Shown: one piece after another, positions 1-64,000 of the stretch
Layout: each line of letters starts with the position of its first letter
Numbering within the stretch: the first letter of the stretch is position 1
Assembly (NCBI GenBank): GCA_051859245.1
Contig: JBHYGA010000001.1
Coordinates: forward strand, 672,001 to 736,000
DNA from: Gemmatimonadaceae bacterium
GTDB taxonomy: Bacteria; Gemmatimonadota; Gemmatimonadetes; Gemmatimonadales; Gemmatimonadaceae
Length of the DNA: 64,000 nt
Direction: 5' to 3'
Notes under the pieces: generated by a model
Databases searched by the model: none
Told to the model about the DNA's origin: nothing
What the model saw: the letters and a program-made list of their open reading frames with translations, nothing else
Translations under genes and position numbers: made by a program

Positions 1-2
1 TT

Positions 3-392
3 GGATATCGCACCCGGGAACTTCCCGGGTTTTTCACGATTGGTACGGGTATTTCACTCACGGCCACTGCGGAAACACCGGCGCAGATTGCCGAGTTGTG
101 GCGGCATCATCGGGCGCTCGGACGGACGTCCGGGCTACTGGTGGTGCAGCCGCCGCCCTCGCAGTCAGCACTTGACCGTGACCTGGTGGAACGCGCGACG
201 ACGGCCGCATTGGCGAGTGCGGAGGCGGCCGGCGTGCGCGGCGGTGCGGTCACGCCGTTCCTGCTGGCGGAGGTCGAACGTCAAACCAATGGCGCCTCGG
301 TGCAGGCCAATCTTGACCTGCTTGAGGCCAACGCTGTAACGGCTGGGGAGATTGCGGTCGCATTGGCGCGTGCTCAGGCCGTCAACCGTTAG
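3..392 (+). CDS. psuG: Pseudouridine-5'-phosphate glycosidase, 3' part (5' end outside window)
   Basis: Frame from base 3 reads GYRTRELPGFF...LVVQPPP...GVRGGAVTPFLLAEV...SVQANLDLLEANA..AGEIA, which matches the PsuG/IndA C-terminus. Confidence 0.8.
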   Translation, partial: GYRTRELPGFFTIGTGISLTATAETPAQIAELWRHHRALGRTSGLLVVQPPPSQSALDRDLVERATTAALASAEAAGVRGGAVTPFLLAEVERQTNGASVQANLDLLEANAVTAGEIAVALARAQAVNR

Positions 393-510
393 CCTGGGAG
401 CGAGCAAATCGTCGTGCAGGTACGTAGATTTCCGGTAGTTGATCAGTTGAACTTGCAGTGAATCGCGCGGTACTATCCGGTAACCCGTTCGCGATGGAGG
501 CTCGACCCGT

Positions 511-1701
511 ATGCCGAACCCATTCTTAAGCTCGGAAGAGTACGACGATCGCGCGCACGCGTTGTATAACGAGGCGCGATACGACGAGGCTCTGGATGTG
601 CTGCGCGAAGGGCTGGCGCTGTATCCGAACGCCGTGGAACTCCACGTCGGTGTTGGTTACGCGCGGTTGGCACGCGAAGAGTTTGCGTGGGCGCGCCGCA
701 GCTTCGACGAAGCGCTGCTGCTCGACCCCGAGCATGAAGATGCGCTGGCGGGCGCGGGAGAACTGCTGCTCAAGTTCGGACGCGTGGACGAAGCCATGTA
801 CACATTCGGGCGCACGCTTGAACTGGGCTACGAAGACGACACCGATCTGATGTTGCAGATCGGTCGGGCGCTCTTTCGCGAAGGGTACATCGAGCCGGCG
901 CTGTCGTATTTCGAGCGCGGTGTGGCGCACGCGCCGGAGAATGCCGAGGCGCTGGCCTGCGTTGGCTACGCGCAGCATCGACTCGGTCGTGATGCGGAGG
1001 CCATCAACACGCTGCGCCGCGCACTCTCGTTCGACGAGTCGTTCGGTGAAGCGCGCGTCTACCTGGCCAACTTGTTGTACGACGCCGGCGAGCTCGAAGC
1101 CGCGCTCGCTGAGTTTGAGCGAACCACGCCCGAAGATCACTGGGACGAACTCGGTATCTGGCGCCTGGTGGAACTGCGCAAATCGGCGGGCGGCTTGTCC
1201 GACGACGATCTCGTCCTCAAGCCGTGGGATGATCGGCTCACGGAAATTTCGAGCGACCCCGATGCGATCGACGAACTGCTCGCCGAAGTGGAGACGCAGT
1301 TCATGGAGCGTGAAGGTGCGGCACATTCACAGGCGCAGGGTCATCTTGAAATGCTTGGCTCGTTGCTCGACGGACTGGCCAAGGATCGCGAGCATGACTC
1401 TTCGGCTGACGAAGCACTGGCGCTCGATGCGGCCACTCGCCCGTCGCCAAAGTCGCGTGAACTCACCGCCGAGTCCGCGCATCAGGTGGTGTTGCGCGAC
1501 GGTCGGTCATTCGAAGGGACGTGGGACGAAATCGTGACGGCCCTGCGCGATGCGCAGGACTCCACGCGTTCGGTCGACGAGTTCATGACGGTTGAAGCAC
1601 GGCGGCAGTACGGCGCCACGGGTGTACGTATTTCAACGCGTGGTCCGGAGGAGTTCCTGCGCGGCAGCGAACACGCCGGATTGTTGCGCATCATTCGCTA
1701 A
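511..1701 (+). CDS. Tetratricopeptide-repeat protein with unknown C-terminal domain
   Basis: 396-aa ORF, GGAGG upstream, multiple TPR-like units (ALDVLREGLALYP, ALLLDPEHEDAL, APENAEALACVG). Confidence 0.85.
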   Translation: MPNPFLSSEEYDDRAHALYNEARYDEALDVLREGLALYPNAVELHVGVGYARLAREEFAWARRSFDEALLLDPEHEDALAGAGELLLKFGRVDEAMYTFGRTLELGYEDDTDLMLQIGRALFREGYIEPALSYFERGVAHAPENAEALACVGYAQHRLGRDAEAINTLRRALSFDESFGEARVYLANLLYDAGELEAALAEFERTTPEDHWDELGIWRLVELRKSAGGLSDDDLVLKPWDDRLTEISSDPDAIDELLAEVETQFMEREGAAHSQAQGHLEMLGSLLDGLAKDREHDSSADEALALDAATRPSPKSRELTAESAHQVVLRDGRSFEGTWDEIVTALRDAQDSTRSVDEFMTVEARRQYGATGVRISTRGPEEFLRGSEHAGLLRIIR

Positions 1702-1711
1702 GCGAGACTGT

Positions 1712-2767
1712 GTGAGTGTTTCTGTTGAACGCGCGCGTCAGGCGTACACGAGCGCGCGTCCGGTGCTCGACCGATTGTTGCACAGTGCACAGTCGGTCGG
1801 TGCACCTGCGGCCGTAGATGCTGCTGCTGCGTGGGCCGCAATCGCAAGCGTGCTTGAACCGCTCGTGCCTGACGCGCCGCCTGGTGATGCCAAAGCGCTC
1901 GTCGCCGCACTCCGTCAACGTGGTCTCTGCACGCTCGAAGAAGCGCACACGCTGATTGACGCGCACGCGCTCGCGGAGCGAAGCAAGAGCGACGTGGCGT
2001 CACCTGCGGGTGAACTGCCGCGACAGGTGCTGGTGCGTGCGGATCAGACGCTTGATCGCATTCTGCGCACCGCCGATGACAGTTCGTCGGCGGTACCGCT
2101 GCAATCGGAGTACGCGCGTGCGGCGACCGCGTCGGCCGCCACATCCGCCGCGTCGACGCCCTCACCGAATCCTTCGGCGGCATCCTTTAATAGCAGTCCA
2201 GACCGCAGCCCTCAACCTGACGGTCGCTCCAATCGCTTCGTGATTGCGCTCGTCCTCGTGTGCGTGGCGGCCGCGGTGGTGGCTGTGGTGCTGTTCACGG
2301 GCATCGGGCGCAACGATCCGATGGAGCAGGGCATTACGGCGTATCAGGCAGGTCAACGCGTTGCCGCGCGGCTCGCCTTTGAACAGGCCATGGTAAAGGA
2401 CCCGGCAGACGCTCGACCGCTCATCTATCTTGGTCGACTCGCGCGCGAAGAAGGGGATCTCATTCAGGCGCGCCGACTCCTTGAACAGGCCGTGCAGCGC
2501 GCACCGGACAACGCCCTCTCTCATCGTGAGCTCGGATCCGCGCTGTTGGCCGACGGACAACCCGAACTGGCGCGTCGCTTCTACGTGCGCGCGCTGGCCT
2601 TGCAGCCGGATGACCGACTGGCGCAGGGCTTTTTGGGATGCGCGCTGGCGCGCCTTGGCCGCGTTGACGAAGCGCGTCGTTGGCTCGATCGCGCCGGTCC
2701 GGGCGATTGGGTGGCCTGCGCCAATGCCGTCCCCGCTGCACCGATGCCAATACCGCCTGTTCGGTGA
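1712..2767 (+). CDS. Membrane-anchored TPR protein
   Basis: Probable GTG start just after the previous stop; one TM segment (FVIALVLVCVAAAVVAVVLF) followed by TPRs (DPADARPLIYLG, APDNALSHRELG). Confidence 0.75.
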   Translation: MSVSVERARQAYTSARPVLDRLLHSAQSVGAPAAVDAAAAWAAIASVLEPLVPDAPPGDAKALVAALRQRGLCTLEEAHTLIDAHALAERSKSDVASPAGELPRQVLVRADQTLDRILRTADDSSSAVPLQSEYARAATASAATSAASTPSPNPSAASFNSSPDRSPQPDGRSNRFVIALVLVCVAAAVVAVVLFTGIGRNDPMEQGITAYQAGQRVAARLAFEQAMVKDPADARPLIYLGRLAREEGDLIQARRLLEQAVQRAPDNALSHRELGSALLADGQPELARRFYVRALALQPDDRLAQGFLGCALARLGRVDEARRWLDRAGPGDWVACANAVPAAPMPIPPVR

Positions 2768-5442
2768 GTCGTTCGGACGGAGGGAGCGAAGCGTCGCGCG
2801 CACGCGCGGCTGCACTCATGGTGCACGAGGGCGTGTCGCGCTTTGTGTTGCCCAACGGTCTCGTGCTGCTCGTGCGCCGAGATACCACCGCACCGGTCGT
2901 TGGTCTCTATACGCATGTCAAAGCCGGCTACTTCGATGAGTCGGATGATCGCGTGGGCATCGCGCACGTGCTCGAACACATGTACTTCAAGGGCACCCCA
3001 ACCCGTGGTGTTGGTGCGATCGCGCGCGAAACCAAACTCGCTGGTGGTTGGCTGAACGCGCATACCATTTACGACCACACGGCCTACGTGGCGGTGTTGC
3101 CCAATGGTGCCTTCGAACGCGGACTCGATATCCAGTTCGATGCGTACGCGAACTCGCTCATCGATGCGGGTGAGCTGAGCCGCGAGCTGGAGGTGATTGT
3201 GCAGGAGGCCCGGCGAAAGAAGGATGCGCCTGGCGCCGTCACGGTAGAATCGCTCTTTGCGTTGCTGCATGATCATCATCGCATTCGCCGGTGGCGCATT
3301 GGGGAACCGGATGACCTGCGCACGTTCACGCGGGACATGCTGCACGCGTTCTATCGCACGTGGTATGTCCCGTCCAACACGATTCTCTCGATTGTTGGCC
3401 ATGTGGACCCGGACGCGGTGCACGCCGCGGTGCTCGCGCGATACGGTGCGTTGCCGGCCGGAGAGGTCACGCGCGACGCCGCGCCGCAAGAGCAACGCGC
3501 CCCGGGCGTGCGGGTGCGCGATATGGTCGGTGACATAGCGCAGGCGCAGCTGGCATTCGGCTGGCGCACGCCGTCGCAGGAGCATCGGGATTCTGCAGCG
3601 CTCGATCTCGCGGGTACCATGCTTGGATCCGGACGCGCGTCTCGTTTTTACCGCGCCGTGCGGGAGCGGCAGCTCGCGTCGGGCGTCTCCTCGTATCAGT
3701 ACACTACCGCGAACCTTGGCGTGTTTGTGGTGCACGCGGAAACACCGGCCGACAAGCTGGCTGATGCGGCGCTGGCCACATGGCGCGAAATCAGCGCCGC
3801 GCGCAATCATGAGTTTCGGTCCGAGGAGCTGGTGCGCGCGCAGCGTGTGCTTGAAGCTCGCTGGCTTCGCCGCCTGGAAACCATGGACGGTCAGGCCGCG
3901 TATCTCGCCTCGTGGGAAGCCGAAGGTGGGGTGGCGCTGGGAGCCGAGTACTATGACCGCCTGATCAGTGCAAGCGCGACGCACGTGCAGCAGGCCATGC
4001 ACACGCACCTCGATCCGTCGCAGGTGAGTGTAATCGTCTATCGCCCATCCCACGCGACGTCGCTGCCCGACAGCGCTGAATCCATGCGCAGTTGGCTCGC
4101 CACGGCGGAGTCACAGGAGAGTGTGACCGCGAATGCCACGCCGAGTGTGTCGCGTGTCGGTGTGCCGCGCAGTGCGCCGGCGTCAGGCGCGTCTGCACAC
4201 GCCGAGCGTGTCGTGCGTAACGTGCACGTGTTTCGTACGGCGCGCGATGTGCCGGTGCTGATTCACGCGCGTCCGGGAACGCCGCTGGTGAGCATTGGCG
4301 TGTTCGTGCGCGGCGGAACCGTGTCCGAACCTGAGGGTCGCGAGGGACTCGCCCGACTGATGGCGCAGAGCACGCTCAAGGGCACGCACACTCGGACGGG
4401 TGCGGAGATCGCGCTCGCTGCGGAATCGCTTGGCGGGAGCATTGGTGTGAGCGCTGGTCTCGAGAGTCTCGGCTGGAGTATGTCGGTGCCAGTGCGGCAA
4501 CTCGACGCAGCCCTCGAGTTGCTTGGCGATGTGGTGCAGTTGCCCACGTTCTCCCCGTCGGCGATCGATACGGAGCGACAGCTCGCCATCGCCGAAGTGG
4601 AGCGATTGCGTGACGATATGTATCGTTGGCCAATGCGGCTTGCGTCGGAGGCTGCGTATCGCGGACATCCGTACGCGCGATCCGTGATTGGCACGGCGTT
4701 GTCCCTGGAAACAATCAGCGCTGAGGATGTGCGTGCGCAGCATGAGCGCGCGTTGCACAACGGCGCGTGTGTGATTGGCATTGTTGGTGATGTGAACACG
4801 CGCGATGCAGCGAGCGCCGTGCAGCGCCACTTTGGCTCGGTCACGTGGGGCGCCGACAGTGAACCGGCGGCGCACATCTGGCCAAACGCGATGCGTGTTG
4901 CCGAAGACACGCGTGAGAAGCAGCAAACCGCGCTGGCCATGCTCTTTCGTGGACCGTCGCGTCGTGATCCGGCGCGGCACAACGCGCGTGTGCTGGCAGC
5001 GATCGCGAGCGGACTGGGTGGTCGCTTTTTTGAAGAGTTGCGCGACCGCCGCTCATTGGCGTACACGGTTGCGGCCTATCCGATTGAGCGACGCGTGGAT
5101 GGTGTGTTCGCGGCGTATATCGCCACCACACCGGAGCGCGAAGACGAGGCGCGCGACGGGTTGCTTGAACAGTTCGCCGCACTGTGCAACGAACCGGTTC
5201 GCGAAGATGAAATCGAACGCGCGAGGCAGTATCTCGTGGGCACACACGCGATCGCGCAGCAGAGCGGTGCGTCGGTGCTGTCCGACCTCATCGACGCCTG
5301 GTCGTTTGGTGATGGACTGGAAGAGTTGGCAGAACATGACGCGCGTGTGCTCGCCGTGACACCGGCGAACATTCTGGAGCTGGCACGCACGTACTTTGAT
5401 CCGGCGCGACGCGTTGAAGGCGTGGTGCGCGGGCGGAGCTAG
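2764..5442 (+). CDS. M16 (insulinase/pitrilysin) family zinc peptidase, fused two-half form
   Basis: Inverted zinc motif HxxEH (GIAHVLEHMYFKGT), NAHT, LF.ELRDRRSLAY; GTG overlaps the upstream TGA (alternative ATG at 2818). Confidence 0.9.
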   Translation: MSRSDGGSEASRARAAALMVHEGVSRFVLPNGLVLLVRRDTTAPVVGLYTHVKAGYFDESDDRVGIAHVLEHMYFKGTPTRGVGAIARETKLAGGWLNAHTIYDHTAYVAVLPNGAFERGLDIQFDAYANSLIDAGELSRELEVIVQEARRKKDAPGAVTVESLFALLHDHHRIRRWRIGEPDDLRTFTRDMLHAFYRTWYVPSNTILSIVGHVDPDAVHAAVLARYGALPAGEVTRDAAPQEQRAPGVRVRDMVGDIAQAQLAFGWRTPSQEHRDSAALDLAGTMLGSGRASRFYRAVRERQLASGVSSYQYTTANLGVFVVHAETPADKLADAALATWREISAARNHEFRSEELVRAQRVLEARWLRRLETMDGQAAYLASWEAEGGVALGAEYYDRLISASATHVQQAMHTHLDPSQVSVIVYRPSHATSLPDSAESMRSWLATAESQESVTANATPSVSRVGVPRSAPASGASAHAERVVRNVHVFRTARDVPVLIHARPGTPLVSIGVFVRGGTVSEPEGREGLARLMAQSTLKGTHTRTGAEIALAAESLGGSIGVSAGLESLGWSMSVPVRQLDAALELLGDVVQLPTFSPSAIDTERQLAIAEVERLRDDMYRWPMRLASEAAYRGHPYARSVIGTALSLETISAEDVRAQHERALHNGACVIGIVGDVNTRDAASAVQRHFGSVTWGADSEPAAHIWPNAMRVAEDTREKQQTALAMLFRGPSRRDPARHNARVLAAIASGLGGRFFEELRDRRSLAYTVAAYPIERRVDGVFAAYIATTPEREDEARDGLLEQFAALCNEPVREDEIERARQYLVGTHAIAQQSGASVLSDLIDAWSFGDGLEELAEHDARVLAVTPANILELARTYFDPARRVEGVVRGRS

Positions 5443-6953
5443 GGCAGGTCGTCTACGCGCGGCATGGTGCGACGAATCATGTCCACCACCGATCGTTCGC
5501 GTCCGTTGGCGGATATCAGTCCGAGCGTGGTGATATCGTCGCGCAGCTCGCCGATCACAACGCCGCGTACGAACGCGCGTCGGGAAGACCATGCGAGCAC
5601 TTGACGGATTGCCGCGCTCTGCGATTCATCGCCGTGTGCGCGCGGCAACCCTGCCATGAACATCCAGTGCGCACGACCGCCGGCGTTGTGAACGGCGACC
5701 CATCGATCGGCCACGCGCAGTCGCGCGTCAACCGACGCCAGTCCCGCAAAACTCGGCAATGGTGCGAAGCCAACCGCCTGCAGTGGTGAGGCGCTGTCGG
5801 TGGCCCACGCGTGCATTACGCTGTCGGCCGCATCAAATCGAGTGGCCACCCACATCACGCTCGTCTGCGGACGTGCGCGTTGCACCGTGCGTGCCGCTTC
5901 GCGCAAATGCTGTTGCCACCACGCGGTGGACACCGCGGGCGTGAAGAGCATGCCAGGTAGCGCCGGCGGTAACGCCGGGATCACGATGTGTGGGCGCAGC
6001 GTTTCAGTGACGCGTTGCAGTGCGTCGAGGCGCAGTCGACTTGCGAGCTGCGGCGCGTTGCGCACGCCAATCGCATCGTCACGCGTGAACGAGAGCGCCA
6101 CAATCAGACGCACGCTGTCGTTGCGATACGGCGCGAGTACGCGTACGAGTGAGTCGAGCCCCGACGACCGCACGGCCGACGCATTCAGCGAGACGAGCAG
6201 CGCGTCGGGATGGAGGCGGTCATAGAGGCGCGCGCCAACACGCACCGCGCGCGCATCGGGCACACCGGCAATATCGGGAAGCAATCGCAAGCCGAGCGCA
6301 AAGCTGCGGGTGTCGCGCGGCGCGAGGGTTCGCGACGCGGCGTCGTAACTGCGCACCGCGCCGACACCGCGCGGCCACTCCATGATCAGCAATGTGAGCG
6401 TCGCAGCGGCATACAACACGAGCACGGCGCGAACAAACGCGCTCGATCGCCACCGGGCCGGATACGCGGGCGCGACCAGCGGGATCAACAAAGAAAACGG
6501 AGAGCCCAACGCCGCGCGTCCACTCACCATGCCAAGCACCGCGTCACGCGCGGCGATCAATCCCTGCAGCGCGTCTGGTGCGTAGCCCGATCGCAGCACC
6601 TGATCATCGCCAATGGCGACCAATGCGAGCAACGAGTTGTACAACACGATCGGCACGCCGACCGATGACGACACGAGACGCCCCGCTGTGGCAGAAATCG
6701 CCTGGGCGACCATCAAGACGCATGTCACAGGCCAGAGCCACGCCACCCCGGTAATCGTGCGTGCACCCGTGTCGGTGGAGGCGGCGATCGCGAGCACCGC
6801 CGCGGGCGCAATGAGCAGCCCCGCAAGCGCCGTGAGATTGCGAAACCAGGACGCGCCTTCGCGCCGCGTGGCAATCCAGCCGGAGAGCGTGACATTCCAC
6901 GCCAGCACCAGGGCCGCCACAATCAGTGGCACGATGCCGAGGCGCGCCAACAT
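5439..6953 (-). CDS. Hypothetical membrane protein: N-terminal multi-TM region plus C-terminal extracytoplasmic alpha/beta (possibly glycoside-hydrolase-like barrel) domain
   Basis: 504-aa ORF with several hydrophobic segments in the first ~190 aa; start overlaps the upstream stop (TGATG). Confidence 0.6.
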   Translation of the reverse strand: MLARLGIVPLIVAALVLAWNVTLSGWIATRREGASWFRNLTALAGLLIAPAAVLAIAASTDTGARTITGVAWLWPVTCVLMVAQAISATAGRLVSSSVGVPIVLYNSLLALVAIGDDQVLRSGYAPDALQGLIAARDAVLGMVSGRAALGSPFSLLIPLVAPAYPARWRSSAFVRAVLVLYAAATLTLLIMEWPRGVGAVRSYDAASRTLAPRDTRSFALGLRLLPDIAGVPDARAVRVGARLYDRLHPDALLVSLNASAVRSSGLDSLVRVLAPYRNDSVRLIVALSFTRDDAIGVRNAPQLASRLRLDALQRVTETLRPHIVIPALPPALPGMLFTPAVSTAWWQQHLREAARTVQRARPQTSVMWVATRFDAADSVMHAWATDSASPLQAVGFAPLPSFAGLASVDARLRVADRWVAVHNAGGRAHWMFMAGLPRAHGDESQSAAIRQVLAWSSRRAFVRGVVIGELRDDITTLGLISANGRERSVVDMIRRTMPRVDDLP

Positions 6954-7321
6954 CAGGCGCCGCGGAGCAAACGTTCCGAACGCACTTCGCCGGGCAGCAG
7001 GCGGCGTGTGAGCACGTCGAAGGCGCGCACCAGATCAAACCGCACCGGAGCGAGCAGATCCACGAGAATCACCGAGCGCTCGGGATGTGTGTGCAGGGCC
7101 GCGTGTCCTCCCTCCAGCAGGAGCATGGCGTCCACACCGTGCGGGGCGCGCGTGCGCACAAGCGGAGCGCCAAGGGTGTGCAAACCAGCGGCACCAGCTG
7201 CCGCGACCAACACACCACCGAGGCGTGACGCGTCACCGAGCAAGTCTTCGGGCACGTCGTGAAACTCCGCGACCAGGTGGGCGTGGGAAGACGACACAGA
7301 CTCGCGTACCGAAGGGACCAT
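6953..7321 (-). CDS. S-adenosylmethionine decarboxylase (SpeD/SpeH)-like protein with degenerate active site; start uncertain (7297/7321/7339)
   Basis: HLVAEFHDV...PHGVDAMLLLEGGHAALHTHPE...VDL resembles the class 1B AdoMetDC pattern GVTGVVVLAESHISIHTWPE. Confidence 0.65.
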   Translation of the reverse strand: MVPSVRESVSSSHAHLVAEFHDVPEDLLGDASRLGGVLVAAAGAAGLHTLGAPLVRTRAPHGVDAMLLLEGGHAALHTHPERSVILVDLLAPVRFDLVRAFDVLTRRLLPGEVRSERLLRGA

Positions 7322-7388
7322 GCGCGAGACGATAACCATCGCGAGTCCCCGCTGGCACCCCGGTTGGCAGATCGGGTACGTTTATCGG

Positions 7389-7943
7389 ATGACCGACCGT
7401 TCCACCTATCTCAGCCTGCCGAATCTGGTCTCCGGTTCGCGTTTCGCGCTGGCGATCGGCTTTTGGGCCGTGGACGCGGTGCCGGCGCGAGTGGCGGTGC
7501 TGGTGGTCGCCACGTTCACCGATTTTTTTGACGGGTGGCTGGCGCGTCGGCAAAAGGTCACCTCGCGGTTCGGTGCGTTGCTCGATCCGGTAGCCGACCG
7601 CGCGTTCGTGCTCGCCGTCGTGATCCGGTATCTGATTGACGGTTTGTTGTTACCGTGGCAGGCGGCGGCGCTGCTATTTCGTGATGTGATGAGCCTGATC
7701 GGCTGGTTTGTTGCGCGCAACGTGAGTTGGCTCCGGCCGATTCCGTTTCGCGCGCGGTGGCCTGGCAAGGTTGTCACCGCCCTGCAGTTCACGGCGTTCC
7801 TGGCGGTGCTGCTCTGGCCGGCCTATGTGTCGCCGCTGGTGCTGCTGTCGCTTGTGATCAGCGTGGTGGCCACGGCGGACTACACGCTCATGCTTTGGCG
7901 TGAACGAACCGTGACCGGAGCCAAAGGAAGCGCGCCCAACTAA
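7389..7943 (+). CDS. CDP-alcohol phosphatidyltransferase (PgsA-like)
   Basis: LPNLVS..R and TDFFDGWLARR..VTSRFGALLDPVADR signature; GKVVTALQ. Confidence 0.9.
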   Translation: MTDRSTYLSLPNLVSGSRFALAIGFWAVDAVPARVAVLVVATFTDFFDGWLARRQKVTSRFGALLDPVADRAFVLAVVIRYLIDGLLLPWQAAALLFRDVMSLIGWFVARNVSWLRPIPFRARWPGKVVTALQFTAFLAVLLWPAYVSPLVLLSLVISVVATADYTLMLWRERTVTGAKGSAPN

Positions 7944-7945
7944 AC

Positions 7946-7978
7946 AAAAAGCCCCCTCACAAATCGCGGGGGCTTTTT
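7946..7978. terminator. Bidirectional intrinsic terminator
   Basis: AAAAAGCCCCC...GGGGGCTTTTT between convergent genes. Confidence 0.8.
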
Positions 7979-8011
7979 GATGTACCGATCACTCGTGGAT
8001 CGGAGACAGCG

Positions 8012-8281
8012 TCAGGCAGTGACTGCTTCCTGAGTCTGCGCACGCGGCGGCTGCGCAAAGCGCTCACCGAGAGTCCGCAAATCCTTCACCTGCACAGCAT
8101 TCAACTCCGGGTACCGCGACGTCATGTACTGCATTGTGTTGTCGAACCATTCCTTCTGATCGTCGGGATGTGACCCGATAACACCACACTGCATGATGTG
8201 CTGAAACATCTCGTCGCGGGCCTCTTCGTACGGCGAAGGCTGCGCGACGTCACGACGCGGACGTTGCTTGAGCTTGGTCAT
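8012..8281 (-). CDS. Small hypothetical protein (89 aa)
   Basis: MTKLKQRPRRDVAQPSPYEEARDEMFQHIMQCGVIG...; protein-like composition, ends at the terminator. Confidence 0.7.
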   Translation of the reverse strand: MTKLKQRPRRDVAQPSPYEEARDEMFQHIMQCGVIGSHPDDQKEWFDNTMQYMTSRYPELNAVQVKDLRTLGERFAQPPRAQTQEAVTA

Positions 8282-8501
8282 TTCTCGGGAAAATGCGTAA
8301 CAAACGAACCGATCACAGGGATCGGCGCCGCCCGGTGGTTCGTGGGGGCGCGTGGTGCTGCGCACACGCTCCGGAACCAAGCGCACCGACATTGACCACA
8401 GGTTTCGCCTGTAACAACGACGGTGAGACACGACACCGTGCAGCTATGAAAAACTAGCCGAGAGACACCTCAGAAACCAGTGTCTCTGCCTCTATAAACG
8501 C

Positions 8502-9350
8502 CTATTCCTCGTGATTCGTTGAGGCGTTCATCCATTCAAGCAGCGTGTGCGCGAGCGTGTCAGGCGCGTCTTCCGCCACCAAGCGTCCCACGCCGAGCAT
8601 CGTCCGAAGCTCGGCGCCTCGCAGCGCGGCGCTCAAGGCTGTGGCGACGGTGGCTGGCACTGTTCGATCCCCGTCCGTACGCAGCACCAAGGTGGGCGTG
8701 CGAACGTGATCCAGCGCCTCGAGCTCTACGCCGTCGCCTTCGAGCGTGCGCGCGAGGAGCTGCAGCTGCTCAACGCCCCCTGAACCAGCCCACGGCGCGA
8801 GGTAGCGTGCCATGGCCGAGGCGGGAAGACCCGCGGGGTCGGCCACCGCATCACTGAGCACGGCTCCCATCAGCGCGGCTGCACCCAGTCGTGCGCTCGA
8901 CGCGCCAATGGCCAGACGCGCCGCCGCGCGCTGCATGGCGCGAACCGGTGCCGATGGCAGGTCGGTGATGTCGGGTGGATTCAGAATTGCCAGCCGGGAT
9001 ACGCGCTCGGGGTGCCGCGAGGCCAGCGCCAGCCCCACGAGGCCGCCCACATCTTGCCCTACGATGGTCGCCTGCGGTACGCGCAGCGCGCCGAGCGCTC
9101 GATCCACCACGTCGGCCTGGGTGGCCAGATCGTACGTGGCGTCGAGCGGTCGATCGGATTCGCCGTGCCCCAGCAGATCGATCGCCAACGCGACCAGGCC
9201 GGCGTTGGCGAGTCGCGCCGACACGCCGCGCCACAGGGTCGCGTTCGTTCCGAACCCGTGCAACAACACCACGGGACGATTGCCGCGTCCCATGCGCTCC
9301 ACGTGCAAGGTGCCACCGCCAATCGGAACGCGGAGATGCTCAACGAACAT
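8502..9350 (-). CDS. Alpha/beta fold hydrolase (epoxide hydrolase/dehalogenase-like nucleophile elbow)
   Basis: VVLLHGFG, AIDLLGHGESDRP, GQDVGG elbow, PTLVLRTDGDRTVP. Confidence 0.85.
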   Translation of the reverse strand: MFVEHLRVPIGGGTLHVERMGRGNRPVVLLHGFGTNATLWRGVSARLANAGLVALAIDLLGHGESDRPLDATYDLATQADVVDRALGALRVPQATIVGQDVGGLVGLALASRHPERVSRLAILNPPDITDLPSAPVRAMQRAAARLAIGASSARLGAAALMGAVLSDAVADPAGLPASAMARYLAPWAGSGGVEQLQLLARTLEGDGVELEALDHVRTPTLVLRTDGDRTVPATVATALSAALRGAELRTMLGVGRLVAEDAPDTLAHTLLEWMNASTNHEE

Positions 9351-9500
9351 AGGTGCCGGATGAAGGAAACGTGTCTCAGGATAGCGACGAGCCCCGTCGC
9401 GTGAATAACTTGCCAATACGACGCTCCGTCGAACGCATCGCCGTCTACGACGGTTGCACTCCCCCTCTCTCTCGCATCGCGATCACGAGGCCGTAACTCG

Positions 9501-10226
9501 GTGAGCAAGAAGACTGTCAAACCACAAAAGTCGCCGGTGCCGTTCTACGCGCTCCTGGCCGTAGTCGCCGCCGTTGGTGCCTATGTGTTGTACACCGTCA
9601 CCCGCCCCACCGCTCCGGTCGCCATTGCCGTGGCCCCAGGATCGGCGCCGGTCGAAGCGTCGGGCTACCTGTACGGCAACGCCGACGCGCCGGTCAAGAT
9701 CATTGAATACGCCGACTTTGAGTGTGGTGGATGTGCGCAGTTCAATGTTCTGGTGACGCCCGACATCAAATCGCGCATTGTTGACGCCGGACTGGCCAGC
9801 TTTCGTTTCTACGACTTCCCGCTCAACATCCATCCGAACGCCATGGCCGCACATCTCGCCGCCGCCTGCGCTGACGATCAAGGGAAGTTCTGGGTGATGC
9901 ACGATCGGATTTTTGCCGGTCAGATCGACTGGAACACACAAGCCACACGCAATCCGCGCAAAGCGCTCGAGGGCTACGCCAAAGAGCTCGGCCTTGATAT
10001 GGCCGCGTGGAACACGTGCTACGACTCGCAGAAGCATGTCGCGCGGATCGAGGCCAATCGGAATGCTGGTATCAAGATGGGTGTGGGATCAACACCGACG
10101 GTGCAGGTGGGTGACCGCCTCTATCCCGGTGGCCTGAGCAGCGATCAGATCAAGTTCATCGTGGACTCCATGGTGGCCGCCATGCCGGCGGTGATGCTGA
10201 CGCCCAGCGACACCGCCAAGCCGTAA
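9501..10226 (+). CDS. Membrane-anchored DsbA-family thioredoxin-fold protein
   Basis: N-terminal TM; G..DAPVKIIEYADFECGGC, DFPL..HPNA, GVGSTPT cis-Pro loop. Confidence 0.88.
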   Translation: MSKKTVKPQKSPVPFYALLAVVAAVGAYVLYTVTRPTAPVAIAVAPGSAPVEASGYLYGNADAPVKIIEYADFECGGCAQFNVLVTPDIKSRIVDAGLASFRFYDFPLNIHPNAMAAHLAAACADDQGKFWVMHDRIFAGQIDWNTQATRNPRKALEGYAKELGLDMAAWNTCYDSQKHVARIEANRNAGIKMGVGSTPTVQVGDRLYPGGLSSDQIKFIVDSMVAAMPAVMLTPSDTAKP

Positions 10227-10246
10227 CGACCGTACCGTGAACAAAT

Positions 10247-10282
10247 CGCCCCCGCTGATACAGATCGGCGGGGGCGTTTTTT
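10247..10282 (+). terminator. Intrinsic terminator
   Basis: CGCCCCCGCTGAT-acag-ATCGGCGGGGGCG followed by TTTTTT. Confidence 0.8.
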
Positions 10283-10285
10283 GTG

Positions 10286-10675
10286 CTAGGCCAACCGGCG
10301 TCGGGCGGCGGCTGCGTCGTCCAGCCGCAAGCGCGGGCGTACCGGGAGTTCGTCGGTGCTGGCGTGTGGCTCGGCAACCGGCGAGGCGCTGGTACGTGCC
10401 GACATCAGTCCCTCGCCAAGCGCCACGAGCGCACGGGTAATGATCACACCGGCCAGTGGGTCGGGCACCGCCATCTCACGCACGTACACTTCGAGCGCGC
10501 GCTCGAACGGCACATCGGGCGCGAGTGCGTCCACGAACAGCAGGGCGTTCTCTACATGGGCACGCACAATTGCCTCGTCCGCTCGCGCCTGCGCGAGGCG
10601 CAGTCGCTGCTCCACGGCCGGAGACAACTTGCGCGAGAAGATCGATTCGGGAAGCAAACGACGGAAGAGATCCAT
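10286..10675 (-). CDS. Hypothetical protein (129 aa)
   Basis: Clean ORF with ATG, helical composition, preceded by a TAAATT-N6 element. Confidence 0.7.
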   Translation of the reverse strand: MDLFRRLLPESIFSRKLSPAVEQRLRLAQARADEAIVRAHVENALLFVDALAPDVPFERALEVYVREMAVPDPLAGVIITRALVALGEGLMSARTSASPVAEPHASTDELPVRPRLRLDDAAAARRRLA

Positions 10676-10769
10676 GATGTCAATTTAGACGCTATTTGGC
10701 TCAGGATGTTTCGTCCCGGGTGCCAGCGCTGGTGACAACCGTCACGAATCTCTCACCGTCGCGTGCTTT

Positions 10770-12737
10770 TTAGCTCTCCTGCGCCTCGTATTGCTCCTTG
10801 AGACCGGCCACTACACCCGGATCGGCCAGCGTCGTGGTGTCTCCCAGCGCGCGTCCTTCGGCGATGTCGCGCAGCAGCCGACGCATGATTTTGCCCGAAC
10901 GCGTCTTGGGCAGATCAGCGCTGAACAGAATATCGTCGGGGCGGGCCAGTGCCCCGATTTTCATGGCCACATGTTCGCGCAGTTCGTCACGCAGCGACGG
11001 GCTGGCGTGAAAGCCCGTGCGCAGCGAAACGAACGCGGCAATCGCTTGTCCTTTCATCTCGTGTGCTTTGCCAACGACAGCCGCTTCGGCAACGGCCGGA
11101 TGGTCAACCAGCGCACTCTCCACTTCCATCGTGCCAATGCGATGTCCGGACACGTTGAGCACGTCGTCGACGCGTCCAAGAATCCAGTAGTAACCGTGAT
11201 CGTCGCGCTTAATGCCGTCGCCGGGAAAATACAAATCGGGACGACCGGGCCATTTGCTGAAATACGTGTCGACGTAACGCGCGTCGTCGTTCCAGATCGT
11301 GCGCAACATGCTCGGCCACGGCTTCGTAATCGCCATCAGGCCGCCACCCTTTTCGAGTTCGTTGCCATGCACATCAACAAGCGCGGCGTGAATGCCAGGA
11401 TACGGCGTTGTCGCCGAGCCGGGTTTCGTTGACGTCACACCAGGCAACGGGCTGATCATGATGGCACCGGTTTCTGTTTGCCACCACGTATCCACAATCG
11501 GGCAACGTTCACCGCCAATGTGTTCGTGATACCACATCCACGCTTCAGGATTGATCGGTTCACCAACGGAGCCGAGCAGTCGCAGTGTGGACAGGTCGTA
11601 CGGTTTTACGAGGGACGCGCCCCATTTCATGAACGCGCGAATGGCGGTTGGTGCGGTGTAAAAAATGGTGACGCCGTAGCGCTCGATGATTTGCCAGAAA
11701 CGATCTTTCTCGGGCCAGTCGGGCGCGCCTTCGTACACGATGCACGTGGCGCCGTTGGCGAGCGGGCCGTATGTGAGATACGAGTGGCCGGTAATCCAGC
11801 CAATGTCGGCGGTGCACCAGAACACGTCTTGTTCTTTGAGATCAAACACGTGTTTGGTGGTGCTGGCCACGCCGGTGAGATAGCCACCAGTGGTGTGGAC
11901 GATGCCCTTGGGTTTTCCCGTGGTGCCACTCGTGTACAGAATGAACAACAGGTCTTCTGCGTCCATCACTTCTGGTGCGCACAGCTTGGGCACCTGACGC
12001 TTGAGACGATGCCACCAGTGATCGCGTCCGTCTGTCATCTCCGCGAACGTTTCGTCGCCAACACCAGTGCGTCGGCGCATCACAACAAGCACGTGTTCAA
12101 TCGTGGGGCAGTCGGCGACTGCTTTGTCCGCGTTGCGCTTGAGTGGCACCATCTGTCCGCGGCGATATCCTCCGTCGGCGGTGATAAGCACTTTCGCGCC
12201 TGCGTCGTTAATGCGATCGCGAAGCGCTTCCGGCGCAAAGCCACCAAACACAACGGAGTGCACCGCGCCAATGCGCGCGCAGGCGAGCATGGCGATGACG
12301 GCTTCGGGAATCATCGGCAGGTAAATCGCCACGCGATCACCTTTTTGCACGCCGAGATGCTTGAGCATGTTGGCCGCGAGATTCACTTCGCGGTACAGAT
12401 CCCAGTAGGTGTACGTGCGACGATCACCTGGCTCGCCTTCCCAGATGAGAGCGGCCTTGTTGCGTCGCGGGCCGTGAATGTGCCGGTCCACGCAATTCAC
12501 GCAGGCGTTGAGCTGGCCTCCGGTGAACCACTTGGCATGGGGCGGCGTCCACTCGAGCACCTGATCCCAGGGGCGATCCCACTGCAGCGTGGCGGCTTCT
12601 TCTGCCCAAAAGCCCTCAGGATCAGCGGCTGCACGCTCGTGCAGCGAGCCGTCGCGCACGAGCGCGTCGTTGCGGAAGGCGTCGGACGGAGGGAAGAGAC
12701 GGTGTTCCTGCAGGAGAACGTCGATATCGCTGCTCAT
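10770..12737 (-). CDS. acs: Acetyl-CoA synthetase
   Basis: [47 protein letters not shown]. Confidence 0.97.
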
Positions 12738-12873
12738 GGTCGGAATCGGGTAGTGGGAAACGGCAACTAGTCGAACCTGTGCAACTGACGCGTCGCGGGC
12801 AACCGCTTTGGTGGCTAACCTTCAGGAATGTGCACGTTCCGATACTCCATTTCTTCGCGCCGGCAGGCTGTCG

Positions 12874-13596
12874 GTGGTTGAACAGCCCGCGCTGGTGGCC
12901 GAACGCGTGACCCGCAAGTATGGCGGTCGCGTGGCGGTGAAGGACGTGTCGCTCACGCTCTCCCCGGGCGATTGTCTGGCGCTCTTTGGCCCGAATGGGG
13001 CGGGGAAGACCACGTTGCTGCGCATGCTTGGCGGCCTTTTAAAGCCAAACAGCGGTACGGTGCGACTGCACGGCAACGCGCTGCCGGGTGAAGCGGAGAC
13101 GCGGCGATTGCTCGGCGTGATTTCGCACAAGTCCATGCTGTATGACGCACTCACGGTGCGAGAGAATGTGATGTTTGCGGCGGAGTGTCAGGGGCTGCGT
13201 GACGCGGCTGCGGCAACAACGCGCGCGCTTGAGATGTTGAAGGTGCTCGATCGTGCGGACACACCCGTACGCGCGCTGAGTCGCGGCCTGCAGCAACGTG
13301 TGTCGATCGCGCGGGCGTTGGTGCACGGGCCGCAGCTGGTGTTGCTGGATGAACCGTACACTGGGCTTGATGAGACGGGCGCGCGTGCGTTGACCGATGC
13401 GTTGCGCGCTTTGAAATCGAGCGGCGCAACGGTGGTGCTCATTACACACAATCTGAGTGAAGGGCTGGCGCTCGCGACGCACGCCACGATCATGCGCTCG
13501 GGGACATTTGCACATGAAATGCCGCGTCCTGAAGCGTCGTATGATTTGGCCGAGTATGCAGCGCTGTACCGCGAGATTGTGGCGGGTGGAGAGTGA
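12874..13596 (+). CDS. ccmA: Heme ABC exporter ATP-binding subunit (start uncertain)
   Basis: GPNGAGKTT Walker A, LSRGLQQR, LLDEPYTGLD; directly upstream of ccmB/ccmC. Confidence 0.85.
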   Translation: MVEQPALVAERVTRKYGGRVAVKDVSLTLSPGDCLALFGPNGAGKTTLLRMLGGLLKPNSGTVRLHGNALPGEAETRRLLGVISHKSMLYDALTVRENVMFAAECQGLRDAAAATTRALEMLKVLDRADTPVRALSRGLQQRVSIARALVHGPQLVLLDEPYTGLDETGARALTDALRALKSSGATVVLITHNLSEGLALATHATIMRSGTFAHEMPRPEASYDLAEYAALYREIVAGGE

Positions 13597-13668
13597 CCAC
13601 GGTCTTGTGTACGCACCCGGTGGCTCGCACATGAGTGCCTGGTTTCATGTGCGAACAGCAGGCGCACG

Positions 13669-14367
13669 ATGAGCAGCCTGTTTCGCGAGCCGTCGTTCTT
13701 TGCCGACGCCGTGCGCATTGCGCGCAAGGATCTGCTGATCGAGTTTCGCACGCGCAGCGGATTTTTATCCGCGACGGTGTTCGCGATGCTGTCCATTGCG
13801 ATCTTCCGGTTTTCGTGGGACCCGACCGCGGTCTCGTCGATCGACTTGGCGCCCGGCATTGTGTGGGTGATTTTCACCTTTGCCGGCTTGCTTGGTCTGA
13901 ATCGATCGTTCGGTGTGGAGCAGGCCGATCGGGCGCTCGACGCGCTGCTCGCGTCTCCCGTTTCTCGCGAGGCGGTGTTTGCGGGCAAGGCGCTCGGCAA
14001 CCTCTGTTTCGTGCTGGCGGTGCAGGTGATCGCACTGCCCACGCTGGCGCTTTTTTTCGGGCTGCCGGTGGCGCCGGAGTGGTGGGGCGTTGGCGCCATC
14101 GCGCTGCTCGCGGCCGTGGGTTTTGCGGCTGTGGGAACCCTGTTCGCGGCCATCGCGTCGAATACTCGACTGGCCGAGATGCTGCTGCCCATGCTGGCGC
14201 TGCCGTTTTTTGTGCCGGTACTGATCCCGGCGGCTCAGGCCACGTCGAAGTTGCTGGCGGGGCTGCCGCTCACTGAGGTAATTGCGGAGTTGAAGATCCT
14301 CGCGGCCTTCGACATTGTGTTCGTGGCGGCGTGTACGCTCGCCTTCCCGTTTACGCTTGAGGAATAG
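13669..14367 (+). CDS. ccmB: Heme exporter permease CcmB
   Basis: KDLLIEFRTR, APGIVWV..FAGLLGLNRSF..E, LLPMLALP..VPVLI. Confidence 0.9.
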   Translation: MSSLFREPSFFADAVRIARKDLLIEFRTRSGFLSATVFAMLSIAIFRFSWDPTAVSSIDLAPGIVWVIFTFAGLLGLNRSFGVEQADRALDALLASPVSREAVFAGKALGNLCFVLAVQVIALPTLALFFGLPVAPEWWGVGAIALLAAVGFAAVGTLFAAIASNTRLAEMLLPMLALPFFVPVLIPAAQATSKLLAGLPLTEVIAELKILAAFDIVFVAACTLAFPFTLEE

Positions 14368-14370
14368 GTC

Positions 14371-15087
14371 ATGACCTCCGTTTCTGCCGTGGACTCGCGT
14401 TCCACCACGGCGCGCCCGTTGCCCGCGTTTGACTGGTTGTTGGGGCTGGCCGTGCTCGCGGTGGGCGCGATGACGGTGCGCGCGCTGATGTACACGCCGG
14501 CAGATGCCGCGCTTGGCGCGGTGCAACGCATTCTGTACATCCATGTGCCGTCGGCGATTCTTGGCATGTACGTGGCGTGCACGATCATGGCCGCGTGCGG
14601 TGGATTGTTCTTGTGGCTCAAGGACGATCGCCTGGATCGGATTTCAGAGTCCGCGGCCGAAGTTGGGTTCGTGTTCCTGACCGTGGTGCTGGCGACCGGA
14701 GCGATCTGGGGCAAATCGTCGTGGGGCACGGCGTGGGCGTGGGAGCCAAGGCTGACATCGGCGTTGTTTCTCTGGTTTGTGCTGTTGTCGTATCTCGTGC
14801 TTCGCGACGCGATTGAAAACCGCGATACGCGCGCGCGGCTGTCCGCGGTGCTCGGAGTGTTGGCTCTGCTGCTCGTACCGTTCATTCACATGACGGTGTA
14901 CTTGTTTCGCGGCTTGCATCCGGATCCTGTGGTGTTGCAGCCAGGCAAGCCCAAAATGCCACCGGAAATGTTGATCACGTGGTTGTTCGCTGTGGGCGCG
15001 TTTGCGCTGCTGTTTTTTGCCTTGTTGCGCTTGCGGTATCGCTGGGCCACGGCGCGTGATGCACGACTGATGCTGGAGCAGGCGTGA
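14371..15087 (+). CDS. ccmC: Cytochrome c biogenesis protein CcmC
   Basis: ILYIHVPSA, tryptophan-rich WGKSSWGTAWAWEPRLT, GLHP. Confidence 0.9.
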   Translation: MTSVSAVDSRSTTARPLPAFDWLLGLAVLAVGAMTVRALMYTPADAALGAVQRILYIHVPSAILGMYVACTIMAACGGLFLWLKDDRLDRISESAAEVGFVFLTVVLATGAIWGKSSWGTAWAWEPRLTSALFLWFVLLSYLVLRDAIENRDTRARLSAVLGVLALLLVPFIHMTVYLFRGLHPDPVVLQPGKPKMPPEMLITWLFAVGAFALLFFALLRLRYRWATARDARLMLEQA

Positions 15088-15293
15088 GCGCGCTGATCTC
15101 GGTGAACGCGTTGCGGGCGCAGGAAGCGGCTGCAGCAGATTCCGCGGCGCAGGTCGCAGCGGCACCAGCGCGCGTCGGCCCTCCAGATACGTCTTACTAC
15201 ATGAAGCTCGGCTACATCGTGGCCGGCGTGATTTTCGCCGCGTACATTTTGGTCATGCTGCGACGCATCGCGTCAGTTCGACGCGGCTCGTGA
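15084..15293 (+). CDS. Small single-TM protein, probable CcmD equivalent
   Basis: 69 aa, overlaps both neighbours by GTGA; YMKLGYIVAGVIFAAYILVML followed by a basic tail; position right after ccmC. Confidence 0.55.
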   Translation: MSALISVNALRAQEAAAADSAAQVAAAPARVGPPDTSYYMKLGYIVAGVIFAAYILVMLRRIASVRRGS

Positions 15294-16051
15294 GTGCGTT
15301 GCGCGTTGCGGTCACGCGCGCGGCAGGAAAAGCGGAGTCGCTGTCGAGTCGACTGATCGCGGCGGGCGCCGAAGTGCACGAAATTCCGCTCACACGAATC
15401 GCGCGGCTTGATCCCGCGCCACTGCACGCAGCACTCGCCAACATCGCGCCGGTGCGATGGATTCTGCTCACGAGTGTGAACGCCGTGGAAATATTCGCCG
15501 ACGCGGTGCGTTCCACGAACACGGGCGATGCAATCGCTGATCGGTACGTGGCCGTTGTGGGTGACGTGACCGCGCAGGCGGCGGAGGCGCACGGTTGGCG
15601 CGCCGATATGGTGCCAGCGCAGTTCACTGCGGAAGGAATGCTGGATGCGTTTGCCGCGCGTGGTGATGTGGCGGGCACCACGGTGCTGTATCCGTGCGCG
15701 GTGGCCGCGCGCGATGTGTTGCCGGATGGTTTGCGCGCGCTCGGTGCCCACGTGCTGGTGGTGCCGTGTTACGAGAGTGTGCCCGATCGCGATGGACAGC
15801 GCACACTTGGGCAAATGCTTGCGAGTGGGATGCTCGATTTGATCACCGTTGCTGCACCGAGCGCGGTTGACGCACTCGCTGATGCTGTGCCGCCGGAGCA
15901 GGCTTCGCGCGTGCAGCTGGCGAGCATCGGGCCGGTGACGTCAAAGGCTGCGCGTCAGGCCGGGTTTCGTGTGACGGTGGAGGCAAATCCGTACACCGCT
16001 GAGGGATTGGTGCGCGCGATTGCGGAGTGGCGGGCGCGGACCACGAGGTAG
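15290..16051 (+). CDS. hemD: Uroporphyrinogen-III synthase
   Basis: RVAVTRA, LLTSVNAVE, VGDVTA, ASIGPVTSKAA; lies in the heme cluster. Confidence 0.9.
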   Translation: MSALRVAVTRAAGKAESLSSRLIAAGAEVHEIPLTRIARLDPAPLHAALANIAPVRWILLTSVNAVEIFADAVRSTNTGDAIADRYVAVVGDVTAQAAEAHGWRADMVPAQFTAEGMLDAFAARGDVAGTTVLYPCAVAARDVLPDGLRALGAHVLVVPCYESVPDRDGQRTLGQMLASGMLDLITVAAPSAVDALADAVPPEQASRVQLASIGPVTSKAARQAGFRVTVEANPYTAEGLVRAIAEWRARTTR

Positions 16052-16052
16052 C

Positions 16053-17255
16053 GTGCACACACATGGCCCGCGGCGCCTGCCGCGAGAGGTCTGGGTGTTG
16101 GGGGTGGTCAGTCTGTTGACTGACATGTCGTCAGAGCTGGTACACAGTCTGCTGCCGTTGTATCTCGTCTCGACACTCGGCGCGTCGATGCTTGTGGTCG
16201 GCGCGCTCGACGGTGCGGCGGAGTTTGTCGCGCTTCTGGTCAAAACATTTTCTGGTCGACTCAGTGACCGAACCGGCAAACGCAAGCCGCTCGTGTTGCT
16301 CGGCTACGGACTCTCGGCTGTGACCAAGCCGTTCTTTCCGCTCGCGGACTCGATCGCTCTCGTTGTGAGCGCACGCCTGATCGACCGAACGGGCAAAGGC
16401 ATTCGTGGTGCACCACGCGATGCGCTGATCAGTGATGTGACCGATGCGGCGCAGCGTGGCGCGGCGTTTGGACTGCGTCAGTCACTAGACACAGTTGGCG
16501 CGGTGCTGGGACCACTGCTCGCGATCGGTGGCATGATCTACTTCGCGTCGGACGTACGCACTGTGCTCTGGATCGCGGTGATTCCCGGGGCGATTGGGGT
16601 GCTGCTACTCGCGACGCTCGTGCGAGAACCGGCGCACCGTGCAATGCGCGTGAGTGAGGCTGTCGCAGGTGGTGGTCAGACCAGCACAGCGTTCGCTGGG
16701 CTCGGCCGCGCGTATTGGCAACTTGTTCTCTTTGGCGCGCTGTTGATGTTCGCTCGCGGCACCGAAGCATTTCTGGTGTTGCGTGCATCGAACGTTGGCC
16801 TGTCCGATACGTGGACGCCGCTCACGCTCGCAATTATGAGCCTGGCGTACGCACTCACGTCTTGGCCGGCTGGACACCTGTCAGATCGCATGCCGCGCGA
16901 GCGACTGCTCGTGATCGGTCTCGTGGTGCTCATCGTTTCGCATATGCTGCTAAGCGTCTCCACAAACATTGTGTGGACACTCGGTGGCACCGCACTCTGG
17001 GGCGTACACATGGGTCTCACGCAGGGAATTATTTCCGCGATGCTGGCCGATCGATCGCCCAAGGCGCTGCGTGGCACGGCGTTCGGCGTCTACGCCACGG
17101 CGAGTGGTGTGGCGCTGCTCGCGTCGGGCGCCGTTGGTGGATACTTGTGGCAGCGCGTGTCGCCGAGTGCGACGTTCCTAACGGGCGCTGTGGTGGCGCT
17201 TGTCGCGCTGCTTGCACTCCGATTGGTGCCGTCAACCCCAGTGGTGCGAGGTTAG
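16053..17255 (+). CDS. MFS transporter
   Basis: VWVLGVVSLLTDMSSE, GRLSDRTGKRK, DRTGKGIRGAPRDALI; about 12 TM segments. Confidence 0.9.
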   Translation: MHTHGPRRLPREVWVLGVVSLLTDMSSELVHSLLPLYLVSTLGASMLVVGALDGAAEFVALLVKTFSGRLSDRTGKRKPLVLLGYGLSAVTKPFFPLADSIALVVSARLIDRTGKGIRGAPRDALISDVTDAAQRGAAFGLRQSLDTVGAVLGPLLAIGGMIYFASDVRTVLWIAVIPGAIGVLLLATLVREPAHRAMRVSEAVAGGGQTSTAFAGLGRAYWQLVLFGALLMFARGTEAFLVLRASNVGLSDTWTPLTLAIMSLAYALTSWPAGHLSDRMPRERLLVIGLVVLIVSHMLLSVSTNIVWTLGGTALWGVHMGLTQGIISAMLADRSPKALRGTAFGVYATASGVALLASGAVGGYLWQRVSPSATFLTGAVVALVALLALRLVPSTPVVRG

Positions 17256-17345
17256 TCGGCGAAGAGCGCCGCGAGATCGATCCCGAGGGGAGCCGACGCG
17301 TTCAGCGGATGCCACACTAGCGTTCTGCGTTCGATCTGCGGGGAG
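17252..17345 (-). pseudogene. Probable 3' remnant of a Uma2-family (PD-(D/E)XK-like) endonuclease gene
   Basis: Minus frame reads ...PQIERRTLVWHPLNASAPLGIDLAALFAD*, resembling Uma2 C-termini; in-frame stop about 50 codons upstream. Confidence 0.5.
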
Positions 17346-17521
17346 TGCACGTCTGACTGATGACGGGATTGGGTACGCAAAGCTGAGGCTGAGAACTCGC
17401 GATCGGGCTAGCGGACCCGCAATGCACGTACTCTATTTGCCTGCCGAGGATCGTTCGGCCTGCATCTGGTCCGGCCAAGCCTCGCACCACGCCTGACCAC
17501 CACTCAACTGCCGCCGCGCCG

Positions 17522-18334
17522 ATGACACTCGCCCGCGCTCGACGCTTCGTGCAGTCCGGCCTCGGACTTTTCGTCGCCGGCGCACTGATCATCGCGTGGG
17601 TCGTGTATCGGCACTCGGGGGCCGACCTCCCCGTGCCGGCGGAGCTCACCGTGTTCGGCGCGTTCGTGCTTGCTGGCTCGGGACTGCTCGTAGCCTGGGT
17701 CGGTTGGCGCACGCTGCGTCTTGGCTCAGCCTCACAGGCCTTTGCGCGCTGGCGCGTAACAGAAGCGGAGTGGCAGACATATGTCGCAGCCTGCCGCGCT
17801 CGGGAGACGATGCCCGGTGCGCTGCGGGGGGCGGTGCCACTCGATTTGGCGGTGTCATCGCAGGGCATCGAAGTGCTGGCGTTACGCCGAGGTTTTCGCG
17901 TGGGCGACTCGTTTCATGAGCTCGGCACGCTCGGAGCGGAAGTACTCGACGTGCGTGTGGTAGATTCGCCGGCAGCGATGTTCGAGTTCAACGTGCAGTA
18001 CGCGACAGGCAAAACCAGCAGCGTCAGTCTCGGGTTGCGCATTCCCATTGCCAACGATTCAGCGCAGCTCGCGAAGCAGGTGGAAGACCACTGGATGGCT
18101 CGTGAGCCGCTGCAACTGATGTCAAGCGCGCAGTTGCGAGCACGCGAGCGGACAGCTTGGTGGACTGCACTGGGCGGACTCTTTGCGTTCCTCACCGTCA
18201 TCGCGATCTTCGTTTTCAGTAATCCGCCAGGCTGGGCGGCGATCGCACCCGTGGGAGCGCTAGCGGTCGCGTGCATCGGCTTTTTTCGTGGGCTTCGAGC
18301 GCGCAGCGTCCGCTGGCGCAAGTTCGGGCGATGA
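17522..18334 (+). CDS. Hypothetical membrane protein (2 TM + soluble domain + 2 TM)
   Basis: 270-aa ORF with hydrophobic pairs at both ends. Confidence 0.65.
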   Translation: MTLARARRFVQSGLGLFVAGALIIAWVVYRHSGADLPVPAELTVFGAFVLAGSGLLVAWVGWRTLRLGSASQAFARWRVTEAEWQTYVAACRARETMPGALRGAVPLDLAVSSQGIEVLALRRGFRVGDSFHELGTLGAEVLDVRVVDSPAAMFEFNVQYATGKTSSVSLGLRIPIANDSAQLAKQVEDHWMAREPLQLMSSAQLRARERTAWWTALGGLFAFLTVIAIFVFSNPPGWAAIAPVGALAVACIGFFRGLRARSVRWRKFGR

Positions 18335-18457
18335 AAGTCCGGGACCGCCCTTGGCACCCGTGCATGCGTCGGCATCCACGGCCCTTTTCGACATCGACGT
18401 GCCCGCGCCCAACGGCTAACTTGTGTGTCAACGATCCCTGACACTTTTCCCGATTGT

Positions 18458-19402
18458 ATGACCCACGTAGTCCGGATTGGTACTCGCTCGTCGGCGCTGG
18501 CCATGGCGCAGGCGCATCAGGTCGCGGCGCTGCTCGCCTCGCACGGCGTGGAGTCCACGCTCACAGAGTACACCACGATTGGTGACCGCATTCTCGACCG
18601 GCCGCTCTCGGCGATTGGTGAGAAGGGGCTGTTCACGGCCGAGTTGGAGGCCGATCTGCGGGCGAACCGAACGGACTGCGCCGTGCATTCGCTCAAGGAT
18701 TTGCCCACCGCTGATCCGGACGGCCTAACCGTGGTGGCGCTGCTCGAGCGTGAAGATCCGCGTGACGCACTGGTGGTCACTCAAGGTTCGTCGGTGCGGT
18801 CGCTGGCCGACTTGCCGAACGGTGCGCGCATTGGCACATCAAGTTTGCGACGTCGTGCACAGTTGCTCGCGCTGCGGCCGGATCTTGATGTGCAGGAGTT
18901 ACGAGGCAATGTGGGCACGCGACTGCGCAAGATTGACGAAGGACAGGTGGACGCGGCGTTGCTTGCGGCCGCAGGACTCAAACGTCTCGGCCTTGCAGAT
19001 CGCATTGTGAGTTTGCTCGATCCTCCAGAGTGGCTAAGCGCACCGGGGCAGGGTGCGATCGCCATTCAGTCGCGCACCGATGACGCGCCAATGCGTGCGT
19101 TGCTGGAACAACTCGATCACGCGCCAACACGTCGCGCAATTACTGCTGAGCGTGCGTTGCTCGCCGCGCTCGAAGGTGGATGTCAGGTGCCGATCGGTGC
19201 CGCCGTCGTTCGTGATGGTGACCGCTTGATGCTGCACGCGTGCATTGCTGATCTGTCGGGGCGCACGGTACTTCGCGGGACTCATCTCGTTGATGACGCC
19301 GCACCTGCCGAAGCTGGCGTGGCATTGGCCGAGCAATTGCTCTCCGACGGCGCCGGCGAGATTCTCGATCAACTGCGCGCCACCGGCGGAGGGCGCGCAT
19401 GA
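18458..19402 (+). CDS. hemC: Hydroxymethylbilane synthase
   Basis: [50 protein letters not shown]. Confidence 0.97.
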
Positions 19403-20439
19403 GTACACCGCACATGTTTGACGGAGCGGAAGCAACCGTCGCCAATCGCGCCCCACTCGGCGGTTTCCCACGGGTACGCCCTCGCCGCCTGCGCGGTAGC
19501 GACGCCATCCGCCGGCTCGTGCGCGAAACACGACTGCACGAAGCCCAGTTCATTCTGCCGCTCTTCGTGCGACCTGGCGTTGGGCTCCGCTCGCCGATCG
19601 GCTCAATGCCTGGTGTTGCGCAAACATCAATTGACGAAATGCTGCGTGACGCAGAAGCAGCGTCGAAGGCCGGCATCGGCGGCGTCTTGCTGTTCGGCAT
19701 TCCCGACACGAAAGACGAAGTTGGTTCGAGCGGCTGGCACGAACACGGCCCGGTGCAGGAAGCGGTGCGTGCGATCAAGCGGGAGTTTCCGCAGCTGCTG
19801 ACCATCACCGATGTGTGCATGTGCGAATACACCTCGCACGGACACTGTGGTGTGCTGACCGCGACTGGTGACGTCGACAACGACGCCACGCTTGAGCTGC
19901 TCTCACGCGAAGCGTTGTCGCACGCCGAGGCGGGCGCCGACATTGTGGCGCCGAGCGACATGATGGATGGTCGCATTGGCCACATGCGTGACGCACTCGA
20001 TAGCGCGGGCTTCACGAACACGCCCATCATGAGTTACGCCGTGAAGTACGCGTCGGCGTTCTACGGTCCGTTTCGCGAAGCTGCCGAAAGCACACCCACG
20101 TTCGGTGACCGACGCAGCTATCAGATGGATCCCGCAAACGCCGCTGAAGGTATCAAGGAGGCGCGGCTCGATCTGGTGGAAGGCGCTGACATTCTGATGG
20201 TGAAACCCGCCGGCGCGTATCTCGATGTGATTCAGGCGGTAAAGCGTGACACAGGTGTGCCACTCTGCGCCTATCAGGTGAGCGGCGAGTTTGCGATGAT
20301 TCGGGCAGCCGCCGAACGCGGATGGATTGACGGTGAGCGCGCCATGATGGAATCGCTCACGGCCATCACGCGTGCCGGCGCCGATATGGTGATTACGTAC
20401 TTTGCGCTTGAAGCGGCGGCAGTGCTTCAACGCCGATAG
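19399..20439 (+). CDS. hemB: Porphobilinogen synthase (Zn-type)
   Basis: [40 protein letters not shown]. Confidence 0.97.
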
Positions 20440-20531
20440 GCAGGCCGTAGCGCGGCGATTCGCGTCGCGTTGCTTGTTTGGTTCGCGTTGCGTCGCTTGC
20501 GCTGCAGCGCTCACTCTGGTCAGACCATCGC

Positions 20532-21065
20532 ATGTCCAACTTGTGGCACGACATTCCGCCCGGCCCGCACGTTCCTGAGCAGGTCACGGCCGTGATCGAA
20601 ATCCCGTCGGGTAGCCGGAACAAGTATGAACTCGACAAGATCACGGGGCTGCTCAAGCTCGATCGCGTGTTGTATTCCGCGGTGCAGTATCCGGGTGACT
20701 ACGGCTTCATTCCCGGCACGCTCGCCGAAGACGGTGACCCACTTGACGTGCTGGTGCTGATTAACGAACCCACGTTCCCGGGGTGCCTGATCACGGTACG
20801 TCCGGTTGGCGTACTGATGATGAAAGACAAAGGCGACCCCGACGAAAAAATCCTCGCCGTGCCGAGCGAGGATCCGTATCACCAGGAATACTTCGATATT
20901 GCCGACTTGCCGCAGCACTATCTGAAAGAAGTGGAGCACTTCTTCAGTGTGTATAAGGATCTCGAGGGCAAGCGCGTGGAGATCGATGGCTGGCGGCAGA
21001 GTACGGTGGCCATGGCGACGATCGAGGACTGCATCAAGCGGTATGATGAGAAATATCCGCGCTGA
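20532..21065 (+). CDS. ppa: Family I inorganic pyrophosphatase
   Basis: EIP.GSRNKYE, YPGDYGFIPGTLAEDGDPLD, FFSVYKDLEGK. Confidence 0.96.
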   Translation: MSNLWHDIPPGPHVPEQVTAVIEIPSGSRNKYELDKITGLLKLDRVLYSAVQYPGDYGFIPGTLAEDGDPLDVLVLINEPTFPGCLITVRPVGVLMMKDKGDPDEKILAVPSEDPYHQEYFDIADLPQHYLKEVEHFFSVYKDLEGKRVEIDGWRQSTVAMATIEDCIKRYDEKYPR

Positions 21066-21084
21066 TTGGTGTGACCGCGAGTTT

Positions 21085-21245
21085 GTAAACTGCCTGGAAC
21101 GCAGAGGCGCAGAGGCGCGGAGACAGCATGTTGATTAAAGGTAGAGTCAAAGCGTCTACAAATTGATTAACGTGAATCTTGAGACGTCATTGAAATCATG
21201 GTGCAGTCTCCGCGCCTCTGCGCCTCTGCGTTCCAGGCTGTTTAC
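21085..21245. repeat. 40-bp inverted repeat pair with an 81-bp AT-rich spacer (REP/REPIN-like)
   Basis: GTAAACTGCCTGGAACGCAGAGGCGCAGAGGCGCGGAGAC (21085-21124) versus its reverse complement at 21206-21245, one mismatch. Confidence 0.9.
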
Positions 21246-21272
21246 GATATCGCCACCGCACGAATCTCTTGG

Positions 21273-22514
21273 CTACGCGCGCCGCAACACCAGACTCGCG
21301 TTAATCCCACCAAACCCAAACGAGTTACTCAGCACCACATCGGGCGTCGCATCCCGCCCGCGCTGCGGCACATAGTCGAGATCGCACGCGGCATCCGGCG
21401 TCTCGAGATTCAACGTGGGCGGTATCCACTTTCGGTCAAGCGCCAGCGCACTGATCGCCGCCTCGATCGCACCGGACGCACCGAGTGCGTGCCCGTAGTA
21501 CCCCTTGGTGCTCGACACCGGAATACGCATGGCCTGCGCGCCGAGCGCGCGCTTGATCGCCAGCGTTTCCGTGGGATCATTGAGCGGTGTCGCGCTGCCG
21601 TGCGCGTTCACATAACTCACATCGTTCGGCGAAACATCCGCGTCGGCCAACGCGAGCGTAATGCACCGCGCCGCCTGCGTCCCATCGGGAAGCGGCGCCG
21701 TCATGTGGTGTGCGTCGTTTGTGGTGCCGTACCCCGCGAGCTCCGCGTAAATGTGTGCACCGCGCGCCACCGCATGATCCCACTCTTCAAGCACAAGCAC
21801 CGACGCGCCTTCACCCATGACGAAGCCGTCGCGATCTGTATCGAACGGACGTGACGCGCGTTCCGGTTCATCGTTGCGTGTGCTCATGGCACGAATCAGC
21901 GCGAACGCACCAAAACACAGTGTGGCCAGTGGAGCCTCCGCGCCGCCCGCGAGCATGACGTCTACCTCGCCATCACGTACGCGTCGAAACGCTTCACCAA
22001 TGGCGATCGTACCAGACGCGCAGCTCATGGCGTTGGTGGAGTTTGGCCCCGTAATGCCAAACTCAATCGCAATGTTGCAGCTCGATGCGCCGCCAAACAC
22101 GGCCAATGCGAGTGTTGCGTCAACGGCACGCAAACCGCCTTGCATGAATCGACCCGCTTGCTCTTCGGCGTATCCCACGCCGCCGAGTGCAGTGCCCATC
22201 ATCGTGCCAACACGATCGCGGTCGACGTGGTCTAGCTCGAGCTGCGCGTCTTTCAGCGCGAGCATTGCCGACACCACGCTGAAGGCACCAAATCGATCCA
22301 GTCGCTTGACGCGTTTTTCGTCGAGATAGTGCGTCGCGTCAAACTCAACCGATGCATTACAGCGACTGCGAAAGATCGACGCGTCAAAACGCGTGATCGC
22401 CGTGACCGCGCTGCGTTCCGCGCGCAGTCCTTCCCACAGGGCATCCACTCCCGTGCCGATGGGCGTAACACAACCAATGCCAGTGATCGCCACGCGTCGA
22501 CGCACGCGACTCAT
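21273..22514 (-). CDS. Beta-ketoacyl-ACP synthase II-like ketosynthase
   Basis: RRVAITGIG, SCASG (catalytic Cys), NAHGSAT, KGYYGHALGASG, NSFGFGG. Confidence 0.92.
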   Translation of the reverse strand: MSRVRRRVAITGIGCVTPIGTGVDALWEGLRAERSAVTAITRFDASIFRSRCNASVEFDATHYLDEKRVKRLDRFGAFSVVSAMLALKDAQLELDHVDRDRVGTMMGTALGGVGYAEEQAGRFMQGGLRAVDATLALAVFGGASSCNIAIEFGITGPNSTNAMSCASGTIAIGEAFRRVRDGEVDVMLAGGAEAPLATLCFGAFALIRAMSTRNDEPERASRPFDTDRDGFVMGEGASVLVLEEWDHAVARGAHIYAELAGYGTTNDAHHMTAPLPDGTQAARCITLALADADVSPNDVSYVNAHGSATPLNDPTETLAIKRALGAQAMRIPVSSTKGYYGHALGASGAIEAAISALALDRKWIPPTLNLETPDAACDLDYVPQRGRDATPDVVLSNSFGFGGINASLVLRRA

Positions 22515-23155
22515 GTGGACGATCCGTCGCGATGCGAAGCTGTTTCGCGTGACGTCACACGTGTTGCGTCAACCGGCGCGACAACCCGCGCGTCGCGCGT
22601 GGTCACAGCGCGCGTCTCACCGCGCTCAGCGGCCTTGGCCAATCCCGCCAGAGTGCGCGACGCAATGCCGTGCACAAACACCGGCCCAATCACTGCAGTG
22701 GCCGCAAACGGCCCGATCAATGGCCAGTGCGGACCATCCCACGTATGCAAAATGCGCACGTGCGTGCCCTCGGCGACTGCCTTGAACTCCCAGGCCACAT
22801 CCATGCGCGTCGTGACGCCGCCAATGTGACGAAAGCGAATGAGCGGTGTGTCGTGATCCACCGACATTTCAGACAACCACCACGTGGGCCAACCCACCGG
22901 GCCAAACGGGCGATTCGCGCTCATCTCCACGATGCCACCGCCGTCACTCGCGTGCTCGCGAAACCGAACGAATCGATAGTGCGGCAAGTACGCGGGCCAG
23001 TGCTCAACCTTTCGAGCGATCTCAAAGATCTGCGCGACCGGCGCACGAACAATGCGTTCGTCGATGGTGATCAGGCGCCGAGCCATCGGCACGGGGCCAA
23101 GGTCGAACGGTGTGCGCATGGATTGGGCGGACGAAGCGTGAGCGTGCGATTGCAT
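22511..23155 (-). CDS. SRPBCC/polyketide cyclase-dehydrase family protein (start 23155 or 23119)
   Basis: APVAQIFEIARKVEHWPAYLPHY, W.SEM.VD, FRHIGG..MDVAWEF. Confidence 0.8.
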   Translation of the reverse strand: MQSHAHASSAQSMRTPFDLGPVPMARRLITIDERIVRAPVAQIFEIARKVEHWPAYLPHYRFVRFREHASDGGGIVEMSANRPFGPVGWPTWWLSEMSVDHDTPLIRFRHIGGVTTRMDVAWEFKAVAEGTHVRILHTWDGPHWPLIGPFAATAVIGPVFVHGIASRTLAGLAKAAERGETRAVTTRDARVVAPVDATRVTSRETASHRDGSST

Positions 23156-23160
23156 GAATG

Positions 23161-23856
23161 TTAGCGCGGGGACCAACTGGCGGTGACGCGCCAACCAAGG
23201 CGATGTCGTACGGTGGCCGAACGCTGCACCGCCTGCTGCACAATGGTGCGCAGCTCGGAGGCGGTGTACCCGCGAAAGATGGACACGATCCCGTCGTGTC
23301 GGCTCACGGGATGAAAGCCCAGCGGAAACGACACCAGCCACAACAGCCCCGCGGCCAGCCAACTGCGGCGAAGATCACTGACAATCACCGCACTTCCCGC
23401 AACACGCGTGAGCTCCGTGAGCAGCGCATCTGCGTCGGAGTGTTCAAAATGATGCAGCACCTGCGAACAGGTCACGATATCAATGCTGCCCGAGGCAAAA
23501 GGCAGGGCTCGTGCATCGGCCGTGAGTGCGCGATCCGCCCCCTGTCGTGCCGCGGAAGCGAGCGCGGCGGTGAGCTCCACGCCAATCGTGACCATGGTGA
23601 CACCACGTTTGCGCGCAAACGCTCGCGCAGCGCGCGGAATATCACCGAGGCCGGTGCCAACATCGAGCAATATGAGCGGGCGCTGTTCGCGCTGCGCACG
23701 TTCGACAAGCGGTGCCAGCGTAGCGATCACCGCACGTACGCCACCAAACAGCAGATTGGCTCGCGCCACATCGCGCAATGATCGCGTGGCAAGGGCCGGA
23801 TCGAGCGCGGGATCGTCGAGCAACTCCACGCCGCGACGACGCGCTGGAGTCAGCAT
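23161..23856 (-). CDS. SAM-dependent methyltransferase
   Basis: ELLDDP N-terminus, LLDVGTGLGD, DIVTCSQVLHHF, SDLRRS, RHDGIVSI.RGYT. Confidence 0.88.
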   Translation of the reverse strand: MLTPARRRGVELLDDPALDPALATRSLRDVARANLLFGGVRAVIATLAPLVERAQREQRPLILLDVGTGLGDIPRAARAFARKRGVTMVTIGVELTAALASAARQGADRALTADARALPFASGSIDIVTCSQVLHHFEHSDADALLTELTRVAGSAVIVSDLRRSWLAAGLLWLVSFPLGFHPVSRHDGIVSIFRGYTASELRTIVQQAVQRSATVRHRLGWRVTASWSPR

Positions 23857-23876
23857 GCGCGCGCCGCGATCACGAA

Positions 23877-24380
23877 CTAGCGCGCGAGCCGAGCGTACGC
23901 GCCTCGGAAATACAACAATGGATCGCCGTCTTCATAGCGTACCGATTGTACCGCGCCCACCACAATGCGATGATCGCCGCCTTCGTGTATTGCGGTAATA
24001 CGGCATTCCAGCAACGCGAGCACACCCTCGAGCTGAATCAGGCCGTTCTCGCCGCGTGTGAATGCGGCTTCGGTAAATCGACCGGCGCGATCGGTGGCGA
24101 ATCGGCGCGACACGGCTTCCTGATCGTCGCGCAAAATGTGCACGTTGAAGTCGGTGGCCTGCGGCAGCACGCTGTGCCACGTGGCCGATTGATCGATGCA
24201 CACCAGCACGAGCGGTGGATCAAGGCTGAGCGAGCTGAACGCGCTCACGGTCATGCCGTAGTCACGCCCTTCGGTGTCACGTGAGGTCACCACGGTGACG
24301 CCCGACGCAAATCGGCTGAGCGTGGAACGGAACTGTGCGGCGTCAACGAGCGCGTTGACGGGAGTCATTGCAGGAGTCAT
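23877..24380 (-). CDS. Flavin reductase family protein
   Basis: FR..LSRFASGVTVVT, GMTVSAFSSLSLDPPLVLVCI, GGDHRIVVG, PLLYFRG. Confidence 0.92.
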   Translation of the reverse strand: MTPAMTPVNALVDAAQFRSTLSRFASGVTVVTSRDTEGRDYGMTVSAFSSLSLDPPLVLVCIDQSATWHSVLPQATDFNVHILRDDQEAVSRRFATDRAGRFTEAAFTRGENGLIQLEGVLALLECRITAIHEGGDHRIVVGAVQSVRYEDGDPLLYFRGAYARLAR

Positions 24381-25615
24381 GTACGGACAGGAGGAACGAG
24401 CATGCGCCACAGTACACCTGGGCGCAACACTTCACGGGCCGGCACAAAGTCGCCGGTTACACCAATGAGCAGATCAGCGAGTTCAGTGCGGCGCGACATT
24501 ACACGCGCCGCGTGATTCATGAGCCGCGGAAATGACACCGCAAGGCCGATCAGCTGCTCAACACGCCACTTTCCCGAGAACGCACGCACACGCGCTTGCT
24601 GATACGCGCGCAGTGCATGCAGGGACGCCCGCGCGCTGGTCGCACGCACGGCGTCAGCAGCGAACGGCGCCAGCATTTCTCCGCCGCGCAGCGCTGAATA
24701 AATGCCTTCACCTGTGAACGGATCAAAAAAGTCCGCGGCGTCGCCAACGAGCGCAGCGTCTGGTGCATACGCGCGCCGTGCGTGCGAGCCAAACGGTCCG
24801 GTTGCACGCACCGGTGATACACGCGTGGCGCCCTCAAAGCGCGACGCGAGGTGCGGATACTGCGCGATCCATCGCTGCACAAACGCGTCGGGATCGCCGT
24901 TCATGTTGCGCGCCTGCGACGCCGGTACCACCAACGCCACATTCGTCAGACCGTGACCAACGTCGGCCAAGCCCACGTACCCGTCGTGCTGCACGTGCAT
25001 TTCGCCGCGCGATCCGATGTTGCGCAAACCGGACCAGTGCGCCACCAGCGCCAAACGACGTGGCCACGCTCGCCGACGTGCCAAACCGAGGTCGCGTGCG
25101 ACCACCGATCGCAGTCCGTCGGCACCGATCAACAGCGCGGTGCGAATCGTGTGCAGCGAATCGTTTTGCCGAACGACCACATCGTATCCACGATCACGTC
25201 GTGTGATTCGCTCCACGCGCGCGCTTTCGTGAACACTCGTTCCCGCGGCGCGCGCGCGATTGAGCAGCAGTTCATCAAGGACTTCGCGGCGCAGCGCCAA
25301 CCCACGATCCCGAAAGCCGCGAAAACCGTGCTCGGCCACAAACGCACCTTCAATTTCAAATCCGTTCGGCGCGCGCACGACCATGCCAGTGAGTTGCGCC
25401 GCGCCCGCGGCTTCGACGAGCTGCAGCGCACCCATGGCTTCGAGCACGCGCGACGCTTCTGGACTCAGGTATTCCGCGCACGGTTTGGCGCGCGGAAAGG
25501 TGGCGCGATCCAGCACGGTCACATCGATCCCCGCCGAGGACAGGAAATGCGCCGTTGACGACCCCGCGGGGCCGCCTCCAACGATCAAGACCTGCGTGGT
25601 GTTCGGCAGCGACAT
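24377..25615 (-). CDS. FAD-dependent oxidoreductase (geranylgeranyl reductase/monooxygenase-like)
   Basis: VLIVGGGPAGS, FPRAKPCAE, IGADGLRS, VGDAA.FFDPFTGEGI. Confidence 0.9.
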   Translation of the reverse strand: MSLPNTTQVLIVGGGPAGSSTAHFLSSAGIDVTVLDRATFPRAKPCAEYLSPEASRVLEAMGALQLVEAAGAAQLTGMVVRAPNGFEIEGAFVAEHGFRGFRDRGLALRREVLDELLLNRARAAGTSVHESARVERITRRDRGYDVVVRQNDSLHTIRTALLIGADGLRSVVARDLGLARRRAWPRRLALVAHWSGLRNIGSRGEMHVQHDGYVGLADVGHGLTNVALVVPASQARNMNGDPDAFVQRWIAQYPHLASRFEGATRVSPVRATGPFGSHARRAYAPDAALVGDAADFFDPFTGEGIYSALRGGEMLAPFAADAVRATSARASLHALRAYQQARVRAFSGKWRVEQLIGLAVSFPRLMNHAARVMSRRTELADLLIGVTGDFVPAREVLRPGVLWRMLVPPVRT

Positions 25616-25788
25616 CAGGATTCGCGTTCGGGGAAATCGTCAATCGGCGCGCTCAGCGTCGCATACCTGATACCCCGGAAGCGACAACCATTGCCCATTC
25701 ATGGCTAAGGAGGAGTCTCGCGCGCGGGTTCCCAGGCCGCAACTGTGCTCGTGCGGCCATACCCCCCTTCGCATGTCAATCGAACGAG

Positions 25789-26592
25789 CTATAACGTGAG
25801 TCCGAGCGCCAGCAATGCGCCGGCGAATGTTGCGGCCAGATTGACAAGATCATTGTCAATCGCGGAGCGACCGCCCACGAGCCTGGTTGATGTGCCGCAG
25901 AGATGCACGTGTTGCTCGGTGCCGGCGTGGCACACGTCGCACCACCGTCGCTCTTGCCACCACGCGCCAATGAGCGAGTCCACGATCGCGCCGCCCACGC
26001 CGCCGGCAAGTACGGCTGGTACCGCGTGTTCTGGGATTAGGCCGAGCCCAAAGGCGAGCAGCGCGTACGCGAGTGCGCCCACTACCATGGCCAGCGATCC
26101 CCACACGCTGATCGCGCCCGACGTCCCTGCGGGCACCCACTGACCAGTGCGCAGCGACCACGCCTCCGCCTTGCGCCAGGTGCCAAACTCCGTGGCCCAT
26201 GTGTCGGCGCCAGCGGCGGCTAACGCCCCCGCCGCAGCGATTGCCAGCGCGATCGCCGCGCTCGGTTCAACGGCAAGGATCGCCACGAGCGCGCAGCCGG
26301 CGAAGACCAGACCATTCGCCAGCACCTGTCGTGCGTCACGAGCACCGGGTTTGGCAACCACGCCGAGCACGTGTCGTTCTTTCCGACCACGGCCAACGCG
26401 CGACAGCAGCGACGCGGACACAAACCACGCAATGAGAAATGCGCCCCAGTCGGGGCCTGCGGCAACCGCTGCGATGCCAACACAGAGTGCCGCGAGGGCA
26501 CCGGATGCGGTCAGGGATCCCGCTCGCCAGGCAAGGGCACTGATCACCCCTGCAATGCTTGTCGCCGCCGCGAGTGTGATCAGCGTCGGCAT
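25789..26592 (-). CDS. DUF92 (TMEM19-like) membrane protein
   Basis: SLTASGA, RDARQVLANG, ADTWATEFG, VPAGTSGAIS, DSLIGA, DNDLVN. Confidence 0.9.
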   Translation of the reverse strand: MPTLITLAAATSIAGVISALAWRAGSLTASGALAALCVGIAAVAAGPDWGAFLIAWFVSASLLSRVGRGRKERHVLGVVAKPGARDARQVLANGLVFAGCALVAILAVEPSAAIALAIAAAGALAAAGADTWATEFGTWRKAEAWSLRTGQWVPAGTSGAISVWGSLAMVVGALAYALLAFGLGLIPEHAVPAVLAGGVGGAIVDSLIGAWWQERRWCDVCHAGTEQHVHLCGTSTRLVGGRSAIDNDLVNLAATFAGALLALGLTL

Positions 26593-26610
26593 AAACAACG
26601 AAAGCCGCGC

Positions 26611-26904
26611 TTAGTCGTGACTGTGGTCGTGCTCCGCGAACAACTGCGCGACACGCAGCCGCAGGCGACGCGAGGCCATGACCGACAACTGAGAATGTCT
26701 GATGGTTTCAATCAGGCGGCGGAGCGACTGTTCGGCTCGGCGGCAATCGGCGCATTCCACAAGGTGGAGCCGAACGCGCGATGTTTCTGCTTCGGTTGAC
26801 TCGCCATCGACATACGCATCCAGACAATCGAGAACCGCGAGGCACTCCGGGGATACAGCCTCGGATGCTGCGTGTCGTTCGGTTTGAATGGAAAGCGATG
26901 CCAT
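26611..26904 (-). CDS. Zinc-finger (zf-HC2/ZAS) anti-sigma factor-like protein
   Basis: C...LDAYVDGE...HLVECADC (HxxxCxxC). Confidence 0.8.
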   Translation of the reverse strand: MASLSIQTERHAASEAVSPECLAVLDCLDAYVDGESTEAETSRVRLHLVECADCRRAEQSLRRLIETIRHSQLSVMASRRLRLRVAQLFAEHDHSHD

Positions 26905-27120
26905 ATCTTCAATCCTTTGGCGGGCCGCGGATGCACGCATCAGCCGTTCGACGGGGATTCGACGGCCAGCGCAATGCAATGTCTCAACATAACGAACGGC
27001 ACCCGCCGAGAAAGGTTCCACGCCGGTGGGCGATGCGGCGCGGGCGCTCGCTACGGAGACGTGCCGTTCCGTGATGGGCACTGCCTGTTCCACCCCCGCT
27101 CGCGTCACTACTTTGCTGTG

Positions 27121-27804
27121 GTGACCCACACGTTTCCCGACCTGACACAGCGCTTCACGCCGCCCCTCGGCGTCACCGTACTTTCACTCAGCGGACCGCC
27201 CGTACACGCGGTCGTGCCGCTGTCGCTGCTTGAAGCGGTGCGCGCGCTTGATCTGCCGGCCGCAGATCTCGACACCGAACTGGTGCACGAGCTGCGCAAT
27301 AAGCGCTTCGGGTTGAGCGACACGGTGTACATGCAGATCAAGCGGTACGCTGAAGCGGTCAAGCGACAGCAGCCCGTCGCGTTCGATGAAGTCGTCGCAC
27401 TCGCCCGTCTCGTTGGACGGCGACCCGATGCGGACATTGTGTTTCGCGAGACCGGTCGACGTGTTGCGCGTACCGCACTCGACACGGTCGCCTCGACCAC
27501 GCGTCGTGCTGCCCGCTCGCTGCCAGGGGCGATTGCGCGCCCAATCGCTCTGCGGCATTTGCGCGCGCTGTCGCGACGCTTTCTGGCGGGATCCATTGAG
27601 CGCCAAGGGAGTACGTTGGTGCTGAATGTGGTCGCGCCCATCAGCGCTGACGCCGCCGCCAACGGTGGTGGGTGCGGCTACTACGAAGCAGCGTTTCGTG
27701 AACTGCTGCTCGGACTCACTGGCGTTGATCACGCCATTCAAGTGGTCGCGTGCCGTTCGCGTGGCGACGCATCCTGCCAATGGCGCACTGACTGGAGACG
27801 ATAG
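27121..27804 (+). CDS. Hypothetical protein with V4R-like C-terminal domain (start inferred)
   Basis: GCGYYEAAF...ACRSRGDASCQW is the V4R Cys pattern; GTG at 27121 follows TACTTT-N6. Confidence 0.65.
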   Translation: MTHTFPDLTQRFTPPLGVTVLSLSGPPVHAVVPLSLLEAVRALDLPAADLDTELVHELRNKRFGLSDTVYMQIKRYAEAVKRQQPVAFDEVVALARLVGRRPDADIVFRETGRRVARTALDTVASTTRRAARSLPGAIARPIALRHLRALSRRFLAGSIERQGSTLVLNVVAPISADAAANGGGCGYYEAAFRELLLGLTGVDHAIQVVACRSRGDASCQWRTDWRR

Positions 27805-28982
27805 TGCTGACACCCGCCATGCTGCCCGCGTTGCAGCGACACATTGCGGCGCTCGATGTTGATGGCTGGTTGCTGTATGACTTTCGTGGCACGAATGCGA
27901 TTGCGTCGGGACTGCTCGGATTCTCGGGACTGGTCTCGCGTCGCGTGTTTGCGTGGATTCCGCGAGAGGGCACGCCAATCGGTATCCAGCACGCGATCGA
28001 ACCGGGACCGTGGTCACAGTGGCCATCCGAGTGGCCACTCCGCGTGTACAGCGGCTGGCGTGAGCTCGAGTCGAATGTTGCCGCGCTGGTGACCAATCGC
28101 CGCGTCGCCATGGAGTATTCGGCTGGCGACGCCATTCCGTATCTTGATCGCATTCCGGCTGGTGTGATCGAAATGGTGCGCGCGACGGGCGCCACCGTGG
28201 TCAGCTCCGGCGAGTTGGTGAGTCGTGTCTACGCCACGTGGTCGCCGGAGAATCGCGCATCGCACGAGCGAGCCGCCGAGCACATTCGTCGCATTGCGCT
28301 GAGCGCGTTTACGATCGCGGGTGAGCGCGCGCGGACAAACAACCCTGCCAGTGAGCATGAGCTGCAGGCGTACATTCTGTCGGAGTTCGCGTCAGCTGGT
28401 TTGTTTACCGATCACGGTCCCGATGTGGCCGCTTCTGAGAACGCCGCCAACCCGCACTATGAGCCGAGCGCTGATCGCCCGCGCATGATTCGCGAGGGCG
28501 ATACGCTGCTTATTGATCTGTGGGCGCACGAAGCGGGTGGTGTGTATGCCGATCAAACGTGGATGGCTTCGATCGGTGCGCCGCGCGCAAAGGTGACTGC
28601 GGTGTGGGAAGCGATCCGCGATGCGCGTGATGCGGCACTGGCGCTGTTGCATGATCGACTGGCTCGCGGTGTGCCGGTGCGTGGCGCGGAGGCCGATGAC
28701 GCGGCGCGCGCGGTCATCACGGAGCGCGGGTTCGGACCGTATTTCACGCACCGCACCGGACATTCCATTGACGCACGCGAGCTGCACGGCTCCGGTCCGC
28801 AGATTGACAATCTCGAGTCGCGCGACGAACGGCTGCTGATTCCCGGTGTTGGATTTTCAATTGAACCGGGCGTGTACATTCCGGGCGAGTTCGGAATGCG
28901 CACGGAAGTGAACGCGTTGGTGACGGAAGATGGGATGCTGGTCACGCCAGGCGAGATCCAGCACGAGCTCATCGTGCTGTAG
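27804..28982 (+). CDS. M24 family (Xaa-Pro) metallopeptidase
   Basis: ANPHYEP, LLIDLWA, YADQTW, HRTGHSI, FSIEPGVY, GMRTE. Confidence 0.9.
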   Translation: MLTPAMLPALQRHIAALDVDGWLLYDFRGTNAIASGLLGFSGLVSRRVFAWIPREGTPIGIQHAIEPGPWSQWPSEWPLRVYSGWRELESNVAALVTNRRVAMEYSAGDAIPYLDRIPAGVIEMVRATGATVVSSGELVSRVYATWSPENRASHERAAEHIRRIALSAFTIAGERARTNNPASEHELQAYILSEFASAGLFTDHGPDVAASENAANPHYEPSADRPRMIREGDTLLIDLWAHEAGGVYADQTWMASIGAPRAKVTAVWEAIRDARDAALALLHDRLARGVPVRGAEADDAARAVITERGFGPYFTHRTGHSIDARELHGSGPQIDNLESRDERLLIPGVGFSIEPGVYIPGEFGMRTEVNALVTEDGMLVTPGEIQHELIVL

Positions 28983-29839
28983 TGCTGGCGTCTCAGCGCA
29001 TCGCAGGTGCTCGCACTGCATGGGTCGCAGCGGTATGCCTGTTGTCCGTCCTGGCCTGTGGGGAGGAGAATGATGCATCCGCTCCCGATACCCAGCTTGT
29101 GAAAATGTCGGCGCTGGCCGCGAATACATCGCTGGCGCAGCGCGACTACCGTGTAGACTCAGTCGCGTCGCCGGCAGGACAGATCTACGGTACGGTGCAG
29201 TTTGATGGCCGTCTTCCAGCGGACTCGCTGTTGCAGCCGACGCATGATCTGTCCACGTGCAAGCCGGTGGTGCATGCGCCGTTTGTTGGCGACAGCGACG
29301 GACTCGGCGACGCCGTGGTCTGGTTAGCGGGCGTCACCAACGGTGCGGCCGACACGACGTCACGTCGCGTGCCGCTCACCCTGAATGACTGTCAGCTGCA
29401 GCCACGCGTGCAACGAGCGGCCGTAGGTGGCACGCTACTCGTAGGCAGTCGCGACGCGATGAACGCCCGGTTGCGATTTATCTCGGCCGACGACTCCGCG
29501 GTTGTGGACTCCGCTGGCAATCGTGGCGAACCGCTGCCGCGCGAGTTGGTCCCACTGGCTGACGCGGGTGCGGTCGTGCCGATCACATCGGTGCTGGCCG
29601 AGCCCGGGCTTGTTGAAGTGCGCGACGATCATCATCCGTGGGTTCGTGGATGGATCGCGGTGGCGCCGCATCCGTACGTGGCGATTTCCAATGCGCGTGG
29701 CGAGTTCACCTTTGACCGTGTGCCAACTGGCGCGTATGTACTCGTCACCTGGCACGAGCGACTCGGGCGAATTGAACTGCCGGTGTATGTGGAGACGGGC
29801 GTGCAGACGCGTGTGACGGTGCGTTTCCGCGCACCGTGA
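28982..29839 (+). CDS. Lipoprotein with cupredoxin-like and carboxypeptidase-regulatory-like domains
   Basis: Lipobox VLAC; HPWVRGWIAV.PHPY..ISNARGEFTF..VPTGAY.LVTWHERLG. Confidence 0.65.
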   Translation: MLASQRIAGARTAWVAAVCLLSVLACGEENDASAPDTQLVKMSALAANTSLAQRDYRVDSVASPAGQIYGTVQFDGRLPADSLLQPTHDLSTCKPVVHAPFVGDSDGLGDAVVWLAGVTNGAADTTSRRVPLTLNDCQLQPRVQRAAVGGTLLVGSRDAMNARLRFISADDSAVVDSAGNRGEPLPRELVPLADAGAVVPITSVLAEPGLVEVRDDHHPWVRGWIAVAPHPYVAISNARGEFTFDRVPTGAYVLVTWHERLGRIELPVYVETGVQTRVTVRFRAP

Positions 29840-31612
29840 TTACGCCGGCAGTACCAACTCGCCGAACTGACGCGCGTAGAGCGACGAATACAGTCCGCCC
29901 AGCGTGATCAGCGCATCATGCGATCCCTGTTCGACAATTCGCCCCTGATCCATCACGATCACGCGATGCGCACGACGCACCGTGCTCAGTCGATGCGCAA
30001 TAATGATCGTGGTGCGGTGCTGCAGCAGCTTGGTGAGTGCGGCTTCCACCAACTGTTCGCTTTCTGAATCCAGGCTTGACGTGGCTTCGTCGAGAATGAC
30101 CACTGCCGGGTTCTTGAGAAACATGCGGGCAATCGCAATGCGCTGACGTTGCCCGCCAGATAATTTCACGCCGCGTTCGCCAACGAGTGTGGCCAGCCCG
30201 TCGGGCAAACGCTCGATGAACTCCCACGCATGTGCTGCGCGGGCCGCCGACTCAATGTCGTGCGTCGATGCATCGGCGCGCGCGTAGGCGATGTTCTCAC
30301 CAACTGTGCCGCTGAACAACGTGGGTTCCTGCGGCACAATGCCAATCGCGCCGCGCAGATCCGCGAGGGCCAGCGTGCGCACATCTTGTCCGTCGAGCGA
30401 AATGCTCCCCGACGTGACATCCCAGAAGCGTGGTACCAGAGACGCCAGCGTAGTTTTTCCGGCGCCGGAACGTCCAACGAGGGCAATGACTTCGCCCGGT
30501 GCGACCTCGAGCGTCACATCGGTGAGCACGGCCGGAGAATCCGCGCCGTAGCGAAAGTTAACATCCTGCAGCAACACGGCGCCGCGAACCGGGCGCGCGA
30601 GCGCGGCTGGTGTGGCTGGGTCAGCAACCGTGGCGCGTGAGTCGAGCAACTCAAAGACACGCTGCGCTGCACCCACGGCTTCCTGAAAGTTGCCAAAGAG
30701 TGAGGCCAGCGCGCCAACGGCGGCGGCAACGGTGAGCGCATAAAACAGAAACGATACCAGCGCGCCAGCCGTGAGTCGGCCGGCCAATACCTGCGCGCCA
30801 CCCTGCCACAGCACCGCGACTACAGACGCGAATGCAACAAATCCTACGACACCAAAGAAACCGGCGCGGAGTTTTGCACGGTATACAGCCGCAGACACCA
30901 CGCCGTCGAGCAATGAGCGAAAACGCTGCGTTTCAATGGGCTCGCGCGTAAAACTCTGCACGGTGCGAATGCTGGCAAACGCTTCGTCTGCGGTGCCCAT
31001 GGCCGTGGCAATACGATCCTGCACACCAGTGCTCGCTTTGCGAAGCGCGCGGCCAAAGAAAATCGCCGCCGCCACCACGATGGGCACCACCGCCAGCGTG
31101 GTGAGCGTGAGCCCAGGATTGGTAATCGTGAGCATGGCAATGCCGCCCACCAAAAACAGAATCTGTCGCGACAGCTCCGAAATCCACGTGCCGAGCAACG
31201 ATTGCAGCAGCGCGAGATCCGACGACAATCGACTGGTCAGCTCACCCGTGCGTCGCTCAGTAAAAAACGCCGGGCTCAGATTAATGAGATGCGCAAACGT
31301 ATCTTCGCGCAATTTGGCGACAATGCGTTCGGTTGTTGAGCTGAGCAGATACACCTGCACAAAGTTCATCAACCCTTGCACACCAAAAATCGCCAGCAGG
31401 GCGAGTGCAATACGATCGAGTGCGCTGCGGTCTTTCAGTTCGAATGCGGCGTCGAGCAGGTAGCCAATCACGAGCGGGAACACGAGCCCCGCGGCCGCAG
31501 CCACCACCAGACAAATAAACGCGATGATCAGTTTGCCGCGATATGGCGCCAGCCTCGGCAGCAATCGCGCGAGCGGGCGTGGCGAGACCAGCGAACGTTT
31601 CTCCGCCGTCAC
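29840..31612 (-). CDS. ABC exporter, fused permease/ATPase (MsbA-like)
   Basis: About 6 TM, GRSGAGKTT, LSGGQRQRIAIAR, ILDEATSSLD, IAHRLST. Confidence 0.93.
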   Translation of the reverse strand: MTAEKRSLVSPRPLARLLPRLAPYRGKLIIAFICLVVAAAAGLVFPLVIGYLLDAAFELKDRSALDRIALALLAIFGVQGLMNFVQVYLLSSTTERIVAKLREDTFAHLINLSPAFFTERRTGELTSRLSSDLALLQSLLGTWISELSRQILFLVGGIAMLTITNPGLTLTTLAVVPIVVAAAIFFGRALRKASTGVQDRIATAMGTADEAFASIRTVQSFTREPIETQRFRSLLDGVVSAAVYRAKLRAGFFGVVGFVAFASVVAVLWQGGAQVLAGRLTAGALVSFLFYALTVAAAVGALASLFGNFQEAVGAAQRVFELLDSRATVADPATPAALARPVRGAVLLQDVNFRYGADSPAVLTDVTLEVAPGEVIALVGRSGAGKTTLASLVPRFWDVTSGSISLDGQDVRTLALADLRGAIGIVPQEPTLFSGTVGENIAYARADASTHDIESAARAAHAWEFIERLPDGLATLVGERGVKLSGGQRQRIAIARMFLKNPAVVILDEATSSLDSESEQLVEAALTKLLQHRTTIIIAHRLSTVRRAHRVIVMDQGRIVEQGSHDALITLGGLYSSLYARQFGELVLPA

Positions 31613-32517
31613 CGCGCCAGCGCCCGATCAACCGCCATCGCCACAAACAACAATGCCAGATACAACAACGAATATTTGTACACCCACCACGCCGGTCCAC
31701 TCCACGGAGTGCCCGCACGCGCGGCGCGTAACATTTGCAGAATTCCGCCGAGCAGCAACGCGCCGAGTATGACTGCGCTGGCGAGATACACGAGACCAAA
31801 CGCACCAACCCACCACGGTAGCGCGGTGAGCACGAGCAGAATGATCGTGTACCAGAGCATCTGGTACATTGTCTCGCGTTCACCCCAGACGAGTGGCGCC
31901 ATGGGCACACCGGCTTTGCCGTAGTCCACCTGTTTCATAAGCGCGAGCGCCCAGAAATGTGGCGGCGTCCAGTAGAACACAATCAGGAACAGGGTGAGCG
32001 CCACAATGTCGAGCGAGCCCGTGACGGCGGCCCAACCCACAAGTGGTGGGAACGCACCGGCGGCGCCACCAATCACAATGTTCTGCGGCGACGAACGCTT
32101 GAGCCACCGAGTGTAGATGAACACATAGAAGTAAAAGCCCGACAACGCGAGTGCGGCCGTCAACACGTTCACAAAAAACGCGAGCATCCACGTGGCTGCC
32201 GCGGCGCACGCCACACCAAACGCGAGCACCTGTTGCGGCGACATGCGTCCACTGGGAATCGGACGCAAACGTGTGCGCGCCATGATGTCGTCGATATCAC
32301 GATCGAGATACATGTTGACCGCGTTCGCGCCACCGGCCATCAGGTATCCGCCGAGCATCACCAGCAGCACCGTCCAGATGGATGGCGAACCTGCGGCGTA
32401 CATGGGCGCGGCCGTTGTCACGAGCAGCAGCGAGATGATGCGCGGCTTGGTGAGCGCGATCAGGTCACGGCCAAGTCCTGGTGCTGGCGCGGCGCCCGGA
32501 ATCGGAGACGCGCTCAC
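31609..32517 (-). CDS. cyoE: Protoheme IX farnesyltransferase (heme o synthase)
   Basis: LTKPRIISL, N.YLDRDID.IMARTRLRPIPSG, NIVIGGAAGAFPPLVGW, WTPPHFWALA. Confidence 0.95.
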   Translation of the reverse strand: MSASPIPGAAPAPGLGRDLIALTKPRIISLLLVTTAAPMYAAGSPSIWTVLLVMLGGYLMAGGANAVNMYLDRDIDDIMARTRLRPIPSGRMSPQQVLAFGVACAAAATWMLAFFVNVLTAALALSGFYFYVFIYTRWLKRSSPQNIVIGGAAGAFPPLVGWAAVTGSLDIVALTLFLIVFYWTPPHFWALALMKQVDYGKAGVPMAPLVWGERETMYQMLWYTIILLVLTALPWWVGAFGLVYLASAVILGALLLGGILQMLRAARAGTPWSGPAWWVYKYSLLYLALLFVAMAVDRALAR

Positions 32518-32810
32518 GAGATCACCGCGCCAATCGATACCCGGGTCGGTGTGATGTCCACCGGGTGTCGCAGCTGCCACGCCCAGACAAACACCGCGAC
32601 CAGGGCCACGACCGGGAGCACGACCCACGCCATCTCGAGCGGACGCGACGCCGGCCGCAGACGGCCCGCCGCGCGACCGTCGGCCGCGGGGCCCGCAATC
32701 GGGGGCGGCGCGGGGAAAAAGACCGCCTTCAGGATGAACAGCTGCGCCACGGCACACGCCGCAACAGCAACCCAGAACAGCGTGTCATAGACTGCAACAG
32801 ACATAAGCAT
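32514..32810 (-). CDS. Small 2-TM protein resembling the membrane part of cytochrome c oxidase subunit II
   Basis: Two hydrophobic helices, LEMAWVVLP similar to the COX2 LE..WT..P motif; overlaps the cyoE start. Confidence 0.55.
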   Translation of the reverse strand: MLMSVAVYDTLFWVAVAACAVAQLFILKAVFFPAPPPIAGPAADGRAAGRLRPASRPLEMAWVVLPVVALVAVFVWAWQLRHPVDITPTRVSIGAVIS

Positions 32811-32907
32811 CAGGGCGCTTGAGCGCCGCCTCGGAAACTGGTAGTAGAGCCGAGAGAAACTTCACCCCCGTGCGTTAGAGCGGCAAGCGCACTAGCTTCG
32901 CCTTCGT

Positions 32908-34281
32908 ATGCCCACCCAACCACACGCCGCGCCCTCCCCGCGCGCCCAGGAGCTGCCTCGCCAGCTCGGACTCTTCTCCGCCATCGCCGTTCTCGTGGGT
33001 TCCACGATTGGCTCTGGCATCTTTCGGTCCCCAGCCGGCATTGCCGATAAGCTGCCGGGGCCCGCGCCCATGCTCATTGTGTGGTCGGTGGGCGGCCTGT
33101 TTGCCCTCTGCGGAGCGCTCACGCTGGCCGAACTGGCGGGCGCACTGCCCAAAACGGGCGGCATGTACGCCTACATCCGGGAGGGGTGGGGCAGGCTGCC
33201 CGCGTTCCTCTTCGGGTGGACCGAGTTGCTGCTCGTGCGCGCGGCGGCGCTGGGCGCGATTTCCATCACGTTCGCGGAATATTCCATGCGCGGCGTTGGG
33301 TTTGACCCGGCGCTTGAGCCGTACGCCACGTATGCGCGCTTCCTGGCGGCCGGTGCGCTGGCGCTGATGGCCACTATCAACATTGTGGGCCTCCGCTGGG
33401 GTTCGATGGTCCAAAACGTAACCACCATTGCCAAGTACGGTGGTTTGGTGATCATCGTGCTGCTCGCGTTCGCCATCGGCCTCCCGAAAACCGGTGGCAA
33501 TTTCACGCCGGCCGTGCCGCCTGGCAGCTTTTCCGTGAGCGCCTTTGGCCTGGCGCTCGTGTCGGTGTTGTGGGCCTTTGACGGCTGGGCAGACTTGTCG
33601 AAAGTCGGCGGTGAGGTCAAGGATCCGCGTCGTAACCTGCCGCGTGGCATTGTGTTAGGCACGCTGGCCGTGATCGCGATCTATCTTCTGGCCAACGTGG
33701 CGTATCTCTCGGTGCTCACCATCGACGAAATCCGCGTGGCGCGCCTTGTCGCGGCGGACGTGGCCGAACGGCTCGTGGGTCCGATTGGCGTGACGCTCGT
33801 GTCGCTCACGGTCATGATCAGCACCTTCGGCTCGATCAATGGCTCCATGCTCACCGGTCCACGCGTGTTTTTCGCGCTGGCCGACGACAAGCTGTTCTTC
33901 ACGAAGGTCGCGTCGGTACACCCGAAGTTTCAGACGCCGTACGTGGCCGTGGGACTCGCGGCGGCGCTTGGCATTGGCTTCGTTTTGCTTCGGTCGTTCG
34001 AGCAGCTGGCGGACATTTTTGTCACGGCTTCGCTCGTGTTCTATATCCTTGGCGTATCGGCCATTTTCCCGCTGCGTCGCCGCAAGGATTGGGATCCCTC
34101 GGTGCGCGTGCCGCTCTATCCGATCGTGCCGTTGATGTTCATTGCGGCCACGCTGTTCCTGCTCGTGAACTCGATCATGGATCCCGGGGCGCGACTCGGT
34201 ACACTGGCGGTGCTGGGCGTGATCGCGGCGGGCATTCCCGTTTACTACATGACCGTGGGCCGGAAGTCCAACGCGGCCTGA
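32908..34281 (+). CDS. APC-family amino acid permease
   Basis: GSTIGSGIF, AELAGALPKTGGMY, WAFDGW, EVKDPRRNLP. Confidence 0.93.
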   Translation: MPTQPHAAPSPRAQELPRQLGLFSAIAVLVGSTIGSGIFRSPAGIADKLPGPAPMLIVWSVGGLFALCGALTLAELAGALPKTGGMYAYIREGWGRLPAFLFGWTELLLVRAAALGAISITFAEYSMRGVGFDPALEPYATYARFLAAGALALMATINIVGLRWGSMVQNVTTIAKYGGLVIIVLLAFAIGLPKTGGNFTPAVPPGSFSVSAFGLALVSVLWAFDGWADLSKVGGEVKDPRRNLPRGIVLGTLAVIAIYLLANVAYLSVLTIDEIRVARLVAADVAERLVGPIGVTLVSLTVMISTFGSINGSMLTGPRVFFALADDKLFFTKVASVHPKFQTPYVAVGLAAALGIGFVLLRSFEQLADIFVTASLVFYILGVSAIFPLRRRKDWDPSVRVPLYPIVPLMFIAATLFLLVNSIMDPGARLGTLAVLGVIAAGIPVYYMTVGRKSNAA

Positions 34282-34461
34282 CGGGTCGCGATGACGATGC
34301 CACCAGCCGGCGGGTCACCATCCGTGACGCGCCGGTTACACCAGTTGCTTGCCGAGGTTCCAGGGCGCTCCTAGCTTTCGGTTCGTTACAATCGAACCAG
34401 CACAATGGGTACGTCTACCCATTGTTGGTGCAAGCGCGTTCCATCTTCCTCTTCAGGTCAC

Positions 34462-37400
34462 ATGCGCATACAGCGTTGGTTGAGTGTGGCAGTCGCGGCG
34501 ATTGCTTTTGTGATGAGCAATGTCAGCGAAGTCGCCGCACAGGGACTCACGACAGGTGCCGTTGGCGGACTCGTCACGGACAACCTCGATCGCCCGGCAG
34601 AGGGCGTCCAAGTGCAGATTCGAAATCAGGCCACCGGCTTCAGCGCAGGTGGCCTGACGCGTTCCAACGGTCGGTATCTCGTACAGGGACTCGCCGTTGG
34701 TACGTACACGGTGACGATTCGCCGCATCGGCTTTGAGCCGGTCACCCGTGACAACATTCAGGTGACGCTCGGTCAGACGACCGTGGTGGATGTGGCGCTG
34801 AAAGAAGCCACGACGCAGATCGCGGGCGTCACGATCACCGGCGCGGGTACGGGTGCTGATTTCTCGCCGTCCAAGCAGGGGGCGGGCACTGTGTTGAATG
34901 ACACCATCATTCGCCGCATCCCCACGCTGAACCGCAACTTCACGGATCTCACACGCGCGACACCGCAGGTCTCGCAGCCGCAGGCTGGCGGTGGTCCGTC
35001 GGCGGGTGGTGTGTACAACCGATTCAACAACTACACCGTTGACGGTGTGAATCAGAACGATCGCTTCAGCCTCAGCGGATCAAGTGGCACGCCGGGTGGC
35101 GCCACCAACGGCCGCATCATGTCGATTGAAGCCGTCAAAGAGTTCCAGGTGTTGCTGAGCCCGACCGACGTGCGCTACGGCAACTTTGCCGGCATGCTCG
35201 TGAATGCGGTGACCAAGAGCGGTACAAATCAGTGGCAGGGTGGCGCGACGTATACGTTCCGCACGCCGCAGATGGCGTACGACACGCTGTTCATTCGCGG
35301 CTCGGATTTTGACGTGAAGCAGTTTGGCTTCTCGCTTGGTGGCCCGATCATCAAGGACAAGCTGCACTTCTTCGTTGCGCCGGAGTTCCAGCAGCGCACG
35401 GATCCGACGGCTGGTCCGTCTGTCGACGTCGCGGGCAACCGAATCGGTGACGTATCCCTCGATTCAATCTCGCGCATCGCGCAGATCATGTCGGCTCGCG
35501 GGCTCGACGTGGGAACCACAGCGTCGATCCGCCGTGAAAACCCGCTCTCAAATCTGTTCGGCCGATTGGACTGGCAGATCAATGGCGCCAACCGTCTGGC
35601 GTTCCGTCAGTTGTACAACACGGCGGAGCAGGATGAGTTCTCTCGCAACGTGAACAACTTCAATACAAACGTTGGCCAGCAGAACTCCGGCATTCGCCTC
35701 ACTTCGAACGCGTTCTCGCGCAAGAATACGAATATCTCGTCCGTGGCCACTCTCTACACCACGGGCCAGAGTGGCTGGAGCAATGAGCTCTCGATTGGCT
35801 ACAACACCATCAAGGACGAGCGCATTGTCCCGGTGAACACGCCGGAAATCGCGGTGGCGGTCACGCCCATCGGCGGCACGGCACCAAACCGGCCCGTGAC
35901 GTTCGGAACCGAGCGCTTCTCGCCTGGCAATCTGCTTGAGCAGCGCATCCTCGAAGTGAGCAACAACTTCACCAAGTCGTTTGGTGATCACACGCTCACG
36001 TTTGGTGGCCGCTACGAGAACACGTACATCTACAACTATTTCCTCTCGGGCGCGGCCAACGGCGCGTACATCTTCCCGAGCATCGCACGGTTACAGGCGG
36101 GCACGCCCAGCGGCTACGCGTTCTCCTACGCGAACGGTGGCGATATTGAGGCCGAGTTCAGCGGTCAGCAGCTGACGGCCTACGCGCAGGACTTGTGGAA
36201 CGTCTCGCGCAACTTTGCCGTCACGTACGGCGTGCGCGTGGATCTGCCGAGCTATCTCGATTCGCCGGTGCTCAACCAGGATATCCTCACGCGTTCTACC
36301 GCCGCTGGCAAGGAAGTGCGCACGGACTGGACGCCTGAGAGCGCACCGCTCTTCTCGCCGCGCATTGGATTTAACTGGAATGTGAACGGCGATTTCACCA
36401 CGCAGGTGCGCGGCAACATTGGCATCTTCACGGCGCCAGTACCGTACATCATGTCAGGTAACGCGTACTCCAACACGGGTTTGGGCGGCGTCACGGTGTC
36501 ATGCACCGAAGCGGCCGGCAACGTGCCTGTGTTTACCACGGATCTGTCGCAGCTGCCGACGTCGTGCGCCGGTACCGCGCCGCCAGTGCCGGGTGCTGCG
36601 GGTACGGTTGGTATCAACACCAACGATCCGAACTTCAAGAATCCGCAGAACCTCACGGCGTCGTTTGGCTTTGACCGCAAGCTGCCGGCTGGTTTTGTCT
36701 TTACGTTCGAAGGTCTGTATCGCAAGGCGATCAACGGCATGTACCTCGAAGACCTGAACTTCCGTGGTCCGCGCGAGGTGGGTGGCCAGCCGTACACGAC
36801 CAACACCGGCCGCGTGATCTACGCGGATACGATCACGACCAACGCGACGGGAGCCGTGACGGTCAATAACAACAGCCGTCGTCTGATCACCGCCACGGGT
36901 ACGAACAACCTGAACTTCGCCGAAGGTATCGTGCACCTCACGAACCAGTCGGCGGATTACAACTACACGTTGACCGGGCAGTTGCGTCGTCGCTTTGACC
37001 GTTCGCTGGAAATCGCGGGCGCCTACACGTTCATGCAGTCCAAGGACGTGCAGTCGCTCACGTCGGACCGTGCGATCTCGAACCTGCGCAACGGCAACCA
37101 GACGGGCGGCATCATTAACGACAAGACCAACGTTGGTACGTCGTACTTCGAGCGTCCGCATCGTGTGCTTGTGTTCGGCACGTACACGGCGCCGTGGACC
37201 AATGCACAAACTGACATCACCTTCTCGTGGGAAGGCATGTCCGGCACGCCATTTACTTACACCATCAATTCGGATGTAAACGGCGACGGCATTATCTCGA
37301 ACGATCCGATTTACATTCCGCGCAACGGAGCCGATCCGAGCGAGATTCGAATTGGCACCGGACTTGGCACGGCCTTCGCGCCAAACGCGGCAGCTGCCGC

Positions 37401-37809
37401 CGACTTCGAGTCGTTCATTGCCAAGCAGGATTGTCTCTCGTCGCAGCGCGGCCAGATCATGGAGCGCAACTCCTGCACGTCGCCATGGCAGAACCGCATT
37501 GACGTGTCCATTCGTCAGTCGCTGCCGCGTGTGCGCGGTCAGTCGGCCACGTTGCAGCTCGACATCTTCAACGCGGCCAACTTTGTGAATCGGGCGTGGG
37601 GCCGCATCCTGCTCCCCGTCGCGTCGCCCGACTTCCCGCAGCAGAATATTCTGACCGTTCGCAATCGCCAGGCGGCGCCGCTGTCGAGCGAAACGGCCAA
37701 CGGCTACGAGTTCGACAACCGCCTCCGCACGGGTCCGCTGTTCACCCCGTCGCCGAATCGCACGTCCGACTTGTACCAGCTCCAGCTCACGCTGCGTCTG
37801 GCGTTCTGA
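34462..37809 (+). CDS. TonB-dependent receptor (Oar-like, N-terminal carboxypeptidase-regulatory-like domain)
   Basis: Signal peptide, RNFTDL, N.TVDG, AVKEFQV, NAVTKSGTN, FSPRIGFNW, terminal QLTLRLAF. Confidence 0.92.
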   Translation: MRIQRWLSVAVAAIAFVMSNVSEVAAQGLTTGAVGGLVTDNLDRPAEGVQVQIRNQATGFSAGGLTRSNGRYLVQGLAVGTYTVTIRRIGFEPVTRDNIQVTLGQTTVVDVALKEATTQIAGVTITGAGTGADFSPSKQGAGTVLNDTIIRRIPTLNRNFTDLTRATPQVSQPQAGGGPSAGGVYNRFNNYTVDGVNQNDRFSLSGSSGTPGGATNGRIMSIEAVKEFQVLLSPTDVRYGNFAGMLVNAVTKSGTNQWQGGATYTFRTPQMAYDTLFIRGSDFDVKQFGFSLGGPIIKDKLHFFVAPEFQQRTDPTAGPSVDVAGNRIGDVSLDSISRIAQIMSARGLDVGTTASIRRENPLSNLFGRLDWQINGANRLAFRQLYNTAEQDEFSRNVNNFNTNVGQQNSGIRLTSNAFSRKNTNISSVATLYTTGQSGWSNELSIGYNTIKDERIVPVNTPEIAVAVTPIGGTAPNRPVTFGTERFSPGNLLEQRILEVSNNFTKSFGDHTLTFGGRYENTYIYNYFLSGAANGAYIFPSIARLQAGTPSGYAFSYANGGDIEAEFSGQQLTAYAQDLWNVSRNFAVTYGVRVDLPSYLDSPVLNQDILTRSTAAGKEVRTDWTPESAPLFSPRIGFNWNVNGDFTTQVRGNIGIFTAPVPYIMSGNAYSNTGLGGVTVSCTEAAGNVPVFTTDLSQLPTSCAGTAPPVPGAAGTVGINTNDPNFKNPQNLTASFGFDRKLPAGFVFTFEGLYRKAINGMYLEDLNFRGPREVGGQPYTTNTGRVIYADTITTNATGAVTVNNNSRRLITATGTNNLNFAEGIVHLTNQSADYNYTLTGQLRRRFDRSLEIAGAYTFMQSKDVQSLTSDRAISNLRNGNQTGGIINDKTNVGTSYFERPHRVLVFGTYTAPWTNAQTDITFSWEGMSGTPFTYTINSDVNGDGIISNDPIYIPRNGADPSEIRIGTGLGTAFAPNAAAAADFESFIAKQDCLSSQRGQIMERNSCTSPWQNRIDVSIRQSLPRVRGQSATLQLDIFNAANFVNRAWGRILLPVASPDFPQQNILTVRNRQAAPLSSETANGYEFDNRLRTGPLFTPSPNRTSDLYQLQLTLRLAF

Positions 37810-37870
37810 TCGCGATGGCGCGCCACCCCGGGTGAATCCGGGCTCGCCGCCACGCAGGGACGGATTGCTC

Positions 37871-37900
37871 GAGGGGGCTCTCATGGCGAGAGCCCCCTCG
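37871..37900 (+). terminator. Stem-loop downstream of the TBDR (no U-tract)
   Basis: GAGGGGGCTCTC-atggc-GAGAGCCCCCTC. Confidence 0.5.
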
Positions 37901-38069
37901 ACGTTTCGACGCCTGTTGGCTTGCGTCGTTTCGGTCGGCACAGTTCGTTTGTAACGGACGTTACGCCCTCGTGACGTGACATTCGAACTGCACGCGGTGT
38001 TCGGTGGTTTTGTTTGACATTGCGCCGTGTCGCTCCGGCACGCGCGAACCTTCGCTCGACCCTTCCATC

Positions 38070-39977
38070 ATGCCTTCTTCTTATGCAGTAGGTGCCCGCG
38101 GCCTCGCGCTCAAGCGACGACTGGCCTCGAGGTCTTCCGCCGTCGCCGCCGCCGCTGTGGCTCTGTTCGCGCTTGGCGCGTGTGACGAAGCGGTCGCGCC
38201 CGCCGGACAATCCGCGGCCGTCGACGTGCGCGTCTATCTTGATCGCGACGCGTCGGGCTCGTTTTCCGCGCCGGACAGCGGCTTGGCCGGCGTCGCCCTC
38301 ACGCTCGTGCCCACCAGCGGCCCTGAGATCGCGCTCAGCGCGACATCGGATGCCCAGGGCATTGCAACCTTCACCGAGGTGCAGCCGGGAGCCTACACGC
38401 TCACGCTGCCATCCACGGCCCCGGCGGGGACCGTGCTCGCCACGGCCAGTGCGCCGCGCGTGGTGGTGAGCGCCATCGGTCAGGTGCAAGCGCCGGAAGT
38501 CCGATACGCGTGGATGCCCGGTAGCATTTCGGGCCGCATCTTCCGCGACGATGACGCGAGCGGCGCCTTCTCCACGGGCGACACACCTGGCGCGGGTCTG
38601 TTCGTCGTGCTCTCGCGCGGCACCACACGCGTTGACTCGTTGCTCGCCGACGAGCAGGGAGCCTTCCGCTTCCCGTTCCTGACGCCCGGCAGCTATACGG
38701 TGCGTCTCGAAAATCCCGGCACGATCACGTATGCCGGCGGAGCCACGCGCACCATCGCGGTGAACGCGTCGTCGATGAATACGGTCTCGGCGATCTTCAC
38801 CGGCGCGCTGGTCATTCCGATCGCCGAAGCGCGCGCGCGGCCCGTTGGCGCGACCGTCGCGGTCATTGGCAATCTCGTGGTGCGGCCGGGCCGATTCACA
38901 TCGGGGGCGAACTCCGAGCTGTGGATTCAGGACAACACGGGTGGCATCGCGGCCTTCTCGGTGCCAACGGCCGACAGTGCGCAGTATCAGCTGGGTGACC
39001 GACTCGAAGTCTCCGGCGCGCGCAGCGCTTTCAGCCAGCAGTCGCAGATCAACATTGCCCGGATTTCGAACCTTGGTCCCGGTACGGTGCCGGCGCCCGT
39101 GTCGCAGTCGGCGGCGCAAGTCAACGCACTCACCCTGGATGGTCAGTTGGTGCGCGTGGCCAATCTCACGGTCACGTCAATCCCCACCGGCACCGGCGCG
39201 GCATTCACGGTGGTGTCGGAAGACGCGTCAGGAACGCGCGTTGAGCTTCGCATCGCGGGACTCGGCACCGGGCTTTCACGTGCGAGCTTCACCGTGGGTT
39301 CTCGCTACACCATCACCGGCGTGCTGACGCGCTTTAACGCGACAGCGCAAATCAAGATTCGCGATGTGAACGACGTGCAGGCTGGTATTCCGGTCACACC
39401 GATTGCGACCGTGCGCAGTGCTGGCGTCAATGGCACATCGTACACGATTGCTGGACGCATTACGGCCGCGCCGGGATCCTTCACGAGCGGCACGAACAAT
39501 GTGAACTCTGAAATCTGGGTGCAGGACGCAACAGGCGGCATCGCGGTATTCTCAGCGCCGACCGCAGATTCCACGACGCTCGCCCTTGGCACGCTTGTGG
39601 AAGTGGCCGGCGCGCGCAGCGCGTTCAGCGGGCAGTTGCAGCTCGGCTCGCCTGTCATCACGCGCGTTGGTGCCGGCTCGGCGATTACGCCGGTTGTGCA
39701 GACGGCCACGCAGGTTGCCGCGCGAACCCTCGAAGGTCAGCTCGTGACAATGCCCGGCTTCACGGTCACCACGATTGGTGGCGGCACAGGCGCCGCATTT
39801 ACGGTCACTGGCACCGCAGACGGCACGCCCATTCAGGTGCGAGTCGGCGGCGCGCTGCGAGGACTGTCCCGCACCTCGTTTACCGTCGGTAATACGTACT
39901 CGATTACCGGCATTCTCACGCAGTTCAACGGCACCGCGCAGATCAAGCCGCGCGTGGCAAGTGATGTGACCCCATGA
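38070..39977 (+). CDS. Lipoprotein with two SdrD-B-like domains and tandem OB-fold (nucleic-acid-binding-like) repeats
   Basis: Lipobox LGAC; VYLDRDASG and IFRDDDASG loops; two ~190-aa repeats with WIQDNTGGI/WVQDATGGI, GDRLEVSG and ITGVLT.FN..AQIK. Confidence 0.8.
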   Translation: MPSSYAVGARGLALKRRLASRSSAVAAAAVALFALGACDEAVAPAGQSAAVDVRVYLDRDASGSFSAPDSGLAGVALTLVPTSGPEIALSATSDAQGIATFTEVQPGAYTLTLPSTAPAGTVLATASAPRVVVSAIGQVQAPEVRYAWMPGSISGRIFRDDDASGAFSTGDTPGAGLFVVLSRGTTRVDSLLADEQGAFRFPFLTPGSYTVRLENPGTITYAGGATRTIAVNASSMNTVSAIFTGALVIPIAEARARPVGATVAVIGNLVVRPGRFTSGANSELWIQDNTGGIAAFSVPTADSAQYQLGDRLEVSGARSAFSQQSQINIARISNLGPGTVPAPVSQSAAQVNALTLDGQLVRVANLTVTSIPTGTGAAFTVVSEDASGTRVELRIAGLGTGLSRASFTVGSRYTITGVLTRFNATAQIKIRDVNDVQAGIPVTPIATVRSAGVNGTSYTIAGRITAAPGSFTSGTNNVNSEIWVQDATGGIAVFSAPTADSTTLALGTLVEVAGARSAFSGQLQLGSPVITRVGAGSAITPVVQTATQVAARTLEGQLVTMPGFTVTTIGGGTGAAFTVTGTADGTPIQVRVGGALRGLSRTSFTVGNTYSITGILTQFNGTAQIKPRVASDVTP

Positions 39978-40978
39978 ACTCCTCCATGACTGCTTTCACT
40001 CGTCGCACCAGACGTGCCGCGCTCGTGTGCAGCGCGTTCGCCATCGCCGCGTGCGCTGAAGAGCCGGCGCCCGTGGTGGCGGTTGCTGAAACCGGCAGCG
40101 TTTCGGGCATCCTGTTTTTTGACCGTGATAACAACGACGTGTTCACACCCACCAACGGCGATTCGATCATGCCGGGCGTGACGGTGCGATTGCTTGATCG
40201 CGGCACGACATCGGTGCTGGGATCCACCGTAACAGGCGCCGACGGACGCTACGCAATCAATGTGCCCGTGGGCACGCATGATCTCGACGTGGTGCGCTCA
40301 TCGGCCATCATTGCGAACCAGTTCATTTGGTGCGGCGCGCGTCCGAGCGTGTACGCGAACGAAGAAACGTTCGTGGCGACGCCGCTCAAGTTTGGTTGCG
40401 TGATTCGCATCAATCTGGCCAAGCCCAATCCGCTCGGCACAACGGTAACGATCGCCGGTGTGGTCACGGCGCAGCCTGGCCGGTTCCGCAATGACAACAT
40501 GTACATCCAGGATCAGACGGGCGGTATTCAGGTGTTCGGCGTATCGGCGGCACTCGGACTGCTCGAAGGTGACAGTGTTGAAGTCACGGGCGAGCTGGCG
40601 GCGTTCAACGATCAGTTGCAGATCAACGCCCCGCGCATCGCGGCCAACGTAAAGCGTGGCGTCACGATACCTGATCCTGTGCTGATTACCACGGGGCAGG
40701 CTGCATCGGCGACGACGCAGCTGTCACCAAACATTGGACGCCTGGTTCGTGTGCAGAAAGTGACCGTGGGAACGTTCGCGAGCGGCAACGCGCCAATGGA
40801 TGACGGATCTGGCGGTACGCTGCTGCGACTCGACTCGAATGCCAATACAACAATCGGGACTGGCCGATTCACGGCTGGTACCTGCTACAACATCACCGGG
40901 ATCCTCGGCTTTTTCCGTGGCGCAACGCAGTTGCAGCCGCGTGGACCCCAGGACGTGACGGAGGTTTCGTGCTCGTAA
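39974..40978 (+). CDS. Lipoprotein with one SdrD-B-like domain and an OB-fold pair (paralog of the upstream gene)
   Basis: Lipobox IAAC; LFFDRDNND; YIQDQTGGIQVF, GDSVEVTG, ITGILG....QLQPR. Confidence 0.8.
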   Translation: MNSSMTAFTRRTRRAALVCSAFAIAACAEEPAPVVAVAETGSVSGILFFDRDNNDVFTPTNGDSIMPGVTVRLLDRGTTSVLGSTVTGADGRYAINVPVGTHDLDVVRSSAIIANQFIWCGARPSVYANEETFVATPLKFGCVIRINLAKPNPLGTTVTIAGVVTAQPGRFRNDNMYIQDQTGGIQVFGVSAALGLLEGDSVEVTGELAAFNDQLQINAPRIAANVKRGVTIPDPVLITTGQAASATTQLSPNIGRLVRVQKVTVGTFASGNAPMDDGSGGTLLRLDSNANTTIGTGRFTAGTCYNITGILGFFRGATQLQPRGPQDVTEVSCS

Positions 40979-43900
40979 ATCAGGATCGTATCGGCGCTGC
41001 TCACCGCGCCACTCGTGCACTCGCTCGCTGGGCTGGTGCAACGGCAATGTTGGTTGCGTCGCTGCTTGCCACACGCACTGCCGCCGCGCAGGAAACCACG
41101 GGCTCGATTCGTGGTGTTGTCACCGCAGCCGACGCTACGCCGCTTGTCGGCGCCGTGGTGACCGCCAGAAATTCGGAAACCGGATTGTCGCGCAGCACGT
41201 CAGTGGCTGAAAGCGGTGTCTACGTGATCCGGTTGCTGCCGTCGGGTGTGTACAGCGTCACAGTGCGACGCATTGGAAGCCAGCAGCAGGAACGCACGGG
41301 CATTCGCGTGACCGTTGGAAGCACGGCGTCCGTCAACTTCGCGCTGTCCGACGCCGCTTCGGTGCTGTCGGCCGTGACCGTGACAGGCGCACAGCGCATC
41401 GACGTCGCCGAAGGCGGCGTGAAGCAGAACGTGTCGCAGGAAGAAATTCAGAACCTGCCCACACTCGGCCGCGACTTCACGGACTTCATCGCGTTGTCCG
41501 GTCTGGTGTCGCCGTCACCCGAGGCCACCACGGGCGGTCAGTTCTCTATTGCCGGCGCCCGCCCGTCGCAGACCAACGTGCAGCTCGACGGTGTCGACGC
41601 GAACAACAACTTCTTTGGCGAGAACCGCGGCGGTAGTCGCATTCCGTTCAACTTCTCGATTGAGTCGGTGAAGGAATTCCAGATTATCACGAACGGTTTT
41701 GATGTCGAGTACGGCAACTACGCCGGCGGCATCATCAACATCGTGTCGAAGGGTGGCACGAACAAGTTCCGCGCCACGGGTTACAGCAACTATCGCGGCG
41801 ATGCCCTCACGTCCGAGAATTTCAACGGCACGCCGGTGAACAACTTCCAGGCGCAGCAGTTTGCATTCCAGGCAGAAGGGCCACTCATTCGTGACAAGTT
41901 GTTCTGGCTGGTCTCGTTGGACGGACAGCGTCGTCGCGAACCGTTTGTGCCGCTTGGCCCGAATGAGCTGCGTAACAGAGCCGCTGATCTGGAGCGTCGC
42001 GCGGCGGCGTTCCCTGACTCGTCCGCCAACCTGCTCTCGCAGGCGCTGCGTCAGCGTACCACCGCCGATTCACTGGGCCGCTACTTCTCCATTCTCGAGG
42101 ACAAGTACGGCATCAGTGGCGCTGAGCGGGCGTACGACGAGTTTGCCACACGCAACGACGTGCTCACAGTATTCGCGCGACTCGATTGGAATATCAACGA
42201 TCGGAACCGTCTCTCGCTGCGCAACAGCTGGTCTGACTATGACAACGGCAACGAGACCTTCGGCGGTACATCCATTGGTGGCCTCTCGCAGGCCGAGGCA
42301 TTCCAGAATCGCACCAATGCGGTGGTCGGTGAACTCACCAGCACGCTGAGCGATCGGGCGTCGAACGTGTTCCGTTTTCAGTATTCCACCGAAGACCGTC
42401 CGCGTGTTGGCAATGATCTCAAGCCGCAGCTGCGTGTGAACAATGTGAATACGGGCTCGGCGTATGCGTGGGGTGGCAACAGCATCGCGTTCCGGAACCG
42501 GTTGATCGAGAACAAGATCCAGTTGGTGAACAACACCACGATTGATCTTGGCACACACACGCTCAAGTTCGGCACGAACAACATCTTCTCGCACTACGAG
42601 AACGACTTCTGGAATCAGGGTTCTGGTTTCTACACGTTCGACAACCTCGCGGCGCTCGAAGCGTTTCAGCCGCTGCAGTACACGCGAAACGTGCGCGCCG
42701 ACGGCTCGGCACCGCGCGCTGTGTTTGATGTACAGGAGTACTCGGTATACGGTCAGGACCAGTGGCGTGTCACGCCCCGGCTGCTGGCCACACTGGGCGT
42801 GCGCTACGACTACTCGCGTTTCGCCGACGCGCCGGGACGCGTGATTGACGCCGAGCGTGCCTTCGGAATTCAGACGGGTGTTGCACCGATCGACAAGAAC
42901 AACATCTCACCGCGTCTCGCGCTGGCGTGGGATCGCAATGGTGACGCCAGCGTGGTGTATCGCGCCGGTGTTGGCTTGTTCTACGGTCGTCTGCCCTCGG
43001 TGCTCGGTTCAAACGTTGGTATCACCGACGTACCGCTGCAGAACCTTGTGTGCAACGGCAGCGCGGCTGATGGCGATGCCAACGCGCCGCCGCCGGTTCA
43101 GAACTATGCAGACTGGGATGCGTCTGGTAACGACAATCCCTTCAACTGCGCCGGTGCCGCAGGTGTTGGCGGCATTCCCGAGTTCTCATTCTGGACACAG
43201 GGATTCGAGATTCCTGAGACGTATCGCGCGAATCTCGGGTACGAGCGCGAGCTCGGACGTCGCACCCGTTTTTCGGCGGACTATCTCTACGCCCTCACGT
43301 CCAAGCTATACACGGTGCGAAACACCAACCTCCGTCAGTCGGTGTTCTCGCTCGCGAACGAAGGTGGCCGTCAGGTGTTTGTGCCGGTCGATCGCTTCGC
43401 GCCCAACGCAGCCGCCGGCAATGATCGTTTGCTCAATACCGATTTCGGCAACGTCTTCCAGAACTTCTACGACGGCAACGCGGTCTCGCACTCGTTGACG
43501 TTCAACGTGGATCAGCGACTCGGCACCGAGTCGTCGGTGCGCGCGTCGTACACGTATGTCACGGCGTCGGACAACAGTGCGTTCTCTTGCTGCACATCCT
43601 TTTCGGGATGGAGCGATACGCGCATTGGTGGCACGGGACCGAACGACATTGGTGGCGTGGGCGATACAGACAAGGCGTGGGGCCCGTCGAGCTTTGTGCG
43701 CAACCACACGGTGATTGTATCTGGCTACGCGCCCCTGCCGTTGGGCTTCCGCCTCAGCGGCATCTGGCGCCTGCAGAGCGGCACGCCGTGGGGCCCGGAG
43801 CAGGGTGGTGATCTGAACGGCGACGGCCTGTCGTTCAACGATCGCCCGTTCATCTTTGCGCCGGATCAGTTCCCCGTTGCGATTCCAACGAGCATCACCG

Positions 43901-44316
43901 GTGCGTCGGCGCAGGCCGAGTACGTCGCGGCGCAGCGCGAAGTGTACAAGAGCTACCTCGATGCGAATCCGTGCATCAGTGAACACATTGGCTCGATCAT
44001 TCCGCGCAACACATGCCGTCAGCCCTGGTTCAACCGCCTCGATCTGTCGCTGCGCAATCGCATTCCGGTTCGCGGTGGCCAGTACGCTGAACTGTCATTC
44101 GACTTTTTCAACGTGCTCAACGGCCTCAACAAGGATTGGGGCAAGTACCAGTCCGTGTCCGCCGCGCGTCGCAACCTGATGGTGCCCGCTTCATACGATG
44201 CCGCTGGCGAAACCATCCGCTACAACCTGACGGACGACTTCGGCGACACAACCCCGCTCGGCGCCAATCTGCTGCTGCAGTTCAGCATGCAGGTCGGTGT
44301 GCGCTACGTGTTCTAG
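40969..44316 (+). CDS. TonB-dependent receptor (Oar-like)
   Basis: Signal peptide, LGRDFTDF, ESVKEFQI, NIVSKGGTN, NNISPRL, terminal QVGVRYVF. Confidence 0.92.
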   Translation: MLVNQDRIGAAHRATRALARWAGATAMLVASLLATRTAAAQETTGSIRGVVTAADATPLVGAVVTARNSETGLSRSTSVAESGVYVIRLLPSGVYSVTVRRIGSQQQERTGIRVTVGSTASVNFALSDAASVLSAVTVTGAQRIDVAEGGVKQNVSQEEIQNLPTLGRDFTDFIALSGLVSPSPEATTGGQFSIAGARPSQTNVQLDGVDANNNFFGENRGGSRIPFNFSIESVKEFQIITNGFDVEYGNYAGGIINIVSKGGTNKFRATGYSNYRGDALTSENFNGTPVNNFQAQQFAFQAEGPLIRDKLFWLVSLDGQRRREPFVPLGPNELRNRAADLERRAAAFPDSSANLLSQALRQRTTADSLGRYFSILEDKYGISGAERAYDEFATRNDVLTVFARLDWNINDRNRLSLRNSWSDYDNGNETFGGTSIGGLSQAEAFQNRTNAVVGELTSTLSDRASNVFRFQYSTEDRPRVGNDLKPQLRVNNVNTGSAYAWGGNSIAFRNRLIENKIQLVNNTTIDLGTHTLKFGTNNIFSHYENDFWNQGSGFYTFDNLAALEAFQPLQYTRNVRADGSAPRAVFDVQEYSVYGQDQWRVTPRLLATLGVRYDYSRFADAPGRVIDAERAFGIQTGVAPIDKNNISPRLALAWDRNGDASVVYRAGVGLFYGRLPSVLGSNVGITDVPLQNLVCNGSAADGDANAPPPVQNYADWDASGNDNPFNCAGAAGVGGIPEFSFWTQGFEIPETYRANLGYERELGRRTRFSADYLYALTSKLYTVRNTNLRQSVFSLANEGGRQVFVPVDRFAPNAAAGNDRLLNTDFGNVFQNFYDGNAVSHSLTFNVDQRLGTESSVRASYTYVTASDNSAFSCCTSFSGWSDTRIGGTGPNDIGGVGDTDKAWGPSSFVRNHTVIVSGYAPLPLGFRLSGIWRLQSGTPWGPEQGGDLNGDGLSFNDRPFIFAPDQFPVAIPTSITGASAQAEYVAAQREVYKSYLDANPCISEHIGSIIPRNTCRQPWFNRLDLSLRNRIPVRGGQYAELSFDFFNVLNGLNKDWGKYQSVSAARRNLMVPASYDAAGETIRYNLTDDFGDTTPLGANLLLQFSMQVGVRYVF

Positions 44317-44331
44317 TCGCCTCCAGTCGTC

Positions 44332-44372
44332 AAACGCCCCCGTCGCGATCCTTCGCGGCGGGGGCGTTTTTC
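44332..44372 (+). terminator. Intrinsic terminator
   Basis: AAACGCCCCCGTCGCGA-tcct-TCGCGGCGGGGGCGTTTTT. Confidence 0.85.
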
Positions 44373-44379
44373 ATTCCCC

Positions 44380-44566
44380 TAAGTTGTTGCTGTTTTCGTG
44401 TTCTTCGTGCTTTCGTGCCCTTCCCGCCGCAGTTCCCTTGCACTAGGCGCACGCGCGCATTCACGATCCGCCGCTGCGGCGGATTCCCCGAGATGCTCCT
44501 AATGCGAGGGAACTGCGGCGGGAAGGACACGAAAGCACGAAGGACACGAAGAAGAGCAACTGCTTA
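44380..44566. repeat. ~62-bp inverted repeat pair with triple CACGAA units and an internal hairpin (REP/REPIN-like)
   Basis: Arms 44386-44447 and 44498-44560 are reverse complements with few mismatches; inner ATCCGCCGC-t-GCGGCGGAT. Confidence 0.9.
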
Positions 44567-45424
44567 ATTGATTGGGAACTCGGGAATGAGTGTGAGGAGT
44601 TCTGGCCAATCGATGTACGGATTGCGATTGCCCTGCGCGCGTTGCACCGCGTCGTTACGGGCGCGCTCCCATGCGTCGGGGGCGTCTTCACGGGCCCACG
44701 CAATGATCAGGTCGCGTTCGAAGGCGAAGTTCGCCAGGCTGTAACCTGCTGGGCGCTGCGTGTTGTACCGCGTGTAGAAGTAGAGCAGGGCGCGCGCGAT
44801 GTCACCGCGTTTGCTCGGGCGCGGCTCGAATACAATCTGGCCGCTGTTGCCGTTCGAGTAGCCGAGTCGACTCACGTCGCCGGGCGTTTGCGGATTGGTG
44901 CTGGTCCACAACACGGTGCCGCGTACAACGCCAAAGGGAAAGTTGGAGCGCTGCGAGTTGGCGGTTTCGTCACTGGAGAACAGATGGTGCAAGTCGCTCA
45001 GGCCCGGCTCGTTTTCGGCGCCACGGCTTCTCGGCCACACATGCTCGGTGTTGATGTTGTTCGCCGCGGCGGTTGCGCGCGTGGTCACACCGGGCACCGC
45101 GCGACCTGTGTACAGATCAGTGATGAACGGCTGGTTGCCACGATCAATGAAGAGGTACAACGAATCGCGCGCGAACGTGTAGTCGAGCACGCGCTGTCCG
45201 CGAATGATTTCGTGTACGGTGGTGAGCAAGGCCGCGCCGCACCGGCTGCGCGCCGTGTTGTAATAGCCACCCGCCACGTCGGGCGGCACGGTGGTGCAGG
45301 TGTTTGGTGGCGGGATAACCGGGCCAACGGTATCTTCGAAACCGCTGCACGCGGAAAGCGCGAAGACCGCACCCACGATAGTGCTTTGCACCGTGAGGCG
45401 CGACAGAACGAACATTTTATGCAT
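44564..45424 (-). CDS. Endonuclease I (Bsn/EndA-type His-Me nuclease) lipoprotein
   Basis: Lipobox LSAC; NTEHVWPRSRG, SDLHHLF, NSQRSNFPFG, FEPR..KRGDIARALLYF, QGNRNPYID. Confidence 0.9.
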   Translation of the reverse strand: MHKMFVLSRLTVQSTIVGAVFALSACSGFEDTVGPVIPPPNTCTTVPPDVAGGYYNTARSRCGAALLTTVHEIIRGQRVLDYTFARDSLYLFIDRGNQPFITDLYTGRAVPGVTTRATAAANNINTEHVWPRSRGAENEPGLSDLHHLFSSDETANSQRSNFPFGVVRGTVLWTSTNPQTPGDVSRLGYSNGNSGQIVFEPRPSKRGDIARALLYFYTRYNTQRPAGYSLANFAFERDLIIAWAREDAPDAWERARNDAVQRAQGNRNPYIDWPELLTLIPEFPIN

Positions 45425-45465
45425 AACGCAAAGACTGCCAGCTGAAGAACAGAACGAAGCGTCTC

Positions 45466-46347
45466 TTAGAAGACGCGAAGATTGATGTAACGTCGCGGGT
45501 TCGCCTTTACATCGGCCACAAGCTGATCAAGACGGAGCAGGAGCGAATCCACGCGCGCGTAAACAGCGGGGTCGTTCAGGAACTTGGCCGCGGTGCCCGG
45601 ACCCGAATCCACTTTGGACAGAATGGAGCTCACCTGCGAGCGTGTCTGCTCCAGATCTTTGGTCAGCTGCGCCAGATTTGCGCTGCTTGTACGAAACGCG
45701 CGCAACGTGGAGTCTACGACCGACGAGTCAACCGAAGCCAACGTTGATCGCAGCTGACGCTGCGTGGTGGACAGCTCACGGGATTGATCGGCCGCAATGG
45801 TGCCCAACTGCGCGGTGAGTGTGCTCAGTTCAGCAATCGCCTTGCGAATGTCGGCCAGTCCACCGCCGGTGACAAACTCCGCGCGTACCGCGGCCGCAAG
45901 CGTTTGCACCTCGGCCGCCACCGAATCGGCCTTCGTGAGCACTTCACCCGTGGTCGCCGATCCCTTGCCCGTTGGAATCGTATCGCCTTCAGGCATGTAG
46001 GTTGTCACCGCAAGCTTCGGCGACAGCGCAATGAGCTGATCACCGAAGATACCGTTTGGTTCAACGGCGGCGGTGGTGCTGTCGGGAATCTGATATTCCT
46101 TTTTGACAGACAGCGTGACCAGCAGCGTGCCATTGGGCACCAGTTCCACTTTGCGCACGAAGCCCACGTTCACACCGGCCAGGAGCACCGGCTGTCCGTT
46201 CTTGAGACCGGCGCCCCATGGGAACACCGCGTACATGGGATAGCCGGTGGCCAGACCGCCGCGCGCCAACCACACCGTGCCGGCCACGCCGACAATCACG
46301 GTGAAGATCAGCATGAGGCCTACAAGCACTTCGTCACGACGTTTCAT
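45466..46347 (-). CDS. mlaD: MCE/MlaD family protein
   Basis: N-terminal TM, GLKNGQPVLLAGVNVG.V, GIFGDQLIAL, coiled coil, D.KANPRRYI. Confidence 0.85.
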   Translation of the reverse strand: MKRRDEVLVGLMLIFTVIVGVAGTVWLARGGLATGYPMYAVFPWGAGLKNGQPVLLAGVNVGFVRKVELVPNGTLLVTLSVKKEYQIPDSTTAAVEPNGIFGDQLIALSPKLAVTTYMPEGDTIPTGKGSATTGEVLTKADSVAAEVQTLAAAVRAEFVTGGGLADIRKAIAELSTLTAQLGTIAADQSRELSTTQRQLRSTLASVDSSVVDSTLRAFRTSSANLAQLTKDLEQTRSQVSSILSKVDSGPGTAAKFLNDPAVYARVDSLLLRLDQLVADVKANPRRYINLRVF

Positions 46348-46399
46348 GCCACGGATCCGGTGAAATCACTGAAAAAAGAAGTGCGCGAGGCCACGAGGC

Positions 46400-47188
46400 T
46401 CACGCTTGAACAAACGGGGCAAAGATTGCAGCAACGATCGCATCGAGCGTGAGAATAGCCACCGACGTGATAACAACCGCCGTGGCCGTTGCCTGCCCAA
46501 CACCTTCCGCTCCCGCCTTCGCGATATACCCCTGATACGAACACACAAACGCGATCGCGGCACCAAAGCATGTTGCCTTGATGAGACTGTAGATCACCTG
46601 AAACGGTGTGAAGGCGATGCGTAATCCTTCCACGTAGTCCACGGTGCGTACGTCGGTCGCAAGAATCAACGTGAGCCAGGCGCTCACAAGTGCGGCCGTG
46701 TTCGCGAGCATGGTCAGTGCCGGTAGCATCACCAGCGCGGCCAGAATGCGCGGCAGCGAAAGAAACGCCACGGGGTCGTAGGCCAGCGTTTCCAGAGCGT
46801 CAATTTGTTCGGTCACGCGCATCGTGCCGATTTCCGCTGTCATGCGCGCACCCACGCGACCGGTGAGTACGAGTGCCGTGAGCAGTGGCCCAAGTTCAAG
46901 CACAATACTCTGACGCGTAATCAGGCCGACCGCTGACACCTGCACGCCGGGAAAGAGCTGAAATCGCGTTTGAAACGCCGTAACGCCACCGAGAAATCCG
47001 GCCACAATGATCGTGAGCAGCACGGACTCTACACCAATCACGCGCATCTGACGAATCGTCTCGCGCGGCCAGGTGTCGACTTCGCGCGCCGAGCGAATGA
47101 TGTCGCGCAAGTAGTAGCCGTACACACCAACGCCGGTGAGCGTGGTTCGCACGGCGCCGTGCATCGCGCGCCAGGTTGCCTCTAGCAT
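46400..47188 (-). CDS. mlaE: MlaE family ABC permease
   Basis: ELGPLLTALVLTGRVGARMTAEIGTMRVTEQIDALE, GAEGVGQAT. Confidence 0.92.
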   Translation of the reverse strand: MLEATWRAMHGAVRTTLTGVGVYGYYLRDIIRSAREVDTWPRETIRQMRVIGVESVLLTIIVAGFLGGVTAFQTRFQLFPGVQVSAVGLITRQSIVLELGPLLTALVLTGRVGARMTAEIGTMRVTEQIDALETLAYDPVAFLSLPRILAALVMLPALTMLANTAALVSAWLTLILATDVRTVDYVEGLRIAFTPFQVIYSLIKATCFGAAIAFVCSYQGYIAKAGAEGVGQATATAVVITSVAILTLDAIVAAIFAPFVQA

Positions 47189-47192
47189 CTCA

Positions 47193-48347
47193 TTACGTCC
47201 GGACGCGGGCGAGCAGCACAACCGCTACGGCACCCACCAAAATGTTGGGGAACCATGCCGCCAGCTCTGGAGAAACAAGCCCGGACTTGCCCACTGCCTT
47301 CGTCAACTGAATCAGTACCAGAATGGCTACCGTGGTACCGAGACTGACCGCCACACCAAACGCCGTTCCGCCCCGCTGTGTGCTGGTAGCCAGCGGCGCG
47401 CCGAACATGGCGATCAGAATGCACGTGACGGGCACGGCGATCTTGAGCATGAGCTCAACACGTAGCCCGCGCACGTCCGAACCTGCCCGCTCGAGTGTGG
47501 TGATAAAACTCGCCAGCTGGCGGTACGTCATTTCATCCGGCGCTTTATCTGACGCGCGCAACTCTGTTGGCGTTTCCGTCATCGAGCGTTCCAGCAGCGA
47601 GTCGAACGCAATGACAATGTCGCGCGAGTTGTCGGGCATCATGTGCAGATACCCGGTGCGCAACATCCACCCCTGCTGAGGCGACCACGAGGCTTTCTCG
47701 GCCGAGACCAGTCGACTCGGCGTGAGCGAATCTCCGCGGACCTCGGTTTCTACACCTTGCATGGTGCCGTCTTGCACGTTCAGGAACGTGGCGCGCACCA
47801 CACGACCTGCTTCGCCGCCGAACACAAAGTTGTAGCGCGTGTTCACCGACTCATTGCACACCGCCATCCCTCCGGACGGCGCTACGGGCGTCTGACACGA
47901 CTCACGAAGCAGCTCAAGGCGTTTGGACGTAGCCGGTGGTGCGAGTTCGCCAATGACGAGACCGAGCACCGCCGCAAAGACGCTGAGTACCCAGATCGGC
48001 GCCACAACCCGATGAAAGCTCATCCCCGATGCTTTTGCAGCGGTGATCTCGGCGTGTCTCGTGAAGTTGCCAACCGAAAACACCGTGGCGAACAGCACGG
48101 CGGCCGGCAGCACCTTGTACATGGTGTCCGGCAGGAAATACCAATAGCTCAGCGCAATTTCCTGGAATGGAATGTTGCGTTCAGTGTACTTGCGGAGATT
48201 GTCAACGATATCCACCACGAACACCAGAAATGGAAATCCAAGACTGGTTACGAGGAAGATGCGCAGAAACTCTACGGCGACGTAGCGATCAAGGGGACGC
48301 AGAATGCGCCAGCGTCGACGCGGTTTGGAGGCGGCAACATCACTCAC
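47193..48347 (-). CDS. lptG: LptF/LptG family permease (LptG-like)
   Basis: LDRYV, LPAAVLFA, EITAAKASG, PELAAWFPN. Confidence 0.85.
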   Translation of the reverse strand: MSDVAASKPRRRWRILRPLDRYVAVEFLRIFLVTSLGFPFLVFVVDIVDNLRKYTERNIPFQEIALSYWYFLPDTMYKVLPAAVLFATVFSVGNFTRHAEITAAKASGMSFHRVVAPIWVLSVFAAVLGLVIGELAPPATSKRLELLRESCQTPVAPSGGMAVCNESVNTRYNFVFGGEAGRVVRATFLNVQDGTMQGVETEVRGDSLTPSRLVSAEKASWSPQQGWMLRTGYLHMMPDNSRDIVIAFDSLLERSMTETPTELRASDKAPDEMTYRQLASFITTLERAGSDVRGLRVELMLKIAVPVTCILIAMFGAPLATSTQRGGTAFGVAVSLGTTVAILVLIQLTKAVGKSGLVSPELAAWFPNILVGAVAVVLLARVRT

Positions 48348-50116
48348 GCGCCAGCTCCGCGTAATGCCGTTTTGGCGGCGCGCTGACGCGTCTTTCGCGC
48401 GCGGCGATCCATCCACCAATCACGCAGGCCACCGCCGCGCGAACCGTCGGCGGTCTTTTCCACGCGAAGCAGCAGCACCAGACCCGCCAGTGTGAAAATC
48501 ACGTTCGCGGCCCACATCGCAATCACGGGTTCCACCGTGCCTTTGTCGGCCAGCGTTTCACCAGCCATCAAACACACGTAGTACGCACCAAACACCACCA
48601 GTGACACGCCGATGGTCACGCCAACGCCGCCGCGCGGAAAGCGCAAGGCAATCGGTGGTCCAAACAACACGAAGACAAAACACGCCATCGACAACGCGAA
48701 TTTCTTTTGCACTTCAACAGCGTACTTGCTCATGTCCATCAAAGCCGCCTGCAGCGCTTCCGGTGTGACAGCAAAGATGGCTGGCGGCGGTCGATTGGGA
48801 TCCAGTGCGGCGGCCGCACGCGCGGCAGCGGCCATGCTGTCGGCAATGTTCTGCGCTTGTCCAATCGGGAGCCCGTCTGCTCCCAGCACAACGCCGCCCG
48901 TCGCCATTGCAATGCTGTCACGCTTGCGCTGCTCGCCGGCCAGACTGTCCTGGATCAAGGCCTGTCGGCGCATCTGTTCGGCTTGCTGCTGCACTTGCGA
49001 TGATGCGCTGTCCTGCCTGGCTTGCGCACGCGCAATGCTGTCTCGACGCAGGGAATCACGAATCGTGGTGTCTTGCTGCCACGCCGCGTATAACCCAACC
49101 GCAGGAATCAGCGCCGGCACTGGTGCTGCCTCCGCCGTTTTTGGCGACAGCAACGCCGGAATTTTTTCGCAGTAGAGCCGAGCCAGACCACCGTGCGCCG
49201 GACGCGGACGCGGTACGCGTAACACGGCACCACTGCTCGCCGTGTCGGCCGCCTCGGCACGCAGCTGCGCAATCCAGCGCAGGCGACGCGTTTCGTATTC
49301 TTCAGCGCGCGCCACGTACTCGCGCTGCAGTTCACAGATGCCTTGCTCGCGCTCGCCCTTGTACGCGCCTTCGCGCTCCGACGAGCTGAAACCGCGTGCC
49401 AGATCTTTCACTTTCATGAGCTGCTGGCGAAAGAACGTGCGTTGCAACTGCTGCGCGTCGCCCTGAGCGAACTGCAGCTGTTCGCCGTCGTACAGCACGA
49501 GCTGCAAGTCAACGCTGTCGGGGGACATGGTAAACGTGCCGCTGTCGGCGTACACCGATTTGCGCTCGGCGGTGTTCTGGAGATCGTAAATCTCCACGTC
49601 ACGCATGCGATTGGAGGTCTCGTCGAGCCAGCCCACCTTCATGTAGAACGTGGGCGAGAGCTGCGTGAGCACCTGCGCCCGCAGGCCCACGGTGGGGCGC
49701 ACGTTCACGATATCGCCGAGCAGGATGCTCAGGCGATGATTGGCGCGCGGCAGCACCTGGTCGTTAAAGCCAATCATGAGAAAGGAAAGCACCGCGGCGA
49801 TGGCCAGCATGGGGGCCATCAACCGGCGCACGCGCACGCCACTGGCTTTGAATGCGGTGACTTCATGCTCAGACGCGAGGCGGCCAAAGGCGTGCAGTGT
49901 GGAGACCAGCACGGCCATGGGCAACGTCATCGCGATCGTGAACGGCAGCGACAGGAGCAGAAACTCGCCAATGACACGCCACGGCAAGCCCTTGCCTACC
50001 AACTTGTCGAGTTGGCGGGCAACGTATTGCAGCAGGAGCAGCGAAGTGAGCGCCGTGAGCGCGAACACGAGCGGCCCGATGTGCTCGCGCACGATGTAGC
50101 GGGTAATGATCCTCAC
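48344..50116 (-). CDS. lptF: LptF/LptG family permease (LptF-like) with a large insertion
   Basis: RYIVREH, LPMAVLV, EVTAFKASG, VEVQKKFALS, AMWAANVI; 590 aa, much longer than typical. Confidence 0.85.
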   Translation of the reverse strand: MRIITRYIVREHIGPLVFALTALTSLLLLQYVARQLDKLVGKGLPWRVIGEFLLLSLPFTIAMTLPMAVLVSTLHAFGRLASEHEVTAFKASGVRVRRLMAPMLAIAAVLSFLMIGFNDQVLPRANHRLSILLGDIVNVRPTVGLRAQVLTQLSPTFYMKVGWLDETSNRMRDVEIYDLQNTAERKSVYADSGTFTMSPDSVDLQLVLYDGEQLQFAQGDAQQLQRTFFRQQLMKVKDLARGFSSSEREGAYKGEREQGICELQREYVARAEEYETRRLRWIAQLRAEAADTASSGAVLRVPRPRPAHGGLARLYCEKIPALLSPKTAEAAPVPALIPAVGLYAAWQQDTTIRDSLRRDSIARAQARQDSASSQVQQQAEQMRRQALIQDSLAGEQRKRDSIAMATGGVVLGADGLPIGQAQNIADSMAAAARAAAALDPNRPPPAIFAVTPEALQAALMDMSKYAVEVQKKFALSMACFVFVLFGPPIALRFPRGGVGVTIGVSLVVFGAYYVCLMAGETLADKGTVEPVIAMWAANVIFTLAGLVLLLRVEKTADGSRGGGLRDWWMDRRARKTRQRAAKTALRGAGA

Positions 50117-50264
50117 GACATTGGGTCAGGCGTAACAAAAAGTGCGTGCGCGGACGAGCCGCTGTCGTCCATACGCACACCATAGGTTCGCCCAAGTGCC
50201 TTGAGCACCGGGGCGCGGCCCGTTCTATTCATCTAAATTCCCCCGGTATCTACTGCATTATCAA

Positions 50265-53200
50265 GTGCATTATACAGCGACTACGCTGGTTGTCCTTCCC
50301 GCTGCTGCCTCGGAGCGAGCCGTTCCGGCCCCTTTCGATCTGCTCGTACCCCACGAACGCCGCCCTGTGCGACTGATCGCCGCTGGCCTCAAACGGGTCG
50401 GCGCCGCCTTGGCCATCGCAGGGCTGCTGGCGGTCGGCGCGCATTCCCTGGCGGCGCAATCTCGTCCAACGGTAGGCGCTCCGGCGGACTCGGCGACGGC
50501 GCAACCGCCGGTTTTCCGAGGGGAGATTCTGTTCCGGCTTCCGGCGGGCCTGCGGCCGCTCACCCTCGGGGTGCTCCAGGGAAAGCCGTCGTCGGAGATC
50601 GCGGACGAGGCCGCGCAAGGGCTGGAGACACGGCTGCTGTCGCTCCGGACGCGGCAGTGGCAGCAGGCTGTACGAGCCACGCTCACCGGAACGCCAACCG
50701 GTCCGCTGCGTGAGCTGGCCGAAACCGCGCTGCCAGCGCGCGCGGCCAGCGAGGCTCGGGGGCCTGCGACCGCAGCGAGTCCCACCGAGTTGCTCGCCGG
50801 CATTGCCGATCTGAACGTTGATCTGAGCGCCCGGCTGGAAAGCAAGGTCGCCCGTTCGGTCAACGAGATCTGTACCGCCGCCCAGCGCGCGCAGTTCGGC
50901 TCGAACTGTTTCGCCACCTACCTGCCGGGCTTCGACTTTCAGGTGAATCTCGTGTCGAAAGGGGTGGTGGCCGATCGCGTGTTTGTGAACGTGGAATACG
51001 ATTCGCAAAACCAGTACGACGCGTCGAACAATATTTCACTGTTCTACCAGGGGCGCCCAGACGAAATCCTGCAACGCGTGGAAGTGGGCAACGTGAGTTT
51101 TCAGGCGCCCACCTCGCGATTCCTCACGGCCGGTATTCCGTCAAACAACTACGGCGTGCAGGCCAGCGGACAGTTCGGCCCCATGCAGTTCTCCACGATT
51201 ATTGCGCAGCAGCGCGGCAACGTGTCGCGCAACAATGTGTTTACGGTTGGCGATCGCTCGGTGCAGCAGGTGGATCGGGTCATTGAAGACATTCAGATCG
51301 AGTCGCGCCGTTTTTTCTTCACCATCGATCCGCGACAGCTCACCGGATTTCCCAACGTCGATATTCTCAACCGGCAAGCCATGCAACAGGCCGCCGCGTC
51401 GCTGCCGGACTCCGTGCGGCCGGCGCGCGTGTATGTGTATCGCCAACTCATCAGCGCGCAAAACCAGAATCCGTTGGGGCCACAGTTTTCCGTGCGTGGC
51501 GCGCGCAATCCGGCGCGTCAGATCTATGAAGTGCTGCGGGAGAATGTGGATTACTATCTCGATCCGTCGCAGCTGTGGATCGCCTTGGTGCGCCCGCTCG
51601 GCCTGAACAATGAACGCCTTGTGGTGGCGTACGACGTCAACGTTGGTGGTGTGCCGGGACGCAACGTGAACACCGGCGGTACGCCAGATATTCAGTTCAC
51701 ACCGGAACCACAGTTCGCGAATCTGCTCTGGGAACCCGAACTGCAACCGAGTGACTCGGCGTATTTTTTGCGCGAGATCAAGTCGGTGTATCGACTGGCT
51801 GGCGAAGAACTGCGACGCGAAACCGTGGATCTCAAAATCGTCACCAACACGAGCGGCGATCAGGAACAACCGCCCGATCCGTCACGCGGGCAAACGTATC
51901 TGCAGCTCTTCGGCTTGTCGCAGGCCACCAACGGGGCGCAGTTCGATGTTGAGAATCGACTGTGGCCTCGTCCGAATGATCCGAATATCTCAGCGGCTGG
52001 TGGAGCAGGGCAAAAACTGATTCGTGATTACTTCGTGGTCTTTCCGTCGCTGCAGCCCTTTGGACGCGCGGGACTCGCGCAGCCAATCGCCAATCCGGCG
52101 AACGACACCCTGTATTCGTATCCCAACGAGTATCTGTATTCTGCGCAGCGCCCGCAGTCGATCTTTCGCATACTTGCACGCTACGACGGAAGCTCCGATG
52201 GGGCCACCGGTGGAATCACGCTCGGCACCACACAATTGCGACCGGGCTCGGAACGAGTAGAACTTGACGGTCTGTTACTCGTGCGCGATCGCGACTACAC
52301 CGTGAGTTATGAAACGGGCCGCATTGCGTTCAATCGGCCCGACACGCTCTTTCCGCGTCCGCGCACCGTCAATGTGCGCTACGAAGAAAATCCGCTCTTC
52401 GCGCTCGCGGCGACTCCCACATCGATTCTTGGCTTTGCCTCGCGGTTCCCGCTCGACGCCGGCCAGTTCACCTTCACCGCAATCTCGCAGGAACAGCGCT
52501 CCGTCTCGAACCGTCCGGCGCTGGGGTACGAACCGGTAGGTTCGCTGGTGGCTGGACTGACCAGCGATCTCGCGTGGGAGGCTCCGCAGCTGAGCCGATT
52601 GATGTCGCGCCTCGGCCTTGGTGAAACCGGTGCCGCGTCACGTGTTGCGTTGCAGGGTGAGTTTGCGATGAGTCGACCGCGTCCAAACGCGGCCGGACAA
52701 GCGTACATCGAATCGTTCGAAGGGGACGCGGGCACACAGGTGCAGCTGTTCGAAGGAGCGTGGTATCTGGGTAGCCAGCCGCAAGGCTCCGCGCGCGTGC
52801 CGTCGCTCGGAAGCAACCTGTTTACCCTCAATCGCGCGACCACGCTCGCGTGGCAGAATACCGGGCTCACACGCAATGGACGATTCGTTGCGTACACCAT
52901 CGATCAGATCGATCCGTCGGCACGATTCACCACGAGTGGATTGCAGTCGCCGGAGCAGGTGCTGTTTCTGAATCTGTATCCACAGCGTGCGGGCGGCGGA
53001 CTTGGCTTTGAACCGTCTACGGGAAACCCAACATTTCAGTGGACCACCGGTAGCACATCGTCGCTGCCAACAGGACGTCGCTGGCGCACCATTCGCACAG
53101 TGCTCAATCCAAGTGGACGTGATTTGTCGCGCGTTGAGGATCTTGAGTTCTACGCGCTGGTGTACACGGACCCAGGAAGCGAGGCGCGCAATCCCACCCT

Positions 53201-56200
53201 TGTCTTTGACTTTGGTGAGATCAGCGAGAATAGTGTGGCCTACGCGCCTGATACGCTGATCATTCGGCCCAGCACCACCGTTCCAGGGCGCGTGGACACG
53301 CTGTATCGAGGCAAACGACTGGTCGGATACAACCGGCTTGATTCCGAACGTGATGCGTTCTCGCGTGCGTTCAACGCAGTGACGGATGACAACGGACTGC
53401 CGGAGAGCCTGCTCGATTCCGTCATCGTAATTGATTCAACCGCGGCCAATCCCACGCCCGTGCTCACCAGCGGTGTGGCGATCTGCAGCAGCACATCGCA
53501 AACGCAACAACTCATCGGCGACAGTCGCGCGAACTGCACGGCGCGCAACAATCGTCTCGACGAAGAAGACATCGATCTCGATGGACAGCTCAACATGTCC
53601 GCCGAAACGGCGCCTGAGTTGGAGCGATTCAAACGCTTTGTTGTTGACCTGTCAGACCGCAACACATGGACACGCGAAGGTCGTTGCCAGCGTACGGCTC
53701 CGCTTGATGCACCGGCGGATTCCGCGGAGCAATGTTGGGTGCAAGTGCGCCTGAACTGGCGCACGCCCACCGACTCTGTGGGCACGCAGAACGATCGCCG
53801 AGTGCGTGCGCTGCGACTGTCACTCGTGTCGAACGCGGCATTGCCCGATAGTGCATTTACCGGCACGGCACTCGCGCGCCTCCGTCTGGTTGGCGCGCCG
53901 TGGCTCAAGCGCACGGAGCGTCCGATCAGCGGACTCGCCGGTGATTCGTTGGCGTCGCTCAGCGGTGGGTATGTGATTGCGTCGGTGATCGGATCGCTCG
54001 ACTCGACGGGCGACGTTCCGTATTCGCCGCCGCCCGGTGTGGCCGAGGTGCCTGAAGACAGACAGACGGGTCTCGAAGCGAGTCGTGTGCAGGTGAACGA
54101 ACGCGCGCTGCGATTGCTTGCGGGCGGATCACCCGGACAGTCGTTCCGACCGTTCGATCGCGCTGAAGCCTATCTTCGCTTTCCTGAAGGTCTCAAGAGC
54201 TTCATGGGCTACCGCACGTTGCGCTTGTGGATGCGCGGTCGCGGGAGCGGTTGGGGCCCGGACGGCGAGCTGCAGGGATTCGTGAAGATCGGCCGTGATG
54301 AACACAACTTTTACGCCTACCGTACGCCGGTGAATACGGGCGCAACACAGAATGCGTGGGAGCCTGAAGTCCGCGTCAATCTGCAGCGCTTTCAAACACT
54401 CCGCGCGAAGCTCGAGAATTTGTTTCTGCAGGGCAGTGCCGACTCGATCGCGTGCAGTGGTGCCGATCTTGAGTTGGTGCGTCGCTCTGGTCTACCGATC
54501 ACCAGTACGGTGCGCCGCTACGCGGTGTGCGAAGATGGTTACATCGTGTACACCACCGATCCCACCGTCACACCACCCAACCTCGCTGGCGTGCAGGAGC
54601 TGGCCGTGGGTTTCGTGCGCGTGGATTCCGTGCCGCGTTCGGCCAATGCCATCATGCCGAATGACACACTTGAACTGTGGATCAACGACATTCGCTTGAC
54701 CGATGTGGTAGACGACATGGGCTTCGCTGGCGAACTCGGGCTCACGCTCAACGCCGGCGATTTCATGGACGTGCGCGGTGCAGTGCGTCGACGCGATCCA
54801 AACTTCCGTCAACTTGGTGAGGCGCCCAGCTTTCTCACCGAGAACGGCTTTTCGCTCGGCACCACGTTGCACCTCGAACATTTGTTTCCGAGGCGTTTCG
54901 GAATCGTGGCGCCGCTGTCCATAGACTACAGCGGCAACGAAGTGGATCAGCTCTTTGTCAATCGTACTGATATTCGCGCCGAGGGCATTGAAGGACTGCG
55001 CAACCCGCGCGCTGGTCGTGTGAACTATGCGCTGACGGTTCGCCGGGAAACGAGACTCACGGACGGATGGTACGCCGCGTTCGTCAACGGATTTGCGCTG
55101 AATGCGGCGTGGGGACGTGGCAGTTCGCAAAGCGCGTTCCAGACGGGTCGGTCGAACAACTACCTCGTCAACGCGATCCTGGATTTCACGAGCGCGCCGC
55201 GCGAAAGCCCGTTGCCGAGGTGGTCGCTGCGTGTCTTTGATGTCTTTCCTCAGTCGCTTCGCAACTCCCGGGCATTGCGTGCGCTTCGCGAAACGCCGGT
55301 TCGGTGGAATCCATCCGAGTTGCGATTCTCGAGCGGCCTGTCTCGACAGGCGGCGCGCACGACAAGCTTTTTGAAGCCAGCCTTTGCACAAGCGGACACC
55401 GGGCAAGTTGCCGAAGCGCTGAATCATGTGTGGCAGAACACGGGCGTGCTGGAGTTTCGTCCAACCGCATCGTTGAGCGCGCGAGTGAACGCACGGCAGG
55501 TATTGGATCTGCGCGATTACGCGAACGCATCCACGCTCGCCGACAGCGCCGAGCGTCGCGAAGCCACCGAGGCTGAGCGTATTCGCGTGCTGGGCGCGAA
55601 TGTTGGGTTGGAGCGTGAGCGGTCCGTCAATACGGCGTTTCGGTTTGCGCCCGCACTGTTGCCGTGGCTCCGACCGCGAGCGGAACTCACCACAGGATTT
55701 GCGCTCCTCAAGGATCCCAACGCGCGTGCGCTGCTGCGCAACGCGGATTCCCTTGGCGGACTGCGTCTGCCCAAACGCCTCGGCGCCAATCAGAGCGTCA
55801 CGACCGGACTCACGTTCGATCTCGTGCGTCTCACGGAAGGTCGATTCAATCCGCTGGTTACACGTTGGATTCGTGCGTTGCAACCGGTCGATGCCACATG
55901 GTTCCGGGCGCTCGATTCAAATTACGACAACGTATTCGCCGTACCGAACGGTGGGTATCAGTTCGGGTTTGGCGGTCTCGATCTGTTCCGCGGTGTTGAT
56001 GGCACACTCGCCACGGCGGCTGGTCGTACACGGCGTGTGATCGTCACGGGCGGGCTCAATCTGCCACTCTCGCTCAGCGTGACCACACGCGCCGAGTTGG
56101 GTCGTTCCGAAACGTGGTCCCGTCGTGTGCGTGACGGATTCCAGGCGCTGATCACGAGCGACCAGGACGTCTACCCGGACATCACGTTGCGTTGGCAGTG

Positions 56201-56801
56201 GCGTCCGGCCCGTTCGCTCGGCCCATTCGTTGGCCTTGGCGCCACGGCGGGTTACGCGCGCAATGCGCAGCGCACCGATGTGCTCAATGAGCTCGGCGGC
56301 TTCGCGGATCGCACGCGGGGTCGCGCCGAGCGCATGCCGATTTCGGCGAGTCTGTCGTGGAATGTGTTTGGCCCACTGACCACATCGGCGTCGCTCAGTC
56401 GCACCACACGATCCGATGAACGCCCCGGCGCGCTCACGAACAGTGAATCAAACGACGTGTCACTCGGTCTCGCGCGCACATTCGCGCTGCCCGCCGAGTG
56501 GAAGCAACGCAGCGGACTGCGGACACAACTCACCTGGCAACGACAGGGCGCTCGCAGTGTGGTCAGTAACGCGCTGACGTCATTGTCGTCCTCAACGCCA
56601 ACCCTCTTTGAGGCGGTGTTGGCAGACAACGGTCGTGAGGCCTTCAATCTCAATGCCGACACCGATCTGTCGGAGACGTTGACGTTCTCCCTCGCCGGAT
56701 CGCACGTGATCACATACGATCGCAACTTTAACCGGCGATTCGCGCAGACCACGTTCAGCGCAATCCTCCAGCTCAACTTTTTCGGAAGCGCGTTGCGATA
56801 G
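50265..56801 (+). CDS. sprA: SprA/Sov-like giant outer-membrane protein (T9SS translocon homolog); true start possibly GTG 50367
   Basis: 2178 aa, signal peptide; NVEYDSQ..YD..NNI.LFYQG.PDEILQRVEVGNVSF..P.SRF, GSERVELDG..L.RDRDYTV.YETGRI, YIESFEG, LDEEDIDLDG, ELWINDIRL; C-terminal amphipathic beta strands. Confidence 0.75.
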   Translation: MHYTATTLVVLPAAASERAVPAPFDLLVPHERRPVRLIAAGLKRVGAALAIAGLLAVGAHSLAAQSRPTVGAPADSATAQPPVFRGEILFRLPAGLRPLTLGVLQGKPSSEIADEAAQGLETRLLSLRTRQWQQAVRATLTGTPTGPLRELAETALPARAASEARGPATAASPTELLAGIADLNVDLSARLESKVARSVNEICTAAQRAQFGSNCFATYLPGFDFQVNLVSKGVVADRVFVNVEYDSQNQYDASNNISLFYQGRPDEILQRVEVGNVSFQAPTSRFLTAGIPSNNYGVQASGQFGPMQFSTIIAQQRGNVSRNNVFTVGDRSVQQVDRVIEDIQIESRRFFFTIDPRQLTGFPNVDILNRQAMQQAAASLPDSVRPARVYVYRQLISAQNQNPLGPQFSVRGARNPARQIYEVLRENVDYYLDPSQLWIALVRPLGLNNERLVVAYDVNVGGVPGRNVNTGGTPDIQFTPEPQFANLLWEPELQPSDSAYFLREIKSVYRLAGEELRRETVDLKIVTNTSGDQEQPPDPSRGQTYLQLFGLSQATNGAQFDVENRLWPRPNDPNISAAGGAGQKLIRDYFVVFPSLQPFGRAGLAQPIANPANDTLYSYPNEYLYSAQRPQSIFRILARYDGSSDGATGGITLGTTQLRPGSERVELDGLLLVRDRDYTVSYETGRIAFNRPDTLFPRPRTVNVRYEENPLFALAATPTSILGFASRFPLDAGQFTFTAISQEQRSVSNRPALGYEPVGSLVAGLTSDLAWEAPQLSRLMSRLGLGETGAASRVALQGEFAMSRPRPNAAGQAYIESFEGDAGTQVQLFEGAWYLGSQPQGSARVPSLGSNLFTLNRATTLAWQNTGLTRNGRFVAYTIDQIDPSARFTTSGLQSPEQVLFLNLYPQRAGGGLGFEPSTGNPTFQWTTGSTSSLPTGRRWRTIRTVLNPSGRDLSRVEDLEFYALVYTDPGSEARNPTLVFDFGEISENSVAYAPDTLIIRPSTTVPGRVDTLYRGKRLVGYNRLDSERDAFSRAFNAVTDDNGLPESLLDSVIVIDSTAANPTPVLTSGVAICSSTSQTQQLIGDSRANCTARNNRLDEEDIDLDGQLNMSAETAPELERFKRFVVDLSDRNTWTREGRCQRTAPLDAPADSAEQCWVQVRLNWRTPTDSVGTQNDRRVRALRLSLVSNAALPDSAFTGTALARLRLVGAPWLKRTERPISGLAGDSLASLSGGYVIASVIGSLDSTGDVPYSPPPGVAEVPEDRQTGLEASRVQVNERALRLLAGGSPGQSFRPFDRAEAYLRFPEGLKSFMGYRTLRLWMRGRGSGWGPDGELQGFVKIGRDEHNFYAYRTPVNTGATQNAWEPEVRVNLQRFQTLRAKLENLFLQGSADSIACSGADLELVRRSGLPITSTVRRYAVCEDGYIVYTTDPTVTPPNLAGVQELAVGFVRVDSVPRSANAIMPNDTLELWINDIRLTDVVDDMGFAGELGLTLNAGDFMDVRGAVRRRDPNFRQLGEAPSFLTENGFSLGTTLHLEHLFPRRFGIVAPLSIDYSGNEVDQLFVNRTDIRAEGIEGLRNPRAGRVNYALTVRRETRLTDGWYAAFVNGFALNAAWGRGSSQSAFQTGRSNNYLVNAILDFTSAPRESPLPRWSLRVFDVFPQSLRNSRALRALRETPVRWNPSELRFSSGLSRQAARTTSFLKPAFAQADTGQVAEALNHVWQNTGVLEFRPTASLSARVNARQVLDLRDYANASTLADSAERREATEAERIRVLGANVGLERERSVNTAFRFAPALLPWLRPRAELTTGFALLKDPNARALLRNADSLGGLRLPKRLGANQSVTTGLTFDLVRLTEGRFNPLVTRWIRALQPVDATWFRALDSNYDNVFAVPNGGYQFGFGGLDLFRGVDGTLATAAGRTRRVIVTGGLNLPLSLSVTTRAELGRSETWSRRVRDGFQALITSDQDVYPDITLRWQWRPARSLGPFVGLGATAGYARNAQRTDVLNELGGFADRTRGRAERMPISASLSWNVFGPLTTSASLSRTTRSDERPGALTNSESNDVSLGLARTFALPAEWKQRSGLRTQLTWQRQGARSVVSNALTSLSSSTPTLFEAVLADNGREAFNLNADTDLSETLTFSLAGSHVITYDRNFNRRFAQTTFSAILQLNFFGSALR

Positions 56802-56831
56802 TGACAGCGTGCTGTGACCGCAGCAAGCTCA

Positions 56832-56936
56832 GGTCAGCGAGAAAACAGCGGCGGGAAGGGCACGAAAGCACGCAGTTGCTCTTCTTCGTGTCCTTCGTGC
56901 CTTCGTGTCCTGCCCGCCGCTGTTCTCTTGCTGGCC
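56832..56936. repeat. Second copy of the CACGAA-type inverted repeat, left arm truncated
   Basis: GCAGTTGCTCTTCTTCGTGTCCTTCGTGCCTTCGTGTCCTGCCCGCCGC is nearly identical to the reverse complement of 44515-44563; left arm GCGGCGGGAAGGGCACGAAAGCACG. Confidence 0.88.
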
Positions 56937-57034
56937 GGATAATCTCGCCGACGCAAGCGCGATCTGCGTGAATTCGATGCCGCTCGCGCGATAACGGTGA
57001 AGCGAAACGGAAGCGCACCGCGAGTTTGTCTCGC

Positions 57035-57508
57035 ATGCCCACCGCCGCCGAACGCCAGGCCGTCGCCTTCCTCACCGCCGTTGCCGTGCTCGGCGGAAGC
57101 GTCCGCGTGCTGCAATCGCGCGCCCTGGACCAGGCAGTGGCGCAGGCTGCATCGCTGTCGCCGGAAGAGCAGGCGTCGGCCGACGACGAGCTGAACCGCC
57201 AGGCCACCGCCGTTGCGGCCGCCAAGGATAAGAAAAAGCCGTCGAAAAAGTCCGGCCCGCCCAGCGAGCCGATCGACGTGAACACCGCCACTGCCGAACA
57301 GCTCGACGCTCTCCCCCGCGTGGGACCAGCGCTCGCCGCCCGAATCGTCGCCGATCGCGACTCGCTGGGCCCCTTCGATTCGCTGGAGGCGTTACAGCGC
57401 GTGAAGGGAATCGGACCCGCCCTCGCCCGGGGACTGTCACCATACGTGACGTTTTCCACCGGGCTCCGTCCATTACACGTTGACACCTACCGCGGTCGGC
57501 CGCCCTGA
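57035..57508 (+). CDS. comEA: ComEA family helix-hairpin-helix DNA-binding protein
   Basis: N-terminal TM; IDVNTATAEQLDALPRVGPALAARIV..R...GPF.SLEAL.RVKGIG. Confidence 0.9.
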   Translation: MPTAAERQAVAFLTAVAVLGGSVRVLQSRALDQAVAQAASLSPEEQASADDELNRQATAVAAAKDKKKPSKKSGPPSEPIDVNTATAEQLDALPRVGPALAARIVADRDSLGPFDSLEALQRVKGIGPALARGLSPYVTFSTGLRPLHVDTYRGRPP

Positions 57509-57582
57509 TAGCGCGCGCCGCCCACGCTCGGCGTCTGTCCACTCCGCCCCTCGTTTCGCCCCTCGATCCGCCCGCTTGCTCC

Positions 57583-59424
57583 ATGGCCGCACCAGCCGCA
57601 CCCCCATCGGTTAAGTCCGCCGACCGACTCGGCGAGCTGCTCGTTCGTGAAGGGCTGATCACCAAGGAGCAGCTTGCCAAAGCGCTCCAGGAGCAGGTCG
57701 CAACTGGCGCGCGCATCGGCCTCACGCTGGTCAAAATGGGCATCGTGCCGGAAACGAGCGTCGTCAAGATTCTCGCGCGGCAGCACCGCATGCCCGCCGT
57801 GGATCTGGCCCGTTTCGAAGTAGACCCCAAGCTGCTCAAGCTGATCCCGGCCGACCTGGCGTCCAAGCACATCGTGCTGCCGCTCAAGCGCGATGGTCGA
57901 CAGCTCACGGTGGCAATCGCCGACCCCACGAACCTTGGCGTTGTTGACGACCTCAAGTTCATCACGCGCTACGACATCGTGCCCGTGCTGGCCGGCGAAT
58001 ACTCCATGCGCGCGGCCATCGAAAAGCACTATGATGCCGGCGAATCGCAGCAAATGCAGTCGCTGTTGCAGGACATCCAGGGTGATGACGATGACGTGGA
58101 GCTGCTCGAATCGCAGGAGCAGGAAACCGATGTCACCATCCTCGCCGCGCAGGTTGAAGAAGCACCCGTCGTCAAACTGATCAACGCCATTCTGATTGAC
58201 GCCGTGCAGAAGGGCGCGTCAGACATTCACTTTGAATCGTTCGAACACGAACTACGCGTGCGCTACCGCGTAGACGGTGCGCTGCAGGAAATCATGAAGC
58301 CGCCCATGAAAATGAAGGCGGCCCTGATTTCGCGTTTCAAGATCATGTCGTCGCTGAACATCGCCGAACGTCGCGTACCGCAGGACGGCCGTATCAAACT
58401 GAAAGTCGGCAAGAAGGTCATCGACTTCCGCGTGAGCACACTGCCCACGCTGTTCGGCGAAAAGGTCGTGCTGCGAATCCTCGACAAGGGCAACCTCACA
58501 CTCGATCTCGAAACGTTCGGCATTGAGCCGCGCGCCGAAGCCGAGTTCATGGAGGCCATTTCGAATCCGTATGGCATGGTGCTCGTCACGGGACCGACCG
58601 GTTCCGGCAAAACCACCACGCTCTACTCCGCGCTGTCCAAGATCAATACGATCGACACGAACATCATGACCGCCGAAGATCCCGTTGAGTACAACCTCTT
58701 CGGTATCAACCAGGTGCAGGTGCGCACCGAAATCGGCATGACCTTCGCCGCCGCACTCAAAGCGTTCCTGCGACAGGATCCGAACGTCATCATGCTCGGC
58801 GAAATTCGAGACCTTGAGACTGGTAGCATCGCGGTGAAAGCCGCACTCACCGGTCACATGGTGCTCAGTACGCTGCACACCAACTCGGCGCCGGAAACGC
58901 TCACGCGTCTGCTCGACATGGGACTCGAACCGTTTAACGTGGCGTCGGCGCTCAATGCCATTCTCGCGCAGCGTCTCGTGCGTCGTATCTGCTCCAAGTG
59001 CAAGGTCAAGTACGAGCCGGATGACGCCGAGTTCACGGGTGCGAAGGTGAACCGCGATACCACCATGCGTGATTTGCGCTTCACCGACCGGGCGCTCAAC
59101 GATGCCAAGGCGCGCGCGAGCAAAGAAGCCGCGCCGTTCCTCGAAGATCTGTCGCTGGATACACGCGTCAGCGAGCTCCCGTACTTCAAGGGACATGGCT
59201 GCGACGCCTGTAATGGAACGGGTCTGCGCGGTCGACAGGGTTTGTACGAAGTGATGTTCATGACCAACCACCTCAAGAAGCTCGTGGTGCAGAACGCTGA
59301 CTCTCAGGTTTTGCGCGACGAAGCGATCACCGAAGGCATGCTGACCCTCCGTATGGACGGCTGGCTGAAGGTGCTGAAGGGCCTCACGACGATGGAACAG
59401 GTCATCCGCGAAACGAGTGCCTAG
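57583..59424 (+). CDS. pilB: Type IV pilus assembly ATPase with MshEN domain
   Basis: RLGELLVREGLI, ASDIH.E, ERRVPQDGR, GPTGSGKTTT, LRQDPNVI, two CxxC pairs. Confidence 0.93.
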   Translation: MAAPAAPPSVKSADRLGELLVREGLITKEQLAKALQEQVATGARIGLTLVKMGIVPETSVVKILARQHRMPAVDLARFEVDPKLLKLIPADLASKHIVLPLKRDGRQLTVAIADPTNLGVVDDLKFITRYDIVPVLAGEYSMRAAIEKHYDAGESQQMQSLLQDIQGDDDDVELLESQEQETDVTILAAQVEEAPVVKLINAILIDAVQKGASDIHFESFEHELRVRYRVDGALQEIMKPPMKMKAALISRFKIMSSLNIAERRVPQDGRIKLKVGKKVIDFRVSTLPTLFGEKVVLRILDKGNLTLDLETFGIEPRAEAEFMEAISNPYGMVLVTGPTGSGKTTTLYSALSKINTIDTNIMTAEDPVEYNLFGINQVQVRTEIGMTFAAALKAFLRQDPNVIMLGEIRDLETGSIAVKAALTGHMVLSTLHTNSAPETLTRLLDMGLEPFNVASALNAILAQRLVRRICSKCKVKYEPDDAEFTGAKVNRDTTMRDLRFTDRALNDAKARASKEAAPFLEDLSLDTRVSELPYFKGHGCDACNGTGLRGRQGLYEVMFMTNHLKKLVVQNADSQVLRDEAITEGMLTLRMDGWLKVLKGLTTMEQVIRETSA

Positions 59425-59585
59425 CGCGTAGCGGCGCTGGCCGGTTGTGACGGTGACGTCACACCGTCGGCCATGCCCGTCACGAATCACGCTTCCCACC
59501 TCCGATTGCGGTTTCCCGACCAAACACCACTCGTCCTTGGCAGGAATCACCAGCGAGCGCCTTTGCTCGCCGCACCAACCTTCTT

Positions 59586-60749
59586 ATGACTGCACCGACG
59601 TCCGTTCCCGCTGTTTCGCTCCGGATGCTGCTCGATGAAATGATCGAGCGCGATGCGTCCGACCTGCACATTACCGCAGGCGATCGACCCAAGCTCCGGG
59701 TCGATGGCGATATCATCAATTCGTCGGTCGAGCACGTGCTGCAACCACGCGACACGCTACAACTCGCGTACTCCGTGCTCACGGAAAACCAGAAAAAGCG
59801 GTTTGAAATGGAGGACGAGCTCGACTTCTCGTTCGGCATTCAGAACCTGTCGCGCTTTCGTGGCAACGTGTTCCGCCAGCGCGGTTGTGTAAGCATGGTC
59901 ATTCGTCAGATCCCGTTCCAGATCAAAACGTTCGACGAACTGCAGCTGCCCGCGGTGATCGCCGGGTTCGCCGAGCGTCCGCGTGGAATGGTGCTGGTGA
60001 CGGGTCCGACCGGTTCCGGTAAGTCAACGACGCTCGCGGCCATGATCGACAAGATCAACAGCGAACGTCGTGGTCATATCATCACCGTCGAAGACCCCAT
60101 CGAGTTTATCCATCGCCATCGCACGTGCATCATCAATCAGCGCGAAGTTGGTGCGGATACCAAGAGTTTTGCGAGCGCGCTCAAGTACGCGCTGCGTGAA
60201 GATCCTGACGTCATTCTGATCGGCGAAATGCGCGACCTGGAAACGATCCAGGCGGCGCTCACGATCGCCGAAACCGGTCACTTGGTTTTTGCCACGCTGC
60301 ACACCAACAGTGCGGCCGAGGCGATCAACCGAATCATTGACGTCTTCCCCAGTCACCAGCAGAGTCAGGTGCGCGCGCAGCTGGCCTTCGTGCTCGAAGG
60401 CATCGTCACGCAAACGCTGCTGCCCAAGCTGTCGGGCCGCGGTCGCGCCATGGCCGCCGAGATCCTCGTGGTCACGCCGGCCATTCGCGCGCTGATCCGT
60501 GACGACAAAGTGCACCAGATCTACTCGCTCATGCAGTCCGGCAAAAAGTTCGGCATGCAGACACTGAACGACTCATTGTACCAGCTGTATGTGTCGCGCC
60601 AGGTCAGCGCCGACGAATGCGTTCGGGCATCAAGCGATCCGAACGAGTTCCTGCGCATGATTGGCAAGTCACCGTTCGACGATAACTCGCAGTCCTCTGG
60701 CCGACCCGCAGTTGGGGCCGCGCTCGCCGGCGCCAACGGGCGTCGCTGA
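59586..60749 (+). CDS. pilT: Type IV pilus retraction ATPase
   Basis: ASDLH, GPTGSGKSTT, LREDPDVILIGEMRD, AIRALIRD, GMQT. Confidence 0.95.
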   Translation: MTAPTSVPAVSLRMLLDEMIERDASDLHITAGDRPKLRVDGDIINSSVEHVLQPRDTLQLAYSVLTENQKKRFEMEDELDFSFGIQNLSRFRGNVFRQRGCVSMVIRQIPFQIKTFDELQLPAVIAGFAERPRGMVLVTGPTGSGKSTTLAAMIDKINSERRGHIITVEDPIEFIHRHRTCIINQREVGADTKSFASALKYALREDPDVILIGEMRDLETIQAALTIAETGHLVFATLHTNSAAEAINRIIDVFPSHQQSQVRAQLAFVLEGIVTQTLLPKLSGRGRAMAAEILVVTPAIRALIRDDKVHQIYSLMQSGKKFGMQTLNDSLYQLYVSRQVSADECVRASSDPNEFLRMIGKSPFDDNSQSSGRPAVGAALAGANGRR

Positions 60750-60770
60750 TCCTTCACGAGGTAGTTCCGC

Positions 60771-61961
60771 ATGCCAACGTTCACGTACACCGCGCGTACC
60801 GCCAGCGGCGATCTTAAGTCGGCCACTATTGACGCCACGTCGCGCGACGACGCCGTCAATCAGCTGCGCCGCCAGCGGTTGACGATCGTCAAGGTCGACG
60901 AGAATCGCCCCAAGAAGGCGCGTGGCTCGATTGGCATGCGCGACATCGTAATTTTCACGCGTCAGTTCTCCACCATGATCAACGCCGGTCTGCCGCTCGT
61001 GCAGGCCCTCGACATTCTCGCCAAGCAGAGTGAGAACAAGGTGCTCGCGCAAACGGTGCGTGAGGTCGTGTTCGAAGTGGAAAGTGGACACACGGTCGCC
61101 GACGCCATGCGCAAGCATCCCAAGGCGTTCAGCGAACTGTACACCAACATGGTGGACGCCGGCGAAAAGGGTGGTATCCTCGATACCATTCTTGGACGTC
61201 TCGCGGTATTCCTCGAAAAGAACGACGCGCTGGTGCGTAAGGTGAAGGGCGCGATGATCTATCCGTCCGTCATCATGGGCGTGGCGGCAATCGCAATCGT
61301 GGTGTTGTTGTGGAAGGTGATTCCGGTGTTCCAGAACATGTTCGCCAGTGTGAACATGGAACTGCCAGGCCCTACCAAGTTCGTCATCTTCTTGTCGGGC
61401 TTCCTGAACAACTACTGGTGGGCGCTGCTCATTGGTGCGGGCGCATTTGTGTACGGCATTCGTGCCGCGTACGCCACATCGGGCGGTCAGCTGGCGATCG
61501 ACAGCTTCATGCTGAAAGTCCCGGTGCTTGGCGACGTGCTCCGCAAGTCGGCCGTGTCACGCTTCACGCGTACGCTCGGCACACTGATCTCGTCGGGTGT
61601 CAGCATCCTTGACGGCCTCGAAATCACTGCGAAAACGTCAGGCAACCGTGTGGTGCAGGACGCCATCATGGAATCACGCGCCAGCATCGCCGGCGGTGAA
61701 AGCATTGCGTCACCGCTGCAGAAGTCGAAGGTGTTTCCGCCCATGGTGATCAGCATGATCAGCGTTGGTGAGCAGACTGGTGGTCTCGACGAAATGCTCA
61801 CCAAGATCGCCGACTTCTACGACGACGAAGTGGACGCGGCCGTGAGCGGATTGCTCAGCTTGCTGGAGCCGATCATGATCGTGTTCCTCGGCGTGGTGGT
61901 TGGTGGCATGATCGTGGCCATGTACCTGCCGATCTTCGACATGGTGAACGCGGTGCAGTAA
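60771..61961 (+). CDS. pilC: Type IV pilus inner-membrane platform protein (GspF family)
   Basis: FTRQFSTMINAGLPL, AGEKGG.LD, GEQTG.LD.ML, LEP.MI, AMYLPIF. Confidence 0.95.
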   Translation: MPTFTYTARTASGDLKSATIDATSRDDAVNQLRRQRLTIVKVDENRPKKARGSIGMRDIVIFTRQFSTMINAGLPLVQALDILAKQSENKVLAQTVREVVFEVESGHTVADAMRKHPKAFSELYTNMVDAGEKGGILDTILGRLAVFLEKNDALVRKVKGAMIYPSVIMGVAAIAIVVLLWKVIPVFQNMFASVNMELPGPTKFVIFLSGFLNNYWWALLIGAGAFVYGIRAAYATSGGQLAIDSFMLKVPVLGDVLRKSAVSRFTRTLGTLISSGVSILDGLEITAKTSGNRVVQDAIMESRASIAGGESIASPLQKSKVFPPMVISMISVGEQTGGLDEMLTKIADFYDDEVDAAVSGLLSLLEPIMIVFLGVVVGGMIVAMYLPIFDMVNAVQ

Positions 61962-62028
61962 GCGGGTAGAACGGGTCTGGGATTTCTCGGACTCTATGAG
62001 AACTGAGCTACTGGCTCTCAACAAAACA

Positions 62029-62063
62029 ACAAGAGCGGAGGCCCTCGAGGCCTCCGCTTTTGT
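62029..62063 (+). terminator. Intrinsic terminator of the pil operon
   Basis: AAGAGCGGAGGCC-ctcga-GGCCTCCGCTTTT. Confidence 0.8.
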
Positions 62064-62156
62064 ATGTACATTCGCGGGCCTTCTTCTCGGCGGCTACCTA
62101 TGGCAACCGACCATCATGCGGCGGATTTGACGCTGCCGTAGACATCTATCGACGAC

Positions 62157-63044
62157 ATGCAAACAATGTTTGTCAGCGCGCAGTTCAGATGTCCGAATGA
62201 GCGCATCGTCGATCTGGCGATCTTCGAACCGATGTTCGCGGCGGCGGCGTATGCGTGCGTTCCGCTGACGCTCATGGAGTATTATACCATCACCACGAGC
62301 GCGCGGGTCGGCCAAGAGCGCCCCATCTCAACGCCGGAGAACCTTGTTCGATTGTGGAATCGGAAGACGACAGTGAAGCTCCTCCTCGCGTCGTCGCGCC
62401 GTATGGACGATGGACCGTATGCGTCGGTGGGTTTCGGTCGGTCGGATCGCCCCGGTGGGGAGGTGCCGCCCACGGCGGGCGAGGTGGAATGGCTTCGGAG
62501 CGTCACTGCCGAAGAGCAGGCCAACTTTCTGCTCGGTGTCAAACGAGCATTCGTTCTGGCGAATGGATGGAGCGGTCACCTGCACGCAACGACAGAATCC
62601 GCGTTTGCGTCCGCCGAGCTGGGGTTTACGGCGACGAGTCGGTGGCGACCCTTCCCTGAAGAGGGTTATGAGGGTTCCTCCGACGCGGCGGCGATCAAGC
62701 GTTGGTACGCGTGGAAGCATCCCGAGGATACCAACGACCGGGTCCAGATGTTGGGGCCGGCACGCTCGCGCATCGGCCCACGTTTGCGTGGCACATACTG
62801 GGGAACGCTGCTCGGCCCCACGCTCGTCGCGGAGTTGGGCGGACTCTCACGCATCACCCGCGAGGCACCGGTAGCCGTCGCGGAGTCACTCAGCAACGGC
62901 GGCGCGTATCTGCAGTTGACGCCAACCCCCGAGCCGATCACCACGGACACGATGCAGCGCGGGTTGCTGGAGCTCGAGCGCTTTCTCGAGCCGGTGCTCG
63001 TGCCGACACCGTTGTACTGGGCGCAGAGGCATACCAAAGCATAA
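62157..63044 (+). CDS. Hypothetical protein, C-terminus resembles DUF3396/TsiV-type immunity proteins
   Basis: LRGTYWGTLLGPTLVAELGG...GGAYLQLTPTP pattern. Confidence 0.55.
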   Translation: MQTMFVSAQFRCPNERIVDLAIFEPMFAAAAYACVPLTLMEYYTITTSARVGQERPISTPENLVRLWNRKTTVKLLLASSRRMDDGPYASVGFGRSDRPGGEVPPTAGEVEWLRSVTAEEQANFLLGVKRAFVLANGWSGHLHATTESAFASAELGFTATSRWRPFPEEGYEGSSDAAAIKRWYAWKHPEDTNDRVQMLGPARSRIGPRLRGTYWGTLLGPTLVAELGGLSRITREAPVAVAESLSNGGAYLQLTPTPEPITTDTMQRGLLELERFLEPVLVPTPLYWAQRHTKA

Positions 63045-63123
63045 GCCCGCCTTTTTTACAACGGAGGTTCGTCGACACCATATTGCGGCGTCCCGACAAT
63101 CCAACTGTTAAAACAAGGCCGCG

Positions 63124-63378
63124 ATGGAATACAGCACAGGCGTATCCGAGTCAGGCGAGCAGTTCTTTGTGGATGCACTCATTCGCACGGGTCCTGGGGA
63201 GCCGCTCACGCGTCAGTTCTCGCTGTCGGTAGCGGATCAATCGTCAAGTGGACAGCCGGAGATCGTGATCTCTATCAGGGAGAATGCTGGCGTTGAGCCC
63301 GCCGCAAGTTTCTTGTGTAATCACGCAGAGCTGAAGGAGCTCGTCGAGTGGCTTCGTCACCGCAAAATCGTGAAGTAG
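63124..63378 (+). CDS. Small hypothetical protein (84 aa)
   Basis: ATG ORF with a possible AAGG RBS; no recognisable motif. Confidence 0.5.
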   Translation: MEYSTGVSESGEQFFVDALIRTGPGEPLTRQFSLSVADQSSSGQPEIVISIRENAGVEPAASFLCNHAELKELVEWLRHRKIVK

Positions 63379-63434
63379 CAGCGGTGGGTGATCCGCTTGA
63401 AAACGGGTCGCAGTATAAACAAACCTGAGCACGT

Positions 63435-63514
63435 GACCGCCGGGGAATCGAACCCCGAGAATGAGTTTCGCCAGCCAGTTTCCTTCACGGGAATCGAACC
63501 CGTTTCCGGCGGCC
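63435..63514 (-). other. tRNA-like structure with two TPsiC-type arms (not a canonical tRNA)
   Basis: Minus strand ACGGG-TTCGATT-CCCGT and CGGGG-TTCGATT-CCCCG enclosed by GGCCGC...GCGGTC. Confidence 0.45.
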
Positions 63515-63540
63515 TTCCCTCTTGGAGCCATTCCGCGGCC

Positions 63541-63756
63541 AACACTCCATGCTAAAGCTTCGTCTCCGGTCTTAAAACCGAACGCACCGCGCGCAGACAG
63601 TACGCGATCCGTAGCGCGGCACGCGCCGACGTCTTTGACTATCTGCGGCGCTTCTACAAGCCGATTCGACGACACTCCGCCTTGGACTATCTTCGCCCCG
63701 TGCAGTCTGAAGATGCTGAAGCTTAGCCGCGTGTCCACGGAAAACGGGACAGCTCA
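63541..63756 (+). mobile_element. Degenerate IS3-family remnant: transposase C-terminus plus right inverted repeat
   Basis: Frame reads NTPC*SFVSGLKTERTARRQY..R.AARADVFDYL.RFY.P.RRHS.L.YL.P; ends GTGTCCACGGAAAACGGGACAGCTCA (IS3-type ...CA end). Confidence 0.85.
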
Positions 63757-63946
63757 GTAAGGACAATGCACCATCACGTCAATTGGGCAGTTGCCCAATA
63801 GCGCCCGTGGAAGAAATGGCCACTTTCCTATCGGTGCCCGATTTGCTACCGAACAATGCGACAGCGGCGTGTGACACTTTTGCAAAGACCTGTTTCGATC
63901 AATACTCGACGCTTCGAAGGATGAATACGATGAATAATGAAGTCGC

Positions 63947-64000
63947 ATGATGCGCCGACTGCCGTTACACTTCAGTTTCTGCCTCCTGCTCAGCGTAGCA
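63947..64000 (+). CDS. Possible 5' end of a secreted protein (runs off window)
   Basis: MMRRLPLHFSFCLLLSVA looks like the start of a signal peptide. Confidence 0.35.
   Translation, partial: MMRRLPLHFSFCLLLSVA

Follow-up and report, generated by a model that had tools for sequence, protein, structure and literature searches.

A SusD-free outer-membrane locus of Gemmatimonadaceae with a probable role in phosphate-responsive nucleic-acid scavenging

A locus of a Gemmatimonadaceae bacterium (GCA_051859245.1, contig JBHYGA010000001.1) probably encodes an outer-membrane system that scavenges nucleic acids when phosphate is scarce. We analyzed a stretch of 64,000 nt (positions 672,001-736,000 of the forward strand), here called the window. 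Its analysis established the gene layout, the folds of the products, a recurring nuclease neighbour and a direct repeat that is common to pstS promoters. The original prediction had described three overlapping genes, two for lipoproteins (here LP1 and LP2) and one for a TonB-dependent receptor, facing a converging endonuclease; all four open reading frames lie exactly where it had placed them (Table 1). The SusD-free character of the layout was also borne out. Pfam found neither SusD nor glycoside hydrolase families among the seven proteins scanned, NCBIfam likewise found no SusD, and the receptor belongs to PF25183. The locus is larger than had been described, as a second receptor lies upstream and a conserved direct repeat stands ahead of both transcription units.

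Table 1. Features of the locus, in coordinates of the window
Feature	Position	Strand	Remarks
GTGAC-N6-GTTAC repeat, likely Pho box	34324..34339	+	upstream of second receptor; in 14/15 homologous upstream regions
-35-like TTGCCG; -10-like TAGCTT	34349-34354; 34372-34377	+	after repeat at 34324..34339
Second PF25183 TonB-dependent receptor	34462..37809	+	directly upstream of LP1 unit; Oar-type
14-bp perfect hairpin	37869..37901		probable terminator after upstream receptor
Inverted half-site TGTAAC	37950..37955		within plus-strand LP1 promoter region 37950..38014
GTTAC-N6-GTGAC repeat, likely Pho box	37960..37975	+	upstream of LP1
T-rich -10-like element	38008..38014	+	32-nt distance, as at pstS
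LP1, lipoprotein	38070..39977	+	635 aa; lipobox LGAC38 (Cys38)
LP2, lipoprotein	39974..40978	+	334 aa; lipobox IAAC27 (Cys27); 4-bp overlap with LP1
Main TonB-dependent receptor	40969..44316	+	1115 aa; GTG start; C-terminal F; 10-bp overlap with LP2
17-bp hairpin, A/T flanks	44332..44369		probable bidirectional terminator between receptor and nuclease
Lipoprotein endonuclease I	44564..45424	-	lipobox LSAC26 (Cys26); 41 bp behind mlaD stop (45466); converges on receptor operon

Both lipoproteins indeed combine SdrD-B stalks with OB-fold units. Pfam detects DUF5689 (60.9 bits, cut-off 28.6) and SdrD_B (60.2 bits) in LP1; for LP2 the DUF5689 score is 28.0 bits, just below the cut-off of 28.6, and 29.6 bits with frame neighbours. 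Language-model features also assign LP2 to DUF5689 (0.95), the family being found on 13-22% of the cluster members. In LP1, whose length varies among relatives, a pair of SdrD-B stalks is combined with two tandem pairs of OB folds; LP2 is of conserved length and contains a single SdrD-B domain and a single tandem OB pair. The motif QDxTGGI...G(D/T)x(L/V)EVxG was found three times, each copy marking the first OB fold of a tandem pair. Two OB folds are present in the AF2 model of LP2 (pLDDT 92), and homology implies four in LP1. The best Foldseek matches of the LP2 model are HIN-domain DNA binders (p204, E 2e-7; p202, 4JBM, at rank 14), and both of its OB folds align with RPA, Teb1 and Stn1 at Z of about 10-11 and rmsd of 2-3 Å. 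SdrD and aminoacyl-tRNA synthetase OB domains score equally high against the model, and a common OB fold alone does not show function. At the sequence level, LP2 had no more than weak matches in the PDB (SdrD, E 0.16; AIM2, E 0.23).

Aromatic residues at LP2 positions 188, 211 and 314 occur in 35, 36 and 25 of the 37 OB pairs in the clade of this operon, and in 8, 6 and 6 of 8 DUF5689 nuclease fusions. The corresponding counts are 0, 3 and 2 of 3 for DdbD-type proteins and 0, 1 and 1 of 38 for paralogues from polysaccharide clusters. The charge of the OB regions is weakly basic (25 K/R versus 19 D/E in LP1, 14 versus 13 in LP2). We predict that LP1 is a surface nucleic-acid-binding protein with a SusE/F-like role and that LP2 is the receptor partner, with a role like that of DdbD.

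The main receptor matches PF25183 with 231.6 bits and further contains CarboxypepD_reg, plug and TonB barrel domains. With its plug, beta-barrel and C-terminal aromatic residue it qualifies as a TonB-dependent transporter. We call it Oar-type on the basis of its domain architecture. Its AF2 model (pLDDT 83.9) is structurally closest to YddB and FusA (E 1e-35 to 1e-33); a profile search revealed no closely related solved structure (best E 1e-10). The upstream receptor is 28% identical to it and is accessory, being swapped or absent in many relatives. Among related receptors of Bacteroidota, a phosphodiesterase, phosphatase or DUF5689-nuclease neighbour was found in 14 of 22 loci, a count that comes without a random-receptor control and from 38 of 91 neighbours, chosen by eye. 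NPP or GDPD are the most frequent enzyme neighbours of related receptors.

A paralogous pair of receptor and OB-fold lipoprotein sits in exopolysaccharide/PEP-CTERM clusters (three loci checked with Pfam, the others read from ORF sequences). Nuclease queries gave no match at 27 of these paralogue loci. In the receptor tree the polysaccharide-cluster receptors form a separate clade (support 1.0), and their gene order is opposite. This tree was built from the last 1080 residues of each receptor after exclusion of 20 of 78 (19 near-redundant, one partial), using a fast MAFFT alignment and a midpoint root only, and we claim no order of events from it. Since the polysaccharide clade lacks detected nucleases and the aromatic signature, we rejected the idea that any pair of OB-fold lipoprotein and receptor implies nucleic acid as substrate.

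The nuclease itself is a clear member of Endonuclease_1 (PF04231; 132.5 bits, cut-off 25) and matches the Vibrio nuclease 1OUO with E 4e-12. Residues E127-H128, N156 and N161 are invariant in the alignment and presumably represent the conserved active-site motif. No other PF04231 gene was detected in this genome. Across the phylum, endonuclease I was found in 10 of 401 genomes, and nine of these ten copies adjoin this operon. A close LP2 orthologue (E<=1e-70) is present in 17 of the 401 genomes; its neighbour is endonuclease I in nine and a ComEC-like metallo-beta-lactamase (MBL) lipoprotein in five, while two contigs end early and one genome has neither. It is in distant lineages that the MBL lipoprotein takes the place of endonuclease I. 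The solved structure closest to this protein is the ComEC MBL domain (E 3e-14), and it also resembles the phosphorylcholine esterase CbpE (E 4e-10). Single loci add a DNA/RNA non-specific endonuclease (Endonuclease_NS, L069), a 5'-nucleotidase (L107) or an adenosine deaminase (L067). No nuclease was seen at several loci (L057/G402, L210, L211, L213).

The original prediction had cautioned that the nuclease, lying behind mlaD, might be linked to the operon only incidentally. This is not the case. Endonuclease I stays beside the receptor at loci that lack an adjoining mlaD (L051, L053, L055, L059, L065, L112, L115, L200), and mlaD follows the receptor at loci without a nuclease (L057, L211), which refutes the notion that the nuclease merely follows mlaD. 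In L033 the nuclease is co-oriented. The genomes are related, and hence the pattern may reflect only two independent associations. The queries used detected no EEP nuclease. The terminator-like hairpin at the end of the receptor operon, together with the lack of a box upstream of the nuclease (rank 2931 of 3658), suggests that the nuclease probably has a transcript of its own.

An 11-bp direct repeat, GT[T/G]AC-N6-GT[T/G]AC, of which the original prediction made no mention, is located upstream of the LP1 operon and of the second receptor. Ahead of LP1 it was found in 15 of 36 loci versus 0.02 expected, and it is missing from the other 21, all distant loci included. The repeat likewise lies upstream of pstS in 9 of 9 loci of the same genus, where the first half-site reads ATTAC, and of a second pstS type in 19 of 30 loci drawn from different genera, in the latter invariably on the coding strand (0.075 expected). 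Searching the whole family for the first pstS type added one locus (L249), which has no box. Within the phoBR-pst cluster the repeat stands before the receptor in 6 of 6 cases, with an imperfect second half, and before the lipoprotein in all four testable cases. The spacing between repeat and -10-like element is similar at the pstS and LP1 promoters. Known Pho boxes are described as 11-bp direct repeats with a taxon-specific consensus (PMC9306846). Because the repeat also precedes pstS, it is likely a Pho box. A PhoB/PhoR-like pair adjoins the pst cluster; the best NCBIfam match is PhoB, with 243 bits below the cut-off of 296.

Exact matches to the repeat number 33 in the genome, about what base composition predicts, so that single sites are credible only through conservation. 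With these 33 matches, 13 of which show the downstream TT geometry, a general promoter element is unlikely. In this genome the box was not found upstream of the endonuclease, phoD or the phoB-like gene. PhoA went undetected, and the scores for PhoX and phosphonate-binding families stayed below their cut-offs; phoD, which lacks the box, is consequently the sole independent test of it. A generic scan for sigma-70 promoters and terminators gave no excess over shuffles (4 versus 2.9 and 9 versus 12.6). We found no paper on a Pho box in Gemmatimonads.

A SusD-free DNA-utilisation locus is, as a concept, already published. Sharan et al. (10.1101/2025.03.18.642099; PMC12478041) describe ddbABCDEF of Bacteroides thetaiotaomicron, anchor such loci on DdbC, report a match of the DdbD model to the p202 HIN structure 4JBM, and note that the organism uses DNA poorly as sole phosphorus source. 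In both loci a TonB receptor that lacks a SusD partner carries a CarboxypepD_reg extension and adjoins a HIN-like DUF5689 lipoprotein, and both include secreted nucleases. Unlike ddb, the locus described here has a PF25183 receptor, two lipoproteins on SdrD-B stalks that are placed before it, endonuclease I or a ComEC-like MBL as nuclease, and a Pho-box-like repeat, and it belongs to Gemmatimonadota. Orthology of the receptor to DdbC was rejected by proxy, through comparison with 15 receptors of Bacteroidota DUF5689 loci that are arranged much as in Riemerella and in several cases carry a divergent EEP nuclease; they stand in for the named DdbC (WP_008762511.1) and the Pv subtype. Phmmer gave no match, profile-profile alignment 14% identity (E 1.9e-7), and the best score in the genome was 32 bits, a remote relationship only.

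The DUF5689 locus RA0C_RS04915/RA0C_RS04920 of Riemerella anatipestifer, required for transformation according to PMC8459023, likewise places a CarboxypepD-bearing outer-membrane barrel beside a DUF5689 protein and was proposed to carry DNA across the outer membrane. Our locus differs in its receptor family and has no DUF5017. The Flavobacterium system (PMC8115612) also joins TonB receptors, lipoproteins and phosphodiesterases; PusCD, low-Pi TonB receptors and the PF04231 nucleases EndA1 and EndA2 are induced by Pi depletion. There, SusC/SusD pairs are used and the nucleases are listed as orphans, whereas here an OB-fold lipoprotein pair has an adjacent nuclease and no SusD-family lipoprotein lies beside a SusC-type receptor; induction was measured there but is inferred from sequence here. 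By architecture (N-terminal CarboxypepD_reg extension, plug, barrel) the receptor also resembles Oar of Myxococcus xanthus, which exports the protease PopC (PMC6434023). For DUF5689 we found only two works, both on Bacteroidota. Among the papers listed on extracellular DNA, TonB systems and nucleases of Gemmatimonadota, on the PhoB regulon and on ComEC-MBL lipoproteins, none appears to describe this locus.

We considered whether the locus might instead admit DNA through the outer membrane for natural transformation and pass it to ComEC, as with the Riemerella genes. This genome contains comEC, three distant loci (L066, L067, L118) have a comEC gene two genes from the operon, and the swapped-in MBL is closest to the ComEC domain. 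Yet in this genome comEC is on another contig, the window carries type IV pilus genes (pilT) of the usual uptake route, and the operon has a patchy distribution (17 of 401 genomes). A surface endonuclease I, if it has the activity of its family, would destroy transforming DNA. Together with the pstS-type repeat it points to nutrition and not to competence, and we regard a transformation gate as rather improbable. Binding of exopolysaccharide or biofilm eDNA by the stalked lipoproteins, in an adhesion, matrix-remodelling or export module whose receptor exports or senses, seems no easier to accept. It could draw on the paralogues of the polysaccharide clusters, for which no nuclease was detected, on PopC secretion by Oar, on the occurrence of SdrD-B stalks in adhesins and on the B. 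thetaiotaomicron DNase BT3563, which acts in biofilm formation (PMC8851478). Those paralogues, however, are a separate clade with opposite gene order and without the aromatic signature, and promoters in the window carry the pstS-type repeat.

Only slightly less unlikely is another phosphate polymer or diester (teichoic-acid-like, phospholipid head groups or polyphosphate) as substrate under Pho control, the nuclease being a co-clustered but separate phosphorus-scavenging gene. A Pho-like box indicates phosphorus and not nucleic acid, NPP or GDPD are the commonest neighbours, the MBL matches CbpE, and the nuclease has no box and is set off by a probable terminator. Against this stand the aromatic signature shared with nuclease-fused DUF5689 domains, the near confinement of endonuclease I to this operon across the sampled genomes of the phylum and the additional non-specific endonuclease of L069.

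Nucleic-acid scavenging driven by phosphate starvation thus remains the reading that we consider probable. OB folds, layout and nuclease linkage favour it, and the pstS-type repeat adds support for phosphorus scavenging; the concept is not new, and a lipoprotein-receptor pair does not by itself imply nucleic acid. Under phosphate starvation PhoB would bind the repeat and control the operon. LP1 and LP2 would face outward and capture extracellular DNA or RNA via their aromatic OB surface, and the linked lipoprotein nuclease would cut it. With LP2 docked on the receptor, oligonucleotides could cross the barrel in a TonB-dependent manner, and their periplasmic dephosphorylation would recover phosphorus. 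The genome carries phoD, 5'-nucleotidase-like and NPP/GDPD genes. Tentatively, and with somewhat more doubt than belief, we extend this to a PhoB-run nucleic-acid utilisome that arose independently of DdbC. It would combine DUF5689 OB pairs on pilin-like stalks, an Oar-type receptor and a nuclease that can be exchanged (either endonuclease I or a free ComEC-type MBL). It would belong to a wider PF25183 receptor clade, shared with Bacteroidota and devoted to phosphodiester scavenging, and GT[T/G]AC-N6-GT[T/G]AC would be the family's so far undescribed Pho box.

Soils and waters contain a pool of phosphorus in the form of extracellular DNA and RNA, and Gemmatimonadota are common there but poorly understood. 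With this locus, a candidate route of uptake can be tested in a genus that is in culture, GAU_2198 of Gemmatimonas aurantiaca being a named orthologue. It suggests that DUF5689 has acquired partners from two distant receptor families and proposes a first class of substrates for the many orphan receptors of PF25183. Furthermore, the candidate Pho box would make the phosphate regulon of the family predictable from genomes.

The four open reading frames of the original prediction were all found at the positions it gave, and family matches bore out the SdrD-B-like stalks of the two lipoproteins (LP1 and LP2) and the TonB-dependent receptor that follows them. A family-profile scan matched neither SusD nor glycoside hydrolase families at the locus, as the prediction had held. 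The host belongs to Gemmatimonadaceae, judging by the names of homologues. The lipoprotein pair and the endonuclease I (PF04231) were each found as a single copy in the genome, and the order LP1-LP2-receptor is preserved in the genus, in the wider family and also in Longimicrobiales.

Features of the endonuclease-linked receptor locus (window coordinates)
Feature	Position	Strand	Evidence and context
Direct repeat GT[T/G]AC-N6-GT[T/G]AC	34324-34339		before upstream receptor; upstream-region alignment
Second PF25183 receptor	34462-37809		directly upstream of operon; 28% identical to main receptor
Direct repeat GT[T/G]AC-N6-GT[T/G]AC	37960-37975		before LP1; upstream-region alignment
LP1	38070-39977	+	lipobox; SdrD_B and DUF5689 matches
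LP2	39974-40978	+	lipobox; SdrD_B and DUF5689 matches
Receptor	40969-44316	+	PF25183, CarboxypepD_reg, plug and TonB barrel matches
Lipoprotein endonuclease I	44564-45424	-	41 bp behind mlaD

Close relatives (L022, L024-L028, L193) carry differing PF25183 receptors upstream of LP1, 93% down to 30% identical to that of the window; L035 has no gene at this position, and L193 has the slot inverted. It is an exchangeable receptor slot, and the promoter repeat is kept despite the swaps. A palindromic, REP/MITE-like element of about 185 bp (44380-44566; arms of 57 nt, 91% complementary) separates the probable terminator from the stop codon of the nuclease gene. The genome has related copies of it at 23 sites, of which one is in the window near 56870-56930. 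Further along, this Gemmatimonadota genome encodes a homologue of the SprA/Sov T9SS translocon (50265-56801; 899.7 bits); type IV pilus genes come after it, with pilT at 59586-60746.

The OB folds that had been predicted in the lipoproteins were recovered by modelling of LP2. An AlphaFold2 model of LP2 on a 70-sequence alignment (pLDDT 92) resolved it into a single SdrD-B domain at about 39-141, followed by two OB folds at about 142-230 and 232-334; LP1 has two OB pairs of the same kind by homology. The LP2 folds aligned to RPA, Teb1 and Stn1 with Z 10-11 (VIA-align), tied with SdrD-type and tRNA-synthetase domains, and Foldseek placed HIN-domain DNA binders on top, with p202 (4JBM) at rank 14. 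The OB regions are only weakly basic. An OB fold alone is no demonstration of nucleic-acid function. The receptor model is a barrel closed by a plug (pLDDT 83.9), and its nearest structures are YddB and FusA.

The original prediction had cautioned that the nuclease might lie beside the operon incidentally. A synteny survey of an even set of 401 genomes from the phylum argues against this, since nine of the ten endonuclease I copies (in 10/401 genomes) adjoin the operon. The enzyme is also there where mlaD is not a neighbour (L051, L053, L055, L059, L065, L112, L115, L200). It is at the operon with mlaD 4.7 kb off in L052, it is co-oriented with the operon in L033, and in L057 and L211 mlaD follows the receptor and endonuclease I is absent. 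Outside the family, a divergent metallo-beta-lactamase-fold (MBL) lipoprotein, with a ComEC domain and CbpE as nearest solved relatives, stands in its place; close orthologues occurred in 6/401 genomes, all adjoining LP1 (five of the six were in the query alignment), besides 20 weaker matches. Close LP2 orthologues (E<=1e-70) were present in 17/401 genomes; 14 of these loci carry endonuclease I or MBL, two are ended by the contig and one has neither. Neither enzyme was found at the metagenome loci L210, L211 and L213. Because the genomes share kinship, the pattern perhaps reflects two independent associations. Where the nuclease does not follow mlaD (L052, L053, L200), it is preceded by an inverted repeat, TGACATC...GATG[T/A]C, which is conserved and possibly a separate regulator site.

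The direct repeat precedes LP1 in 15/36 loci against 0.02 expected from shuffles, mostly in the window's own genus and in none of the distant loci, and precedes the upstream receptor in 14/15. We scanned 3658 upstream regions of the genome with a matrix built from relatives, and pstS ranked 20th; the top 20 also held the receptor of the pst cluster, another receptor that adjoins an NPP/GDPD enzyme, a lipoprotein whose weak phytase-like match stayed below the cut-off, and unrelated genes. All nine same-genus pstS loci have the repeat, with ATTAC as first half. A second pstS type has it in 19/30 loci (0.075 expected; 18/29 with genome G021 left out); these loci come from different genera, and every copy is on the coding strand. 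A T-rich -10-like element starts about 32 nt past the repeat in all three promoter sets compared. Since the repeat is conserved at pstS, matches the 11-bp direct-repeat form of Pho boxes, whose consensus varies among bacteria (PMC9306846), and a PhoB/PhoR-like pair adjoins the pst cluster, we regard it as the candidate Pho box of the family. Exact matches genome-wide are at about chance level, and therefore only conserved sites count; the repeat was not found before phoD, the phoB-like gene or the endonuclease in this genome.

The phosphate island of the same genome (G000:C1:988491-1011154; L215, L217) comprises a phoU-like gene, pstBACS, ppk, a ppx-like gene, a second pstS, an FN3 lipoprotein, a TonB receptor and a PhoR/PhoB-like pair, with the candidate box at three promoters; 5'-nucleotidase-like and adenosine deaminase-like genes come after it. 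A third related receptor (L223, G000:C7:132411-138053) converges on a gene that fuses a phosphodiesterase (NPP) to GDPD, and has a one-mismatch repeat copy upstream. The lipoprotein with the phytase-like match (L218, G000:C4:915209-917956) carries Ig and three lamin-tail domains; an exact repeat lies upstream in 2/3 genomes compared.

The closest known systems are the DNA-utilisation locus ddbABCDEF of Bacteroides thetaiotaomicron (10.1101/2025.03.18.642099; PMC12478041) and a Riemerella locus (PMC8459023), and our locus is predicted to work alike. Orthology of the receptor to DdbC was rejected by proxy, because none of 15 receptors from Bacteroidota DUF5689 loci, standing in for the named DdbC, scored against it, and the two profiles are 14% identical. 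Among the nearer relatives of the receptor in Bacteroidota, 14/22 loci place a phosphodiesterase, a phosphatase or a DUF5689-nuclease next to it, a count from 38 of 91 neighbours scanned and taken without a control set. The Bacteroidota loci L165, L166 and L181 (also L183 and L189) combine a PF25183 receptor, a small lipoprotein (with DUF4397 in the first two loci) and a DUF5689-EEP nuclease secreted by the T9SS; these are the operon's parts, arranged differently. Flavobacterium is known to have low-phosphate TonB receptors and nucleases of the PF04231 family (PMC8115612). The accessible portion of a Gemmatimonadota survey (PMC10581226) mentions pstSCAB and PhoR-PhoB, and the words "nuclease" and "DNA uptake" do not occur in it.

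Paralogous modules, common in the phylum, place a PF25183 receptor before one OB-pair lipoprotein (L030-L032, L117, L119-L141) among PEP-CTERM and polysaccharide genes (Pfam at three loci, ORF-sequence reading at the others). They are a counter-example to the nucleic-acid reading of such pairs. Their receptors branch apart as a clade of their own (support 1.0), and nine nuclease, nucleotidase and competence queries gave zero matches at 27 such loci. Within the window's clade, 35/36/25 of 37 OB pairs have aromatics at LP2 positions 188/211/314, as do 8/6/6 of 8 EEP- or PLD-nuclease-fused pairs and 0/3/2 of 3 rows of the type of DdbD (the ddb DUF5689 lipoprotein), but only 0/1/1 of 38 paralogue pairs, which instead show R for F211, and P313. 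Because the signature is common to the window's lipoproteins and the nuclease-associated DUF5689 domains and not to the paralogues, the former group with the latter. The paralogues possibly act in polysaccharide export or binding; an adhesion, matrix or export role for the window's operon itself we consider improbable. Equally improbable is a role in transformation, toward which comEC near the operon in L066, L067 and L118 would point, and that the substrate is another phosphodiester seems rather unlikely.

The observed gene layout, folds, linkage and promoter repeat point to low-phosphate-driven capture, cutting and TonB import of nucleic acid for phosphate, which we regard as probable. In this scheme, for which we infer the regulator, surface exposure, binding, docking and transport, low phosphate would switch on both receptor promoters, LP1, on its extended stalks, would collect nucleic acid for the lipoprotein nuclease to cut, and LP2 would hand fragments to the receptor for TonB-driven import, after which periplasmic phosphatases would free the phosphate. 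New here are the phylum-wide nuclease tally for the operon, the residue signature that sets the polysaccharide paralogues apart, and the candidate Pho box.
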